The notes: generated by a model not told the origin, from the letters alone. 64,000 nucleotides of DNA from an uncultured virus (IMG/VR IMGVR_UViG_3300043570_001522) (IMGVR_UViG_3300043570_001522); one strand, 5' to 3'. Positions 1 through 64,000 are shown, numbered from the stretch's first letter. Translations and numbers: made by a program.

Positions 1-2
1 AG

Positions 3-620
3 TCTTCTTTCACACTTGATATGTTTAAATCTGAATTGTATAACTTCTACCAAGGTAAAGTTGAGTTCAAAGGTCCAGATCCACAAAGATCACTTGTTGT
101 TCAAACAGGTATTGGTGGTATGCAATTAATCAACAAAGCTATTGCTGATGAAGTATACGGTTCTGGTTTAGTACAAAATGCTAGTGAGATTGGAGCTGTT
201 ACAGGTAAAGGTATGGATCTAGATTATGGATTTGCTTACACTTCATTTACTATTCCTTTCTTAGCTAATGTTAAGTTTGTATTGAACCCAGCGTTTGATA
301 ACTTGAATACTAATGATATTGAGAATCCATTAATTGATGGCCGTCCATTAAGCTCTTATAGCTTCATTATCTTTGATGTAACAGATGAAGGAAATGATAA
401 CATCCATTTATTGAAATTATCTTGGGATAATCAATTGAAATGGTTCTACCAAAATGGAACTATGGATTACATGGGAAGAACTCAAGGTTTTGCATCTACA
501 GGTAACTTTAACGGATACCGTGTAATGATGTCACAAACTATGCCTGCTATCTGGGTTAAAGATCCAACTAAAGTTTTGAAAATTGTTATGAGAAACCCAA
601 TTACTGGTGGTTCATTCTAA
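3..620 (+). CDS. Major capsid protein, C-terminal part (5' truncated by window edge)
   Basis: The frame is open from position 3 (SSFTLDMFK...). The C-terminus (IWVKDPTKVLKIVMRNPITGGSF) resembles crAss-like MCPs. It is followed by a terminator and the usual crAss-like head/neck genes. Confidence 0.8.
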   Translation, partial: SSFTLDMFKSELYNFYQGKVEFKGPDPQRSLVVQTGIGGMQLINKAIADEVYGSGLVQNASEIGAVTGKGMDLDYGFAYTSFTIPFLANVKFVLNPAFDNLNTNDIENPLIDGRPLSSYSFIIFDVTDEGNDNIHLLKLSWDNQLKWFYQNGTMDYMGRTQGFASTGNFNGYRVMMSQTMPAIWVKDPTKVLKIVMRNPITGGSF

Positions 621-637
621 TAATTAATAATAAAAAT

Positions 638-669
638 GGGAGGCAGTGTAAAAGCTCCTCCCTTTTTTT
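638..669 (+). terminator. Rho-independent terminator after MCP
   Basis: GGGAGG...CCTCCC stem followed by T7. Confidence 0.8.
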
Positions 670-690
670 AATCTTTAAAATACAAATAAA

Positions 691-891
691 ATGGGACTAG
701 ATATAAAAAAAGCAAATAAAACATATGAATTTACTAATTCAAATGTTTCTGAAATTATTGCTTCAAAAGCTGTAGGTAAAGGTATATTGGATAGAAATTA
801 TGCAGATAATGCTGCAGCAAAAACAGCAGGATTAGTTAATGGAGATTTTTATCACACAGATGGGGTATTAAAAATTGTTTATACGGCTTAA
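691..891 (+). CDS. Small hypothetical virion/decoration protein
   Basis: 66-aa ORF with an A-rich start context. The C-terminal YADNAAAKTAGL..GDFYHTDGVLKIV module resembles those on Bacteroidota phage fibre proteins. Confidence 0.55.
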   Translation: MGLDIKKANKTYEFTNSNVSEIIASKAVGKGILDRNYADNAAAKTAGLVNGDFYHTDGVLKIVYTA

Positions 892-1013
892 GTCAAATAA
901 ACTATAGTGAGGATAAAATCTCACTTTAGAAATATTAATAATAATAGATTGTACATAATTATGTACTTTTGACAATGATAAAACAATTATTAAATTTTAA
1001 CAAAAACCAAATT

Positions 1014-2030
1014 ATGAATGATTACACAATTGTAGAAAAGTATCAGCAAACAAAAAGTCAAACTATTGCTATACGCCCTTATTTTAATTCTTCAAAAGAG
1101 AATATGGGTTTAGAGCATTATGGATTAGCTTTGCATGATGGAGTATTTCATGAAGAAACATTAGCTTGTTTAGAAATGAATGGAGTTAAACGTTATGTTA
1201 CAGGATTAAATGAATTTGCTCCTGATGTAAAAATGTTACCTACAAAAGAAAAAGAAGCTAAAATAAAAGAGATTAGAAAAGTTGTTGCTCAACTAGAAGC
1301 TGAATTAGCAGCCAATGTTGTTGCGGTTGATGATAAAGATTTTTGGAATAAGCTTACAGTAATGAAGCCTGATAATTCAAAATTCTGGGATAAGATTAGT
1401 TTAAGATGTGGTAATGATCCTGTGTTTTTAGATCCAGATAAAGATCCTTATGACTTAATTAAATTACATGCTATTCATGCTGGAGGTTTTTCTATTGTAG
1501 CAAAATCATTAAGAGAAGCAAGAGAATCCGGTAATCCACCTAAATTCTATCTTGATACAATGGAAGAAACATTGAGTACAAGAACAGAACTTAGCAAATT
1601 GAAAAATAAAGCATTAGTTGAATTACAAAAAATGTATGATTCAAATGCATCAAAATTAATGTATGTTGCTAAAATCTGTGATGCTGATAGTGTACAGTAT
1701 GTGAAAAATACACCAAATGATATTCTTTATGAAAACATGGATGAATACATTCATGGAAATGGTGCTGAGTCTTCTAAGAAAAGAGCAGCTTCACAATTCA
1801 TAGAAGTATCTGGATTATCAATGGAAGAATTAAAAATAAGAGCTTTAATTAAAGATTCTTTATATTATAGATTTATTACTACTAAAGCAGGAGGTTGGAT
1901 TGAACCAATTGATAGTGGAATTAGGTTAGGTAAATCACCATCTGAATGTTTGGAATTTTTAAAGAATCCAGAGAATGAGGAAACATTAATGTCATTACTT
2001 AATAAAGTAGAACCATACTGGAACTCTTAA
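1014..2030 (+). CDS. Conserved crAss-like head-module protein (gene downstream of MCP)
   Basis: Long ORF. ATG at 1014 has an A-rich leader and is preferred over the TTG at 969. Synteny after MCP. Confidence 0.6.
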   Translation: MNDYTIVEKYQQTKSQTIAIRPYFNSSKENMGLEHYGLALHDGVFHEETLACLEMNGVKRYVTGLNEFAPDVKMLPTKEKEAKIKEIRKVVAQLEAELAANVVAVDDKDFWNKLTVMKPDNSKFWDKISLRCGNDPVFLDPDKDPYDLIKLHAIHAGGFSIVAKSLREARESGNPPKFYLDTMEETLSTRTELSKLKNKALVELQKMYDSNASKLMYVAKICDADSVQYVKNTPNDILYENMDEYIHGNGAESSKKRAASQFIEVSGLSMEELKIRALIKDSLYYRFITTKAGGWIEPIDSGIRLGKSPSECLEFLKNPENEETLMSLLNKVEPYWNS

Positions 2031-2040
2031 AATATAAAAA

Positions 2041-2748
2041 ATGAATAATAACACTCTCTTAATTAAATTAAAACAAAGGTTAAATAAACTTGACAGCCAA
2101 GACTATGATAACATAGAGTGTTGGCAATTTGTTGAAGCATTTAATAAAGTACAGTTAGATTGGTGTAGAAGAACTTTACACGGAGGTAATATGTACAAAG
2201 AAGGTGATGAAATGTCTAAAAGAAGAATTGATGATTTACAACCCTTGTTAAGAGAGTTATCTTTAACAGGAGTTGTAACTGATCAATACTTTGAAGCAAC
2301 TAATTTTCCTGTAAATACATACTTAGAATTTAAAAGAATAAGTACTAATGCTACAAGTGAATGTTGTCCAGATCCAAGATCAATGACAGTGTATTTAGCA
2401 GAAGAAGCTAACGTATCTCTTTTACTAAGAGATCCATTAAAGGATCCAAGTTTTGAATGGGGTGAAACATTTTGTACATTTTTGGGTAACAAAATTAGAA
2501 TCTATAAAAACAAAGATTTTAATATTGTAACTCCTGTATTAACATATTATCAAAAACCAGTTTATATTCAAATACTAGGATGTGTGGATCCATATACAGG
2601 AGTTGTTAGTACAGTTGATGTACCATGTCAATTTAAAGATGATGTTGTTGAAGTATTATTAGATGATACAGCTTCACTTATTGCAGGAGATATTGAAAAC
2701 ATTTATCAACAACAAAGGGGCCAAGGTTCTGCTGAAAGAAATAATTAG
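2041..2748 (+). CDS. Putative neck/ring (head-tail connector) protein
   Basis: 235 aa, LNKLDSQDYDN...KRRIDDLQPLL pattern as in crAss-like ring proteins; synteny. Confidence 0.55.
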   Translation: MNNNTLLIKLKQRLNKLDSQDYDNIECWQFVEAFNKVQLDWCRRTLHGGNMYKEGDEMSKRRIDDLQPLLRELSLTGVVTDQYFEATNFPVNTYLEFKRISTNATSECCPDPRSMTVYLAEEANVSLLLRDPLKDPSFEWGETFCTFLGNKIRIYKNKDFNIVTPVLTYYQKPVYIQILGCVDPYTGVVSTVDVPCQFKDDVVEVLLDDTASLIAGDIENIYQQQRGQGSAERNN

Positions 2749-2750
2749 TT

Positions 2751-3281
2751 ATGGAAAATAAAACAAGAACATTAAAGATAAATACTCAACCAATTAAAAC
2801 ACTTAGCAGACCACAATCTGCAAAAGTTGAAGAAAAAGAAGATGAAGAAGAAGAGTATGTTATAGCTAAACCTGTACCAGATACTGGTGTTGGTGGAAGT
2901 TCTTTAGATACTATGACTGCAAATCTAGCAACAGAAATGATGAATGCTGCAATTAGTTTTCATAAGCTTCATTTGAAAGTAAAAGGGGAAGGTTCTTTTT
3001 CAGCACATAAAGCTTTGGGTGAATTTTATGAAGGTTTACATGGTCATGCTGATACATTAGTAGAAGGATATCAAGGTGTTGCTGAAAAACTTTTATCATA
3101 TAAAGATTCACCAATTAGAACTTTAGATACTGTAGCAGATGCTGTAGGATATTTAAGAGATATGTATAACATAGTAAATAAACTACAAGCTATGATGCCT
3201 TATTCAGAAATTGTAAATAATTTAGATCTTGTAAAAGATTCAATTAATTCAACAAAATATAAATTAATTTTTTTATCATAG
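2751..3281 (+). CDS. Dps/ferritin-like four-helix-bundle protein
   Basis: HKLHLKVKG..SFSAHKALGEFYEGL..HADTLVE matches the Dps ferroxidase pattern (H-x-x-x-x-G...H...Y...D-x-x-x-E). Confidence 0.75.
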   Translation: MENKTRTLKINTQPIKTLSRPQSAKVEEKEDEEEEYVIAKPVPDTGVGGSSLDTMTANLATEMMNAAISFHKLHLKVKGEGSFSAHKALGEFYEGLHGHADTLVEGYQGVAEKLLSYKDSPIRTLDTVADAVGYLRDMYNIVNKLQAMMPYSEIVNNLDLVKDSINSTKYKLIFLS

Positions 3282-3296
3282 TAGGAATTTAAATAA

Positions 3297-3313
3297 TTTT
3301 TCTTATATTATAA
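3297..3313 (+). promoter_or_regulatory. Putative phage promoter motif (variant TTTTTCTTATATTATAA)
   Basis: Variant of the intergenic motif that recurs at 4918, 11892, 16161, 28786, 57434 and 58223. Confidence 0.45.
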
Positions 3314-3365
3314 CTGTACACATAGTACAACTTTATATATTTATTAACAACAAAAAACAAAAATT

Positions 3366-4829
3366 ATGGCTTATTTTAATCATGCGTTTTACAAAACGTT
3401 TGTTGCTACTTCAACACAAGCATCTGCTAGTGTAGCAACTTCAGCATTGACTGCTGGGCAATTAGGTATAGTTACTGACGCTACTTGGCAAACTATTGCT
3501 GTTTCTGGTGGTACTTTACCTGCAAACTCATTAGCTTACCTTGTACAAGGAAGTTATTACACTAAAGATGCTATTGGAAACAATCCTGGTCATGGAGGTT
3601 ACAAAGAATCTGTTAAATCAAAAGGTATTAATCCAAAATATATTTCAAGAGTTTGGGTTACTAACTGTTTATCAGCTGTACAATCTACTGCATCTTTATC
3701 ATTAGGACCTAATTGTGCTCCTTGTGGAAAAACACAATTTATGAGACTTGATATCAAAGGTTCTCCAACATTACGTTTCTTAAATCACAATGCTTATGCA
3801 ATTGGTGATTCAGCTAACATTTGTTGTATTGATGGGCAAGAGTTTTTAGATCCTACATTAGTATCTGCTACTATGGCTAAAATGGTTCTTGCTAATCCAT
3901 TAATTCAACCATTTATTGCTGAAGGTGATGTTAATGGTGTTGAAACTGCTACATTAGTTGCTGGTTCTGGATATTCTGTTGGAAATAATATTGCTACTAC
4001 AGGTGGTACTGGTTCAGGATTTAAAATTAATATTTTAACTTTATCTTCTGGTGGTATTGCTACTTATAGTATTGCTGCACGTGGTGCTGGATATACTGTA
4101 GGTGATGTATTAACTGTTGCTGGTGGTACTGGTGGAACTTTAACAATTACTGCTCTTACTGCAGGTGGTGTTGTAGTTACTGCAACTACTGGTGCTGTAA
4201 GTGTACAAACTGTATACACTATTGAACAAGCTTTAGGTACTGCTGGTTCTGGAAATTATGTTCCTTCAACTGATCCTAATGGTACAACTAAAATTACTGC
4301 TACAGTTAATTTTGTAGGTGCTTATGTTGATACTAAATTTGGTAACTGTTCATTTGATACTAGAGATCATTTTAATGCAGAACCTGTAGTTATCATTGCG
4401 TCTATCTTAGATGAAACTGGTAACCCATGTAATGATTGTGGAGTTGCTACAAGCACACCTGGTCAAATGCAAGAAACTCAAGGTGAAACTGTAGTTAGAG
4501 ATTTAATCTTATCTGAAAGATACAGACAATCTCCATTTAACCAAGGGAATGCAGATAGCGCAAGAATTAGAGAGATTGAAATGTCAGATGAAATCTTAGC
4601 TGCTGTTGATAGAACTGCTACTTATAAAGCATACTATATCCAACATACTGTTCCAAGATTCAATAACCCATCTGGTGTTTTTGACAATGATCAATATGTT
4701 TACCAAATATATGTGAAATGTTCTGATACAACTGCTAACACAAATGTATTAGCATTAGTTAATAGAGTAGTTGCTTTAGCAAATGCTGCAGGTAATAACA
4801 TTGCATTAGAGACTAACTCATACTGGTAG
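3366..4829 (+). CDS. Conserved crAss-like virion structural protein (auxiliary capsid protein candidate) with Gly/Thr-rich insertion
   Basis: 487 aa with its own promoter motif and terminator, implying high expression. Internal repeated GSGYSVG/GAGYTVG beta module. Confidence 0.55.
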   Translation: MAYFNHAFYKTFVATSTQASASVATSALTAGQLGIVTDATWQTIAVSGGTLPANSLAYLVQGSYYTKDAIGNNPGHGGYKESVKSKGINPKYISRVWVTNCLSAVQSTASLSLGPNCAPCGKTQFMRLDIKGSPTLRFLNHNAYAIGDSANICCIDGQEFLDPTLVSATMAKMVLANPLIQPFIAEGDVNGVETATLVAGSGYSVGNNIATTGGTGSGFKINILTLSSGGIATYSIAARGAGYTVGDVLTVAGGTGGTLTITALTAGGVVVTATTGAVSVQTVYTIEQALGTAGSGNYVPSTDPNGTTKITATVNFVGAYVDTKFGNCSFDTRDHFNAEPVVIIASILDETGNPCNDCGVATSTPGQMQETQGETVVRDLILSERYRQSPFNQGNADSARIREIEMSDEILAAVDRTATYKAYYIQHTVPRFNNPSGVFDNDQYVYQIYVKCSDTTANTNVLALVNRVVALANAAGNNIALETNSYW

Positions 4830-4867
4830 GATGTAAACCTGATAAAGGTTATTCTATTTAAAAATTT

Positions 4868-4904
4868 AGAGTAGGGGTATAAAAACTCCTACTCTTTTTT
4901 TTTT
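4868..4904 (+). terminator. Rho-independent terminator
   Basis: AGAGTAGGGG / CTCCTACTCT stem followed by a T10 tract. Confidence 0.85.
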
Positions 4905-4917
4905 CTTTTATTCTAAA

Positions 4918-4933
4918 TTTTTTGTATATTGTA
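4918..4933 (+). promoter_or_regulatory. Putative phage promoter motif TTTTTTGTATATTGTA
   Basis: Repeated motif lying just after a terminator and about 30 nt before an ATG. Confidence 0.55.
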
Positions 4934-4961
4934 TATATAAGTGTATTAAATAAATATAAAA

Positions 4962-5534
4962 ATGGCTGACAAACATATATTAAGCTTAGAAATACCAACA
5001 GTATCTAACTGTAATCTTTTATGTATTAAAGATACTAGTCAGTATTCTTCAGAAATTGCTGTTGATTGTGAAGAATTATTGATTACACTTCCGGGATTTA
5101 CTGTTCCTGTTTTGTTAAAAGTAACAAAAGGATTTGACATGTGTTTAACAGCATGTGCTCTTGCAATACAAAAACTTAATTGTGGATCAGCACAACAAGA
5201 AATTCCTGATGGTATTTATGTTTTTAGATATAGTGTTTCTCCTAACTTAAAAGTATATGTTGAATATAATCATTTAAGAGTAACTAAGTTATTGACAAAA
5301 TACTATGAAGTATTATGTGATCTGAATATTCAAGCATGTCAACCAGAAACATACAAACAAGAACTACTAAATGAAATGTCATTCATTAAAATTATGATTG
5401 ATGCTGCTGTAGCTAATGTAGAATATTGTCAATCTGCTGCACAAGGTATGCAGTTATTTAATTTTGCAAAAGATAGATTAAATAGAATAATATGTCCATC
5501 TGGAAATTGTGGTTCACGTACATATCAATATTGA
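4962..5534 (+). CDS. Cys-rich putative tail hub/neck structural protein
   Basis: 190 aa, IPDGIYVFRYSVSPN motif, many Cys, structural context. Confidence 0.5.
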   Translation: MADKHILSLEIPTVSNCNLLCIKDTSQYSSEIAVDCEELLITLPGFTVPVLLKVTKGFDMCLTACALAIQKLNCGSAQQEIPDGIYVFRYSVSPNLKVYVEYNHLRVTKLLTKYYEVLCDLNIQACQPETYKQELLNEMSFIKIMIDAAVANVEYCQSAAQGMQLFNFAKDRLNRIICPSGNCGSRTYQY

Positions 5535-5557
5535 TAGCCAAATCTAAATAATAAATT

Positions 5558-5566
5558 ATATATTTG
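5558..5566 (+). promoter_or_regulatory. Bacteroidota-type -7 promoter element (TAnnTTTG)
   Basis: TATATTTG in the intergenic gap about 40 nt before ATG 5605; similar sites near 11537 and 58198. Confidence 0.4.
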
Positions 5567-5604
5567 GCTGTAAATAAATTTAAATAAACCAAAACTAAAT
5601 TAAT

Positions 5605-5808
5605 ATGAACTGTGCAAATTGTAACAAAACATTTACTTGTGGGTGTCAAAAAGCCTTTGATGATCAAGGAACAGCCATATGTAAAACATGTGTAAATGAA
5701 TGGGCTAATAAAAGATTAAGTGGTGAAGTACCTTCTCAAGTATTATCTACAAGAGATTTAAGTTTAGAATTAGCTGCTCAACAAATTAGAGATTTAAGAA
5801 ATAAATAA
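5605..5808 (+). CDS. Small Cys-rich metal-binding (zinc-finger-like) protein
   Basis: CxxC...CGC...CxxC in 67 aa. Confidence 0.55.
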   Translation: MNCANCNKTFTCGCQKAFDDQGTAICKTCVNEWANKRLSGEVPSQVLSTRDLSLELAAQQIRDLRNK

Positions 5809-5810
5809 AT

Positions 5811-6311
5811 ATGGAGCAATCACTTATTAAAAGAATTAAAACTGAACAAAACTTTGCAGTACAGGCATACACAAATTTTAAAGAAATAAAATTTGGTATT
5901 GAACCTTGTTGTTATGTAGACTTTGAATCAGCTGCTTTAGATAAGTATTTATGTGATTGGCAAAATAGTGCATCTAATAAAATAATTATTGATAGTGGTA
6001 TATCAGGTATTTTTATTGAACCATTAATAAAAGTTAATGAAGCAGCAAGTATGTCTTGCCCAGAAACTCCAAGTAATGTTTGTACAATAATAGATTTAGA
6101 AGCATTATTATGTAAATCAGGAACTTATATACATACCCAATATGTTCCATTAACTGTTTGGGTTATAACTCATAACTTAGGACGTTTTCCATCAGTAACT
6201 GTAGTAGATACCTTAAATCAAGTTGTTGTTGGTGATATAGTATATAATAGTCCTAACATGTTAACAATAACATTTAATTCAGCATTTGCAGGATATGCAT
6301 ATTTGAATTAA
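5811..6311 (+). CDS. Putative structural protein with C-terminal THNLG beta module
   Basis: YIHTQ..VWVITHNLGRFPSVTVVD module typical of phage fibre-associated proteins. Confidence 0.55.
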   Translation: MEQSLIKRIKTEQNFAVQAYTNFKEIKFGIEPCCYVDFESAALDKYLCDWQNSASNKIIIDSGISGIFIEPLIKVNEAASMSCPETPSNVCTIIDLEALLCKSGTYIHTQYVPLTVWVITHNLGRFPSVTVVDTLNQVVVGDIVYNSPNMLTITFNSAFAGYAYLN

Positions 6312-6327
6312 AAATAATTAAAAAATA

Positions 6328-9300
6328 ATGGGTAAATTTTTAACTGATGTAGACTTAAATCAGAATGAATTACAATATGCAGTAATTCAAAATTTAAATA
6401 CTGATCCTATTGTTTCAACTACAGGACAAATTTACTATAATGCTAATATTAGTAAATTAAGATTAAAAACTTCAACAGGATGGGTAACTATTAGTACAGG
6501 AACTATAACAATACCAACATTACAGGATGTTGTTAATTCTGGTAATAGTATTTCTAATTTTGGTGGTATAGGTAATGCTGATATTTTATCAGTAAACTTT
6601 ACAAATAATAGATCACTTTATTTAAATAATAGTAGTTCTCCAACAATAAAAATTATTGATAATTTAAATGCATCACATTATGTAATTATTGATATTGATA
6701 CTATTAATCTAAATGGTACATCATATAACTGGTCTACAATTGTAAGCGGTGGAACACAAGATCTACAACAAGTACTAACAAATGGAAACTCTGCATTAGA
6801 TAAACAAATAATTTTAAGAAATGGTAGTGTAATAAATCCAACAAGTCAATCTGTTTGGAATGCTTTAGGAATTGGGGTAGAAACTGGAAATAAACAATCA
6901 TATTTACCAGCAGGAGAACTGGCTTTAATTGATACTGCTGTTGGAGGAACAATACAACTTAATGCTACTGATAAGTCGTTGAGGATTCAAGATGGAACAA
7001 TTAGAACAGATTTATTAAATGGAACTGATAGAGTTTATCAATTACCTAATGCAGATGGTACAATAGCTTTAACTTCTGATATAACTACTCCAACACTTCA
7101 ACAAGTAACTGATGCTGGTAATGAAACTGCAAATCCTTTAATAGTAACAGATAATACAGAAAATGAAACACAATTAACAGATAGAGGAATTAGATTTTAC
7201 GATTTAGATGAAAGTGGTGATACTTATTTAAAATTTATAAATACAACAGCAGCAGCACAAGAAATTGAAATAAGAGGTTTAGGTGGCACAATGGCTTTAC
7301 TTTCTGATATTACCACTCCAACACTTCAAGAAGTTTTAGATAACAATCACGATTTAGTTGATAATAATAACTTTCAAGGAACAGATGCTGGAGTTAATAA
7401 TACAGGAACTAATGTTAATGCTTTAGGAGAATTTGCAGCAAGTTCTAATACCGGAATTGCTATAAATGCTTTAGGTAAAGGTGCTGGAGTTGATAATACT
7501 GGAAATTCTGTAAATGCTTTAGGACAAGAAACTGCATTTGAAAATATTGGAAATGATGTTAATGCTTTAGGTTTTAGAGCTGGAGTTAACAACGCTTTTA
7601 ATAACGTAAATTTATTTGGAGAAACAGCACAAGCAGATGAAAATGGGCAAACTGTATTATCAAAAGATGGTACTATTATGGCTAGAATTTCAACTACTGA
7701 TTTAACAGCAACAAGAAAATATAATTTACCCGATGATTCAGGCACACTTGCTTTAACATCTGATATTCCAGCTGCTGGAGTTACTTCAGTCGGATTAACA
7801 ATGCCATCTGCTTTTACGGTAACAAATAGTCCTATTACGTCAAGTGGTGATATAGCAGTTACAGGAGTAGGTTTAGTGTCTCAATATATTAGAGGTGATG
7901 GTACATTAGCTAACTTCCCTAATTCAACTGGCGGTGGTTCTTCAGTTAATTATTATCTTAATGGCAGTGTTTCTCAAGGAACATTTGGAGGAGATACTTA
8001 TTATCAAATGAGTAAAACACCTATACTTGGAGCAGGTACTAATTTTACAAGAACAAATGGCGCAGGTAATGGTTATATAGCGTCTTTCATAACTGATGTA
8101 GCAGACCCTAGTCAATTAAATATACCTGGTGGTAATTGGAATGTAGAGTTTTATTTTAATGCAAGTAGTGGTGGTGGTTCACCTAGTTTTTATGCTGAGC
8201 TTTATAAAGTTAGTGCTACAAATGTTTTTACACTTATTGCAAGTGATTCTGCAAATCCAGAAGGTATTACAAATGGTACAACTGTTGACCAATATTTTAC
8301 ATCAATTCCTGTACCTCAAACTACATTGCTTGCAACTGATAGATTAGCTATTAGAATATTTGTAAATACAGGAGGTAGAACTATTACACTACATACTGAA
8401 AATGGTAATTTATCAGAAGTATTAACTACATTTACAACAGGACTTACTGCATTAAATGGACTTACAGCGCAAGTACAGAATTTAGCAGTAGGAACAACAG
8501 GAACTGATTTTGCTATTAACTCTAATACAGCAACTCATACATTTAATTTACCAACAGCATCTGCTGCAAATAGAGGAGCATTATCTTCAGCAGATTGGAC
8601 AATATTTAACAATAAACAAAATAATTTAAAAACCTTTAATAGAACTCAAGGTGTTTATTACTTTGAGGAGTTTATGGGTAATCAAGCTGGAGGGCTTGGT
8701 GCGAGTTATAGTACTGTAATTACGTTATCAAGTGGTAATGCTACTGCAAGAACTGTTGCTACTACTAATAGAACTAATCAACAAGGTATTATACAACCTC
8801 AAACAGGTACTGGTGCTACAAACTTTGCTGGATATAATTATGGTGGACTTGGTACTAATGGTACATTATATATTGGTTCAGGTTCAATAAGCTTAGAAAC
8901 CTATGTAACTGTTGAAACTTTGTCAAATGCAACTGAAAGATTTCACACAATTTTTGGTTATTATAATGGTTCTAATTTTAGTAATACAGCAAATGGCATA
9001 TTCTTTTCTTATGATGAAGCTGGAACTATGTTTTTTGAGTTTGGTGCAGCAGCAACACCTAACTGGAAATGTTATACAAGAGGTGGTGCAACAGTAACAA
9101 GAACAAATACATCAATTCCAGTAGTAGCTGGTCAATGGTATAAATTAAGAATAGATGTCAATGCAGCAGGAAATAGTGTTACTTTTTATATTGATGGAAC
9201 TTTGGTGGCTACACATACAACAAATATACCGGCAACAACAACAGGAATGCTTATTACTAGTTTAATAAATAAAACAGCAGGTACAACAGCAAGAAGTTTA

Positions 9301-9348
9301 TTAACTGATTACTTTATGTATGAAGAAATCTTTACAAATCCAAGATAA
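6328..9348 (+). CDS. Tail fibre / receptor-binding protein
   Basis: 1006 aa, Thr/Gly/Asn rich. Repeated TLQxVxxxGN and LPxxxGTxALTSDI modules, 16-aa VNALG repeats, and a C-terminal ConA/lectin-like motif (WYKLRIDV...VTFYIDGTLVATH). Confidence 0.8.
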   Translation: MGKFLTDVDLNQNELQYAVIQNLNTDPIVSTTGQIYYNANISKLRLKTSTGWVTISTGTITIPTLQDVVNSGNSISNFGGIGNADILSVNFTNNRSLYLNNSSSPTIKIIDNLNASHYVIIDIDTINLNGTSYNWSTIVSGGTQDLQQVLTNGNSALDKQIILRNGSVINPTSQSVWNALGIGVETGNKQSYLPAGELALIDTAVGGTIQLNATDKSLRIQDGTIRTDLLNGTDRVYQLPNADGTIALTSDITTPTLQQVTDAGNETANPLIVTDNTENETQLTDRGIRFYDLDESGDTYLKFINTTAAAQEIEIRGLGGTMALLSDITTPTLQEVLDNNHDLVDNNNFQGTDAGVNNTGTNVNALGEFAASSNTGIAINALGKGAGVDNTGNSVNALGQETAFENIGNDVNALGFRAGVNNAFNNVNLFGETAQADENGQTVLSKDGTIMARISTTDLTATRKYNLPDDSGTLALTSDIPAAGVTSVGLTMPSAFTVTNSPITSSGDIAVTGVGLVSQYIRGDGTLANFPNSTGGGSSVNYYLNGSVSQGTFGGDTYYQMSKTPILGAGTNFTRTNGAGNGYIASFITDVADPSQLNIPGGNWNVEFYFNASSGGGSPSFYAELYKVSATNVFTLIASDSANPEGITNGTTVDQYFTSIPVPQTTLLATDRLAIRIFVNTGGRTITLHTENGNLSEVLTTFTTGLTALNGLTAQVQNLAVGTTGTDFAINSNTATHTFNLPTASAANRGALSSADWTIFNNKQNNLKTFNRTQGVYYFEEFMGNQAGGLGASYSTVITLSSGNATARTVATTNRTNQQGIIQPQTGTGATNFAGYNYGGLGTNGTLYIGSGSISLETYVTVETLSNATERFHTIFGYYNGSNFSNTANGIFFSYDEAGTMFFEFGAAATPNWKCYTRGGATVTRTNTSIPVVAGQWYKLRIDVNAAGNSVTFYIDGTLVATHTTNIPATTTGMLITSLINKTAGTTARSLLTDYFMYEEIFTNPR
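7369..7620 (+). repeat. 48-nt (16-aa) periodic repeat within tail fibre
   Basis: AATGCTTTAGG at 7417, 7465, 7513 and 7561, with degenerate units at 7369 and 7609. Confidence 0.85.
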
Positions 9349-9680
9349 TGACAATATACATTTACACTGAAGGAAATAGTACAATAGAAACTATAGATAT
9401 AAATCAAATACCAGAAGGTGTTTCTTATGAAACTATAGAAAGAGAAGAGGTTGTTGATATGGTTTCTTTAACAAATGAAGCATTGCAGATTGATTTATAT
9501 TACACAGGAGTAATATCAGACCTTTTAAGAAAACACATTGAGAAACTAAGTATTGATTCAATACCTATTCCTCAAGATGTTATTGATGAAAGAGATAGAC
9601 TTAGAGCAGAATGTAATCAGAAGATATTAGAACTAGGCGTAACAAGTTTTGCATATAGACAATCAAACTTAAAATTATGA
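9348..9680 (+). CDS. Putative tail fibre assembly chaperone
   Basis: 110 aa, translationally coupled to the fibre gene; IPQDVIDERDRLR resembles tail-assembly chaperone C-termini. Confidence 0.45.
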   Translation: MTIYIYTEGNSTIETIDINQIPEGVSYETIEREEVVDMVSLTNEALQIDLYYTGVISDLLRKHIEKLSIDSIPIPQDVIDERDRLRAECNQKILELGVTSFAYRQSNLKL

Positions 9681-11173
9681 AAAAGTTTTTATCAATTTTG
9701 TTTTTATTAACCACGTTAGTATCAACATCACAAACTGTAGTTTATCAACCAAGTAATGCAGTTATTTCAAATCCTGAAAAAGGTTTTTATCATTATACAT
9801 CAACAGGATCTTCTGGTGGATATAATCTAATAAACCAAGCTACAATAACTGGTTATAGAACCAATGAAAATATTACTGTAATTCAAAGACAATTCTTTTT
9901 AAGAGATTTTATTACTGGTATTCCAATTACTTCTACATATCTTACTAATATGCAAACTGATTTTAATAGAATCAGAAGTGCAGGAGCTAAAGTGCTAGTT
10001 AGGTTTACATATACATCATCTACTGCCACAGTGTATCAACCTACAAAAGCACAAATACTTACACATATTGCTCAACTTGCGCCTGTAGTAAATGCTAACA
10101 AAGATGTTATAGTTTCTATTCAAGCAGGATTTATTGGGAGGTATGGAGAGTGGTATTACACTGGAAGTACAGAATTTGGAAGTGGAAACTATACAGCAGT
10201 AACTACAGCGCAGTGGAATAATAGAAAAGAAATAACAGATAGAATGACCAGCTCATTTGATGTTTCTATTCCCTTACAATTAAGATATGTGTATGCTAAA
10301 CAAAAAATGTATGGTAATACTTTTGTAGGTAGAATAGGATTTTATAATGATAGTTTCTTAGGAACTTATGGTGATTCAGGAACATTTAATGTTAGTTCAA
10401 AATATGGTACACCAACCGCTGCAGATGTAACCTATTGGCAAACTGCTACAGTGAATAATCCTGTTACAGGAGAAACTAATATGGTTAATGCTCCAAGAAC
10501 AGATTGCTCTAATACAACAATTGAAATGGATAGATATAATTGGAGTTTAATTAACAAAGATTATTTTCCAACAGTAATTACAGGGTGGCAAACAAATGGA
10601 TGCTTTACTACAATACAAAAAAGTATTGGATATGATTTTAGAATTAATAATTCAAATATAACTAATGGGGTTTTAACAATCAATATTGGTAATTATGGAT
10701 ATGCAAATGTATTTAAAGATAGAAAAGCATTTTTAGTATGTAAAAATACATCTACTAATGTTAACTATTCTTTTGTAATAGATAATAACATTAAGAATAT
10801 AAAAACTACAAGTTATACAATTACTACTAATCTAGCATCTTTAGGCTTACCAGCAGGTAATTATAAATTACTTTTAAATCTCCCAGATCCACTTATTAAT
10901 AACAAACTATATTCAATTCAAATGTCTAATTTAAACACATGGACAACAGAAGGGTTTAATGATTTACAACAAGTTTATACAATTAGTCCTTTAAACGTAA
11001 TTGGTAAAAGAATTGTAATACAAGATGAAGAAATTACAGAAGTTAAAATATATAGTTTTAATGGAGCACTCATTTCAACAAATTTAGATTTATCAGATTT
11101 ACCTGAAGGAATGTATATTGTAATTGCTAAAACAAAAACAAACCAGATAATAACTAAAAAAATACACTTATGA
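9677..11173 (+). CDS. Secreted DUF4874/DUF4832-like (glycoside hydrolase-like) protein with T9SS CTD-like tail
   Basis: Sec signal MKKFLSILFLLTTLVSTS|Q. Motifs NPEKGFY, QAGFIGRYGEWYY, RIGFYNDSFLG and GYDF. C-terminus IYSFNG...DLSDLPEGMYIV...KKI. Confidence 0.7.
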   Translation: MKKFLSILFLLTTLVSTSQTVVYQPSNAVISNPEKGFYHYTSTGSSGGYNLINQATITGYRTNENITVIQRQFFLRDFITGIPITSTYLTNMQTDFNRIRSAGAKVLVRFTYTSSTATVYQPTKAQILTHIAQLAPVVNANKDVIVSIQAGFIGRYGEWYYTGSTEFGSGNYTAVTTAQWNNRKEITDRMTSSFDVSIPLQLRYVYAKQKMYGNTFVGRIGFYNDSFLGTYGDSGTFNVSSKYGTPTAADVTYWQTATVNNPVTGETNMVNAPRTDCSNTTIEMDRYNWSLINKDYFPTVITGWQTNGCFTTIQKSIGYDFRINNSNITNGVLTINIGNYGYANVFKDRKAFLVCKNTSTNVNYSFVIDNNIKNIKTTSYTITTNLASLGLPAGNYKLLLNLPDPLINNKLYSIQMSNLNTWTTEGFNDLQQVYTISPLNVIGKRIVIQDEEITEVKIYSFNGALISTNLDLSDLPEGMYIVIAKTKTNQIITKKIHL

Positions 11174-11532
11174 AATTTCAATTTCCAGATTTAGATATAA
11201 TGGGCCATTTTAAATCAATATCAATTGATCTAGATAGTTTAGAAGTGATAAAACAAAGGAACTGGCACAAACATATTCCTTTAGGAGTATTAGCTTATCT
11301 AGCTACTTATATTGTAATATCATTAATACCAGGAAGTATTTCTTCTTTTCCTAAACATGTTATTACAACTTTCTTAGTATTTGTAGGATGCATGACATTT
11401 GAATGGGGACAAAAAGGTGGAAGATTTATTGGAGAATCTGAAAGATTTGAAAGTAATAAAGATGCTATTGTAAGCACTCTAACTTTTCTATTAATAATAT
11501 TAGTTTTAAAATTAACAAGAGTAATTAAATAA
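11170..11532 (+). CDS. Small three-TM membrane protein (VanZ-like motif pattern)
   Basis: Hydrophobic helices with KH...FEWGQ...DAIV spacing; ATGA overlap with the upstream gene. Confidence 0.5.
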   Translation: MKFQFPDLDIMGHFKSISIDLDSLEVIKQRNWHKHIPLGVLAYLATYIVISLIPGSISSFPKHVITTFLVFVGCMTFEWGQKGGRFIGESERFESNKDAIVSTLTFLLIILVLKLTRVIK

Positions 11533-11570
11533 TTTATATATTTGTAAATTAATTTAAAAAACCAATAAAA

Positions 11571-11825
11571 ATGGAAAAGCCAGTTAAACTTACAAAAGAA
11601 GAATTAGAGAATTTAGTTGAAGTTCAACAAAAACTTAACAACATTACTTTAAATTTAGGTAATGCTGAATTAGCTAAACAAGTAATGTTTGTAGAATATT
11701 CTAAAGTTAAAGCAGACTTTGATATAATTGCAAAAGAATTAGAAGAAAAGTATGGTCAAGTTAATGTCAATTTAACTGATGGTACAATCTCACCAATAGA
11801 ATCTTCTACAAACCCATTAGGATAA
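11571..11825 (+). CDS. Small coiled-coil phage protein
   Basis: 84 aa, C-terminal LEEKYGQVNVNLTDGTI motif common in aquatic phage proteins. Confidence 0.6.
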   Translation: MEKPVKLTKEELENLVEVQQKLNNITLNLGNAELAKQVMFVEYSKVKADFDIIAKELEEKYGQVNVNLTDGTISPIESSTNPLG

Positions 11826-11891
11826 TATTCTTATACATAAAGATTTTTATAAAAAATTTTATAACTTAACTTTTCTTGTTTGGTTATAAAA

Positions 11892-11908
11892 TTTTTTGTA
11901 TATTATAA
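11892..11908 (+). promoter_or_regulatory. Putative phage promoter motif TTTTTTGTATATTATAA
   Basis: Best match to the repeated motif; overlaps the right arm of a perfect 15-bp inverted repeat (11851-11865 / 11883-11897). Confidence 0.6.
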
Positions 11909-11955
11909 TTGTATAGATTGCAATAGAATATTAGATTATAGTAAAAAAAATATTT

Positions 11956-14202
11956 ATGATACCAACAAATTCAAGTAATTCAACAAACGGCTGTGATAGC
12001 ATTTCATCTAACTGTGTCATTTGGCAAGGTCCGGATATTAGTTGTATAGAACTTTGTAATGGAGATACAATTAGTGATGTAACAGCTAAATTAGCTGAGT
12101 TAGTATGTGACTTAATTACAGATGGAGTTGCATCTAATCCAAATTTAACAGGTTTAGATATATCATGTCTTAATATTCCAGGTACAACTCCTACTACATT
12201 AGTTCCTGTTTTACAGGCAATGGTTAATGCAATATGTGTAGAAAATTCTACTTCTGCAGCAAGACCTGGTGGATCATCTACAACGACTTTACCTATAATG
12301 ACCTTACCTGCATGTCTAGTCTATAATGATGACTTAGGAAATCCAGTTACAGAATTACGTTTAGATTTATTTGCAACTCTTATTGCTACTAAAGTTTGTG
12401 ATATACTTACTTCAATAGTTTTTATTAATACAACATTAACTAATTATAATACTAGAATATCAGTTTTAGAAGCATGTGTTTTACCATGTACTGGAAGTAC
12501 TGTTGAGAAAAAAGTAGTTCCAACATGCATAATTAATGTAGGTGTATTAACAGATGTATCTGTTTTATTACTTGCCTTGGAAGTAAGATTTTGTGCATTA
12601 GAAACTGCTGTAGGTTTACCTGCAGCAATTAATGCTGCAATTTCTCAAGGATCATGTTTATTATCAACCACACCTACACTATCTAATTCAGCAACATCAT
12701 ATGGTTCAATAATTGGATGGAATAATACTCCGGTTAACTTAGCACAAAGTACACAAAATATATGGGCCGTATTATGTGATTTATATACTGCTGTTTCAAA
12801 TATTCAAATTAACTGTTGTCCTTCAGGTTGTGATAGTGTAACGTTTGGTTATAATACAACAAATGTATTAAGTGGTGTTGGTGTCATATCAGGTCTCAAC
12901 TTTAATTTCCAAAATACAACTGGAAATGGTTCTGTCATACCAGCAACATTTAATGATTGTGCTGGTAGTACAATAATCACTATTAGAGATAGTAATAATG
13001 TTGCAATTACAAGTACTGTTAGTGTTGCAGCTTTACAAAATTCAGCAGGTGGAGTTACTATATCATTACCAGGTTTAAATACTTATGGACCTTTAACTAC
13101 TAGTATAGCATTTTGTGTTACAAATGGTAGTGATACATGTAATGATACAATAGTTAAATCAGTTGACGGAATTATTCCTTGTCCATTACTAGCTATGAGT
13201 TCAATTACAACAACAGGAGCTACTGTTACATTTACAAATGCTTTAGGTCCAGCACCGGTTTATATTATAGATATTATTAATAATACAACAAATATTGTTG
13301 TAGCTACATATACACAAAATTCACCAGGTGCTACAGTAACACATGCCTTTACAGGATTAATTCCTAATACATTATATGAAACTAGAGTAACAATTCAAGT
13401 GGGTGGCCAGACAGAAGTTTGTACAAATAATATTGTAACATTTACAACAAATTCTGCTGCAGCCGCATGTAGTAATGGATTAGATGTAGTATTTGTATTA
13501 GACTATACGGCTAGTATGGATGCAACTATTGATACTATTAAATCAGGTATGGGATCTATTATAAGTACAATACAAACAGAATCTGGAGTTAATGATTATA
13601 GATTAGGTTTAGTATTAGCAGATGAAGGTTCTAGTGCTATACCATCATATGATACTTCAGTAGATTATATAGCTTTACCAGGTACTCAAAAAGTTATAAA
13701 TACAGGTCTTGGTAGTAAATGGCAATTTATTACAGCTGTAGAAATGATGACTACAAATAACGCAACATCATTTACAACTCAATTAAATAAAATTGATACG
13801 GGAGCTGCTCCTACAAATTGGCCTATAGGTGGTGGTGTTAATACTCCTGAACCTACTGATATGGCTATTGGTTTTGTTGTTGAATCAAATGCTTTTGCGG
13901 GAGTATTCAGAAGTGGGGTTGCTAAGCATGTAATAATTTATACTGACACATTATCAAGTGGAGATGATGATCAATTTAATGATCTTGATATATTAAGATT
14001 AAATTCATTATCTCAAACTTGTTTATTAGAAGGTATTAAATGTTTTGTATTAGGTGCAGGAACTAGTCAATCTTATACCCCAGTAGGAGGAACAACAGTT
14101 TATCCTTGGAGAATGTTTGCTACATCAACTGGTGGTGATTGGTCTTTAAGTTCTTCATCAGCAACCGTAAATGGATTAATAACTAATGCTTGTGCACCAT
14201 AG
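11956..14202 (+). CDS. Cys-rich virion protein with FN3-like and vWA domains
   Basis: Cys-rich N-terminus, FN3-like segment (TGLIPNTLYETRV), C-terminal vWA with MIDAS-like LDVVFVLDYTASM. Confidence 0.7.
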   Translation: MIPTNSSNSTNGCDSISSNCVIWQGPDISCIELCNGDTISDVTAKLAELVCDLITDGVASNPNLTGLDISCLNIPGTTPTTLVPVLQAMVNAICVENSTSAARPGGSSTTTLPIMTLPACLVYNDDLGNPVTELRLDLFATLIATKVCDILTSIVFINTTLTNYNTRISVLEACVLPCTGSTVEKKVVPTCIINVGVLTDVSVLLLALEVRFCALETAVGLPAAINAAISQGSCLLSTTPTLSNSATSYGSIIGWNNTPVNLAQSTQNIWAVLCDLYTAVSNIQINCCPSGCDSVTFGYNTTNVLSGVGVISGLNFNFQNTTGNGSVIPATFNDCAGSTIITIRDSNNVAITSTVSVAALQNSAGGVTISLPGLNTYGPLTTSIAFCVTNGSDTCNDTIVKSVDGIIPCPLLAMSSITTTGATVTFTNALGPAPVYIIDIINNTTNIVVATYTQNSPGATVTHAFTGLIPNTLYETRVTIQVGGQTEVCTNNIVTFTTNSAAAACSNGLDVVFVLDYTASMDATIDTIKSGMGSIISTIQTESGVNDYRLGLVLADEGSSAIPSYDTSVDYIALPGTQKVINTGLGSKWQFITAVEMMTTNNATSFTTQLNKIDTGAAPTNWPIGGGVNTPEPTDMAIGFVVESNAFAGVFRSGVAKHVIIYTDTLSSGDDDQFNDLDILRLNSLSQTCLLEGIKCFVLGAGTSQSYTPVGGTTVYPWRMFATSTGGDWSLSSSSATVNGLITNACAP

Positions 14203-14223
14203 TAATTAAAATAAAATATAAAA

Positions 14224-14787
14224 ATGGGATGTAATTGTTCAAATTGTAGTAGTGCTTGTGGTTGTGCTGATTCAGCATTAACTAATCCATGCACATATAC
14301 TGACTGTAGTGTTGGTAGTGAAAGATGTGATGATATACAATGTGCAGAATGCGTTAGTTATTGTGGTACATCTTTTCAAATAGGGTTTCCTGGAAGTTTA
14401 TTAAAAATAAATAAAGGTGATAGACTTGATTTTATTATACAGAAATTTGCTATGATACTATCTAATGGTGGTTTAGGAGCATGTACATCTAATGATTTAC
14501 AACATGATCCATTTAATGTATATGCAGGTGTAATTACAAGCAGTACAGTATCAGTATTATGGAATGGTACTTGGAGTGGAAGTACAGGTGTTAATATTTA
14601 TTATAATACACAAATTGCTCCTGGAGCATGGGTTCTAGCTAACCCAGCACCAATTGTACCAACTACATCTAACTATACGGTAACAAATCTTTTAGCAAGT
14701 ACAGCATATAAAGTAAAAGTAGTTGATGCAGGTAATTCAGGATCTTGTGAACCAATAGAAATATTATTTTCTACACTAGCTTTATAA
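14224..14787 (+). CDS. Cys-rich protein with C-terminal FN3-like domain
   Basis: MGCNCSNCSSACGC... N-terminus; VLW...YTVTNLLASTAYKVKV FN3 signature. Confidence 0.7.
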   Translation: MGCNCSNCSSACGCADSALTNPCTYTDCSVGSERCDDIQCAECVSYCGTSFQIGFPGSLLKINKGDRLDFIIQKFAMILSNGGLGACTSNDLQHDPFNVYAGVITSSTVSVLWNGTWSGSTGVNIYYNTQIAPGAWVLANPAPIVPTTSNYTVTNLLASTAYKVKVVDAGNSGSCEPIEILFSTLAL

Positions 14788-14840
14788 TATAAAAAAAACA
14801 ACAAGAGTGATAGTTTGTTGGTTTTCTGTCACAGGAGTTG

Positions 14841-14872
14841 AAGAGGCTGGGGTAACTCAGCCTCTTTTTTTT
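14841..14872 (+). terminator. Rho-independent terminator
   Basis: AGAGGCTGGG-GTAA-CTCAGCCTCT stem-loop followed by a T tract. Confidence 0.9.
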
Positions 14873-14930
14873 AAAAATCCTTTTAGTTTATAAAAAAAAT
14901 TTATATTTACATAATTTTAAAAAAGATTCT

Positions 14931-16130
14931 ATGAGTTATTTAAAAAATAAAATACTTGAGTCATTAAAATGGAAAAAATCAAATACTTATTGTGCCTCAA
15001 GATTGGGAATATCAGAAGAAGAATATCTTAAGGTTAAAAGACAAATTCTAAATAAATTTAATCAAACACATAAACAAGATTTTAAAATAACTGAGTCTGT
15101 AGATTTAGAAAAAGGTCAATCAACAATTTCAGGTTTATTTACATATGAACCAAAAACAGCAGAAGAAATAATTAAACTTTTAAAAATTGATACAAAAATT
15201 TGGAAGTTGTCTCAATATTGGAATAAACAAATGGGAGACCATTGGAGAGTATCCGCTTTAATAACTAAAATTAAAGAAAATACTAAAGAAGATTTATTAG
15301 TTAATCTTTTAAATAATTGGCAACCAAAGATTTACAAAACTACTATAAATAAAATCCATGATTCTGATAAAGCAGATGTATGTGGAATAATGTCTTTACA
15401 GGATATTCATTTTGGAAAACAAGGAAATGAAACAATTGATAAAGATTTTGAAAATACTATAAAAAATTTATTAGCAAGAGGAGTAGCATCACATAACATT
15501 AAAATATTGTATTTTGTTGTTGGTGGTGACTTAATCAATATGGATACTTTTGCTGGTACAACAACAAGTGGAACACCTGTTGATAATTGTCTATCTGCAA
15601 CAGATGCTTATATGCAAGCATTTGATGCAATGCATTGGGCTATAGGTTATATAAAAGAATACTGTGAAAAACTTGTAGTAGTATATGTACCTGGTAACCA
15701 TGATAGATTATCTTCTCATCATTTAGTACATGCTTTATCCAAATCTATTTATAATGAAGGAGATATAGTTTGGGATATAAAGTATGAAGAAAGAAAAGTA
15801 CATGTATGGGGCAATAACTTTAATGCATTTGAACATGGAGATAAATCAAGTAAAAACAATCCATTAATATATGCAACTGAATATCCTAAAGAATGGGGTA
15901 ATACAACAAATAGAACATTATATAAAGGACATATACATACTGATAAAAAAGTAGAATATATGACATCAAATGAAACAGCAGGATTTATAGAAAAGACTCT
16001 TCCTAGTTTAGGAAAAATAGATTACTACCACTATAGTAATAAGTATATTGGTAATAAAAGATCAGGAAAACTAGAATTGCAAGATCCAATTTTAGGAAAT
16101 ATTTGTGAATTAATATATCAATCAATATAA
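14931..16130 (+). CDS. Calcineurin-like metallophosphoesterase
   Basis: All five motifs present: DIHFG, GGDL, GNHD, EHGD, GHIH. Possible N-terminal HTH. Confidence 0.85.
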   Translation: MSYLKNKILESLKWKKSNTYCASRLGISEEEYLKVKRQILNKFNQTHKQDFKITESVDLEKGQSTISGLFTYEPKTAEEIIKLLKIDTKIWKLSQYWNKQMGDHWRVSALITKIKENTKEDLLVNLLNNWQPKIYKTTINKIHDSDKADVCGIMSLQDIHFGKQGNETIDKDFENTIKNLLARGVASHNIKILYFVVGGDLINMDTFAGTTTSGTPVDNCLSATDAYMQAFDAMHWAIGYIKEYCEKLVVVYVPGNHDRLSSHHLVHALSKSIYNEGDIVWDIKYEERKVHVWGNNFNAFEHGDKSSKNNPLIYATEYPKEWGNTTNRTLYKGHIHTDKKVEYMTSNETAGFIEKTLPSLGKIDYYHYSNKYIGNKRSGKLELQDPILGNICELIYQSI

Positions 16131-16166
16131 AGAGCCAACTTAATTTCATTAAGTGGTCTTTTTTTT
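16130..16166 (+). terminator. Rho-independent terminator
   Basis: Imperfect stem AAGAGCCAACTTAAT / ATTAAGTGGTCTT followed by a T tract. Confidence 0.65.
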
Positions 16167-16177
16167 GTAAATTATAA
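16161..16177 (+). promoter_or_regulatory. Putative phage promoter motif TTTTTTGTAAATTATAA
   Basis: One mismatch to the repeated motif; overlaps the terminator T tract and precedes the tail operon. Confidence 0.45.
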
Positions 16178-16187
16178 ATGTAACCAT

Positions 16188-16754
16188 ATGATAAATAATT
16201 TTAAAAAACCAGATTTAAAAGCACCAAGATACAGAGAGAAAAGATTGGGTATATTAAATGAAGAAACAATAAAAGAGTTTAAAGAAAAAAAACCTTTATA
16301 TTCTAATATTGATAATAATAAGTTAAAACAAATAATAAAACTTTATAATATAAACTTATGGCAAGCTGTAATTAAAAATAGAGATGGTGTAGAGTTACCT
16401 GATTCATTAGGATATTTATTTATTGGAACGTGTCCTTCATCTAAAACTGTAAATACAAACTATGCATTATCTCAACAATATGGTAAAGTATTGCAAAATA
16501 AAAATTGGGAGACTGATGGTAACTTAGGAAAAATATTTTATACTAACTGGTCAACAAAATATAGATTTAAAAATAGAGAGTTATGGCGGTTTATAGCATG
16601 TAGGGAATTTAAAAGATCAGTAGCTAAAACTTATCCTGTAGATTGGACCAAATATGTTGTAATGAAAAACAAGTATAAAGTAGCACATTTGTATGACCTT
16701 AATACTGAGGAAACCAAAAAAGAATTAGAGTTATATAATGAATTTGAAACATAA
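16188..16754 (+). CDS. HU/IHF-like DNA-binding protein (crAss-like)
   Basis: Basic 188-aa protein with GVELPDSLGYLFIG, resembling the HU/IHF beta-ribbon start; expected position before tail ring genes. Confidence 0.6.
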   Translation: MINNFKKPDLKAPRYREKRLGILNEETIKEFKEKKPLYSNIDNNKLKQIIKLYNINLWQAVIKNRDGVELPDSLGYLFIGTCPSSKTVNTNYALSQQYGKVLQNKNWETDGNLGKIFYTNWSTKYRFKNRELWRFIACREFKRSVAKTYPVDWTKYVVMKNKYKVAHLYDLNTEETKKELELYNEFET

Positions 16755-16759
16755 ATAAA

Positions 16760-17437
16760 ATGTCACAGATAATAATAGCAGAAGCAATATCAAGAATAAG
16801 GGGTCAGGTTAAAGCTGAGGTCCAAGATTCTTTTGTAACAGATAGATATATTTATAGTTTAATAGAAAAGTTTTCTCAAGTATTAATGAGAAGACAAGAT
16901 TCATTAAACAAATTAATGAAATTTAACTCTGTATGGAAAGCTCTTCCATTTGTTGAATTAATTGATGTAGATAAAGTAGAAGCAGGTTGCTCTGGAATAA
17001 CTAGTGGTTGTACAATAAAACGTACAAAGTTAAGACTACCTTCTATGATTGAAGGTTATTGGGGTCCTCTTATACGTACTGTAACTTCAATAGATGGTTC
17101 ACAAGAACTTCAAGCAACATATCCTGGAACATATACATCTATGACTAAAACTTCATCATTTAAATATAATCAAACAAAATATTTTTGGTGGTTAGATGGT
17201 TATATTTATTCACCTAATATTGAATGGGATGCTATTAGAGTTGAAGGTGTATTTAATGCTGATATTACAAATTGGAATTGTGATACAAAAGATGATTGTA
17301 CTCCTAGATACAAACAACCAATCTATGTACCTGAAGCAATGTTTGCAGAAATTGAATCTCAAATCATAAATGTTATGATGAATACAATGAAGGTGCCAAG
17401 TGAAGATTCAGATAATAAACAAAATATAAATAGATAA
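16760..17437 (+). CDS. Tail ring / tubular protein
   Basis: 225 aa, synteny between the IHF-like and muzzle genes. Confidence 0.6.
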   Translation: MSQIIIAEAISRIRGQVKAEVQDSFVTDRYIYSLIEKFSQVLMRRQDSLNKLMKFNSVWKALPFVELIDVDKVEAGCSGITSGCTIKRTKLRLPSMIEGYWGPLIRTVTSIDGSQELQATYPGTYTSMTKTSSFKYNQTKYFWWLDGYIYSPNIEWDAIRVEGVFNADITNWNCDTKDDCTPRYKQPIYVPEAMFAEIESQIINVMMNTMKVPSEDSDNKQNINR

Positions 17438-18378
17438 TGAGCGTATCACATAAATATAGAACATTCAGTCAGTTATATGAAGATGTTGCAGTTGACTTTA
17501 CAACTTATTCATTAGAAGGATTAATTGAACCACAGCAATTAATTAAAGTTGCTACTAGAATTAATTATGAACTTGGTTTAAAAATACATAGAACTAAGCA
17601 AACTATAATTGATGTAGAACATGGTAGAGCTCAATTACCTAGAGATTTTGCATATATTAATTATGCATTTCTTTGTGGTGAATATCAAGTTAATGCATCA
17701 ATGCCTTCAGGTACACATGTGGAAACATTCAATGATGTACCGTATGTACCAGCACCAGGAGAAGTTGCTGTCTGTAGTACAGGAGATACTTGTGCTGATG
17801 CATGTGTAATAAAAACATGTGATGATGAGCGTAGTTATCAAATAATTCAAAGGATTTCTCCAACTCAATATAGAACTTATAGTACATGGTCACAATTAAG
17901 AATCCAAGATATAAATCAACAAAGTTGTTTTTGTCCTGACTTAGCTGCGCAAGCACCAGACATTGCACAAATAGTTGATGGCTTTTTAATTACCAATTTT
18001 CCTAGTGGTAGAGTATATATAAGTTATCAAGGTGCTATGGAAACACCAAGTGGTGAGTTATTAGTTTTAGATCAACCAATTTGTAATGAATATTATGAAT
18101 ATGGATTAAAACAAAGAATATTAGAAAATATGATTTGGCAAGGTGAACAAATGGCTTCTCAATTGCAATTAGTAGAAACACGTTTAAGAGCTGCAAGAAA
18201 TAATGCTTTATCATTTGTAAATACGCCTGATTTTGCTGAAATGCAAAAAGTCTTTACAATGAATAGAAGAGCTCAATATCATAATTACTATAATATGTTT
18301 CTTAGTTATGCTCCTTATAATCCAAGACTACATAGAGGGATTAATACATCAAGTAGTATTATTAATCCTACACATTAA
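17437..18378 (+). CDS. Tail ring / tubular protein
   Basis: 313 aa, coupled TAATG start, GRAQLP.DF and GRVYISYQG motifs, synteny. Confidence 0.6.
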   Translation: MSVSHKYRTFSQLYEDVAVDFTTYSLEGLIEPQQLIKVATRINYELGLKIHRTKQTIIDVEHGRAQLPRDFAYINYAFLCGEYQVNASMPSGTHVETFNDVPYVPAPGEVAVCSTGDTCADACVIKTCDDERSYQIIQRISPTQYRTYSTWSQLRIQDINQQSCFCPDLAAQAPDIAQIVDGFLITNFPSGRVYISYQGAMETPSGELLVLDQPICNEYYEYGLKQRILENMIWQGEQMASQLQLVETRLRAARNNALSFVNTPDFAEMQKVFTMNRRAQYHNYYNMFLSYAPYNPRLHRGINTSSSIINPTH

Positions 18379-18395
18379 TAAAGAATCAAATTGCT

Positions 18396-21300
18396 ATGGC
18401 ACAACAAAATGATAATCCGGGAACATCATCTGTAAATACTAATTCATTTATAAAAGGAATGAATAAAGATATTACGCAGTCAATGGAACCAAAAGAAAGT
18501 TGGTGGCATGCGCGTAATGCTATGAACAATTCTACTGATGGTGACCTTGGTATAATTGGTAATGAACCAGCAAATTTACAATGTGGCGTTATACCATATA
18601 CAATTATTGGTGCTATACATAGATATGGTGATCAATGGATTGTTTATTCTACAGATGATACAAATTCAGAAATTGGAAGATTTGATGATAGTCTATGTAA
18701 ATATGAAGTTATAGTAAATGATCCTTGTTTAAACTTTAATAGAAAATATTTAATTACTGGTGCAGCAAAAGAAAATTTTGATTGTACATGGCAAGTATAT
18801 TGGGATGATGGAAATAATCCATCACGTACATTAAACATTGATAAAGTACCATGGATTAAACTTCAAACATCAGCACCTGGTGATCCTTGTATTGTATATG
18901 GTGATTTACCAAATTTAGATTGTGAAAAAATAAGATTGGCTCCTTTAGTTAGTACACCTTGCGTTAATTTAACTAAATCAATAGATGGTGGTATGTTAAA
19001 AAATGGAGCATATCAAGCTTTTATTGCTTATACTGAAAATGAACAAAAGGTAACTGATTATATTGGTATTTCTAATATTCAAACATTATGGTCACATTCT
19101 GGTACAGGTGGATCATTAAATGTTGCAGTTAGTAATTTAGATAAAGATTATGATTATTATGAGTTAGTATTACTTATAAGAAATCAAGGGCAAGTATATG
19201 CAAAACGCATAGGTCTTTATAGTACACAACAACAAGATATTAATATTGATTATATTGATGATGCATTAGTTGCTGTAAGTTTAAAATTAATTCCTCAAAG
19301 AAGTCCTGCTTATGAAAAATCAAATGCAATGTATGTTGTAAATGATTGGTTAATTAGACAAGGACCCGTTAGTCAATTTGATTTTAATTATCAACCAATA
19401 GCAAATGAAATTAAAGTTAATTGGGTTGCAAATCAAATAGATTCTACTTATTATCATTTAGGTGGTAATAAATTAGGATTTTTAAGAGATGAACAATATG
19501 CTTTTTTTATTAGATGGATCTATAATACAGGAGAAAGATCTTCATCATATCATATTCCTGGAAGAGCACCAAGACCATTTGCAACGCCTACAGGAACATT
19601 TTTAGAAACAGACATAATAACAGGTGATAATGTTTTAGATAGTGCAGGAGATCCTTTATATAAGGTTTATAATACAGGAACAATTACAGCATCTAATTTA
19701 ACAGAAGTTCAAAGTGATGGTTCATTAATTATTGCTAGAGGTGAAATGGGTTATTGGGAATCATCTGAAAGATATCCTTCTAATAGACCTGATATTTGGG
19801 GTGATCTTTGTGGTAAACCTATTAGACACCATAAGTTTCCTACTGAAGAACTTGGAGGTGCAAACTCACCTTTACATATAAGTACAACAGGAGGAGATCT
19901 AATTAATCTTTTAGGTGTTGAGTTTACAAATATAGGTAGACCAACAAATAATGATGGAACATATATAACAAATGTTGTTGGTTATGAAATATTAAAAGGT
20001 TCTAGAGCAGGTGCTAAATCTATTTTAGCAAAAGGGTTATTTAGAAATATGCGTAAGTATACAGTTCCTAATGCTGAAAATTTAATAGGGGGTTCTGTTC
20101 AAGGATTATATCCTAATCATCCATATAATGATTTAAGACCTGATGTTTATTTTCATGATGGAGCTAATGGTGGGGCTATTAATAGAACAGAAGGTTGTGA
20201 TAATTATGGTCAATCAATTCTTACTTTTAGACCGTTAGGTTATGCACCAGCTGTAGCTGGAGAACCTTCTGGATATTCAAGAAAAGTATTTAGTTTTTCA
20301 TCACCAGATTTGATGTTTACTAAGCCTTTTCTTAATGCTTATGAAACAAGATTATATGGACAATTGTCTGGTAATTCAAGTGGTTATTTTAAAGCATCTG
20401 AAGATCATCCACAATTTAAATTATTAAGAAATGGTGGTGCAATAATAGCAGCTGTTATTGGTATTGGTTATGCTATGCATAAAATGTTAGGTACAAGAAC
20501 TAAAACTATAGAAGGTGTTAAAGGTAATTGGATGTCAAATGATTTTGCTCTGGCTAAGGGTACAGGAACTACTACAGGTCTTGGTTTAAGTGCTGCAGCA
20601 AATGCGGCAGGAGCGGCTACTGCTATTGGTATACAGACCGGTGTTCAATTAGCATTGAATGCAATAGTTGAGGAAGCAGCGGGTTTACTTGATCTTTATG
20701 CAGGAGGTGTTACAACATTTGCTTTAGATATATCTAATGGTATAACTGTTAGTCTTGCAGGTATTTCACCTGGTGTATTAGGGGGTACAGTAACCACTTC
20801 ACAAGCTAATGATTCATCAGAATCCACATTGCCTAAAATTATAAGACTTTTTATGGGTTTTACAATGTCTAGAACTAATATAGCAATTGGTGGAAATGAA
20901 ATATTAGAATTACTTTATAACTTAGTAAATAAATCTGATTTTGTATTTAAATATAATTCTTATGGGTTTTTTAATAAATATACTAAAATCAATACCGGAT
21001 TATTTAGAATAAAAAATACTGATTCAAATTACTTAGGTCAATCATTTCAATCATTTGATGCTGGAAGATATAAGATTAATAATTTATTTAGACCTACTAC
21101 TGTAGCAGTTGCTTTAGATCAAAATATAACTGAACCAACTGTAATTGATACATCAAGATTTACAATTGGTGGATCAGTTAATTCTAATAATACAGTTGAT
21201 GTTTATAGTGGTAATTATTTAGTTAATCCTAATAGAAAACAAATAAGACCCATATCTGCTTATTATGGTGCTCTCAAATTTAATTTTGATAATCAATATG

Positions 21301-24300
21301 GGCAATTAGATGGTATCAAACAAATACAAATGAGAGGTTGTGTAGAATATTTAGATCCTACTAAACCTAATGAATTTAAATATTCTACTACATCTATATT
21401 TAGTGGTGATACTTTTATTACTAGATATACTGAAAAAGTTATCATGCCAATATTTGCACAATATTTATTAGGGCAACCTGATGAATTTACATATGATTAT
21501 TCTCAACATGTTAATATTCCATATCCAAGATTTTGGTTAAATTCTCAAAAATTTGATATGAGCGTTTTAGCTGGTGAAATTGCTTCTCTTGGTATTTTTT
21601 CAAGTACTAGTGATTTAGATGCTATTTTTCCAAGTGATTTATTTTATTTAGATAGAGGTTCTAATAGTTGTGCTACTGGTTTAGATTCAATCTTTGGTGC
21701 TAATGGAGATCCTAATCCTATATTTGCTATGAGATATGCTTATATGTATTCACATACTAATGGTATATTAGATTTCTTTGTAGAGTCTGAAGTTAACTTA
21801 GCTAATAGAGATTGGGAAGATAGACAAGACGCTAGAATATATGATGTATATGGTTATAATGATATAGATGAATTGTTCCATGCACAAATAGAAAAGAAAG
21901 ATAATTTCTATAAGTATGATGAATCATTAAGTCCTTCTAAATTTGTAACACAGTTAGGAAGTTTTGGTGAAATTCAACCAAGATACTATGATCCTTTGGT
22001 TGCAGAAAATTGTTATATCAGTTATCCAAAAAGATTAATCTATTCATTACAAGCTCAAATGGAATCTAAAAAAGATTTCTGGAGAGTATTCTTGCCATTT
22101 AATTATAAAGATTTTAAAAATAGAGTAAGTGTAATAAAACCAATTAATAAAAGCGGGGCTATTATATTTTTTCCATTCTTATCACCACAAATGTTTCAAG
22201 GAGTTGATACTTTAAAAACATCTTTAGATACTAAAATAACAATTGGTGATGGTGGATTATTTAGTCAACCACTTCAAAATATTGTTAACTCTGATCTATC
22301 AAATGAATATGGTTCATGTGAAAGTTTAAGAAGTGTTATGAATACACCTATAGGTTTGTTTTTTATATCTCAAGCTCAAGGAAAGATATTTCACTTTAAT
22401 GGTCAAACATTAGATCCAATATCTAATGCTGGAATGAAATGGTGGTTTAATAAATACTTACCATCTCAGTTGGTTAAACAATTTCCTTTATTAGAAGAAT
22501 CCCCATTATCTGATAATGCAGTAGTAGGAGTTGGTTGCCAAACTGTTTATGATCCTAATGATGATATAGTTTACTTTATGAAAAGAGACTATAGAGTTAA
22601 AGCTAGATTTATTCTTGATGTTGTATATAATGAAAGTGAAGGATTTCTTTTATCTGGAAACCCTATTACATTAGGTGATCCAATATTTTTTGATGATTGT
22701 TCTTGGACTATAAGTTATGATCCTAAAGCTAAAGCTTGGATATCATTTCATGATTGGCATCCAGAATTTGCATTACCAAGTATCAATCATTTCTTTACAA
22801 CTAAAACGGCAACTACAACTATTCCCCAATGTCCTCCTGGTTATACATTTAATATAACTAATGGGTTATGTGAAAGGTCTATAAATATTGATCAACCAGC
22901 TATTGTAACAATAGATCAAATTGATTCTGTTGTTACTGGCGGTCCTGTAACATGTTTAGTAGATGTTGTTATTGCAATGGATACATCTGGTTCTACAAAT
23001 CAAGATGGTGGTGCACGTAGAAATGCTCAATTAGCATGGTTAAATACATTTTTAAATGATCCTAATATTGCAGGACCAATGGCAGCGGGTAGAATGCAAA
23101 TAGGTTTTAATTCATGGAGTTCTACCTTCAGAAACTATGATATACCAAATCCAACAGGTGGTCCTGCTTTGTCTATGAGTAATACAGTTACTTCAGCACA
23201 AGCAACAGCATGGTATAATAGTAATTGGTTAGGTACAGGTACAAGTGTTATTACTGGAATGACTAGTGGTCAAAATAGATTAAATCAAAAAGCAATAAGT
23301 CAATTAGGTGATAGAACTTCAGATCCCGCTTTTAGACAAGTGCTTATAGTAGTTACTGATACAGAAACTGATCCTGGAAATATAGGTTGTCCTTTTCAAG
23401 GAACCGGTATTTCTCCAAGTGCAACTGGTCCAGCAAATCAAAGAGTATATGCATTATTTTGTGGTTCAAATAGTTCTATTCCAACAAATCCTGGTGTACT
23501 AGGTAATATATCTTGTACATCAGGTCCTATAAATGTAGATAATTATCAATTTGGAATGAATGCTGCTATTCCTGCAACACTTAGTGCTGCTGCAATAGCT
23601 ATTGCTAATATAATTTGTGCAATTCCATTTGTTTGTGACTGTGCTCCTGAGTATACAAAAGTATTTTTTAATCCAGCAACTAGTGTTTATACAGCACCAA
23701 CTGGGGTATGTAATAATATTACACCGCCTATATGTAGAAAGATAACTTGTGAATGTCCAACATCTCCATTAGGTGCTACTACAACAACAAGTGGGAATTG
23801 TGATGATGTTTATTTAATTGGTGATCCAACTTATGTAAATCCAAATCCGCAAATTTGTAATTTTTATAGATATGATTCCACAACTGCTAATTACAGAGTT
23901 GGTTCATTTTGGAGACATAATGTTAGATGTGATAGCTTTGCTAATTATTATGGTACTAGTTATCCATGGGAAATAGAATTAGTTTCTAATACTGGTCAAA
24001 TGGTTAATACTGTTAGAAGTATGGAGTATCAATTAGAAACTTATGTGTACAAAGGAGATATGGGATATGCTTGTAATGATGATAGATGGGAAGATTTAAA
24101 TTTTAATTTTGATCAATCTATTATTTATAACAATGAACAAGTATCTGGTTTACTATTATTAACCCCAACACCATATAATAATCCTACATTAGAATTAAGT
24201 TACCCTATTATCAATACAAATAGTATGAATATATTATGTTCTAAAGTAGAACACAAATATAGATTTAATCAGTTCTATGATATTACTAATGATAGAGGAG

Positions 24301-24515
24301 AATTTACAAATTCTGAACAAGCAATTTGGGATACACAACCTAATGGATATATAAAACTTTTTAATACTACAAATTTAAATTATAATAAAGCTCCATTACA
24401 ACACAAGAAGTTCAGACATTATTATAACAATGTTATTTTAAGAAGAGTTAATTCAGGAAATAGAAAGATGTTATTAAGATTGAATAACACCAAATTACTT
24501 TTATCAATGAGATAA
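18396..24515 (+). CDS. Muzzle / tail stabilisation protein (P22 gp10-like) with inserted vWA domain
   Basis: 2039 aa. N-terminal FIKGMNKD..ARN and late WTISYDP...WISFHDW motifs as in crAss-like tail stabilisation proteins; DVVIAMDTSGS MIDAS at 22962. Confidence 0.75.
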   Translation: MAQQNDNPGTSSVNTNSFIKGMNKDITQSMEPKESWWHARNAMNNSTDGDLGIIGNEPANLQCGVIPYTIIGAIHRYGDQWIVYSTDDTNSEIGRFDDSLCKYEVIVNDPCLNFNRKYLITGAAKENFDCTWQVYWDDGNNPSRTLNIDKVPWIKLQTSAPGDPCIVYGDLPNLDCEKIRLAPLVSTPCVNLTKSIDGGMLKNGAYQAFIAYTENEQKVTDYIGISNIQTLWSHSGTGGSLNVAVSNLDKDYDYYELVLLIRNQGQVYAKRIGLYSTQQQDINIDYIDDALVAVSLKLIPQRSPAYEKSNAMYVVNDWLIRQGPVSQFDFNYQPIANEIKVNWVANQIDSTYYHLGGNKLGFLRDEQYAFFIRWIYNTGERSSSYHIPGRAPRPFATPTGTFLETDIITGDNVLDSAGDPLYKVYNTGTITASNLTEVQSDGSLIIARGEMGYWESSERYPSNRPDIWGDLCGKPIRHHKFPTEELGGANSPLHISTTGGDLINLLGVEFTNIGRPTNNDGTYITNVVGYEILKGSRAGAKSILAKGLFRNMRKYTVPNAENLIGGSVQGLYPNHPYNDLRPDVYFHDGANGGAINRTEGCDNYGQSILTFRPLGYAPAVAGEPSGYSRKVFSFSSPDLMFTKPFLNAYETRLYGQLSGNSSGYFKASEDHPQFKLLRNGGAIIAAVIGIGYAMHKMLGTRTKTIEGVKGNWMSNDFALAKGTGTTTGLGLSAAANAAGAATAIGIQTGVQLALNAIVEEAAGLLDLYAGGVTTFALDISNGITVSLAGISPGVLGGTVTTSQANDSSESTLPKIIRLFMGFTMSRTNIAIGGNEILELLYNLVNKSDFVFKYNSYGFFNKYTKINTGLFRIKNTDSNYLGQSFQSFDAGRYKINNLFRPTTVAVALDQNITEPTVIDTSRFTIGGSVNSNNTVDVYSGNYLVNPNRKQIRPISAYYGALKFNFDNQYGQLDGIKQIQMRGCVEYLDPTKPNEFKYSTTSIFSGDTFITRYTEKVIMPIFAQYLLGQPDEFTYDYSQHVNIPYPRFWLNSQKFDMSVLAGEIASLGIFSSTSDLDAIFPSDLFYLDRGSNSCATGLDSIFGANGDPNPIFAMRYAYMYSHTNGILDFFVESEVNLANRDWEDRQDARIYDVYGYNDIDELFHAQIEKKDNFYKYDESLSPSKFVTQLGSFGEIQPRYYDPLVAENCYISYPKRLIYSLQAQMESKKDFWRVFLPFNYKDFKNRVSVIKPINKSGAIIFFPFLSPQMFQGVDTLKTSLDTKITIGDGGLFSQPLQNIVNSDLSNEYGSCESLRSVMNTPIGLFFISQAQGKIFHFNGQTLDPISNAGMKWWFNKYLPSQLVKQFPLLEESPLSDNAVVGVGCQTVYDPNDDIVYFMKRDYRVKARFILDVVYNESEGFLLSGNPITLGDPIFFDDCSWTISYDPKAKAWISFHDWHPEFALPSINHFFTTKTATTTIPQCPPGYTFNITNGLCERSINIDQPAIVTIDQIDSVVTGGPVTCLVDVVIAMDTSGSTNQDGGARRNAQLAWLNTFLNDPNIAGPMAAGRMQIGFNSWSSTFRNYDIPNPTGGPALSMSNTVTSAQATAWYNSNWLGTGTSVITGMTSGQNRLNQKAISQLGDRTSDPAFRQVLIVVTDTETDPGNIGCPFQGTGISPSATGPANQRVYALFCGSNSSIPTNPGVLGNISCTSGPINVDNYQFGMNAAIPATLSAAAIAIANIICAIPFVCDCAPEYTKVFFNPATSVYTAPTGVCNNITPPICRKITCECPTSPLGATTTTSGNCDDVYLIGDPTYVNPNPQICNFYRYDSTTANYRVGSFWRHNVRCDSFANYYGTSYPWEIELVSNTGQMVNTVRSMEYQLETYVYKGDMGYACNDDRWEDLNFNFDQSIIYNNEQVSGLLLLTPTPYNNPTLELSYPIINTNSMNILCSKVEHKYRFNQFYDITNDRGEFTNSEQAIWDTQPNGYIKLFNTTNLNYNKAPLQHKKFRHYYNNVILRRVNSGNRKMLLRLNNTKLLLSMR

Positions 24516-27500
24516 TGAAGAAAGAGATACAACAACTAGAGCGCAGAGGATTACCGGGTGGTCCAAATGAAATGTTTACCTATACTACAGGTGTATTTTC
24601 TACAGAAGGATTTAGAATGGATAGCCCGGATGTGAATAATTATCAAAACATTATTCCATCTGGTTCCATTAGTATGAAGGAAAGAGATGGAAGTCCTTTG
24701 AGAAAGGGTCCAATCCATGGTATAGATAATCTAGGTTATGAGCAAGTTATGTATCCGGGATTTGATTATCAGTTTCCTGGTACAGAAGTAACAGAAACAT
24801 TAATAGCTAAGATGGGTGGTGCTTTATTAGATAAAACTATTAAGTGTGGTAACTGCGGTTGGGAATGGAAAGCTGCTGATGGTGGATCTGATCTTTATAA
24901 TTGTCATAAATGTAAAGGTGGTAAAGGTTTAATAAAAGCACAAGGTGGTACTGAAACAAAACCTAAATTAGGTGCAGGTAAATATTATACCACTACTGGT
25001 AAAATAGTTGACTGGGGAACTCCTGAATATGAGGCAGCTTACAATAGAGGAGAAGTGTTATCTGAAGATGGTATACCTTCTGAAGTAACTTTACAAGGAG
25101 GTACACTTCCTGAAGTTGTAATAAACAATAATTATAAAAATAATTTTTGGGAAAACTACAGAGATAAAATAGTAGAAGAAAATAAAGATGCTGGTTTATT
25201 GGGTGCTATAATAGGTACACCTCTTTCTGCTGTAACAAGTCTTCCACAACTTGCAGCAACATATGCTGTTACAGGAAAAGTACAAAGACCATCTGAAGCA
25301 ATGGATATACAAAATCCTTATGGTGCCATGGCAGTTGATGCTATAGCAGATCCTTCCAACTGGATTGGAGCAGGTGAGTTAACTGCATTAGGTAGATTAA
25401 CAAAAGAACAAGCACTTGCAAAATTAGCAAAGATACCTAGAGGTATAGCTCCTGAGTTAAGAGAAGGATTAAGAACAAATGGTTTAACATTTAATGGTAC
25501 TCCAAGAAAATATCCTATAAATAATTACCAACGTGCAGCAACTGAAGATGTTAATAAATTATTTGAAGAATTTCCAGAATTAGCAAAAATTGGAAGCAAA
25601 GAAGATTACATAAAACATTTAGAAACAATACATCCAGAAACTACACAACCTGGAATATTTTACCGTGGTTCAAATAATCCAAATTTAAATGCCTCAGAAT
25701 GGACACCAAATCCAGGTGGTGGAAATAATTTAGGAGAAGGTTTTTATTTTACACCTGATCCATTTAAAGCTGAAAAATATGGTAAAGAAGCAAAAGCATT
25801 ATTGAATATAAAAGATCCAACTTATACAAGTGTAAAGTTAAATATGAATGGTTTTTCTGTTCCAAAGGGTATGACAACAAAAGATCTTGTAGGAGAAGGA
25901 AGTGCGGCAATTAGTATAGAAAATCCAAATAGAGATTTATTTACAGAATTAGGAAATCTTTCTGAAGGCTACATGCGTAAATATACAGGAGATTTAGATG
26001 AACAGGGATTTCCTGTAGCAACAAGACCTTATGAAACTCATCCAGATTATATAGATTATTCTAAAATAGATGAAATTGCTGTTCCTAATAATTCACAGAT
26101 ACATGTATTAGGTTCTGATGCAGATAAAGAATTATTTAAAAATTATATAAATAATAATAAAAAAAGAATTGCACCTTATGATCCACTTCAACCTTTAGGT
26201 GATAATGCATTAAACAATAAAGACAGAATAGTTCATACTTTAGATGATGTAGAATTTACTCCACAAGATGAAATACAAGAACTTCATAATAACTTGTTAA
26301 GTAGATTTAATACTGAAGAAGGAAAAAGAAGACTAGCATTACTTGGAATAGATAATACAAAATTAAATCCAGCAGAACTTTCTTTTAATAATACTGGCAG
26401 TGGTTATTTTCCAACTGATAATACTATGGATATAGATTTGCAAGAAGCTATTCAATTAGGTATAGATCCATCAACAGTTTATGCACATGAAACAGGTCAT
26501 TGGTTAGGAAAACAATATGGAGATCAGTCTGCAACATTAATGGATGAAGACTTTTATGATACACCAATGGATCAAGAGTTTATAGCATCTTATCCTGAAA
26601 ATTTAGCTGATGAATTATTGGCTAAAAATCCTAATGTTGATTTTGGTAAAATTTCAAAAGAAACTTCAGCAGCATATATGTTAAGAAATAAAGATGAGGC
26701 ATTTCCTTTTCTTAGAGAGATGAGACAAAATATGTTGAACAAAGGTTATATCAATGATGAGTATGATGATATATCTCAAGAAACAATAGATAGATTTATT
26801 AAAGAAAATCCAGATGATAGAATTTCATCTTTTACAGAACCAAACTCAAAACAATCTAAAACTATATATGAACTTTTTAAAAATTTACCTACAGTAGTTC
26901 CTGGAGCAATTGGTTTAGGTACAGTAGGTTTAATGCAAGAAGAAGATGGTGGTGAACCTAGTACACAAACTACAACTACACCAAGTCCATTAGTTGAATA
27001 TGTAGTTAAAAAAGGAGATACACTTAGTAAAATTGCTGCAGCAAATAATACTTCTGTTAGGAGTATTATGAAAAATAATGAAAGCATTGCAGATCCAAAT
27101 GTAATTAGTATTAATCAAAAGATTAATCTTGCAACTCAAATCCCTAATGCACCTGTAGAAGAAGTATATAAAGATTGGAATACAATAAGAGACAAGAAAG
27201 ATAAAATTAATAAGTTATCTGATGAACAAAAGATTGTAAGTTTTCATAATGACAAACCAGAAGAATCATATCTTATAGTTGATAAGAAGAATGCTGTAAT
27301 GAAACTTTATACAGGTGGTAATTTAACAAAGTCATTTGAAGTTGGTGTTGGTCAAAATCCTGGTGATGCGCAAACTGTTACTAAAGTTAAAGATGGTAAA
27401 ACAGATTGGTCTGCTGGAAATAAATCTACTGGTGCCGGTATCTACACTATATCAAATATTAATCCTGCTAGTGAAGAATACTACAATGAGCCTGCATTTA

Positions 27501-28759
27501 ATTTAAAAAATGAAAATGGTATTGAAGTATCAACTACAATTCATGGTACTCCTAAACCTAGGAGAATTAAGTTTAACAACGGAACTGTTGTAGATAATAG
27601 AATGAGCAATGGTTGTATTAATGGTAAGTGTGAAGATCTTAAAGAACTATATGGTCAATTAGATGTAAATACAAAGGTTTATATTTTACCTGAAGATGTA
27701 GGAAATAATTTTCAAATTGTAGATGGTAAACCTGCATTAAGAGTATCTTCTCAAAATAGACAAAAATATAATACATATGTAGATCAAACAGGTGCTACAC
27801 AAAAAGGCCAGGGTGCTAATCAAACAACTAATACATTAGTATACAAACCTATTAAAGCAACTTTAGATGAAGCAAAATTTAAAAATAATGTGTTTCAATG
27901 GAATGACTTTAATGATGAAAAAGAATATGCTAGTACTACTAAACCTTTTATTGCTGCATTAACTACAGGAAAAAAAGATGTAATGAAAGCAGCTAAAATT
28001 TCATCTGACGTTTATAATGAATTAGCTAAAATGAGTTTTGGTATATATGGTACTGAAAGTAATTTTGGAGATACTCATAGTGCTGTTGGTAATTTAGCAA
28101 GAGCTACTAATAAACTTTTAGATTCTAAATCATCAAGTAGTCCTGACTATAAATCAAAAGCAAGTACTTATGGAGCTGATGAAAATTATAGAAGTGTTGG
28201 ATTAACTCAGTTGAGATGGAACTATTTAAATGCAGATGAAAAGAAAGCATTAAAAGAAGTAGGAATTACATCTAATAAAGATTTCCTTAATCCTAAAAAA
28301 GCAGCTATAGGTACAGTTACAGTATTGGGTGTAAGATATAATCAACAGCTTAATGATAAACAAAAACAAGATGTTTGGAAATACTTACCTACAAAATGGA
28401 ATAACCGTGCTAACTATAGTGACCGTGTTAAAAGTAATTCATCTTATTTATCATTCAAACAACTAGATAAAAAACAAGAAGGTGGTGAATCAAAACCAGG
28501 TCCATTAATGAAAGCATATAATAGACTACCAAAACAAAAGAAAATGGGAGGAGCTATTGCTAATAAAAAACAATTTGGTGGTCAATTAAATTCTGGTAAT
28601 ATCAATATGTACAGAGATTATATAAAAGGTACTATTGGAAATGAAATAGAAGCAATAAAAAATTATGATAAATTAAATAGAATTTACTATACTAAAGCAA
28701 AAGAATCAGGAATGACTGTAGCAAATTATATAATGACGTATATTGCAAACAATTCTTAA
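24515..28759 (+). CDS. Polyvalent cargo protein: Zn ribbon, ART-like, zincin, LysM, L,D-transpeptidase and lysozyme-like domains
   Basis: CGNCGWEW...CHKC; FYRGS/LGEGFYFT/EIAV; HETGH; YVVKKGDTLSKIA; IHGT...SNGCIN; TESNFG...GLTQL. Confidence 0.75.
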   Translation: MKKEIQQLERRGLPGGPNEMFTYTTGVFSTEGFRMDSPDVNNYQNIIPSGSISMKERDGSPLRKGPIHGIDNLGYEQVMYPGFDYQFPGTEVTETLIAKMGGALLDKTIKCGNCGWEWKAADGGSDLYNCHKCKGGKGLIKAQGGTETKPKLGAGKYYTTTGKIVDWGTPEYEAAYNRGEVLSEDGIPSEVTLQGGTLPEVVINNNYKNNFWENYRDKIVEENKDAGLLGAIIGTPLSAVTSLPQLAATYAVTGKVQRPSEAMDIQNPYGAMAVDAIADPSNWIGAGELTALGRLTKEQALAKLAKIPRGIAPELREGLRTNGLTFNGTPRKYPINNYQRAATEDVNKLFEEFPELAKIGSKEDYIKHLETIHPETTQPGIFYRGSNNPNLNASEWTPNPGGGNNLGEGFYFTPDPFKAEKYGKEAKALLNIKDPTYTSVKLNMNGFSVPKGMTTKDLVGEGSAAISIENPNRDLFTELGNLSEGYMRKYTGDLDEQGFPVATRPYETHPDYIDYSKIDEIAVPNNSQIHVLGSDADKELFKNYINNNKKRIAPYDPLQPLGDNALNNKDRIVHTLDDVEFTPQDEIQELHNNLLSRFNTEEGKRRLALLGIDNTKLNPAELSFNNTGSGYFPTDNTMDIDLQEAIQLGIDPSTVYAHETGHWLGKQYGDQSATLMDEDFYDTPMDQEFIASYPENLADELLAKNPNVDFGKISKETSAAYMLRNKDEAFPFLREMRQNMLNKGYINDEYDDISQETIDRFIKENPDDRISSFTEPNSKQSKTIYELFKNLPTVVPGAIGLGTVGLMQEEDGGEPSTQTTTTPSPLVEYVVKKGDTLSKIAAANNTSVRSIMKNNESIADPNVISINQKINLATQIPNAPVEEVYKDWNTIRDKKDKINKLSDEQKIVSFHNDKPEESYLIVDKKNAVMKLYTGGNLTKSFEVGVGQNPGDAQTVTKVKDGKTDWSAGNKSTGAGIYTISNINPASEEYYNEPAFNLKNENGIEVSTTIHGTPKPRRIKFNNGTVVDNRMSNGCINGKCEDLKELYGQLDVNTKVYILPEDVGNNFQIVDGKPALRVSSQNRQKYNTYVDQTGATQKGQGANQTTNTLVYKPIKATLDEAKFKNNVFQWNDFNDEKEYASTTKPFIAALTTGKKDVMKAAKISSDVYNELAKMSFGIYGTESNFGDTHSAVGNLARATNKLLDSKSSSSPDYKSKASTYGADENYRSVGLTQLRWNYLNADEKKALKEVGITSNKDFLNPKKAAIGTVTVLGVRYNQQLNDKQKQDVWKYLPTKWNNRANYSDRVKSNSSYLSFKQLDKKQEGGESKPGPLMKAYNRLPKQKKMGGAIANKKQFGGQLNSGNINMYRDYIKGTIGNEIEAIKNYDKLNRIYYTKAKESGMTVANYIMTYIANNS

Positions 28760-28785
28760 ACCTTAAAAATTAGTAAATCTATTGA

Positions 28786-28804
28786 TTTATTTGTATATTA
28801 ATAA
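28786..28804 (+). promoter_or_regulatory. Putative phage promoter motif TTTATTTGTATATTAATAA
   Basis: Repeated motif upstream of GTG 28820. Confidence 0.5.
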
Positions 28805-28819
28805 TATAATCTAGATACC

Positions 28820-31141
28820 GTGAAAGTAAACAAAATAAGTTTAATGCAAGAAGGAGGACAAATGGCTGAGCAAGTTATGGCAGATCCACAACAACAATCA
28901 GTAGATCCTGCTATACAACAAATTTCAGATTTTATTTCTCAAGCAATAACTGAAGGACAAAATCCTGCTGAAGTTGTTATGTCTTTGGTCCAACAACAAG
29001 TTGATCAACAAGTTATTGGCCAAGCTTTGATGATGAATGGTTTTGAAGAAAATGATATTATGTCTTTATTCCAAGAGTTAAGTCAAGGCCAACAAGTAGA
29101 AGAACAAGCTGGTGGTGAACCTTTTCCTTCTGCTAACTTAAATCAAACTCCGGAACAATTAACTGAAGATACAAGCATGCATTCTGATGAAATGTCAGCA
29201 GAAGAAACTGATGAACCAGGATTATCTATGGGTAAATCAGGAATAGAAATTAAACCTGAGAATGAAGGTAAGTTTACTAGATGGGCTCAAGCACGTGGTA
29301 TGTCTGTACAAGAAGCTGCAAGTAAAGTAATGGCAAACACAGATGAGTATCCTCCAGCTGTAGTTAAGATGGCAAACTTTGCTAAGAATGCTGCTGGTTG
29401 GAATAAAGAATATGGTGGTGAAAGTTATCAAACGGGTGGTGCTCCTCAAGGAAGAGTATCAACAGTTAATAATGTATCTACTAATCAAAACATGAATTGG
29501 CAAATGGCACCTTTGTATATGAATCCAATGGCATTTGAATATTCAAATGATAATTTTAGTTTAGGTAAAGCTGCAGCTGTTGCTTATGGTGGTTATAAAG
29601 AATTTTTAAGTGGTAAAGAAAATGAACAAGGTGTTAAAGAAGGATTTTTTAGAGATACTAAGAAAAAAGCAGGAATAAGAGATGCCACTAAAGGTGATTA
29701 TTATAACTATAAAATTACCCAAGATCCTAATGATCCAAATAAATACATGGCTGATAATTTAGATCTATTTTATGCATCAAAAAATAAAGGAAGTCTAAGA
29801 ACACCTGAGCAATATGTTAAAGATATAGCTACCAATTCTAGATTTAATTATAATACAGATACTCATGACTATGATTCTATTGTTAGTAGTAGACCTATAG
29901 ATAAAAGAATTTATGATTCAGCTAGTCAAAAAAATGCAATAAAAGGTAAAGATTATAATTATTTACTTAATATGGATCCAGATACTAAAGCTATGATCAT
30001 GGGTGGTAAAGATGATCCAGAAGGTGTTAGAATGGGTATTGATGAATATGGTAGAGGTATGTCATATTTACCTGGTTCAAAAAATCCATATGAGTATAAT
30101 ACATATATGGGTATTAATAAAGTTGGTCAAAGTTCAATGATACCTACGGGAGACAATGGACAACCTATTGCTGCTATGACTACTAGTCCAGCTATTCCTG
30201 GTATTCCAGGTTCTATGATGGGTGCAACTCCATCTGGTACTGCCCCAAATGTACCACAAAAATCATTTAGACAATGGTATTCATCAGGAGATGCTAAAAG
30301 AAACCAAGGTAAAAGTCAACAACAATTACAATCTGAATATGATGCTTATCTTAGTCAAGGATACAAATATGGTGGTGACTTAGATAAAGCTCAAGTTGGT
30401 CCTCCTAATTGGTTAGCTGGAATGGTTAATCAAAATAATTACTATGATCAATCACAACAACAAGGTATAGGTGATTTCTTTAGTAATATGGGGCAAACTA
30501 ATTATATGCAAGATACACAAGCAGTAGCTAATGCCCAATTACAAAATAGAGTTCCAGCATTAGGAGCAACCCCTCAACAACAACAAATGCAATCAATATT
30601 TACTCCTCAACAAGGAGTTCCAACATTAAATGATCCTAATGCACAAACTGCAGCTGATAGAAAATTATATGATGATCAACAAGCATTGGGTGCAGCAGGT
30701 CAAAACACTATATCTCTTACAGATGCGCAATTAGCAAATGAACCGGCATTTGGTCAACCAAAAGTAGAAAGAACAAATAAATTTGAAGGTGGTTTAAATA
30801 GATTAGCTGATAGTCCTGTAGTACAAGGTTATGGCAAATTATCTAACTTTGCAGTTCAAGGTGCCGGTGTTATTAATGATTGGTTTAGAGATAGAGCTGT
30901 TAATAGAGCAAGAGAAGATAACTTTAACAAACTTGGTGCTGATTATCAATATGCTACTGCAGAAGATCCATTTAATAAAAGAGGAATGTGGGATGTTAAT
31001 ACAGGAACAGCAGGTAGTGAAGGAGATAGAACAGTTGGTTTATATATGAGCAAGTATGGTGGTGAAAATAATACTGTAAATGTTGATTCAAATTTATTGG
31101 CAAAATTAATTGCAGCAGGAGCTGACATTGAAATACTATAA
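28820..31141 (+). CDS. Internal virion cargo protein, Q/M/G-rich and largely low-complexity
   Basis: 773 aa, GTG start, IEIKPENEGKFT..KMANFAKNA module, multiple xxxGG motifs. Confidence 0.65.
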   Translation: MKVNKISLMQEGGQMAEQVMADPQQQSVDPAIQQISDFISQAITEGQNPAEVVMSLVQQQVDQQVIGQALMMNGFEENDIMSLFQELSQGQQVEEQAGGEPFPSANLNQTPEQLTEDTSMHSDEMSAEETDEPGLSMGKSGIEIKPENEGKFTRWAQARGMSVQEAASKVMANTDEYPPAVVKMANFAKNAAGWNKEYGGESYQTGGAPQGRVSTVNNVSTNQNMNWQMAPLYMNPMAFEYSNDNFSLGKAAAVAYGGYKEFLSGKENEQGVKEGFFRDTKKKAGIRDATKGDYYNYKITQDPNDPNKYMADNLDLFYASKNKGSLRTPEQYVKDIATNSRFNYNTDTHDYDSIVSSRPIDKRIYDSASQKNAIKGKDYNYLLNMDPDTKAMIMGGKDDPEGVRMGIDEYGRGMSYLPGSKNPYEYNTYMGINKVGQSSMIPTGDNGQPIAAMTTSPAIPGIPGSMMGATPSGTAPNVPQKSFRQWYSSGDAKRNQGKSQQQLQSEYDAYLSQGYKYGGDLDKAQVGPPNWLAGMVNQNNYYDQSQQQGIGDFFSNMGQTNYMQDTQAVANAQLQNRVPALGATPQQQQMQSIFTPQQGVPTLNDPNAQTAADRKLYDDQQALGAAGQNTISLTDAQLANEPAFGQPKVERTNKFEGGLNRLADSPVVQGYGKLSNFAVQGAGVINDWFRDRAVNRAREDNFNKLGADYQYATAEDPFNKRGMWDVNTGTAGSEGDRTVGLYMSKYGGENNTVNVDSNLLAKLIAAGADIEIL

Positions 31142-31143
31142 CT

Positions 31144-33543
31144 ATGGCAAAAATTAAAATAAATAGTTTACCTCCAGGCTTTAAATTAGTCAATGGTAAA
31201 ATAGAAGAAGATCAAATGATGAGAGAAGGTGGTTATGTAACCGGTGATCAAGCTGGTTATGGATTAGTTACTTTACCTCAAGAGTATTATAATAATGCTA
31301 ATATGAATACCACAAGAGATGAATCTGTTAGATATAGTTTATCTGGTGTACCTAGAGACAAAGCTAATATAGAAGCTGAAGGTGGTGAAACTGTATTAAC
31401 TGATTTAAATAATGATAATCAATTTGGTTTATATAATATAAGAGGGCCAAGGCACTCTAAAGGTGGTGTACCAATGTATTTACCAGAACAATCTTTTATT
31501 TATTCTGATACAGATAAGATGAGATTTGATCAGACAGAAATGGCTGAGTATGGTATTGAAAGTAAATCCAAAATGACTCCTGCACAAATATCTAAAAGAT
31601 ATGATCTTAATAAGTATTATGGTGCAATGAAAGATCAATATGCTGATGAGATAACAGCACGTAGTTCTGAACTTATGTTGAAGAAAAATATGATGGGTTT
31701 ATCTAAATTGGCATTTGGTCAAGAACTTAAAAAGAAATTTGAAGATGGTGTACCATTAGCTGCTCATCCATATTTAGTTTCTATTGGTGAAGATCCAATT
31801 GAGTTTACATCTAAAGTAGAAAATATTACAAGACAACAAGCTCAGATGAGAGCTATTGCTGCTTTACCACCTGAGCAACAACAACAACTATTGCAATTGC
31901 AAGAGATGATGGCACAAGTTGATCAACAACAACCTCAGCAACAAGAACAATCTTTTGAAGATCCTTCAATGCAAGATCAAGCAATGGGTCAACAACAGTT
32001 GGCTATGGCTGATGAAGATGTAATGGGCATGGAAGATCCTAATCAAGAAATGGCAAGATACGGTGCAGAAATACAAATGTATCAGAAAGGTAAAGAAACA
32101 CCTAGACAACGTAAGTTTAGAGAAGAAAAAGCTGCTCAATTAGCAAAACAAAAAATTGCTGCTCAAAATCAAATGGGTCAAGGTTCAGTATCTATTTATG
32201 ATCAAGATATTGCAGGTCAAGAAAAAGCAATTCAAGAAAGTGATAGAGGTATTTATCAATATGGTAGATTATCACAAGGAAATAGACCTGAATTTCAAAA
32301 TAGAGCGGGTTCAGCATTTGGTTCAGAAGATATAAAAACTCCAGAATCAAAAGCTGATTTTATGGATAGATGGGGAGATGTTGTAGCAACAATACCCGGA
32401 TTTGATTATGATAAAGATCCAGCAGATCCACAATGGGGAAAATTTCAAAAGTTAGCTGAAGAGACCAGAAAAAAAGAACATATTGCTGCATTTGGTAGTG
32501 ATAAAGGATATGTACCTTATTGGAAAGAAAAAGGAAGTAAAGGTTATGTTAAAGGTCAAGCATTTGATAGTAAGTTGGGATTGCATACTTATAATGCTCC
32601 ACGTTTTAAACTTGGTGCACCAGAACCTGTTGATGTTCCTGTTAGTGTTGATATTCCACCAGCACCAAGAGCATCTTTAGAAGTACCCGCAATTCAAAGA
32701 TATACACCACCTCAAGGTCAATGGTGGGCACAAGATGTAAATAACTTAAATGCATTAGCTTTAATTGATGATAACTTATATTTACCATGGGCTCCAGATG
32801 CTGGACCAGCTAAAATAGATTATGTATTAGATGATTGGAGAGGTGCTGTTAATGCAAATTCAGCAGCTGCAAATACTATGGCAAATGCTTTAGGTGCTGT
32901 TGGTGGACCACAAGCTGTTGCTAACTCAAATATTCAAGGTCAAACGATGGATGCAAATGCACAAGCTATTAATAGAGTTAATACCAATAATGTTGGTATT
33001 ATGAATCAAATAGCTCCAATGCAAGAACAATTGGATATGCAAGTTGATGCAATCAATCAAGCTAGAAATATCAAAGTCTATGATGATACACAAAAAACAT
33101 TACAAGCTGCTGATAATTTTAAAAACTGGAAGATTGGTAAACAAGCTGAACTATTTAATACGGCATTAACTAATAGAGCTAATACCTATAATCTAAACAC
33201 ATTGTATGATAACTATGCAATTGATCCTACAACAGGAGGGCCTATTGGATTTAAAGGTAATAAGGCATTACAAAAAGTAGGGAAAGAACCTGATAAACAA
33301 AAAGCTTTTTTAGATGCATATACTGAATTAAGAAAGAACTTACCAGCTGATCAAAAAATAGATGAGAGTTTCTTAAAAATGTATTTGGGTATGAGTCCTA
33401 ATCAAAATCCTGATATAACTAATGCACAATTAGAAATGCAAAGAAATGGTGTACCAATGGGTTATCCAACATCTCAAGGTAAATCAGGAAAAGAAATAAA
33501 AAAGATGATAGTACCATTCTACACAGGAAAGATGGGAGCATAA
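31144..33543 (+). CDS. Internal virion cargo protein
   Basis: 799 aa, EAEGGE...GPRHSKGGV motif recurrent in crAss-like cargo proteins, Q-rich linker. Confidence 0.65.
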   Translation: MAKIKINSLPPGFKLVNGKIEEDQMMREGGYVTGDQAGYGLVTLPQEYYNNANMNTTRDESVRYSLSGVPRDKANIEAEGGETVLTDLNNDNQFGLYNIRGPRHSKGGVPMYLPEQSFIYSDTDKMRFDQTEMAEYGIESKSKMTPAQISKRYDLNKYYGAMKDQYADEITARSSELMLKKNMMGLSKLAFGQELKKKFEDGVPLAAHPYLVSIGEDPIEFTSKVENITRQQAQMRAIAALPPEQQQQLLQLQEMMAQVDQQQPQQQEQSFEDPSMQDQAMGQQQLAMADEDVMGMEDPNQEMARYGAEIQMYQKGKETPRQRKFREEKAAQLAKQKIAAQNQMGQGSVSIYDQDIAGQEKAIQESDRGIYQYGRLSQGNRPEFQNRAGSAFGSEDIKTPESKADFMDRWGDVVATIPGFDYDKDPADPQWGKFQKLAEETRKKEHIAAFGSDKGYVPYWKEKGSKGYVKGQAFDSKLGLHTYNAPRFKLGAPEPVDVPVSVDIPPAPRASLEVPAIQRYTPPQGQWWAQDVNNLNALALIDDNLYLPWAPDAGPAKIDYVLDDWRGAVNANSAAANTMANALGAVGGPQAVANSNIQGQTMDANAQAINRVNTNNVGIMNQIAPMQEQLDMQVDAINQARNIKVYDDTQKTLQAADNFKNWKIGKQAELFNTALTNRANTYNLNTLYDNYAIDPTTGGPIGFKGNKALQKVGKEPDKQKAFLDAYTELRKNLPADQKIDESFLKMYLGMSPNQNPDITNAQLEMQRNGVPMGYPTSQGKSGKEIKKMIVPFYTGKMGA

Positions 33544-33602
33544 ACTTTAAAAGTTTTATGATTTGTCTTGTTAAACTTAATAAATTTTAGTAATTTACAA
33601 TT

Positions 33603-36600
33603 ATGGCAACATACGTACCAGGAGCAGAGACATATTTACCGGACATTAAACCATTTACACCAGACTATAAGTTTTTGTCTGCTGTACTTGATACAAGACA
33701 GGATAGATATAATACTAATTGGAAGGCAACTAATGATCTTTACAATAAAGTAGTCTATGCTGATTTGTCCAGAACAGATACCAAAGAACAAAGAGATCAA
33801 TATATAAACCAATTAGCTCCATCTTTAGAGAAAATCTCAGGGATGGATTTATCATTGGCACAAAATGTAGATGCTGCTAAATCAGTATTTGCACCATTCT
33901 TTGAAGATGATTTAATAGTTAGTGATATAATGCATACTACTAACTATAGAAAAGAAATGGATTATGCAAATAGACTTATGGGTAATGCAGATGATGCATT
34001 AAGAAATAGTTATTCTGCAGATGGAGTAAAAGGTTTACAATATCATATGGATGATTTTATAAATGCTGCTCCTGATAAAGCAATGAAAATGGGTTTACCT
34101 AAATTTGTTGAGAATGCTAACATAATGGAGATGTCTCAGAAAATTTTAGGTGAAATGAAACCACCTTTAAAGATGAAGGTAGATCATTATGGTGTAAATC
34201 CTGATGGATCAGTTAATACTGATTGGATTATTACAGAACAAAATGGTAATTTAGTTACGGGTCCTGCATTACAATATATTCAAAAAGCTTTATTAGATGA
34301 TCCAAGAATACAAAGACATTATCAAAATCAAGCATTTGTAAGAGGTAGAGATTTTGCTGCAGAAGGAATGGCTAGCGGAATGTTTACAAATAAAGAAGAA
34401 GGTCAAGCTGCTTGGGCTGAAGAAACTATTGCTAGAATTGAAAAACAAAATGAATACTATCTTAAAAAAGATATTAAAGCTTTAGCTAAAGCTGAAGATG
34501 TAAATGTTAGATGGAATAATTATCAAGCTGAAAATGGTGTTGTACCAGGATCAGATGATGAAAAAGCAATGACTGCTGAAATGTCATCTTATGAAGCAAC
34601 TAAGGCTGCACTAGATGCAAAGTTTAAAGTTCAAGAAATAAGTAAATCACCAGTAAAAGATTTTGAAAGTACATTGAATAAAGCATATAATCTTTTAATG
34701 CATAATAACATATCCAGAGAAATGCAAGCAGCTGCTCAAGAGTATGGTGCAAGAGATATGGAGTATACAATGAAAGTTAATGAGTATGCCAAACAACAAA
34801 AGCAGTTTCAGTTTGATATGGCTAAGATTGAACAACAACATCAAAATGCTGTTGACTTAGCAAATGTTAAAGGTGCAATTGATTATAAATTGGCTGAAGC
34901 AAAAGGAGAAATTGTACCTGTTAGTCCTATATTACAAGTAGGTGGTGGAAGTACTGCATCAATAGGTGATGCAACAAATACAGAATTTGCAGTTGGTGAA
35001 GATGGATTACCTGATCCAAATACAGATATGTATAGTAAATTAGGTAAAGATTATGCAGTATCAAGAAGTATAGCTAGAGATAAACAACTTGATGTTGCAA
35101 CCGGTATATTAACATTTTTAAATCCTGCAGGTGATATAGATAATTCTGGTAAACCTACACAAAAATATACAGTAAAAGTAGGAGGTGAAAACTTTACAGG
35201 AACAATTGATCAAATAAAAACTAAACTTGGTACTAAAGAAAATGGTGCTTATAAGTATAGTGCTGATATAGATAACTTATATCAAGCACAATCTAAAATA
35301 TTAAATGATCCAAAACAAATGGCTAAGTATCCAGGTAAAGCCAAATCACAAACCTATAATGATTTGTATCAAAAAATATATTCTGACCAAGGTCTTAATA
35401 CAGAAATTGAAGTGCTTGATAGAACATTTAATACTGTAGCTAATAAGTATAAAAAAACTCATGATGCTGCAGTAGTATTAGTTAAAGGTGAGGATTCTGA
35501 TGTTAAAGCATTAATGGAAAGAGGTGGTATGCCTGGAATATATCAAACATCAAGTAGTGGAGTAGTAACTGCAATGACTAAAGAACAGTATATTGCTAAA
35601 GTAGCAGAATTAGCAAAACAAGGAAAAGTAAAAAATATAAACTTAGATTGGACTTGGGATACTGGTACAAATAATGCAGATTATTTAATAGATGAGAAAG
35701 TATTTGTTCCATCAACTAGAACATCTGCTATGGGTAGTGGTGGTAACTGGAAGTATACTGGTAAAAAAGTTTTAGATATGGATGCTATTAATGCTGAAGC
35801 AGGATTAGTATATGATAAAATTAAACAAAAAACTAATAATGCTTTGACAGGACATCTTGGTGATAAATTTGAAACAGGAACTTTTAAAGGCACTATGAAT
35901 GGAAGAACTGGTGCTACTGATATGGGTATAGCACCCGTATATAGAGCTCCTGTAGATCCTTTAGCTTCTACATTAGAAGGGCAAACTACTTTGGCTCAAA
36001 TGATGACACAAAAAAATATGTTAGATGGACAGGGTGGTGGTTATACTATGGTACTTGGTAATTTAAAAGATAAGAAAGATTCTAAATCTATAGTAAATGA
36101 TGCATTAGCAGCTAAAGCTTACAATGCTTATATAGCTGATATGTTAACTTGGACAGGTAATCCTAAACGTAGTAACACAGCAGGTATTGCACCAAGAGCA
36201 TCAATTACTTATAGTAGTACATTAGGTGCTGCAGGAGAAGGTAAAAAAACTACAGCTGGATACACCATTGATGGATTCAATGAATGGTTAGCAAGTAAAG
36301 TTAAAGGTGCACCAACAGAAGCAAGTGGTGAAGCTGGAGAATATGGTTTATTTACTAAAGGTGAAGTAGCTCAATTACAAAATGGTATTACAATGATATT
36401 TGATAAAAAACAAGATATTAATCCAAGAGCTAGCCGTAGTAATTATTATTCAAAAACATTATCTGCTATTGAATCTAATCCTGAAAAATTTGTACAATAT
36501 GATTATCCAGGCGTAGATGGTATGACACCAACTGCAACGTATAGAATTGTTAAAACAGGAACAGATCAATTTTATGCAACATATAAATATAGCACCTATC

Positions 36601-36782
36601 AATCTGATGGAACATATAGAACAAGTGATTGGCAACAAACTCCAATAACAGTTGGATCTTTTAATGCGGGTGAATCAATTGATGCTCAAGTTAAAAAAAT
36701 GCAAGAAACATTTGAAATTAAAAGACAAATGAATTTAGAAGATTATAATAAAAACTCTGCAGCCAACGGAAAGAAAAAATAA
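33603..36782 (+). CDS. Cargo / ejection protein preceding virion RNAP
   Basis: 1059 aa, helical N-terminal half, synteny. Confidence 0.6.
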   Translation: MATYVPGAETYLPDIKPFTPDYKFLSAVLDTRQDRYNTNWKATNDLYNKVVYADLSRTDTKEQRDQYINQLAPSLEKISGMDLSLAQNVDAAKSVFAPFFEDDLIVSDIMHTTNYRKEMDYANRLMGNADDALRNSYSADGVKGLQYHMDDFINAAPDKAMKMGLPKFVENANIMEMSQKILGEMKPPLKMKVDHYGVNPDGSVNTDWIITEQNGNLVTGPALQYIQKALLDDPRIQRHYQNQAFVRGRDFAAEGMASGMFTNKEEGQAAWAEETIARIEKQNEYYLKKDIKALAKAEDVNVRWNNYQAENGVVPGSDDEKAMTAEMSSYEATKAALDAKFKVQEISKSPVKDFESTLNKAYNLLMHNNISREMQAAAQEYGARDMEYTMKVNEYAKQQKQFQFDMAKIEQQHQNAVDLANVKGAIDYKLAEAKGEIVPVSPILQVGGGSTASIGDATNTEFAVGEDGLPDPNTDMYSKLGKDYAVSRSIARDKQLDVATGILTFLNPAGDIDNSGKPTQKYTVKVGGENFTGTIDQIKTKLGTKENGAYKYSADIDNLYQAQSKILNDPKQMAKYPGKAKSQTYNDLYQKIYSDQGLNTEIEVLDRTFNTVANKYKKTHDAAVVLVKGEDSDVKALMERGGMPGIYQTSSSGVVTAMTKEQYIAKVAELAKQGKVKNINLDWTWDTGTNNADYLIDEKVFVPSTRTSAMGSGGNWKYTGKKVLDMDAINAEAGLVYDKIKQKTNNALTGHLGDKFETGTFKGTMNGRTGATDMGIAPVYRAPVDPLASTLEGQTTLAQMMTQKNMLDGQGGGYTMVLGNLKDKKDSKSIVNDALAAKAYNAYIADMLTWTGNPKRSNTAGIAPRASITYSSTLGAAGEGKKTTAGYTIDGFNEWLASKVKGAPTEASGEAGEYGLFTKGEVAQLQNGITMIFDKKQDINPRASRSNYYSKTLSAIESNPEKFVQYDYPGVDGMTPTATYRIVKTGTDQFYATYKYSTYQSDGTYRTSDWQQTPITVGSFNAGESIDAQVKKMQETFEIKRQMNLEDYNKNSAANGKKK

Positions 36783-36823
36783 AAAATAAGTACATTTACA
36801 TAAAATAATTCAGGTACTAATAC

Positions 36824-39800
36824 ATGGAAAATCAAGTTGAAAATAACAGTTTAGATCAAATAATTACAAACAATCAAGTTACAGAAAGTGTTATTCCAAA
36901 AGGAGATTCATTTCAACCTGTAATGGATATGTTTGATTCTGAAGAAAATGATATTCTGATGAGTAGAATGGATTTAGCACAATTACAAAGATTGGATGCG
37001 CTAAAACCATTAATTGATAGCACTGGAATTAGATCAAATGGAAATGCCTTAGCAAAAAGACCTACATTATCTTCTAACACATTTGATCCTGTTCTTCAAC
37101 AAAATCCACCTAACTTAAATGAGCCAGGTGGATTTGAAAGAATGATGGACCAAAATGTAAAAACTGGTTTTCAAAAACAACAAAAAGATATTGCACCTGG
37201 AACTGGTGTTGCTGCACCTGCTTTTGCAGGAATGGTGCAAAGTAATTTTATGCGTTACTATGAGCATCCTGAATTTCAAAAATTAGGATGGAAACCATTT
37301 GCAGATAATGAAGCATACTATAATGCTAACTCAACCATCTATGATGATATGAGTAGAATGTGGGGTCAGTTTGGAAGTTTAGCTGGAACTGGGTTTATGG
37401 GTGGTTATAGATCTATTGGTTCTGCATTCACCGGTGAGTCAATGACAACAGATTTAAAATCAGCTACTGAGTTTGAAGATGCTATAGCAGTTGGTAATTC
37501 AAGTAGAGAAGGCACTTTGGCTTGGACTAATAATTTATTATTAAATTCTGCATATACTGTGGGTATTATAGGATCTATTGCTGCAGAAGAACTTGCTTTA
37601 GCTGCTTTAGAAGTGGGAACATTTGGTGGTGCAACTCCTTTAGTTGCTGCAAGAACTGCTGCTAATGCTGCAAGATTAACAAGAAGTATTGGTCAAGCAA
37701 CTACAGTTGGTAGATTATATAGTGCAGGAAGAGGAATGATGACTGCATTAAAAGGTGTTGATGCAGCAAAAGATTTTTGGTCTGTTGCTAGAGCTGGTGG
37801 TAAAATGACTGCAGGATTATTTGCACCTGAAACAGTAGCTGCAGTTAAAAGATTAAAGACTACAGAAGTAGTAGCACAAAACTTAACTAACATGGCTAAG
37901 GCATCTGAGTATGCTGGGTCATTTTATAGAGATGCTAGAGCTTTAAATTTAGCATTATCAGAAAGTAAACTTGAAGGAGGTATGGTCTATAATCAATTGA
38001 TTAAAGATGGTATGGATATCAAGTTTGCTGAAAATAGTGGTAGTCCTGTTACTACAGAACAAGTTGCAGATATTCAAAACAATGCACACAAAGCTGCATT
38101 TGCAACTACAATGACAAATATGCCTATAATATATTTAACTAATAAATTAGTTTTAGGTAATTCATTAGGTGGTTTTAATAAATCATTAGGTAGAATATTT
38201 AATGAACAAGCAAAAGGTATTGGTAGCAGAATCATTAAAACAGCAGGCACTGTTGGTAAAGGTGGTGTAAAATCATTAAGTCCATTTAAAGATGCTGGTA
38301 CAGGACTTAAAGGTTTAGCTACAACAATTGCTAATGCAGGTGTTAAAGGTAATTTAGCAAAATTAGGTCAAGGTTCATTAAGATATTTTGCAGCAAATTT
38401 AGGAGAAGGTGTACAAGAAATTACTCAAGAAGCTATATCTGCAGGTACTAAAACTTATTACACTTCTTTATTAAAGGATCCAATGAATGGAGGACCTGAA
38501 TTATTTAATGCTTCAGTTAAAGCTGGAATAGGTGGACAGTTTTCAGCTCAAGGTTTTGATGTATTTATGTCAGGATTTTTAATGGGTGGTGTAGTATCTG
38601 GACCTCAAAAATTATTTTTCCAAGGTGTACCTGCTTTATATCAAAGAGTAGCTAACCCAGAAAAGTATGCTGAGTATAAACAAAACAAAGAAAACTACAT
38701 TAAATCTATAGTTGATACATATAATGCTGTTTGGAATGCACAAGCAGAAGATCCAAATGCAATATTTGATCCTAAGAAATATAACTTCTTACAACAAAAA
38801 GCAGCAGCACAAGGAAAAACATTAGCTTCTATTGCTAATGATCAGTTTGATTTTGTTGATGAAACAGACTTTGCTAAGTTTCAACAAATACATACTGTAT
38901 TAAGTACAGGGGGTGCCCATTTATTTCAAGATCAATTGCTTGATTATATGAAAATGTCTGATGAAGATTTAGCCACAGCTTTTCCTGCAAGTAAAAAAGA
39001 GATTAAGAATGGAAAGATTAGAGAACGTCTTCAAGGTTTAGTTAATCAAATTGATGTAACTGAAAATATATATGAAGAATCAAAAGATAGAAATCCAAAT
39101 CCATTTATGCCTGAAGCTTATGAAAAAGGATCAAGACAATGGACAGAAGAAACAATAAAGAAAATTGCATTTGAACATGCAAGATATCTTTATATGTTTA
39201 CACAAGATGGATTTACTAGAGCATTAGAAAGATCAAATAGTATATATCAAGGTTTAGCATCTGAACCTTTGTTTGATAAAATGGCAGCCAATGATTTAAC
39301 TGTATTACTAGATCAAGATTCTATTGATAAAGAAATACAAATGTTAACTGAAGAAACTATTGTTTTATCTGGAGACAAGGCTAATCAAAAAAGAGTAAAA
39401 GATAAAATAGAAAAGATAGCTAGATTGCAAGCATTTAAAGGCATTCTGATGAATGAGGAAAATCAAACTAAAGATGGTTCTTTTGATAGAAGAAAAATAG
39501 GATTACTTAGAAAAGAATTTGAAAACTATGTTCAATACATGGCCAATCAAACAGGTTCTTTTGTAAATAAGAATAATGTTAATGCTGCATTAAAACAAAT
39601 AATTGATTACACTGCATTAAAAGGTAGAGCCAAAGTTTATGATAAAGCAATTGAGTATTTAAATGATCCTCAAAAGTTTGATCTTGTATTTCAAAGAACT
39701 GCTGAAGTATTGCAAGAACAATATAAAAATAGAAAAAAAATATTTGAACAACAGGTACGTGATTATGTTGGTGTAATTGAAAGAAATGAGTTAGCAAATC

Positions 39801-42800
39801 AAATTGCAAAAGCAGGATTCATTCCTAATAATGCAGAGATGAAACTGTTTTTAGAAACTGGAGATAGTTCAAAATTAAAAACATTTTATAATCAAAAAGG
39901 TGAACAACTAGGTGTTTTTGATAAAGAAGATTTAGAAGATATACAAGCACTGCTAAATGACTATGAACAAACCAGACCTGATAAAAAAGTTGAAGAAGTT
40001 AAAACAGATGAAGTAGTAGCTGAAGAAGCTAGAACTGAAGTAGATGATATACTAGATGGTATAACCATTGAAGTTTCAGTTAAAGATTCAGTTGTGTTAG
40101 AAAACACAATGCAAAAAGCTTATGCTAGATATGCTGCTAAACAAACTAAAGCGGGTAAGAAACCAATCACTTTAGATAAATGGATTAATAGTCAAGATGG
40201 TAAAAATCTTAGAGCTGCATTTATTGCTGTTAAAAAAATCTGGATTGATAATGATATATTGGTAAATCCTAATAACCCACTTAGTGAAGAAGACATTAAT
40301 GCTGAAACTGGATTAATAACTTGGTTACAAAGTCAAGAAGGTAAAACAAATGACTTAGTTCAAAGTGTTGTTAATGCACTTGGATTAACTATTGATGATA
40401 TTACAGGACAAATAGAATTGTTGCCTAATGAAGGTCAAGCTGTAGAAGGAAATAAAAATGTAACAATACTTAAAAAAGGTAATACTGTTTCATTAATTGA
40501 ATTAAAAAATGTTGATTCACAAGGTAATATAATTACATCATATCAATTAGTTGATCAGTTTAAACAACCATTAGATGAGGAAACTTTAAATAGATATGGT
40601 ATTGCATCATTTGGTATTTATGCTGAAGGTGATAAAGTCAAAGCATTATCTATGCAAAGGACTCTTGATAATGCAGCACCAGATACTGCAACATTTACAT
40701 TTGATGATACAGAACTAAATTATGGTCAACTTGTTTATGATCAAACAGGTAAGGAGTTTATTGTATTAAGTCAACCTAAACAAGTAGGAACTGAACGTAA
40801 GTTATTATTAATCCCATCTGATGAAATTACTCCTTCAGTAGAAGAAACTAAAAAAGCTACCATTAGTGTTAAGCCAGGTGAATTTAAAGCATCATTTAAT
40901 GTACAAGCATTAGATCTTAAAGTACTACCACAAAGTGTTAGTAGATTGAATATAAATGAACCTATTCAACCTTACGCATATAGAAATAAAGATGCTACTA
41001 CAGATCAATGGACAGAAAGTCCAGAGCAAGCATTAGCAAGATATAACTTAGTTCTATCTATACTAACACCTGAAGAATTAGCTGAATTAGAATTGGTAAT
41101 TATAGCTGATCCACAAGGTGGTATGAATAATGGAAATTTAATTATACCAGGTTTTAAAGAAGCAAATCCATATATTCAAACAGTAAGGGCAAAATATTCT
41201 GTAGGTATAAGAATTTCTAATCCAGATGTACAAGCCAAAGTTGATAAAGCAATAGCAGAAAAAGGTTTAAATAAAAACAATTCTGGAAATGGTATTTTTG
41301 GTTATATGCAAAATACCAATTTTATAATTACTAACTCTCAAGGTACTGTTATCAATCCAGCTACCATGACGGCTGATGAATATAAAAACATAATATATAC
41401 ACCAGAGGGTATGGATATAAATCTTGAAGAAGATTTAAAACGTGCTCAAAATAATTTTGCTTTAAATAATCTATTGAGTTCTGTGTTACCTGAGTTAGTA
41501 GCACTTAATCCAGATGGAGTTATTGCAATTTCAAAATTACCAAATGGTTTATCTTTTATATCTAAGCCGGGTGTAACAATGTATGATAAGGCACCAAAAC
41601 CACTAACAGATTTAGAATTTAGTGCTGCTGATGCAGAAGGTAATTATTTAATTTATCAATTAGAAAATAACAAAGGAGGTGCAAGAACTAAAGTTGCTAT
41701 ATCTAACCTTGAAGGTGATGAAAGAAGACAACTTATAGATAGAGTTGAAGAAAGTCTTACTAAACAAGGAGTATTAGATAGCATTACAAGTTTGACAGAT
41801 GCTTATGTAGCTGTAGTATTATTACCTGATGGAACGTATGCTTTAGTAAATTTAAAAGCTAAGTCTATTGATTTAAATGAAAAGTTTCTTGAACTAATAA
41901 ATAGAGCTGAAACAACTTTAACTGATAATCCAGAATCAAATCCTGAAAAATTTGATAAAAGATTTAATGTAGATTACAATAAAGGGTTGAGAAGTGAATT
42001 ATTTATTAGTGCTAAACCAGGCTATAGACTTTCATTACAAGTAAGTCCTTGGGGTAAGATTGAATTAGAAATTTCTGATTCAAATAATAAGCAAATAGGT
42101 ATAGTTAGATTAAATAAATCTGAGATTCTAAATAAAGGTTTATCAGTTGATGATAAACTTAAATTACTATTAGATAAATTTAATGAACTACCTGGTGTAA
42201 TTGCTGCTGATGTAAATCTTACAACTACAAACTTTAGAGCATCATACTCAAGAGAAGCTGGTGTTCAAGAAATTCTTGATAAGACAACTACACAAGTTGC
42301 ACCACAAGTAGTATCTCCTAATGCAATTCAATTATCTGCAGACTCTTCAGCTATACAAGCTGCTAGAAATATCCCTGTAGTTGAACAAGGTACATTTACT
42401 CCAACAGAATCATTAACTACTACTCCAGCATCAGAAGTAAATATTAAAGCTGAAGAAATAAGTACAAAGTTAGATATTCTAACAGAACAATTTATTGTAC
42501 AAGGTAAAACTCAAAAAGAAGCAGAGTCTTTAGCATTAGCATCTATAACAGAACAAGAAAGACAAGTATTGAGAGATGCCTATAATGAAGATTTAAAAAA
42601 CGGTAATTCTACTGTTGATGTTGCAGCTGATCCTGAAGAAGTTAACGTAGATAATATTAACCCTGAAGATATCAATATAGATGATATTGCTGCATTAAGA
42701 AATGGTGTTAGATTAAATAAATTAGAAGCTGTTAAACAACAACTTGAATTACTTAAAGCACAACTTACTGAGGGATTAGTTGGAGCAGCTAAAATCAAAG

Positions 42801-45800
42801 CTGTTAAAGATAGTAAAGAGTATGCAGATCTTTTAGCTGAAAGAAAAAAATTAGAGAATGAAGCTAATAAGATTATTGATTTTGGAACTTTAACTGAAGA
42901 TGTTGAAGACATTGATGCATTTACGGCATGGGCTGCAATGGCTTTACCTGATTTTATTTCAATGGAAGATATTGAAACATTAGGTGATAATCTTAAAGCA
43001 GGAGGTGTGCGTGTTGGTGCATTTGTATTAAACCTTAATGACATTGGTGGAGGATTAACTGTTAATGGAACTTTATTTACAGGAGCTAAATCTCCATTTA
43101 AATATCATGAAGCATTCCATGGTGTATTCAGAATGCTATTAACTGATGCAGAAATTAAAAAATATTTAGGAATTGCAAGAAAAGAAGTAAGAGCTAAGTT
43201 AAGAGCAGAAGGTAAAAGCTTTGAAGCTGAATTAGAAAGATTCAGAAATTCAGCTAATACTTATACTAACATGAGCCGTGAAAGATTAGAACAAGAATAT
43301 TATGAAGAATACCTGGCAGATGAATTTGAAAAATTCAAAGCAAATACAAAATCAACTCAAACAGATTCTTCTGTTAAGTCTTTATTCACTAGAATTATGG
43401 AGTGGATTAAGTCTGTATTCAACTCCTTTACCAAGAATCAATTACTTACTTTATATGAAAACATTGATGCAGGTAAGTTTAAAAATGCGGGAATAAGTCA
43501 AAATCAATTTGTTACCAGTATGATGACTGGTGTATCATTGGAAGCTAATGCATTATTACCATATGATACAGAACAGAATGCTAATAATAAAGTTGGATAC
43601 TATTTCTTGGATAGTGTTATTGCTGAACCTTTAGTTTCAAGTATAGCCGCTATGTATATACAAGAAGTTTCAAAAGTAAGAGACCCAAATGTTAAACGCG
43701 GGGACATACTTGAAAATGTTATGAATGATTTTGCTGCTTTATATGATGAAGAAACTGAAGCAAATCAAAAACTTTCTGATGAGCAAAAGAAATTCTTACC
43801 TCAGATTAGTGAAGTGTTTTATAACTTTTCTGATGAATTAAAATCTGAAGTATATAAAGTATTAAATATCATAACCAAACAAACTCAGGAAGAAGAGTTC
43901 AATAATGAATATTTTGAAGAAGAAGTTGGTTTAAGAAATGTAGAGCAATTCAATATGGATGCTTCTATGATTGGTGGTTTTGGTTCTCTATCTGAAGGAT
44001 TGAGAAGTTACTTAGCTACAACAACTATAGAGGAAACAGATTACTTTGGCAACAAAGAATTAAAGCCCGGAGTAAAACTAATTGTTCCAATTAACTTTAC
44101 ATCTGCTTATAACGGATTATTAAAAGCTGTTAAGAATATTGATGATCCTAAAAAGATGTTACAGAATATGTATTTCTTTGGATTAGATAATCCTCAGACT
44201 GGAGCCGTTGTGACAAGATTATTACAAGACTTTGGTATATCTGAAGAAACATTGTTAGAGCCAGGCCCATTACCTACTAAGATTAAAAATCCTGCTTTAT
44301 TCCAATCTGTTGTAAAAGGATTTACTACGTTTAGAGTAGACTACTTATTTGTACAAAGAGATAATGCTGGTGCAGTATTGATTTATTCTGCAGCACAAAG
44401 AGATGATATTAATTCACAATTAGAATCATGGTCTCAAGCTTGGGGACAAGCTGAAAAGAAAATTAAAACTGATGCAAAAGTTAAGAATGAAACTGTTAGA
44501 ACATTAGAAGATTTTGCAAGTTACTTAAAACCTAGTGATGTAAAGATGACTGGTCCAAAGTTATCTGAACTATCTTCTAAATATTCACAAGATATTTTTA
44601 GATTAACTGGTATTAAATTAAGTAAACAATTTATAGCATTTAGTATTGCATCATCAAGAAAGAATCCTACAGTTGCACAAGCAGCATTAATAAATGCTAA
44701 TTCTGAACAAACACCAATAAGCTATAGTGATATTCTTGAAATAAATAAATTAATTCAACAGGGTAATGACATCTTTAGTGAAGGAGAAACAGGAGCTAGT
44801 TCTAGACTTAGAACATTGGCAATTCAAAATGCACCATTTGATGAAACAATTGGAGCATCTGTATTCAAAAATCCTGAAGGTAACTTGGTATATGCACATC
44901 AACTACCTACATTTCATTTAAAAAGAATACAAGAATTAAATGATATAGCAGAATTAGACCGTCTTAAAGAATCTGATCCATACTTGGCAAACAACTTCTT
45001 ATTAAATAGTGAAGCATTTTTACAAATGTCTGCAGAGAACAGACAGAAAGTATTAAGAATTGCTGGAAGTAGTGTTGGTAAAATTAACAGTACTGAGGAA
45101 GAACTTAATGATAAAATCTCAGGTGTGTCTAATAAAGCATCTTATGGTAATTATACACCACAAGAATTTGCATTAAGTATAATTAATACATACACTGCAT
45201 TATTAAATACTAAAAGTAATAAAGTAGATTCAGTTGAATACTTTGATGATACCTTAAACAAAACAGTTAAGGCTGCATTAGCTCCAATTCTTATTAGAGT
45301 TTTAGAAGCATCTAATACTGGAGATTTAATGTATCTACCTGTAGTTAAAGCTGTTAAGTTTGAAAAACCAGGTGGTGGTAAAGTTATTTTAACTGATGAA
45401 ATAACAGATGCATTTATAAATAGAATTGAAAGTGAATATGATAGAATTAGAAGGGAAGAATCTGCTAGAGTTATACGAGAGTCAAATCCTATCTTTAATA
45501 AGTTCTTTTTAAGTGCTAATCAAGAAACTCAACTTGGATATAATGATACTAAAAATGGTAGAGCATTTAAATTAATAAATTCTGGTTTATTACTTACTCC
45601 AGAATTAAAAACTTCTTTGGAAGAAATTGCAAAACGTGAAGATGCACCTTCATTGAAAGAAGCTTTAAAAGAATTAAATGTAACTGATAATGCTTTTAGA
45701 ACTGTTGTTAATACACAATTGGAAAGTCAGTATACTAAATTTTCTGAAGGTTTAGTTGAATTACAAATTGAAGATCAATTAGGTAAAAGCATAACAGAAG

Positions 45801-48800
45801 GTTTAGCAGCTACAGGAAAAACAAATCAGAATTTAATTGAGTCAGCTGAATTATTAAATCTTACTTATGATAAAGAATATAACTTAAAACAAATATTCTT
45901 TAATGATTGGATCAATACAACGTCTATAAATGATGTTCTTTTAGGTGATCAAGCTCTAACATTAAAAGATGGAGTTGATGCTGTTAAAAGAGCTAAGATG
46001 CAGAATGCTGCATACTATAGTGCTTATACTTCTATTACTGCAGAAGATATGGGTGTAATGCATACAGTTGATGATATTAGTTTGGTTGCTTTAGAAGAAC
46101 CAACAGGTGTATCTGCTTTAACAGGGAATAGTATTGATAGATCAGATGCTCAAATGTGGATGACTACAAAAGCATTTAGATACATGTGGTTTGGATTTGG
46201 TAAACTTAATCCTGCTCAAGCAAAACTTATTGATAAGATTGAAGCTGGTGAGGATATTTCTTCTGAAGAGTTATTTGGTCAAGATGGTTATGTTGATATG
46301 GGTAGTATGCTTAACTCTAAAAAGTTAGTATACGGTGATGGTAAAACATTCATCAAGATGTCTGCTTTTGTATTGACTCCACAACTTACATCTAATAAAG
46401 TAGTAGATGAGAATGGTAATGTAACTTGGGTTGCTAAAGAAAATAAAGTTGACTTACATAATTTAAGAGTTAAACTTGAAGCTATTGAGAAAACTAAAGA
46501 TACAATTAGTATATCTGCACCATTAAGTGCACTTAAAATGTTAAAGCAACGTGTAAATCCACTTAGTGATTTAGGTAATACTAATTCATTTACAAATGGA
46601 TATACTACATTGAGTGCAAAATATATGGGTCTTCAAGTATTAACACCGTCAAATAAGACAGAAGTTATTGATCCAACACAAGTAAAAAACATTGTTACTT
46701 CTGAGCAAAAAGATAGTGTATATGTAGAAGCTTTAGAAATGACTGTTGGTCAAATTAGAGCTGCATATAACCTTGCTACCTCAGCTAAAGTTGAGTTGAA
46801 GTTTAAAAACAAAAGAAACTTAATTTTTAGTTTTGAAAAAGGAATGCAAGAACTTGCAATCTCAAAACAAAATAATAAATTAACTCCTAACTTAACAGCA
46901 TTCTTGAGATATGCTACTGAGGGTCTTAAAGCATCTCAAGCAAGTAGTAACTTGTTAGAGTTCTTTTCAACTCAAGATGGAGAACAAAAATATGATTTAA
47001 ATAATCCTATAACCTTAAATAAATTTGAACAGTTATTCTTAAGTTATTTAAGTAAAGGAGCACTTGCTGAAAAAGCACCGGGCCATGCTGTAGCTTTAGT
47101 ATCTGATTTTGGTGTCAAAGTTTATAGGAGAGTATTTAGTGTAGATGAAAATGGTGTACCAGACAGATCTGAAATCATTAGAGAGAATGTTTGGAATAGT
47201 ATGACCAATAAACCTGCATTAGGTGAATATGATACATTATCTGTTACACTTAAAGATAACAAAGAAGGTGTTGTTATACTTGACCGTTTAAGATCTGGTG
47301 TAAAAGAATATGATAAGGATGGTAACTTTACAGGTGAAAGATATACTGAGATGCTTATGCCAGCTCATTTTAAATCTGTAATGGACTTAGTTGAGAATAC
47401 TAAGCGTAAGTTTCCAGATGTATTATCAAAAATGTTTGGTGTACGTATCCCATCTCAAGATAATCACTCAACAATAAATATTAAACATGTTGATTTCTTA
47501 CCTGGATTCTATGGTTCATCTGCAATGTTTGCTCAAGAACTTATTGAAATATCAGGAGCGGATTTTGATATTGATAAAGTTTACATGCAAATTAAAGAGT
47601 TCTATGAAAACAAAGGACAATTCTATGAGTATGGTAAACAAACTACAGATGAGGGTAAGTATAAAGATTATGTAAGATATATATCTGAAAAAGTTGCTCA
47701 ACCGGGAACAACATATGCTGAAGCATTGGAGTTATATAAAAATAATCTTCAGGCATCAAGTATTGCAAATTCTGTTACAGATATTGAACAAGAAATAGCG
47801 TCAGATGCAGGACTATCAGAAAATGGTATTAAAGCTTTGCAGATTTTAGGGTTGCCTATTACAAAACAACAATACTTAGAATACAAAAAGAAATTCCGTG
47901 AACCATATGAGGCTCCAATGAATAATGCTATACTAGATTATAAGTATGCATTGATGGGTAATACTGGTGTAACAGAAACAACAAGTGAAAATGAGACACC
48001 TATTTCATATACATCTGCTAGTTTACAAATATTACAAGATTCATTAGCAGAATTAGAAGAAGTATTACCAGGATTACTTGAACGTTCAAGAGAAGATAAC
48101 ATTGATATCAATAACATCATTGGTAAGATAAAAGCATTTACAAATAACAAAGGTGCTGCTATTGGAGCAATTGTATTACCTAACGTATACTTAAGTTTAT
48201 TAACTGAGTATGGTATTACAATAAATGATAAAGGGCCAAACATTAGTGTAAATGGAATTACTTATGATGACTTTGGAGTAACTAGAGAACAACTAGCAAA
48301 TGGTACAGAAGGATTACGTAAACAAGATATTATATCAGCATTAATTACAATGGCCACGGATAATGCTAAAGAACGTCTTGTTGCTAAACTTGGTTTAAAT
48401 AAACATGCTCTTGGTGTTGTAGGTAACTTAACTGCTTTGGGTGTTCCTATTAAAACATCTTTATTGTTAATTAATAATCCAATAATACAAGATATATATT
48501 CTCAAGCACTGAATAAGAAAGATAAATTAGATCCTGGAGTTGCGGCCATAACTAAATTACTATTATCAACTTTAATTGAAAAAAGAAAAACAGTAAAAAT
48601 AGGTGATGCTGAATCTATAAAATGGGCTAAAGTTAATGACAATCTTTTAATAGATGCATTTAATAATCCTGAAGAAGTAACTGATAATGAGAAGATTGCA
48701 ATATTAAATCTATTTTCAAATGCAGTAAAAGTTAAAGACTTTACAAGTAACATGTCTGCTGTGGCCGGTTTAACAAATGGTTTAGGTAAAGATATTGCAT

Positions 48801-50863
48801 CAGTAAATGAGAAAGCTGAACAAATAAATAAACTGTTTGACAAAGATGCTATTATGGATTTAAAACCAATATATAAAAGCAAAACATGGCAATCAAAATA
48901 TCTTGAGATATTTAATCAAATTAAAAATGATTTGTTACCAGTTACATTTTTATCAGCAAGTGAAAATTTCCAAGTCATACTTACTAAAGTATTAGAGAAT
49001 GTAAACTCTGATTCAATTGAATTTACTGAAGAAACTAAAGCAAAAATTTCTAGAGACTTGTTATCATATTTAACTATAAAAGCATATGAACAAAATAAAT
49101 TAAATAATGATCCACAATCTGTAGCAACATTAAATAACAATTTAGTTTATCCTGGTGGTGGATATGAATCAATTAATGATGTAGTTGATAGATTACGTAC
49201 AACAGAAGCTGGACAGAATAACTTCTTCTTAGATAATTTTGCAATAAGTGTTAAAGCAACAGATGCTAAAAATCAATCTGGTTTGAACTTACTTAATGCT
49301 AATACATTTAGAAGTTTGAATGCTGGTCAAAAAGTTGACTTACAAAATTCATTTGCTAAACTATATGGTTCATTAGAAACTAAGAATGATGCTTTATCTA
49401 TAATCAATTACATAATGGTCAAAGATGGCTTACAAACTGGTTATGCATCTTTACTAGAAGCTATTAGTCCATTTACTATGGATTCTTATTTAAGTCAAAT
49501 TGAAACTGCAAATAAAGCATTGAGAACAGATGATGATGCAACTATCAAAAAAGTATTTGGTTTAAAAAGAGCTGAACTAGAATCTGACTTTGTTAATAAT
49601 TACTTACAATCAAATATTAATGGGCCTTTACTATATACTATTTCTAGAAGTGAGACTGGTTCATTACCAAAAGGTGTAAGTATTAAAGATAATAAGATTA
49701 CAGTTAAATGGGATGATTTGGGTAAAACATCTCCTAAAAATTTTATAAGATTAAAACTTGAAGATATTGCTACAGGATCTGTTGTTTATAAAACATACAT
49801 GTCTATAACTGAAGATGAGTCAACAACTAAAATATATGAGGAAATAGAAACAAAAGGATCTAATCAACAAAACCCAATTGGATTTATGTTTGGTGAAAGA
49901 CCTACATATAAAGCTGTAAGACAGTCAATTAAGACTAAAAACTTGGGAGCTGAACAAGATTCATTTACTGATAGTATTCAATTTGATGAAATGTCTTTTG
50001 CACAAGGAGTTCAAACAGCAGCTTTACAAGATGAAGATGCAGTTATTGATGCAACAGAATTTGGTGTAAACATTAATGGTAATAATATTGCAAACATTAG
50101 CGCATTAGAAGCAATGCTTAATGCTGAACCAAAACAAACTACGCAACCATCTACTAGTGTTGATAGAACAACATTAGTTGATAATAAACTCAGTAAATAT
50201 GCATCAATATTAAAAGAAATATCTAGAAGAAGAGCTATGGCTACTGAAGCTGATTTAAAAAACTCTCAATTAATTAAAGATATTAGAGTTGATAAATCAC
50301 AACCTAATGATATAAAGCCCAATGCTTATGATAATAACTTAGCTGCTATAATGCTTTATGGTATGAAAATGTCTGAATTACAAGACAAAGGTTTACCAGA
50401 AGAAATGAGTGAAGCAAATCTTTTAGCTTATAGAATATTAAATGATTTATTGTTTAATCTTAATGAAATAACTGAATATTTTAATGAAATAGTTGAAAAT
50501 CCAGAATATGCAGCTGCATTAACTACTAATGAAAATCCTGTAAAAGAATTTTTTGAAAATGAGCTTTTTGATTTAACTGATAGTATTGTTGAACCTGAAA
50601 CTGATATGGCAACAACATTACTTGATTCAATGAGTGATCTTGAAAGAGAGTTGTATGAGGAGTTTGCGGCTGAAATGGAAAGTGATTATTCAGTAATTGA
50701 AAATTTCTGGGATACTAACATTCAAAAAAATGCAGAAGCTAAAGAAAAATTAAGGGTAGATAATAATGTATTATCTTTGGAAGACCTTATAGATATGTAT
50801 AATAAAGGCATATACACAAGTCAAGAAGAATTTATTGAACAAATAAAACAATGTAATTTATAA
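36824..50863 (+). CDS. Virion-packaged DNA-dependent RNA polymerase (two-barrel, crAss-type)
   Basis: 4679 aa. Catalytic GADFDIDK at 47555-47578 preceded by RIPSQDNHS; ATDNAKE motif; zincin HEAFH at 43106-43120; hydrophobic N-terminal segments. Confidence 0.9.
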   Translation: MENQVENNSLDQIITNNQVTESVIPKGDSFQPVMDMFDSEENDILMSRMDLAQLQRLDALKPLIDSTGIRSNGNALAKRPTLSSNTFDPVLQQNPPNLNEPGGFERMMDQNVKTGFQKQQKDIAPGTGVAAPAFAGMVQSNFMRYYEHPEFQKLGWKPFADNEAYYNANSTIYDDMSRMWGQFGSLAGTGFMGGYRSIGSAFTGESMTTDLKSATEFEDAIAVGNSSREGTLAWTNNLLLNSAYTVGIIGSIAAEELALAALEVGTFGGATPLVAARTAANAARLTRSIGQATTVGRLYSAGRGMMTALKGVDAAKDFWSVARAGGKMTAGLFAPETVAAVKRLKTTEVVAQNLTNMAKASEYAGSFYRDARALNLALSESKLEGGMVYNQLIKDGMDIKFAENSGSPVTTEQVADIQNNAHKAAFATTMTNMPIIYLTNKLVLGNSLGGFNKSLGRIFNEQAKGIGSRIIKTAGTVGKGGVKSLSPFKDAGTGLKGLATTIANAGVKGNLAKLGQGSLRYFAANLGEGVQEITQEAISAGTKTYYTSLLKDPMNGGPELFNASVKAGIGGQFSAQGFDVFMSGFLMGGVVSGPQKLFFQGVPALYQRVANPEKYAEYKQNKENYIKSIVDTYNAVWNAQAEDPNAIFDPKKYNFLQQKAAAQGKTLASIANDQFDFVDETDFAKFQQIHTVLSTGGAHLFQDQLLDYMKMSDEDLATAFPASKKEIKNGKIRERLQGLVNQIDVTENIYEESKDRNPNPFMPEAYEKGSRQWTEETIKKIAFEHARYLYMFTQDGFTRALERSNSIYQGLASEPLFDKMAANDLTVLLDQDSIDKEIQMLTEETIVLSGDKANQKRVKDKIEKIARLQAFKGILMNEENQTKDGSFDRRKIGLLRKEFENYVQYMANQTGSFVNKNNVNAALKQIIDYTALKGRAKVYDKAIEYLNDPQKFDLVFQRTAEVLQEQYKNRKKIFEQQVRDYVGVIERNELANQIAKAGFIPNNAEMKLFLETGDSSKLKTFYNQKGEQLGVFDKEDLEDIQALLNDYEQTRPDKKVEEVKTDEVVAEEARTEVDDILDGITIEVSVKDSVVLENTMQKAYARYAAKQTKAGKKPITLDKWINSQDGKNLRAAFIAVKKIWIDNDILVNPNNPLSEEDINAETGLITWLQSQEGKTNDLVQSVVNALGLTIDDITGQIELLPNEGQAVEGNKNVTILKKGNTVSLIELKNVDSQGNIITSYQLVDQFKQPLDEETLNRYGIASFGIYAEGDKVKALSMQRTLDNAAPDTATFTFDDTELNYGQLVYDQTGKEFIVLSQPKQVGTERKLLLIPSDEITPSVEETKKATISVKPGEFKASFNVQALDLKVLPQSVSRLNINEPIQPYAYRNKDATTDQWTESPEQALARYNLVLSILTPEELAELELVIIADPQGGMNNGNLIIPGFKEANPYIQTVRAKYSVGIRISNPDVQAKVDKAIAEKGLNKNNSGNGIFGYMQNTNFIITNSQGTVINPATMTADEYKNIIYTPEGMDINLEEDLKRAQNNFALNNLLSSVLPELVALNPDGVIAISKLPNGLSFISKPGVTMYDKAPKPLTDLEFSAADAEGNYLIYQLENNKGGARTKVAISNLEGDERRQLIDRVEESLTKQGVLDSITSLTDAYVAVVLLPDGTYALVNLKAKSIDLNEKFLELINRAETTLTDNPESNPEKFDKRFNVDYNKGLRSELFISAKPGYRLSLQVSPWGKIELEISDSNNKQIGIVRLNKSEILNKGLSVDDKLKLLLDKFNELPGVIAADVNLTTTNFRASYSREAGVQEILDKTTTQVAPQVVSPNAIQLSADSSAIQAARNIPVVEQGTFTPTESLTTTPASEVNIKAEEISTKLDILTEQFIVQGKTQKEAESLALASITEQERQVLRDAYNEDLKNGNSTVDVAADPEEVNVDNINPEDINIDDIAALRNGVRLNKLEAVKQQLELLKAQLTEGLVGAAKIKAVKDSKEYADLLAERKKLENEANKIIDFGTLTEDVEDIDAFTAWAAMALPDFISMEDIETLGDNLKAGGVRVGAFVLNLNDIGGGLTVNGTLFTGAKSPFKYHEAFHGVFRMLLTDAEIKKYLGIARKEVRAKLRAEGKSFEAELERFRNSANTYTNMSRERLEQEYYEEYLADEFEKFKANTKSTQTDSSVKSLFTRIMEWIKSVFNSFTKNQLLTLYENIDAGKFKNAGISQNQFVTSMMTGVSLEANALLPYDTEQNANNKVGYYFLDSVIAEPLVSSIAAMYIQEVSKVRDPNVKRGDILENVMNDFAALYDEETEANQKLSDEQKKFLPQISEVFYNFSDELKSEVYKVLNIITKQTQEEEFNNEYFEEEVGLRNVEQFNMDASMIGGFGSLSEGLRSYLATTTIEETDYFGNKELKPGVKLIVPINFTSAYNGLLKAVKNIDDPKKMLQNMYFFGLDNPQTGAVVTRLLQDFGISEETLLEPGPLPTKIKNPALFQSVVKGFTTFRVDYLFVQRDNAGAVLIYSAAQRDDINSQLESWSQAWGQAEKKIKTDAKVKNETVRTLEDFASYLKPSDVKMTGPKLSELSSKYSQDIFRLTGIKLSKQFIAFSIASSRKNPTVAQAALINANSEQTPISYSDILEINKLIQQGNDIFSEGETGASSRLRTLAIQNAPFDETIGASVFKNPEGNLVYAHQLPTFHLKRIQELNDIAELDRLKESDPYLANNFLLNSEAFLQMSAENRQKVLRIAGSSVGKINSTEEELNDKISGVSNKASYGNYTPQEFALSIINTYTALLNTKSNKVDSVEYFDDTLNKTVKAALAPILIRVLEASNTGDLMYLPVVKAVKFEKPGGGKVILTDEITDAFINRIESEYDRIRREESARVIRESNPIFNKFFLSANQETQLGYNDTKNGRAFKLINSGLLLTPELKTSLEEIAKREDAPSLKEALKELNVTDNAFRTVVNTQLESQYTKFSEGLVELQIEDQLGKSITEGLAATGKTNQNLIESAELLNLTYDKEYNLKQIFFNDWINTTSINDVLLGDQALTLKDGVDAVKRAKMQNAAYYSAYTSITAEDMGVMHTVDDISLVALEEPTGVSALTGNSIDRSDAQMWMTTKAFRYMWFGFGKLNPAQAKLIDKIEAGEDISSEELFGQDGYVDMGSMLNSKKLVYGDGKTFIKMSAFVLTPQLTSNKVVDENGNVTWVAKENKVDLHNLRVKLEAIEKTKDTISISAPLSALKMLKQRVNPLSDLGNTNSFTNGYTTLSAKYMGLQVLTPSNKTEVIDPTQVKNIVTSEQKDSVYVEALEMTVGQIRAAYNLATSAKVELKFKNKRNLIFSFEKGMQELAISKQNNKLTPNLTAFLRYATEGLKASQASSNLLEFFSTQDGEQKYDLNNPITLNKFEQLFLSYLSKGALAEKAPGHAVALVSDFGVKVYRRVFSVDENGVPDRSEIIRENVWNSMTNKPALGEYDTLSVTLKDNKEGVVILDRLRSGVKEYDKDGNFTGERYTEMLMPAHFKSVMDLVENTKRKFPDVLSKMFGVRIPSQDNHSTINIKHVDFLPGFYGSSAMFAQELIEISGADFDIDKVYMQIKEFYENKGQFYEYGKQTTDEGKYKDYVRYISEKVAQPGTTYAEALELYKNNLQASSIANSVTDIEQEIASDAGLSENGIKALQILGLPITKQQYLEYKKKFREPYEAPMNNAILDYKYALMGNTGVTETTSENETPISYTSASLQILQDSLAELEEVLPGLLERSREDNIDINNIIGKIKAFTNNKGAAIGAIVLPNVYLSLLTEYGITINDKGPNISVNGITYDDFGVTREQLANGTEGLRKQDIISALITMATDNAKERLVAKLGLNKHALGVVGNLTALGVPIKTSLLLINNPIIQDIYSQALNKKDKLDPGVAAITKLLLSTLIEKRKTVKIGDAESIKWAKVNDNLLIDAFNNPEEVTDNEKIAILNLFSNAVKVKDFTSNMSAVAGLTNGLGKDIASVNEKAEQINKLFDKDAIMDLKPIYKSKTWQSKYLEIFNQIKNDLLPVTFLSASENFQVILTKVLENVNSDSIEFTEETKAKISRDLLSYLTIKAYEQNKLNNDPQSVATLNNNLVYPGGGYESINDVVDRLRTTEAGQNNFFLDNFAISVKATDAKNQSGLNLLNANTFRSLNAGQKVDLQNSFAKLYGSLETKNDALSIINYIMVKDGLQTGYASLLEAISPFTMDSYLSQIETANKALRTDDDATIKKVFGLKRAELESDFVNNYLQSNINGPLLYTISRSETGSLPKGVSIKDNKITVKWDDLGKTSPKNFIRLKLEDIATGSVVYKTYMSITEDESTTKIYEEIETKGSNQQNPIGFMFGERPTYKAVRQSIKTKNLGAEQDSFTDSIQFDEMSFAQGVQTAALQDEDAVIDATEFGVNINGNNIANISALEAMLNAEPKQTTQPSTSVDRTTLVDNKLSKYASILKEISRRRAMATEADLKNSQLIKDIRVDKSQPNDIKPNAYDNNLAAIMLYGMKMSELQDKGLPEEMSEANLLAYRILNDLLFNLNEITEYFNEIVENPEYAAALTTNENPVKEFFENELFDLTDSIVEPETDMATTLLDSMSDLERELYEEFAAEMESDYSVIENFWDTNIQKNAEAKEKLRVDNNVLSLEDLIDMYNKGIYTSQEEFIEQIKQCNL

Positions 50864-50869
50864 TAAGCT

Positions 50870-53800
50870 ATGGCAAGATGTCCTAATAAAAACACACCGG
50901 AATATAAGGCTTTACAAGAAGTTTATAAAAGTGAAATTGCAACAAACAATATTATTAATAGTTGGCAAGATGCAAACAACACAGATGTTTTTCCTACTGT
51001 AGTTGAAGCACAACAATTTGCTAAATATAACAAAGTTGCTTTTGCATTAAAACAAAAAAGTTTTGCTGAAAGTTTATTAAATAATTTAAGAGAGCAAAAA
51101 TTAATTCATAGTGAGTTTGGACTGAACTTGATTAATGTTACTAATCCTGATTTGTTTTATACTAATAGAGTTGCTGATCCTGCAGTAGTAGAGAGTAACC
51201 GTAATAAAATTATCCAATATCTAAAGGCAAACAATATTCCTTTAGAAGCTGTTTCAATTATAGAAACTAAAAACACATACAGAGTAGAAGTAAATGAAAA
51301 TGTATTTACTCCTAAAGATATATTACCAGCATCTAGATCATGGGATACACCAAGATCTAGAGCTGTTGTAATGCATTTAAAAAGAATGTTTCCTCAAATA
51401 CAGGTTAAAATGCTTAGTGTTGGGGAAGCTCAAACTCTTTATAATTCATTACCACAATGGCAAAAAAGTAAAGTCAACTTCAAAGATGTTAATTCATTTT
51501 ATGTTGATGGGGTTGCTTATTTAGTTAAAGGAAGAGTAACAGATGAGACTGCAATTGAAGAGATGTTACACCCTTTTATTGATGCAATCAAAGCAGATAA
51601 TCCAGAATTATTTAATAGTTTACTTACTGAAGCTAAGAGTAATTTTCCTGAAATGGTTCAATCAATTACTGAAGCTTATAATGATAATAGAAACTTTAGT
51701 GAAGTAGAAAGAGATCTTGAAATAGTAACTCAAGCATTGTCTAGACATTTCAATAAAGAATATGAGAATACTCCAACTAAAAAATTCTTAGATAAAATTA
51801 AACAAGCACTGGATTGGTTCTTAAATGTTATTAATAATTTAAATGAATACATTACAGGCAAGCCTTTATCTGTAAAAGATATTAATAATAAAACTACATT
51901 TAGTGATGTTGCCAAGCTTTTAAATACAGAAGGTATACAGTTTAAACTTGAGAGTAGAGTGAATGGTAAAGTAAGATATTCACTATCTCCTGAAAAACAA
52001 AAGATAGTAAACAAAGCATTAGATAAATCTAATAGTATTCAGCAAGAAATAATTAATAAGTTATTTCATGTTGCCATTAGTTCAAAAGAAGAAATAGATT
52101 CATTGTCTGCAAACTTAAGTGACACTGCTTCTGCTAATACAATTGTGGTTCTTAATAAAGAAGATCATACCTATGTAGATATTACTAATAGAGAAATCTA
52201 TAAATCAGTTACTACAGCAATCAAAGGTCAACTTGCTAATGAAGAAGATGTACAACTTAATTTAGCCATTGGAAATGATGTAGATGCTTTATTAGATGCA
52301 ATTATATCAGAGCAATCATTTGATGAAGTATTTCCTAGCATGAAAGTTTTAGATGAGAAACTAGCTGGAGAAATGTTTGACATGTTGGAAGAACAACTTA
52401 CTCAATTAATTCCTCAAGGTGCCGTTGGTATTTCTCAAGTAGTTGTATTTGATGAAGCAACAAAACTTGCTGGTACAGCTGACTTAGTTGTTATAGATAA
52501 GAATGGTAAAATTAGAATTGTGGATTTAAAGACAAGTAAAAATTCTATTTATGATAGAACTTTTGTTGACTCAATTAAAAATAAAGTACCAGGTAGAACT
52601 CAAGGCACTAAATATGAAATCAAAGAATATGAGTTAAAAGATGATATGCCTGCTTTAGATGCAGAAGGAAAACCTATCTTAAATGCTGATGGTACACCAA
52701 AAATATTTCTTGGTAGTGACCTTAAAAAAATTCATGGGGTTGATAAACTATCAACCATGGCTCAACACAATCTTCAAGTAAATCTTTATAGACGTATGTT
52801 TGAAAACATGGGTTATACTGTTTATGAAGGAGACGGTGGTGCTATTACATTTCATATACAAGCAGACATAACTGGTGTAGGAAAAGACCAAGTGTTTAAT
52901 AATAACTTCAGATTAGATGGTAGGGTTGAACATCCACTATCTGAAAACTTATTATATGTTAATATGCTTGTCCCATCTGTAATGAATAATACAGAAAAAG
53001 AAAGCCTTGATAGAGCAATTGGTAATGCAGAAGATGCTATTTACCGTGGTGATCAAGATATAGAAGCATTAGAAAAAATTGCTGATACAATTGATGCTCA
53101 ACAATATCCGGAGTATAATACTATTTTTGATGCATTACAAAACTATAGTCTTGCTTTAGTAGAACAAGACAAAGCATTAGATAGACTTAAGACTAATGTT
53201 TATAGAGACAAAACTAAAGAACAAACGCGTGATGATATTGCAAGTACATTAGCCTACATTGCTAGCAATATTAATACAGGACCAATAGCTAGATCTCAAA
53301 CCTACACTAATTTATTAAGAGCTTCTTTAAATCAAATGCAAAAATTTACTGCATATGTTTTGGATCCAGCTAATATAAACAAACCTGAGTATATTACCTA
53401 TGCATTAAACTTCAATAGATTCTTAAGTACATTTGAAGCTTTGTATTCAATTAAAGATTCTAAGGAACTTAACGCTACACAAAGAACACTAGTTCTTCAG
53501 ATGCAACTTGAACAAAATAAGCTTATTGGTACAAGTGGTAAAGAAGGATTAATAAATGATGCTATTATTAACTATGTAAAAGAAACTATTAGAACCAGAT
53601 CAACTAATGATTGGGGCGGTCAAGGTAGTGCATTTACAGAAGATATGTTAGATGATCTTATGACTATATCTCCGGATATTGCAATGGATGCATTAAATGT
53701 ACAAGATATGGCTACTCAAAAAGATACCATACTTGCAGTAATGGATAAAATATATAAGAGTCAAAAACAAAAACTTTTAGATCAAATTGAAGAAAGAGAA

Positions 53801-56647
53801 TTTTCAATTAGAACTGCAGGTAATGAGTTATTAAAACTTTCAGGAAATAAAGATCTTCAAAGTCTTTATGACTTTATGTTGGAGTATGATAAGGATGGTG
53901 AATTTACTGGGTTCTATACTCAAAAAATTGGCCAACAATATTATTCAATGCAACAAGCATTGAGAAGTCAACTTTATGATGATAATGGTAATCCATATGA
54001 ATACAGAGACGTAAGTAATTTAGATAAAGCAAAGCCGGAAGATATTAAATACAACATTGATCTTGCTAAAAAGAAAGCTGCATTTAGCAAATTCTTTCAA
54101 GCTGAAGGATCAAATGCTAATGGTGAATTGATTGATGGTGAATTTCATAAATATACTGATGAGTTTAAACAAGCTAGAAGTAGATATGAATTTTGGGTAC
54201 CATCTAAAAATAAAGAATATGGAACTTGGTATAGAAAACCAAGAATATCAGATAGGGACTACGCTATATATGAAGCCAAGTATTATAACTTTGGTACATA
54301 TACTAAAGCATTAAGAACTAATGGTCAACCAACAGGAGCAATAGCAAAAGAACAAGTATTACGTTCTCCAAAAGTTAAGTTTAGAGTGGCTAGAGAAATA
54401 TCTGAATCTGGCCAAGATATGCGTAGTAAAAAGTATGCTGCATTAATGGATCTTAATAAAACAGATGCATTAAGTGTTGCTCAAAGAAATTTTTATAATA
54501 TGTTTATTACATATTATGAAACTGAATTATTAAATAAATTACCACAAAGTATCAAAGATCAAATGTCAGGACGTGTTCCTATTGTTAAAAATAATATTTT
54601 AGATACTTTAAAAGACCAACCAAACATTGTATCTAAAATGTATGCTAATACAGTTAGATCTATTAAGAACTTTACACAAGAGACAGCAACACAAAAGAAT
54701 GTTTTACTTGATGAACAAGGTAATTTTGTTGATTCACTTCCTATATTCTATACAGGTAAGTTAAGAGTAGATGAAGATCTTGCTAATGTTGAAACAGAGA
54801 TAACAGCATTACAAGATAAAAAGAGAAAGGGATTAATTGGTCCTGAAGCATATAAACAAGAATTGTTATTACTTAATGGTAAAGCAGCACAACTTAGGAG
54901 TCAACCTTCATTAGGAGAACTTAATAAAGACATGACTAATGCTTTACTTAAGTTTAGTGCAATGGCAGAACATTATGAAGTGATGGGTGAAATTGAAGAC
55001 ACTCTTACTGCAATGGTAAAAGTTATTGAAAATAGAACATATACTCCAGCTGATCCATTAATAGTTACAGGAACAAGAATTGACAATAAATTTAAAAAAG
55101 TAGGTACAATTAAAGGTACAGACTCCAATGCTTTAAGAAGAGCTAAGAAATACATGTCAATGATTTACTATGATAATGAGCTTGCAACAAAAGGAATGAT
55201 TGATAAAGTTGCTGATGAGCTTATTGGTCTATCTTCATTATCTTATGTAGCATTTAACCCATTTGGTAACCTTAATAACTATGTTATGGGTAGAATCAAT
55301 AATGGTATTGAAATGTTAGGTAGTAGATACTTTAGTAAACAAAACTATGCCAGAGCTTCTAGAGAATATAATGTGCAAGGTATTCCAGGATTATTAGCTA
55401 GAACAAGTGCGGCTGCAACTGATATTGCTGATATTGTTACACTAGGGAAAGCTGGATTAAAAAAATCAGACTATGATGCAAATAAACCTAATACTAAATA
55501 TGAAGCTTTTGTAGATATGTTTAGAATGATGGATAAAGCTACAGATATCCGTGAAAATACTTCTGAGTTTGATAGCAAATCTATTTGGTCTAGATTTAAA
55601 GAATGGGGATATGTAATACAAGATGCTGCTGAATACAATGTGCAAAGTAAAGTTGGTATGGCTATACTTATGGATGTTACAATTAAAAACAGTAGCACTG
55701 GAGAAACATTATCACTTTATGATGCATTCCAATATAATTCAGATACTCATAAAAATGAATTAATGCCTGGGTATGATACTATTATAAATAAAAATGGAAG
55801 TGAGCAACCATACAGTGATCAATTTAGATATGATTTAAGAAATGAAATTAGAGAGGTGAATAAACAAATTCACGGTAACTATGCTAAAGAAGATAGAATG
55901 GTTATTCAAGGACATACTCTTGGGAATTTAGCAACACAGTTTCACAAGTGGGTAGCACCTGCAATTAGAGCTAGATTTAGAAGAGAATACTTTGATCAAA
56001 ATTTAGGATGGATTGAAGGTAGATATAGATCTTTCTTTAAATTTTTAAATCATGCTAAAGGTGAAATAGTCCGTGGTAATTTTAATATAAATCCTGCTAA
56101 GTATAATGAAAGTTTTAAAGAAGCATATGGTTTCACAGGACAAGGTGGAAATCTAGATCAAAGAGCTGAAGATAAACTTAGAGGTTTTTATAGAACAACT
56201 GGTGAAATTGGTATTATGTTAAGTATTGTTGTATTAAACTCATTATTGGCCGGTATATTAGCTGGTGATGATGATGATGAAGAGTTAACCAAAAGATTAA
56301 AAAATCTTGTAAGACTACAAGGAGACAGAACATATAAAGAGATGGTATTATTTACACCATTGCCTGAAGGTTTAAAACAACAATATGCGTTAATGAAATC
56401 ACCAATTGCAACTACAAGAACATTAGGTGAATTAGGTGAAGCAATATCATTAAGTTATATGACACCATTAGCATATATATATGAAGGTAAAGATGGATTT
56501 TATGCTGATAAAGATTATGTATATCAAAACAAACCTAATAAAGGTCAATTAAAATTATACAAAAACTGGGCAGATGTTGTTCCTATTTTATATTCTATAC
56601 AGAAATGGGATAATATGATCAAAGCACAAGATTTCTACATCAAGTAA
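50870..56647 (+). CDS. Large cargo protein with degenerate zincin-like and PD-(D/E)xK nuclease domains
   Basis: 1925 aa; IEEMLHPF; AGTADLVVID...IVDLKTS...QHNLQVNLY; C-terminal TM-like helix followed by DDDDEE. Confidence 0.7.
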   Translation: MARCPNKNTPEYKALQEVYKSEIATNNIINSWQDANNTDVFPTVVEAQQFAKYNKVAFALKQKSFAESLLNNLREQKLIHSEFGLNLINVTNPDLFYTNRVADPAVVESNRNKIIQYLKANNIPLEAVSIIETKNTYRVEVNENVFTPKDILPASRSWDTPRSRAVVMHLKRMFPQIQVKMLSVGEAQTLYNSLPQWQKSKVNFKDVNSFYVDGVAYLVKGRVTDETAIEEMLHPFIDAIKADNPELFNSLLTEAKSNFPEMVQSITEAYNDNRNFSEVERDLEIVTQALSRHFNKEYENTPTKKFLDKIKQALDWFLNVINNLNEYITGKPLSVKDINNKTTFSDVAKLLNTEGIQFKLESRVNGKVRYSLSPEKQKIVNKALDKSNSIQQEIINKLFHVAISSKEEIDSLSANLSDTASANTIVVLNKEDHTYVDITNREIYKSVTTAIKGQLANEEDVQLNLAIGNDVDALLDAIISEQSFDEVFPSMKVLDEKLAGEMFDMLEEQLTQLIPQGAVGISQVVVFDEATKLAGTADLVVIDKNGKIRIVDLKTSKNSIYDRTFVDSIKNKVPGRTQGTKYEIKEYELKDDMPALDAEGKPILNADGTPKIFLGSDLKKIHGVDKLSTMAQHNLQVNLYRRMFENMGYTVYEGDGGAITFHIQADITGVGKDQVFNNNFRLDGRVEHPLSENLLYVNMLVPSVMNNTEKESLDRAIGNAEDAIYRGDQDIEALEKIADTIDAQQYPEYNTIFDALQNYSLALVEQDKALDRLKTNVYRDKTKEQTRDDIASTLAYIASNINTGPIARSQTYTNLLRASLNQMQKFTAYVLDPANINKPEYITYALNFNRFLSTFEALYSIKDSKELNATQRTLVLQMQLEQNKLIGTSGKEGLINDAIINYVKETIRTRSTNDWGGQGSAFTEDMLDDLMTISPDIAMDALNVQDMATQKDTILAVMDKIYKSQKQKLLDQIEEREFSIRTAGNELLKLSGNKDLQSLYDFMLEYDKDGEFTGFYTQKIGQQYYSMQQALRSQLYDDNGNPYEYRDVSNLDKAKPEDIKYNIDLAKKKAAFSKFFQAEGSNANGELIDGEFHKYTDEFKQARSRYEFWVPSKNKEYGTWYRKPRISDRDYAIYEAKYYNFGTYTKALRTNGQPTGAIAKEQVLRSPKVKFRVAREISESGQDMRSKKYAALMDLNKTDALSVAQRNFYNMFITYYETELLNKLPQSIKDQMSGRVPIVKNNILDTLKDQPNIVSKMYANTVRSIKNFTQETATQKNVLLDEQGNFVDSLPIFYTGKLRVDEDLANVETEITALQDKKRKGLIGPEAYKQELLLLNGKAAQLRSQPSLGELNKDMTNALLKFSAMAEHYEVMGEIEDTLTAMVKVIENRTYTPADPLIVTGTRIDNKFKKVGTIKGTDSNALRRAKKYMSMIYYDNELATKGMIDKVADELIGLSSLSYVAFNPFGNLNNYVMGRINNGIEMLGSRYFSKQNYARASREYNVQGIPGLLARTSAAATDIADIVTLGKAGLKKSDYDANKPNTKYEAFVDMFRMMDKATDIRENTSEFDSKSIWSRFKEWGYVIQDAAEYNVQSKVGMAILMDVTIKNSSTGETLSLYDAFQYNSDTHKNELMPGYDTIINKNGSEQPYSDQFRYDLRNEIREVNKQIHGNYAKEDRMVIQGHTLGNLATQFHKWVAPAIRARFRREYFDQNLGWIEGRYRSFFKFLNHAKGEIVRGNFNINPAKYNESFKEAYGFTGQGGNLDQRAEDKLRGFYRTTGEIGIMLSIVVLNSLLAGILAGDDDDEELTKRLKNLVRLQGDRTYKEMVLFTPLPEGLKQQYALMKSPIATTRTLGELGEAISLSYMTPLAYIYEGKDGFYADKDYVYQNKPNKGQLKLYKNWADVVPILYSIQKWDNMIKAQDFYIK

Positions 56648-56711
56648 TTATATGCAATTGCATATTGCAATACGCAATATAACCAATACTATATGTAGAA
56701 ACATATAATGA

Positions 56712-56764
56712 ATGAGAAAGCCATCATTAAACCTTAAAAAAGGACTTAGTGATGGCTTTTTCAT
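56712..56764. terminator. Long hairpin / probable bidirectional terminator between convergent units
   Basis: 19-bp stem ATGAGAAAGCCATCATTAA / TTAGTGATGGCTTTTTCAT with two G:U pairs. Confidence 0.7.
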
Positions 56765-56790
56765 ACATTAAATTAACTTATAAGTTAATT

Positions 56791-56970
56791 TTAGTTATTC
56801 ATTTTAGAAGAAACTATTAGTTCTCCTTTCTTAAACAAGTCTTCTACACATATTTGTGATAAATTAAACATATCTGATATATCTTGGGCAGACAATATAG
56901 GATATCTTTCTTTATATTCATATATTAAGAGTTTGGTTTTATTTGTCAATTTAGTTTTATTGTCTTTCAT
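56791..56970 (-). CDS. Small HTH-like protein (59 aa, absent from ORF track)
   Basis: MKDNKTKLTNKTKLLIYEYKERYPILSAQDISDMFNLSQICVEDLFKKGELIVSSKMNN; start overlaps the end of 56957..57196. Confidence 0.6.
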   Translation of the reverse strand: MKDNKTKLTNKTKLLIYEYKERYPILSAQDISDMFNLSQICVEDLFKKGELIVSSKMNN

Positions 56971-57196
56971 TCTTGGATTGTTTAATTAATTCTCTTTCAT
57001 CTTCAAAAACATATCTATATTTAACATCTTTGTATTCTTCCATTATCCATGGATTTTCCAGCTTTCTCCAAAAGTTTTTATCATCTTTTGTTTCTACAGC
57101 TAAAATTATATGGGAATCATTATATCCACATACATGACCTTTATATTTTTTATGCACTACTTGCATATTTTTATATTTTTCAAATACTTGTTTCAT
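56957..57196 (-). CDS. Hypothetical protein
   Basis: 79 aa, A-rich leader, part of a three-gene minus-strand unit. Confidence 0.6.
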   Translation of the reverse strand: MKQVFEKYKNMQVVHKKYKGHVCGYNDSHIILAVETKDDKNFWRKLENPWIMEEYKDVKYRYVFEDERELIKQSKNERQ

Positions 57197-57205
57197 ATTT
57201 TATTT

Positions 57206-57397
57206 TTAATTATTATGCATATTTGCATAACTGATTGTAAAAAAAATAAAGCCAATTTCTATACCTGATACAAGACGGTAAACATCATCTTCACATAAAA
57301 CTTGACAGTTGATAAACTTTAGACCCAATATAGGTTCTGTTGGCAAAAGCTCTATATTAAATCTGTTTTTAAAAATTAAAGGGTTGATTTTATTCAT
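57206..57397 (-). CDS. Hypothetical protein
   Basis: 63 aa, A-rich leader, first gene of the minus-strand unit. Confidence 0.55.
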   Translation of the reverse strand: MNKINPLIFKNRFNIELLPTEPILGLKFINCQVLCEDDVYRLVSGIEIGFIFFTISYANMHNN

Positions 57398-57433
57398 AAT
57401 GAATTTTTGGTTTAAGTTAATTTTATAAAATTA

Positions 57434-57449
57434 TTTTTGTATATTATAG
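57434..57449 (+). promoter_or_regulatory. Putative phage promoter motif TTTTTGTATATTATAG (lysis cassette)
   Basis: Repeated motif in the divergent intergenic region, preceded by the palindrome AATTTTATAAAATT (57419-57432). Confidence 0.6.
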
Positions 57450-57501
57450 GTGTATAGTTTAGGCAATAGCCTAGCAAATATAAGATATATATATATTTAT
57501 A

Positions 57502-57888
57502 ATGAAAAATAGAATAATTAATATTTTCAGTTATTATGATACTGAACCAATGGAAATACTTATTGGTTTAATATGGTTTATCCTGTTGCCAATCATATGG
57601 TGCTTTGAGTTTTCTTGTAACTTATTTATCATTATCCCAAGTATTTTATTGGGTATAGCTATGATTAAAGCAACATGTTCTCATCCAATTAAAGTTAGAA
57701 AAACTTTATCTTACGGATCATTTATCTTCTCCATTTTTGTAATTCTAGCATTTGTATTTAGAGGTGCAATGGACAATCCTTCTCATTGGTTATGGTTTTT
57801 ACCATCAATTATATCTTTTTTAAACCTAACAGCAATGACATCAAAATATTATAGAAAACAAAAACAAAGTAGCCATGACATCATATGA
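57502..57888 (+). CDS. Four-TM membrane protein (holin/antiholin candidate)
   Basis: Four hydrophobic segments, basic C-terminal tail, first gene of the lysis cassette. Confidence 0.5.
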   Translation: MKNRIINIFSYYDTEPMEILIGLIWFILLPIIWCFEFSCNLFIIIPSILLGIAMIKATCSHPIKVRKTLSYGSFIFSIFVILAFVFRGAMDNPSHWLWFLPSIISFLNLTAMTSKYYRKQKQSSHDII

Positions 57889-58189
57889 TAATTTAACAAC
57901 TGTATTAGTCACAATGATGACTGTTCTATTCTCTGCTGGAGCATGGAAATTTTATGAAAAAAAAATAAAGTTAAAAACTGAGTTAGAACGGGAAGATAGA
58001 ACTGATCAGAATATGTATAGAGATGATTTAAGAGATAGAGTCAGAAGGCTTGAACAATTACTTACAGACAGTGCAATTGAAAAAGATGTAATGAGAGAAC
58101 AAATCCTTTCACTTACTAAAGAAGTAACGGCATTACATGTAAAAGTTGAGTACTTAGAAAAAGAAAATCAAAGACTTAAGAATATTTAA
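57875..58189 (+). CDS. One-TM + coiled-coil protein (holin-like)
   Basis: N-terminal TM ending AWKFY, long heptad tail; an architecture common in phage lysis cassettes. Confidence 0.55.
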   Translation: MTSYDNLTTVLVTMMTVLFSAGAWKFYEKKIKLKTELEREDRTDQNMYRDDLRDRVRRLEQLLTDSAIEKDVMREQILSLTKEVTALHVKVEYLEKENQRLKNI

Positions 58190-58222
58190 GCAACTTATAT
58201 ATTTGGTTTTATATATTAGAAG

Positions 58223-58234
58223 TTGTATATTATA
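58223..58234 (+). promoter_or_regulatory. Putative phage promoter motif TTGTATATTATA
   Basis: Repeated motif, with TTTG about 20 nt upstream of the TA. Confidence 0.5.
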
Positions 58235-58264
58235 TATAAGTAATATTAATCAAAATTAAAAATT

Positions 58265-58477
58265 ATGTTTAAAAAAGTATTATTGGCTACATGGACTTCT
58301 TCATTAGAGAAATTTTGGAATTTTATTTTACCAAAAACACCAATTAATGAAATTGAAGTGAGAAGTGTATTAGTTAAGCCAAAAATTGAAGATATTGTTG
58401 ATACAGTTAAAGTTGCACCAGCTAAACCTAAAAAAAAATATTATAAATCAAAACCTAAAGTAAATACTAAAAAATAA
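58265..58477 (+). CDS. Small protein with Lys-rich C-terminus
   Basis: 70 aa ORF with A-rich leader. Confidence 0.5.
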   Translation: MFKKVLLATWTSSLEKFWNFILPKTPINEIEVRSVLVKPKIEDIVDTVKVAPAKPKKKYYKSKPKVNTKK

Positions 58478-58491
58478 TTTACTCATACTAA

Positions 58492-59601
58492 ATGAAAAAT
58501 TTATCAAAAGAAGAGTTATTAAGTAGACTTGAAGCAATTAATAGAAGTAATGCTATTATCTACTTTGATCTTAGTGGTATTATACTAGGAGTAAATGACA
58601 TTTTTTTGGAAGCAATGGGTTATGGTGCGAGTAATCATGATGAACTTATAGGTAAACATCATAGTACTTTTGTATGTGAAGAATATGCAAAGTCAACTGA
58701 ATATGAAAAATTTTGGGACATATTAAGAAGTGGTAAATACTACCAGGGAGAATTTGAGAGAAGAAGAAAAGATGGAAGTCTTATTAATCTTCAAGCAACT
58801 TATAATCCTATTTTTGATGATAGTGGTAAGATTACTAAAATAATGAAGATTGCTACTGACATTAGTGCTATTGTTAGTAGTAAAAAACAGATAGATGCTA
58901 TCAATAGAAGTACAGCTCTTATTAGTTTTAATACTGACGGGTTTATAACAGATGTAAATCCTATATTTTTACAAACTATGGGGTATAAATCCAATGAAAA
59001 AGATAAAGTCATTGGAAAGCATCATAGTATTTTTGTAAGTTATGAATATTCAAAGTCAGATGAGTATGCTAAGTTTTGGGAGAATTTAAGAAAAGGTACA
59101 TTCTTTGATGGGATATTTGAAAGAAGGAAAGTAGATGGATCTATTGTTTATTTACAAGCATCATATAATCCTGTACTTGACAGTAAAGGTAATATTACAG
59201 ATGTAGTTAAAATTGCAACTGATATTACTGAAGCTGTAAACAGTAAAAAGAAAATAGATGAACTGTCAAATAATTTAGCAGTTGAATTAAAAAACTCTGA
59301 AAAACTTAAAGACGCAATAGAAAAAGAAAAAGATGCTGCTTTAAATGACTTAGATGCAGTATTAAAAAAGAGTCAAAATGAATTAATAAAAGTAATTGTC
59401 AAATGTGCTTTGGCAGTTATATTAGGAGTTGGAGTTGTAACAACTGTACTATATTGGGCAGCTATTATAACAAATAAAGAAACTCAAATAATTGGATCAA
59501 CATGGAGTAATATGTTTAGTGTATTATTAACTAATGCATTTTCAATAGTAGGTACAATTATGGGCATTAAGTATGCCACACAAGAAGGTAGTAACAAATA
59601 A
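58492..59601 (+). CDS. Tandem PAS-PAS / coiled-coil / two-TM protein
   Basis: Two internally duplicated PAS/PAC units (AINRS..F...G.I..VN..FL..MGY....IGKHHS.FV...FW..LR.G....G.FERR..DGS...LQA.YNP..D..G.IT...KIATDI) like those of BdlA-type cytoplasmic chemoreceptors. No MCP or kinase output domain; two C-terminal TM helices. Confidence 0.85.
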   Translation: MKNLSKEELLSRLEAINRSNAIIYFDLSGIILGVNDIFLEAMGYGASNHDELIGKHHSTFVCEEYAKSTEYEKFWDILRSGKYYQGEFERRRKDGSLINLQATYNPIFDDSGKITKIMKIATDISAIVSSKKQIDAINRSTALISFNTDGFITDVNPIFLQTMGYKSNEKDKVIGKHHSIFVSYEYSKSDEYAKFWENLRKGTFFDGIFERRKVDGSIVYLQASYNPVLDSKGNITDVVKIATDITEAVNSKKKIDELSNNLAVELKNSEKLKDAIEKEKDAALNDLDAVLKKSQNELIKVIVKCALAVILGVGVVTTVLYWAAIITNKETQIIGSTWSNMFSVLLTNAFSIVGTIMGIKYATQEGSNK

Positions 59602-59612
59602 AAAAGAACAAG

Positions 59613-60080
59613 ATGCAACTGAGTAAAAATTTAGCACTAGCAGAAGTAACAAGAAGTGAAACTGCAAAGAGAAAAGGAATTAGTAATATGCCAACTCCAG
59701 AACACATTGAAAATTTTAAAAAGTTAGCTGAGAATATATTCCAGCCAATTAGAGAACACTTTGGAGTTCCTATTCATATCTCATCAGGGTACAGAAGCAA
59801 GGCTCTTAATACTGCTATTGGAGGAAGTTTATCTTCACAGCATTGCCAGGGTGAAGCTATTGATATTGATATGGATGGTAGTGCAAGTGGTGTTACTAAT
59901 GCAGATGTATTTAAGTACATCAAAGATAATTTAAATTTTGATCAAATGATTTGGGAATTTGGTACTGATAAAAACCCTGATTGGGTACACGTATCTTATG
60001 AGTCAACCGGTAAACAAAGAAAACAAATTTTAAAAGCTGTAAAAGCTGGAGGAAAAACAAGCTATGTACCATATAAGTAA
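59613..60080 (+). CDS. Endolysin, peptidase M15 family (Zn D-Ala-D-Ala peptidase fold)
   Basis: SSGYRS..LN..IGG...SQH..GEAID...WVHVS motifs. Confidence 0.9.
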   Translation: MQLSKNLALAEVTRSETAKRKGISNMPTPEHIENFKKLAENIFQPIREHFGVPIHISSGYRSKALNTAIGGSLSSQHCQGEAIDIDMDGSASGVTNADVFKYIKDNLNFDQMIWEFGTDKNPDWVHVSYESTGKQRKQILKAVKAGGKTSYVPYK

Positions 60081-60399
60081 GTTTATAAAACAACAATGGC
60101 TTGGATCCATTTTAATTGTACTGTTCTTCCTATTCTTGTTTTATGGAATAGGACAGAATAGTGAATTGAAAAAAGAAAAGGAAGCTCTTGAAAAAGACAT
60201 TGAAGTGCTTGAGCAAAAGGAACTATTACACTGGTATAAACTTGATAGTTTAAAGGTTAGTGAAAGCACTATAATCAAAAAAGAAAAAATATTAATACAA
60301 ATACAACATGACACAATTAAGGTTATTGATACTATGTCTACTAGTGAGCTTCAAAAGTATTTCACAAACAGATACTATCAAAAAGATAGTATTAGATGA
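60064..60399 (+). CDS. Putative inner-membrane spanin (Rz-like)
   Basis: N-terminal TM plus coiled coil, directly after the endolysin, overlapping the next gene. Confidence 0.6.
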   Translation: MYHISKFIKQQWLGSILIVLFFLFLFYGIGQNSELKKEKEALEKDIEVLEQKELLHWYKLDSLKVSESTIIKKEKILIQIQHDTIKVIDTMSTSELQKYFTNRYYQKDSIR

Positions 60400-60775
60400 A
60401 AGAGTTGGTAGAGAAGTTGTAAAAGATCTTATTAAAGGAGATGTTTGTAGACAGCTTTTAACTCTTAAGAATGAAAATATTAAGAACTTGCAAGAGCAGA
60501 ATAAAGAACTTGCAGAGATTATAAAAATTAAAGACAGTATTCTTTCTAAGAAAGATGATATAATTACTATTCAAGATAAAGCTATTGGTTGGTGGAAAAA
60601 ACCTGAGCTTCATGGATATCTAAGAGTTCAGACTGTAAATATCAGTTTAGTTGATCCTTATTTATTTGGAATTGTAATGGTGGAATTTCCAAAGATTAAA
60701 ATAGGAGGGCAATATTTTGTACAACCAAATAATCCAACAGGGTATGGATTAATTCTTGAATATAAATTATTTTAA
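60308..60775 (+). CDS. Putative outer-membrane spanin partner (Rz1-like position)
   Basis: Overlaps the i-spanin gene in another frame; signal peptide, coiled coil, and amphipathic beta C-terminus ending YKLF. Confidence 0.5.
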   Translation: MTQLRLLILCLLVSFKSISQTDTIKKIVLDERVGREVVKDLIKGDVCRQLLTLKNENIKNLQEQNKELAEIIKIKDSILSKKDDIITIQDKAIGWWKKPELHGYLRVQTVNISLVDPYLFGIVMVEFPKIKIGGQYFVQPNNPTGYGLILEYKLF

Positions 60776-60779
60776 ACTA

Positions 60780-60929
60780 ATGGCAGCTAAAGCAAAAACA
60801 CAAACAACAACATTCAAACCTACTGTAAAAGTAAGCAGACCTGGTGTACATGCTAAAAAGTCAACTTCTAAATTAAAATCTAGTAAAAACTATAAAAAAA
60901 GTTATGTTGGCCAAGGTAAAAGAAGATAA
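60780..60929 (+). CDS. Small highly basic protein (49 aa, absent from ORF track)
   Basis: MAAKAKTQTTTFKPTVKVSRPGVHAKKSTSKLKSSKNYKKSYVGQGKRR. Confidence 0.7.
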   Translation: MAAKAKTQTTTFKPTVKVSRPGVHAKKSTSKLKSSKNYKKSYVGQGKRR

Positions 60930-60978
60930 TTTTTATGTTTATTTACATAAAAAAAAAGATAAGGACAAGGTAAGTAAT

Positions 60979-61125
60979 ATGGAAGATTGGGAATTAACAA
61001 TAGAATTTCATTGGCCGCATGATAGATTTGCGTTGGGATGGGATTACATTCCTCCTGATAGGACTTTCAATTATACTACTATTAAATTTTATTTATTATT
61101 TATTACATTTACATTAGATTATTAA
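60979..61125 (+). CDS. Hypothetical protein (48 aa; start revised from 60904)
   Basis: ATG at 60979 avoids overlap with 60780..60929. Confidence 0.5.
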   Translation: MEDWELTIEFHWPHDRFALGWDYIPPDRTFNYTTIKFYLLFITFTLDY

Positions 61126-61137
61126 AAAATTAAAACT

Positions 61138-61422
61138 ATGAAAGCTCAAGGTTTACAACAAGGTAAGATTTCAAAACAAAAAGTAAAACTTTTATGTAGA
61201 GAAGGAGGGGAATTAGATGATGCTATGTTATCTTCTATGGTTGAAAAAATGAGAAAAGGTGGTGATGCCATGAGATATGCAACAAGTGCTGATGGTTCAA
61301 CAAAAAAACAAGCATATAAAATGGGTGGTTGGATTGATGAATATGGAAGCTCAAAAAAGAAAAAATATATGAATGGTGGACAACCAACATCTTTTATATA
61401 CTCAGGTCCATCTAAAAAATAA
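61138..61422 (+). CDS. Small basic protein with four xxxGG motifs
   Basis: CREGG, MRKGG, YKMGG, YMNGG. Confidence 0.6.
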   Translation: MKAQGLQQGKISKQKVKLLCREGGELDDAMLSSMVEKMRKGGDAMRYATSADGSTKKQAYKMGGWIDEYGSSKKKKYMNGGQPTSFIYSGPSKK

Positions 61423-61427
61423 TAACT

Positions 61428-62027
61428 ATGAATATTTTAACTGACGTATTAAGTTTAATAAGAAGAGGTGTGTTTGTAAAACAAGCACAACCTGATGATG
61501 TTATTGTAATTGGTGTAAATGAGCAACCAGATATGACTGGTGTTGCTTCACCAATACCATATAAATCTGTTAAGCTTATCAAGGTTAAAGATCTTAAGAT
61601 TGCACCTGCATTTTGTGATAATGAAAATACTTATTATTATCCAGAAGCTGGAGTAATTGGTCCATTTAAAGAACAAATAATTGATCCGGTAACTAATGTT
61701 TGTACAAATTATTTTAGATCTTTTATGTCATTAAGTCCTAACTTGCTTATTAATGAATCAATTGACGGTGATCTTATTGAACTTACTACTACAGGTGAAC
61801 CTAATACTGCAGCTAATTTAGGTACAGGTACGGGTTTATATGCTAGTAAAGTAGGTGAAACACTTAATTTTAAATCATTAAAAGGTGTAGGTGTATCTAT
61901 AACTCAATCAGCAACTGAAGTAACTTTAAATTATGCAACAAGAGTGGTATTAACTTCACCTGATGGTGGCCTATGGCAAGTCACTGTTAATGATCTAGGA
62001 GTACTTGAAACAGCACTAATATCATAA
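61428..62027 (+). CDS. Putative virion fibre/structural protein
   Basis: NLGTGTGLY..K....LNFKSL and LTSPDG..W.VTV...G.L modules typical of phage fibres. Confidence 0.55.
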   Translation: MNILTDVLSLIRRGVFVKQAQPDDVIVIGVNEQPDMTGVASPIPYKSVKLIKVKDLKIAPAFCDNENTYYYPEAGVIGPFKEQIIDPVTNVCTNYFRSFMSLSPNLLINESIDGDLIELTTTGEPNTAANLGTGTGLYASKVGETLNFKSLKGVGVSITQSATEVTLNYATRVVLTSPDGGLWQVTVNDLGVLETALIS

Positions 62028-62028
62028 A

Positions 62029-62295
62029 ATGAGAACTGAAAAAAAAATAAGTTGGATTAAAGGTTTGCTTCAAGATGAAACAGGTATTCCCTCATCAAAA
62101 AGATTTGTTGGTATTATAGCAGGTCTTGTTTTATCTTTCACGCTTATTGTAAATCAATTTACTCCAAAATTAACAGATCCATCTCCTGTATTAGTTAATG
62201 CAGTTGCAATGTTAGCATTTGGATGTTTGGGATTGGCTTCTGTAGATAAAATTTGGGGTAAAAGAAATTCAGAAAATATAAACAATAACCAATAA
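62029..62295 (+). CDS. Two-TM holin-like membrane protein
   Basis: LLQDETG.PSSKRF followed by two TM helices. Confidence 0.5.
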   Translation: MRTEKKISWIKGLLQDETGIPSSKRFVGIIAGLVLSFTLIVNQFTPKLTDPSPVLVNAVAMLAFGCLGLASVDKIWGKRNSENINNNQ

Positions 62296-62297
62296 AT

Positions 62298-62534
62298 ATG
62301 AAAGTCATGATTAGTAAAGAAAGCAAAGCAGAAGAACGCAAATGGCAAATTCAATCTGCATTAAGCACACTGCAAAGAGCTGAAGAAATTAAAAATGATA
62401 CATCTTTAATGAGAGATGTTAAAAAAGCTGCCGGTATGGAAGCTAAGAGATTACAAACATTAGCTAATGGTGGTAGTGTTATATCAAGTGCTAAAAAAGC
62501 ACCTGTTAAAAAAGTAGTAACTAAAAAAAAATAA
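62298..62534 (+). CDS. Small basic protein
   Basis: 78 aa, LANGG motif followed by a Lys-rich tail. Confidence 0.55.
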   Translation: MKVMISKESKAEERKWQIQSALSTLQRAEEIKNDTSLMRDVKKAAGMEAKRLQTLANGGSVISSAKKAPVKKVVTKKK

Positions 62535-62540
62535 GACAAA

Positions 62541-62789
62541 ATGGGAACTCCTAAACAAGGCATTTCTTTTCCAGCTCAAGGATTAGTATACCAAAGAGAA
62601 ACAACAAATGGATATTATGATCCTACATCTATACCTGCAGCTATTCAACAAAAAAAGAATCAAGCTAAGGTATTAAGAAGTATTAAGAAAGCAAAAGATG
62701 GAATTAATATTCCAAGATCAAGTACAAGAGCAAAAGAACCAGTACAATCAGCTGCATTTAAAAGCGGTAATTGTGGATATAAAAAATAA
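62541..62789 (+). CDS. Small basic hypothetical protein
   Basis: 82 aa ORF in a tightly packed operon. Confidence 0.55.
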   Translation: MGTPKQGISFPAQGLVYQRETTNGYYDPTSIPAAIQQKKNQAKVLRSIKKAKDGINIPRSSTRAKEPVQSAAFKSGNCGYKK

Positions 62790-62795
62790 ATAATT

Positions 62796-63140
62796 ATGGC
62801 AACTATAGTAGCACAAAGAATATTACAATCAGGATTAATTCCTGCTTACTCTGCAGCATCAGCTGGTGGAGATAAACTTGTTAATACGGGAATACAATAT
62901 TTTCATGTTAAAAATGACAGTGGTGTTACTATAACTGCAAACGTAGTACCAATAGTAACAGTATTCATTGATCCTGTATTAGGAAAACTTATTAAACAAA
63001 CTGCAAGTTTAGTATTAACTGCAGGTCAATCAGGATTTTTAGGACCATTTGAAACAGGTGCTTTTAATGATACACAAGGATTTATAACAATAACTTGTAC
63101 AGCTACTGCTTCAGTAACTATAGCTGCACTTTATATTTAA
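62796..63140 (+). CDS. Small beta-rich putative structural protein
   Basis: 114 aa, AASAGGD...HVKN...GPF...FN pattern. Confidence 0.55.
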   Translation: MATIVAQRILQSGLIPAYSAASAGGDKLVNTGIQYFHVKNDSGVTITANVVPIVTVFIDPVLGKLIKQTASLVLTAGQSGFLGPFETGAFNDTQGFITITCTATASVTIAALYI

Positions 63141-63146
63141 ACAATT

Positions 63147-64000
63147 ATGAGCAATTTTATACAAGAAGTATTAGGATTACTAAACAGAAATCAAAAAAAG
63201 ATAACTTTAGATAAAAATAAAGATTGGTTTGAATTTGGTAAACTATATCAAACTGGTACATTAAATACCGGAACTTCATACAGCCCTAAAATGGACCCTT
63301 TTGTAATTAAATGGGGTGATTTTGTTTGTCAAGCTACAGAAGATATGACAAGAACTTTACCCGGTCAAGGTAATCTTGGTTATATTCCTGTATACACTGA
63401 TCCATCAGGATCTTGTAGTTGGGATACTTTAAAAGATTCTATTATTACACAGAATACACTTAATACCACCATTAATATTGCAGGTAATTTAGTGGTAAGT
63501 GGTACAGTAAAATTAGATGGTACTATTCAAGATAATGTTCCAGATAAAGTTCTTGTTATAGATGGAAGTAATATTGTTAGATGGAGAGCTGCAAGTACAA
63601 TTAGTGGTGGTGGTACAGTAACTGCAGACAATGGTCTTACAATGAGTACTGCTACTAATGTAAGATTAGGGGGAACATTGACACAGGCTACTATTATTTA
63701 TACAGGTTCAGCTACAACAAATACTTTTGATATTAGGTCAGGAACATCAGGTAGTAGTTTTACAAGATTATATATTGACCCATCTCCATCAGGTTACACA
63801 CAAATATCATCCAATGATAACATAAATTTCATAAAAGTAAATAATACAAATATTGAAATAGGTGCTGGTAAAGTATATATGTATAATTTAGATACATCAA
63901 CGGCAAATAATATATTATACTATGATTCAACTACAAGTAAAGTAACTTATGGAATAGCTCCTCAACCGCCAAAAATATTTGTAGCAAAACTTACTCAATC
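63147..64000 (+). CDS. Putative fibre/structural protein (3' truncated; absent from ORF track)
   Basis: ATG at 63147 (MSNFIQEVLGLLNRNQ...), open to the window end, Thr/Gly/Ser-rich; N-terminus resembles that of 61428. Confidence 0.7.
   Translation, partial: MSNFIQEVLGLLNRNQKKITLDKNKDWFEFGKLYQTGTLNTGTSYSPKMDPFVIKWGDFVCQATEDMTRTLPGQGNLGYIPVYTDPSGSCSWDTLKDSIITQNTLNTTINIAGNLVVSGTVKLDGTIQDNVPDKVLVIDGSNIVRWRAASTISGGGTVTADNGLTMSTATNVRLGGTLTQATIIYTGSATTNTFDIRSGTSGSSFTRLYIDPSPSGYTQISSNDNINFIKVNNTNIEIGAGKVYMYNLDTSTANNILYYDSTTSKVTYGIAPQPPKIFVAKLTQ

What the first reader, a model, noticed from the sequence alone, without database searches (positions are those of the whole stretch)
57434..60775. Candidate sensor-gated lysis system: a PAS-PAS membrane protein embedded in the phage lysis cassette
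Seen: 58492..59601 encodes two complete tandem PAS/PAC domains, then a coiled coil and two C-terminal TM helices. It lies 11 nt upstream of the M15 endolysin, which is followed by spanin-like genes. It is downstream of two holin-like genes and shares a promoter motif (58223) with the endolysin. Established: this PAS_3-type tandem normally heads cytoplasmic chemoreceptors such as Pseudomonas BdlA, and PAS domains commonly sense O2, redox or ligands via heme or flavin. Here the signalling output is replaced by a holin-sized two-TM module. Inference: a captured bacterial sensor has been rewired into a holin/antiholin, so that lysis timing responds to host redox, oxygen or metabolic state. I know of no characterised PAS-gated holin.
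Basis: partly seen in the sequence, partly recalled or inferred. Interest (0 to 1): 0.9.

Follow-up and report, generated by a model that had tools for sequence, protein, structure and literature searches.

The report
Sensor-fused membrane hairpin in lysis cassette
An uncultured lake-water phage encodes, directly before its cell-wall-cutting enzyme, an optional but very strongly conserved protein that joins two flavin-type PAS sensor domains through one long helix to a two-helix membrane hairpin, so it probably adjusts when the host bursts to a signal inside the cell, which nobody has tested.

Summary
58492-59601 encodes two PAS_3 domains, one long helix and two C-terminal membrane helices, 11 nt before an M15 endolysin.

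- **Distribution:** the protein belongs to one tight, phage-only family. It has thousands of metagenome copies and 281 viral-contig matches, but only 4 small MAG contigs among 185,579 species genomes.
- **Context:** in 85 loci with 63 distinct gene orders, an endolysin of one of four unrelated types lies within three ORFs in 74.
- **Optional:** the gene is present in 15 of 38 well-flanked M15 cassettes.
- **Selection:** dN/dS is 0.08. Residues 331-363 (loop and TM2) are identical in all 84 copies despite saturated synonymous change.
- **Cofactor:** both PAS domains keep the Trp and His that mark FAD-binding PAS domains.
- **Not a known holin:** the membrane part matches no holin family, and no single holin family always accompanies it.

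Best reading: a signal-responsive lysis-timing accessory, not shown to be a holin. No paper in the held library describes this. The scan had already noted the family in at least 18 other genomes.

The parts
57437..57448 (+). Promoter-like motif TTGTATATTATA, 65 nt before ORF 57502
   Evidence: One search gives an exact match. The same 12-mer is exact at 11896 and 58223. All + strand copies lie 23-65 nt before ORF starts.
57502..57888 (+). 128-aa membrane protein (at least 2 TM segments), no known family; holin-like by topology only
   Evidence: No Pfam or PHROG hit passes threshold.
57875..58189 (+). 104-aa protein with a hydrophobic N-terminus and a coiled coil; phrog_2658 'hol-like chemotaxis'
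   Evidence: E 8.3e-8. Pfam hits are all below cut-off.
58223..58234 (+). Promoter-like motif TTGTATATTATA, 42 nt before ORF 58265; probable start of the transcript that carries the PAS gene and the endolysin
   Evidence: No terminator-like site lies on the + strand between 56600 and 62600. Co-transcription is inferred.
58265..58477 (+). 70-aa lysine-rich ORF, no family
58492..59601 (+). PAS-PAS-helix-2TM protein (369 aa), the subject of the finding
   Evidence: The family is described.
58528..58872 (+). PAS domain 1 (residues 13-127); H57, W75 and N105 invariant
58909..59241 (+). PAS domain 2 (residues 140-250); H178, W196 and N226 invariant
59227..59376 (+). Cytoplasmic part of the long helix (residues 246-295), coiled-coil-like, continuous with TM1
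   Evidence: helix 246-327 in the model.
59377..59460 (+). TM1 (residues 296-323); variable, with two main sequence types among relatives
59482..59580 (+). Invariant loop plus TM2 (residues 331-363), amphipathic; 10 of 22 TM2 residues are polar or Gly
   Evidence: Identical in 84 of 84 copies and in the 64-68% identical relatives. Third-codon identity is 0.61. dN/dS is 0.009. Hydrophobic moment is 1.02, reached by 2.5% of shuffles.
59613..60080 (+). Endolysin, Peptidase_M15_3 / phrog_894
60064..60399 (+). 111-aa protein with an N-terminal TM and a coiled coil; i-spanin-like
   Evidence: phrog_1026 Rz-like spanin at E 0.0027. It travels with the M15 gene in 8 of 80 loci.
60308..60775 (+). 155-aa protein with a signal-peptide-like N-terminus, overlapping the previous gene; possible outer-membrane partner, no lipobox recognised
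   Evidence: no family. Cluster 8 occurs in 14 loci.
62029..62295 (+). 88-aa two-TM protein, member of the small two-TM family (cluster 1) that is the commonest neighbour of the PAS gene elsewhere; best holin candidate of this phage
   Evidence: Cluster 1 lies within 3 ORFs of the PAS gene in 50 of 85 loci.

Best explanation
The gene encodes an optional, phage-specific accessory of the lysis cassette that couples an intracellular signal to the cytoplasmic membrane, and through it to the time of lysis.

**Shown here**
- Two cytoplasmic PAS domains of the flavin (Aer / AerC / MmoS / NifL) type.
- A single helix that runs from PAS2 straight into TM1.
- A short outer loop and an amphipathic TM2 that never changes.
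- A strong, context-independent association with endolysins and holins.
- Strong purifying selection on every part of the protein.

**Inferred**
- The PAS domains bind FAD and read the redox or energy state of the infected cell.
- The helix passes that state to the hairpin.
- The hairpin acts either by forming or gating a small leak that lowers the membrane potential, or by acting on a conserved host membrane component.
- It probably does not act on one particular phage holin, because it stays invariant while holins and endolysins around it vary.
- Holins in general fire when the membrane is de-energised (established knowledge of lambda S and T4 T, recalled). Such a device could therefore advance or delay lysis in any cassette into which it is moved.
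For: **Architecture**
-.

**Phage-only, tight family**
- 4010 hits, and the best 120 are 85-100% identical and 367-388 aa long.
- 281 viral-contig matches.
- only 4 matches in one genome for each of 185,579 species, all on MAG contigs of 3-32 kb.
- among the best 150 representatives at 50% identity, one full-length form (P0249) and two short ones. The rest are cellular multi-PAS proteins.

**Lysis context**
- Neighbour families are GH19, GH24, M15_3 and PG_binding_1+phrog_3000 endolysins, plus Phage_holin_4_1 holins.
- An endolysin lies within 3 ORFs in 74 of 85 loci and is directly adjacent in 51.
- A Pfam- or PHROG-backed lysis gene lies within 2 ORFs in 68 of 80 loci that have flanks on both sides. 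There are 63 distinct gene orders among the 85 loci.

**Optional**
- PAS is present in 25 of 80 M15 loci, and in 15 of 38 with at least 2 kb on both sides.
- PAS-less cassettes with the same M15 and spanin-like genes exist: L106, L134, L142.

**Selection**
- dN/dS is 0.082 with dS about 1, and 0.009 for residues 331-363.
- Those 33 residues are identical in 84 of 84 copies. They are also identical in the relatives whose whole protein is only 64-68% identical and in the single-PAS forms.
- Synonymous sites vary there as much as elsewhere.

**No universal phage partner**
- Of 55 loci with at least 4 ORFs on each side, cluster 1 occurs in 35, Phage_holin_4_1 in 29 and neither in 14.
- The two TM1 sequence types each occur with both holin kinds.

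**FAD type**
- The best solved relatives are MmoS 3EWK (1.1e-11), Aer 8DIK and NifL 2GJ3. MmoS is also first by fold.
- H57/W75 and H178/W196 align with the His and Trp of MmoS and Aer and are invariant.
- Xing et al. 2023 name the F-alpha Trp as the primary FAD determinant, with His as a second one in the Aer and AerC clusters (PMC10468136, passages read).

**TM2**
- TM2 is amphipathic.

**Independent analogue**
- Cultured Cellulophaga phage phi14:2 has a TM-coil-PAS protein (g078) that overlaps its GH19 endolysin gene by 4 nt.
Against: - No experiment exists. Cofactor binding, topology, oligomer state and any effect on lysis are all inferred.
- The membrane part matches no holin or antiholin family. 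The best lysis hit is phrog_689 at E 0.69.
- Eleven of 85 loci show no recognised endolysin within 3 ORFs. Five of these have at most one downstream ORF, but six do not. Pfam found no lysis domain in 22 neighbouring ORFs from 7 of the 11 loci.
- Lysis cassettes are known landing sites for unrelated late-expressed genes (recalled: stx and bor in lambdoid phages). Adjacency alone therefore cannot prove a lysis role.
- The neighbouring M15 endolysin is also 83-94% identical across hundreds of contigs. High conservation is therefore partly a property of this phage gene pool and not unique to the PAS gene.
- The third FAD determinant, an Asn, could not be placed with confidence from the alignments seen.
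- No RNA data were available.
Confidence: 0.45

Rival explanations
1. Partner-specific antiholin. The hairpin binds one phage holin in the membrane, most likely the small two-TM cluster-1 protein. It holds that holin inactive until the PAS domains change state, as RI does for holin T in T4.
For: - Cluster 1 is the commonest neighbour. It is adjacent in 39 of 85 loci and within 3 ORFs in 50. In a wider, de-duplicated set it lies within 2.5 kb in 109 of 161 loci.
- The orders cluster1-PAS-endolysin and PAS-cluster1-endolysin recur.
- In PAS-less relatives cluster 1 sits directly before the M15 gene: L128, L130, L134, L142.
- Being dispensable is typical of antiholins (recalled).
Against: - 20 of 55 well-flanked loci lack cluster 1 within 4 ORFs, and 14 lack both cluster 1 and Phage_holin_4_1.
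- In the window the cluster-1 gene lies 2.4 kb away.
- TM2 is invariant, whereas the cluster-1 copies found beside it are only 36-59% identical to the window's copy. That is not what co-evolving partners would show.
Confidence: 0.15
2. PAS-gated holin. The two-TM tail itself forms the hole that releases the endolysin, and the PAS domains set when it opens.
For: - It has two membrane helices and sits directly before the endolysin with an 11-nt gap.
- TM2 is amphipathic, polar-rich and invariant.
- 14 of 55 well-flanked loci, the window included, have neither cluster 1 nor Phage_holin_4_1 within 4 ORFs.
Against: - It is optional. It is absent from 23 of 38 well-flanked M15 cassettes.
- It co-occurs with a canonical Phage_holin_4_1 holin in 41 of 85 loci.
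- It matches no holin family.
- At 369 aa, with about 295 cytoplasmic residues, it is unlike any described holin (recalled).
Confidence: 0.1
3. Not a lysis protein. It is a late-expressed membrane sensor with another job, such as superinfection exclusion, control of host respiration or membrane transport, or counter-defence. It merely rides in the lysis region because that region tolerates insertions and is transcribed late.
For: - The gene is optional and mobile between unrelated phage backbones.
- The invariant TM2 fits a conserved host target.
- At least six loci show no lysis gene nearby.
- No known lysis family matches.
Against: - The gene is interleaved with lysis genes and does not merely flank the cassette. 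Lysis or cluster-1 genes lie on both sides within 2 ORFs in 30 of 80 loci.
- The association holds across four endolysin types and 63 gene orders.
- An unrelated membrane-anchored PAS protein sits in the same slot in phi14:2. This points to convergence on a lysis-linked role.
Confidence: 0.25

Closest known systems
T4 lysis inhibition: holin T with antiholins RI (periplasmic) and RIII (cytoplasmic). PMC11413866 and PMC8385771, abstract starts seen in the listing. ICP1 lysis inhibition, PMC7182436, same listing.
   Same: An optional phage protein encoded with the lysis genes that makes the time of lysis depend on a sensed signal.
   Different: - RI senses superinfection in the periplasm and binds holin T.
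- Here the sensor is cytoplasmic, of a cofactor-binding PAS type, and is fused to its own membrane hairpin.
- No sequence relation was found, and no single holin partner.
Phage 21 pinholin S21-68 and other class II holins (recalled, not retrieved here)
   Same: Two membrane helices. The second helix is amphipathic with a polar face. The gene sits directly before the endolysin.
   Different: - Pinholins are about 70 aa and essential for lysis.
- This protein is 369 aa and optional.
- It matches no holin family.
- Pore formation is untested.
FAD-binding PAS sensors: E. coli Aer (8DIK), MmoS (3EWK), NifL (2GJ3), AerC
   Same: PAS fold. The F-alpha Trp and the His of the FAD site are conserved in both domains. 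The tandem-PAS layout is like that of AerC and MmoS.
   Different: - The output is a helix plus two-TM hairpin. It is not an MCP signalling domain or a kinase.
- Identity is 24% to MmoS by fold alignment.
- FAD binding is untested.
Cellulophaga phage phi14:2 g078 'PAS fold protein' next to endolysin g077 (NC_021806.1)
   Same: A membrane-anchored PAS protein encoded immediately before, and overlapping, the endolysin gene of a phage of Flavobacteriia. This phage is cultured, so it offers a bench system.
   Different: - The layout is the opposite: an N-terminal single TM, a coiled coil and one C-terminal PAS, 209 aa in all.
- BLASTP finds no similarity to the window protein (E 3.5).
- It is annotated only and has not been characterised.
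Vibriophage VP882 VqmA_Phage (PMC8284805, abstract start seen; cited in PMC10468136)
   Same: A phage-encoded PAS sensor that ties a lysis-related decision to a small-molecule signal.
   Different: VqmA_Phage is a soluble transcription factor (PAS plus DNA-binding domain) that controls the lysis-lysogeny switch. It is not a membrane protein in the lysis cassette.
LytSR control of the holin-like CidAB/LrgAB proteins (PMC6997555, abstract start seen)
   Same: Sensor-dependent control of holin-like or antiholin-like membrane proteins.
   Different: It is a bacterial, transcriptional two-component system. Sensor and membrane effector are separate proteins.

Membership tests
PAS fold (Pfam PAS_3 / PAS_9) | Sequence match above the curated cut-off and a five-stranded PAS fold | tested here: met
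   PAS_3 scores 90.4 bits against a cut-off of 25.6, in two stretches. The AF2 model shows two PAS folds with pLDDT mostly above 90. Foldseek top hits are tandem-PAS sensors.
FAD-binding PAS clade (Aer, AerC, NifL, MmoS) | Conserved Trp on helix F-alpha, the primary determinant (Xing et al. 2023) | tested here: met
   W75 and W196 align with the Trp of MmoS and Aer and are present in 84 of 84 copies. The rule comes from PMC10468136, passages read.
FAD-binding PAS clade (Aer, AerC, NifL, MmoS) | Secondary His (Aer and AerC clusters) and Asn (NifL and Aer clusters) | tested here: inconclusive
   H57 and H178 align with the His of MmoS and Aer and are invariant. N105 and N226 are invariant, but their equivalence to the FAD-site Asn could not be fixed from the alignments seen.
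FAD-binding PAS clade (Aer, AerC, NifL, MmoS) | Bound flavin | not testable with these tools
   Needs purified protein and UV-visible spectra.
Methyl-accepting chemotaxis protein (the name given by one source) | MCP signalling domain (PF00015) | tested here: not met
   No MCPsignal hit in the window protein. The domain is present in 6 of 18 nearest cellular relatives scanned, one of them below Pfam's cut-off.
Known holin families (Pfam and PHROG holin models) | Sequence match to a holin model | tested here: not met
   The C-terminal 115 aa scanned alone give only DUF2189 at E 0.033 in Pfam. In PHROGs the best lysis hit is phrog_689 holin at E 0.69, and phrog_1544 (unknown function) scores E 0.0047.
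Holin (functional class) | Required membrane protein of the cassette that forms the lethal hole | tested here: not met
   This row tests the 'required' part. The gene is absent from 23 of 38 well-flanked M15 cassettes. It co-occurs with Phage_holin_4_1 in 41 of 85 loci. Hole formation itself cannot be tested here.
Class II holin / pinholin | Two TMDs with N-in, C-in topology, and a small size of about 70-150 aa | tested here: inconclusive
   Two TM segments and cytoplasmic PAS domains imply N-in, C-in, but this is inferred. The size of 369 aa does not fit.
Antiholin (functional class) | Constant pairing with, and binding to, one holin | tested here: not met
   This row tests pairing. No neighbour family is universal: cluster 1 in 35, holin_4_1 in 29 and neither in 14 of 55 loci. 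Binding cannot be tested here.
Phage 'kinase - receiver - stand-alone hairpin' unit (claimed in earlier notes of this scan) | A stand-alone homologue of this hairpin without PAS domains | tested here: not met
   None was found in four searches:
- 79 viral loci carrying the TM2 motif held 55 tandem-PAS forms, 17 single-PAS forms, 6 fragments and 1 chance match.
- 12,224 ORFs of the held loci, searched with an HMM of the C-terminal part, gave 224 hits, all of them family members.
- 50,697 phage records searched by tblastn at E up to 5 gave no match.
- Five whole phage records gave one match each, the PAS gene.

Distant stand-alone forms are not excluded, because no profile search of a large protein library was run with this part alone.
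Two-component spanin (for 60064..60399 and 60308..60775) | An i-spanin with an N-terminal TMD and coiled coil, plus an overlapping o-spanin lipoprotein with a lipobox Cys | tested here: inconclusive
   - The first gene has an N-terminal TM and a weak Rz-like hit (E 0.0027).
- The second overlaps it and has a signal-peptide-like start, but no clear lipobox by eye and no family.

The most novel reading that the evidence does not exclude
The protein is a flavin-redox-gated membrane depolariser, and the invariant amphipathic TM2 lines a small self-assembled leak.

- **Trigger:** when the PAS-bound FAD reports a change in the host's respiratory or energy state, the long helix opens or closes this leak.
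- **Effect:** the resulting change in membrane potential fires, or holds back, whichever holin the phage carries.
- **What this explains:** why one unchanged hairpin works in phages with different holins and four kinds of endolysin, why it is optional, and why it moves freely between cassettes.
- **Consequence:** it would be a portable, holin-independent lysis timer that lets lake phages read host metabolism.
Probability: 0.25. Interest if true: 0.9.

Novelty: new variant of a known kind. Interest (0 to 1): 0.75.

Why it matters
- **Current view:** lysis timing is a central life-history trait of phages. Apart from T-even and ICP1 lysis inhibition, which sense superinfection from outside, it is thought to run on a holin-concentration clock.
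- **What this would change:** a widespread phage family that wires a cytoplasmic, cofactor-type sensor directly to a membrane element inside the lysis cassette would mean that many environmental phages adjust burst time to the physiological state of the host.
- **Ecology:** this bears on models of phage-host dynamics in lakes.
- **Tool value:** it would offer a compact, natural sensor-to-membrane switch.
- **Testability:** the gene is small. Natural single-PAS and PAS-less cassettes exist for comparison. A cultured phage, phi14:2, carries an analogous gene.

Tried and rejected
- **Homodimer prediction:** Complex prediction with two full-length copies gave no verdict (score 0.12, mark 0.42). 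It counts neither way.
- **RNA evidence:** no RNA holder was listed among 24 runs. The holders are DNA runs of lake water, sediment, soil and wetland. Read laying was not used, because contigs cannot show expression.
- **PAS-less hairpin:** the search among shorter proteins gave 1729 hits. All 16 read in full were fragments or internal-Met calls of the same family.
- **ESM Atlas:** the C-terminal part gave a best score of 0.78, to a 104-aa viral cluster. That is below the level of a lead, and no id is given to test it.
- **Known phage records:** tblastn of the whole protein gave 3 records. One, MT836939, is a high-GC contig whose 675-aa ORF reads as a bacterial PAS-PAS chemoreceptor. This was judged by eye and not scanned with Pfam. 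The C-terminal part alone gave no match.
- **Sigma-70 and terminator scan:** 34 promoter-like sites against 39.7 expected, which is uninformative. One terminator-like site, on the minus strand.
- **Own genome:** none is held for this window.
- **TM1 variants against neighbours:** the two TM1 sequence types show no strict link with holin type.
- **Cluster 7:** this is an antisense ORF inside the 3' end of the PAS gene. It was treated as spurious and dropped from the neighbour counts.
- **Non-independent loci:** L082 and L037 have the same length (4939 bases) and gene order and are probably one contig. L009 and L010 have the same gene order. For this reason distinct gene orders are also given.

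Full report
**Setting**

- The window has about 30% G+C and no tRNA.
- It is almost entirely a plus-strand block of phage structural genes with giant ORFs of 2039, 1414, 4679 and 1925 aa.
- The 2039-aa protein finds only distant relatives, 24-28% identical. They are in Cellulophaga phages phi4:1 and phi17:2, Flavobacterium psychrophilum phages, a Leptolyngbya phage and a crAss-like gut phage.
- No whole genome is held for the window.
- Near-identical DNA occurs in lake-water metagenome runs.
- The host is therefore probably a freshwater member of the Bacteroidota. This is inferred from relatives and base composition.

**The observation**

- ORF 58492..59601 (369 aa) carries two PAS_3 domains, whole-protein E 9e-26.
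- An AlphaFold2 model built on a 40-row alignment has mean pLDDT 85.6. It shows two PAS folds, one unbroken helix from residue 246 to 327, a four-residue turn and a second helix 332-364.
- Hydropathy places membrane segments at 298-316 and 341-359.
- The PAS domains must therefore be cytoplasmic. The helix leaving PAS2 becomes TM1 without a break.
- The M15_3 endolysin gene starts 11 nt after the stop codon.
- The two genes after it are spanin-like by topology, with weak support.
- The two genes before it are membrane or coiled-coil proteins without a holin-family match.
- The 12-mer TTGTATATTATA is exact at 57437, 58223 and 11896, and has one mismatch at 4922 and 16165. All five copies are on the plus strand, 23-65 nt before ORF starts.
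- No plus-strand terminator-like site lies between 56600 and 62600.
- The PAS gene and the endolysin are therefore probably co-transcribed from 58223. This is inferred.

**A tight, phage-only family**

- The 5.8-billion-protein search gave 4010 hits. The best 120 are 85-100% identical and 367-388 aa long, and one source often names them 'methyl-accepting chemotaxis protein'.
- In IMG/VR, 281 stretches encode a relative. The 80 kept are 80-92% identical.
- In one genome for each of 185,579 prokaryote species there are only 4 matches, all on MAG contigs of 3-32 kb.
- In the library of 50%-identity representatives, one full-length representative (P0249, 371 aa, 77%) and two short ones are the only family-like entries among the best 150. 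The rest are cellular multi-PAS proteins, 28-49% identical.
- Of 18 of those scanned, 6 carry an MCP signalling domain (one below Pfam's cut-off), one a STAS domain and none a kinase domain.
Its specific mention of Pseudomonas BdlA was not tested.

**Context**

- I called ORFs in the 84 related loci and the window and clustered 1116 proteins into 410 groups.
- A tblastn of 20 window proteins found the PAS protein in 80 of the 80 viral loci, the M15 endolysin in 17 and almost nothing else. The backbones therefore differ.
- The neighbours are nevertheless lysis genes:
  - cluster 2 is a GH19 endolysin;
  - cluster 3 is PG_binding_1 plus phrog_3000;
  - cluster 5 is a GH24 lysozyme;
  - cluster 6 is M15_3;
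  - clusters 4, 13 and 46 are Phage_holin_4_1 holins.
- An endolysin is the adjacent ORF in 51 of 85 loci, the second in 18, the third in 5, and not seen in 11. Five of those 11 have at most one downstream ORF.
- In 22 neighbouring ORFs from 7 of the 11 loci, Pfam found no lysis domain.
- A Pfam- or PHROG-backed lysis gene lies within two ORFs in 68 of the 80 loci with flanks on both sides. There are 63 distinct gene orders among the 85 loci.
- The commonest neighbour is cluster 1, a small two-TM protein with a charged tail, found within 3 ORFs in 50 of 85 loci.

**The gene is optional**

The 80 kept are 83-94% identical.
- The PAS gene is within the fetched DNA in 25 of those 80 loci. It is present in 15 of the 38 that have at least 2 kb on each side.
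- Cassettes with the same M15 and spanin-like genes but no PAS gene exist: L106, L134, L142. In L128, L130, L134 and L142 the cluster-1 gene sits directly before M15.

**Natural variants**

- Single-PAS forms of 245-262 aa are common. I found 5 among the M15 loci and 17 of 79 motif-bearing loci.
- By eye they are mosaics of PAS1 and PAS2.
- Tandem forms only 64-68% identical also exist.
- All of these keep the same loop and TM2.

**Selection**

- Across 84 copies, residues 331-363 are identical in every sequence.
- Third-codon-position identity in that stretch is 0.61, no higher than the 0.62-0.70 seen elsewhere. The constraint is therefore on the protein and not on the DNA.
- Nei-Gojobori dN/dS is 0.082 for the whole gene, 0.08-0.10 for each PAS domain and 0.009 for the invariant stretch, with dS near 1.
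- Both the sensor and the hairpin are thus kept by selection.
- TM2 is amphipathic. Its hydrophobic moment of 1.02 is reached by 2.5% of shuffles, and 10 of its 22 residues are polar or Gly.

**Which signal**

- By sequence the best solved relatives are the FAD-binding tandem PAS of MmoS (3EWK, 1.1e-11), the Aer PAS domain (8DIK) and NifL (2GJ3).
- By fold MmoS is first, followed by the heme sensors DosP and FixL, NifL and LOV proteins.
- Xing et al. 2023 state that a Trp on helix F-alpha is the primary determinant of FAD binding in the NifL, MmoS, AerC and Aer clusters. A His is a second determinant in the Aer and AerC clusters (PMC10468136, passages read).
- In the printed alignments W75 and H57 pair with the Trp and His of MmoS, and W196 and H178 with those of Aer. 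All four are present in 84 of 84 copies.
- Flavin-based redox or energy sensing is therefore the best guess. Heme or another ligand is not excluded.

**What the hairpin does**

- It matches no holin family.
- It is optional, and it often sits beside a canonical holin. It is therefore unlikely to be the holin.
- No neighbour family is universal. Of 55 loci with at least four ORFs on each side, cluster 1 is present in 35, Phage_holin_4_1 in 29 and neither in 14, the window included.
- The two main TM1 sequence types each occur with both holin kinds.
- An element that never changes while its supposed partners do is more easily explained in one of two ways. It may assemble with itself into a small leak, or it may act on a conserved host membrane component.
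- Because holins fire on loss of membrane potential (recalled), either mode could shift lysis time in any cassette. That would explain why the gene is portable.
- This step is inferred. A dimer prediction gave no verdict.

**Earlier notes of this scan**

- The same family was noted in at least 18 other genomes, with the same general reading.
- Some notes add that other phages encode this hairpin as a separate protein beside their own kinase and receiver. I could not reproduce that with the means left:
  - 79 viral loci with the TM2 motif held only tandem-PAS forms, single-PAS forms, fragments and one chance match;
  - an HMM of the C-terminal part found no non-family hit among 12,224 ORFs of the held loci;
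  - tblastn against 50,697 phage records found nothing;
  - five whole phage records of 120-272 kb, two of them with terminal repeats, hold one copy each.
- Distant stand-alone relatives are not excluded.
- One note named Cellulophaga phage phi14:2, and that checked out. g078, annotated 'PAS fold protein', has an N-terminal TM, a coiled coil and a C-terminal PAS domain (209 aa). It overlaps the GH19 endolysin gene g077 by 4 nt. BLASTP finds no similarity to the window protein.
- It is therefore an independent case of a membrane-anchored PAS protein in the same slot, in a cultured phage.

**Literature**

- Three full-text searches found no paper that describes a PAS protein in a phage lysis cassette:
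  - 'PAS domain' + holin + endolysin + phage gave 5 papers, none relevant by title and abstract start;
  - 'PAS domain' + antiholin gave 4 papers, none on phages;
  - 'phage-encoded' / 'PAS domain' / 'lysis cassette', requiring any two of the three terms, gave 10 listed papers, none relevant.
- The library lacks most subscription journals, so this is not proof of absence.

**Verdict**

The gene is a conserved, optional, phage-only sensor-to-membrane protein of lysis cassettes, probably a lysis-timing accessory.
- It is not shown to be a holin or an antiholin.

Noticed in passing
window 4922, 11896, 16165, 57437, 58223 (+ strand): The 12-mer TTGTATATTATA (exact three times, one mismatch twice) always lies 23-65 nt before an ORF start. 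It is a candidate phage promoter motif, unlike the sigma-70 consensus.
   Followed up: partly
window 62029..62295: An 88-aa two-TM protein of the family (cluster 1) that most often neighbours the PAS gene in other phages. It is a likely class-II-type holin, and here it lies 2.4 kb downstream of the endolysin, not beside it.
   Followed up: partly
L088, L089, L090, L151, L157 and 17 of the loci L164-L242: Single-PAS forms (245-262 aa) of the same protein. By eye they are mosaics of PAS1 and PAS2, as if made by unequal recombination between the two PAS repeats.
   Followed up: partly
L289 (NC_021806.1) 18796-19985, minus strand: Cultured Cellulophaga phage phi14:2 has a TM-coiled coil-PAS protein (g078) overlapping its GH19 endolysin gene (g077) by 4 nt. 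It is unrelated in sequence to the window protein.
   Followed up: yes
window 36824..50863, 18396..24515, 50870..56647, 24515..28759: Giant ORFs of 4679, 2039, 1925 and 1414 aa. The 4679-aa one matches no PHROG. The 1414-aa one holds a transglycosylase-like stretch (phrog_4602) and may be a virion-borne wall-cutting protein.
   Followed up: no
window 60756..60929 and cluster 24 in 8 loci: A small, very basic protein (about 48-57 aa, rich in Lys and Ser) recurs just after the lysis genes in several otherwise different phages.
   Followed up: no
window 60308..60775: The overlapping second 'spanin-like' protein has a signal-peptide-like start without a clear lipobox, and it ends in ...YKLF. That ending resembles an outer-membrane-protein C-terminus more than an o-spanin lipoprotein.
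   Followed up: no
L164, L165, L181, L186 and 4 of 84 aligned copies: In PAS1 the first His of the GKHHS motif is Lys in some copies, while the second His (H57) never changes. This fits H57 being the functional residue.
   Followed up: partly
L018 1708-2547: One PAS-bearing locus without a recognised endolysin carries an SPFH/Band 7 membrane-scaffold protein a few genes upstream.
   Followed up: no
window 2751..3281 and 14931..16130: A phrog_858 'starvation-inducible transcriptional regulator'-like DNA-binding protein and an SbcD-like exonuclease (phrog_704) sit inside the structural gene block.
   Followed up: no
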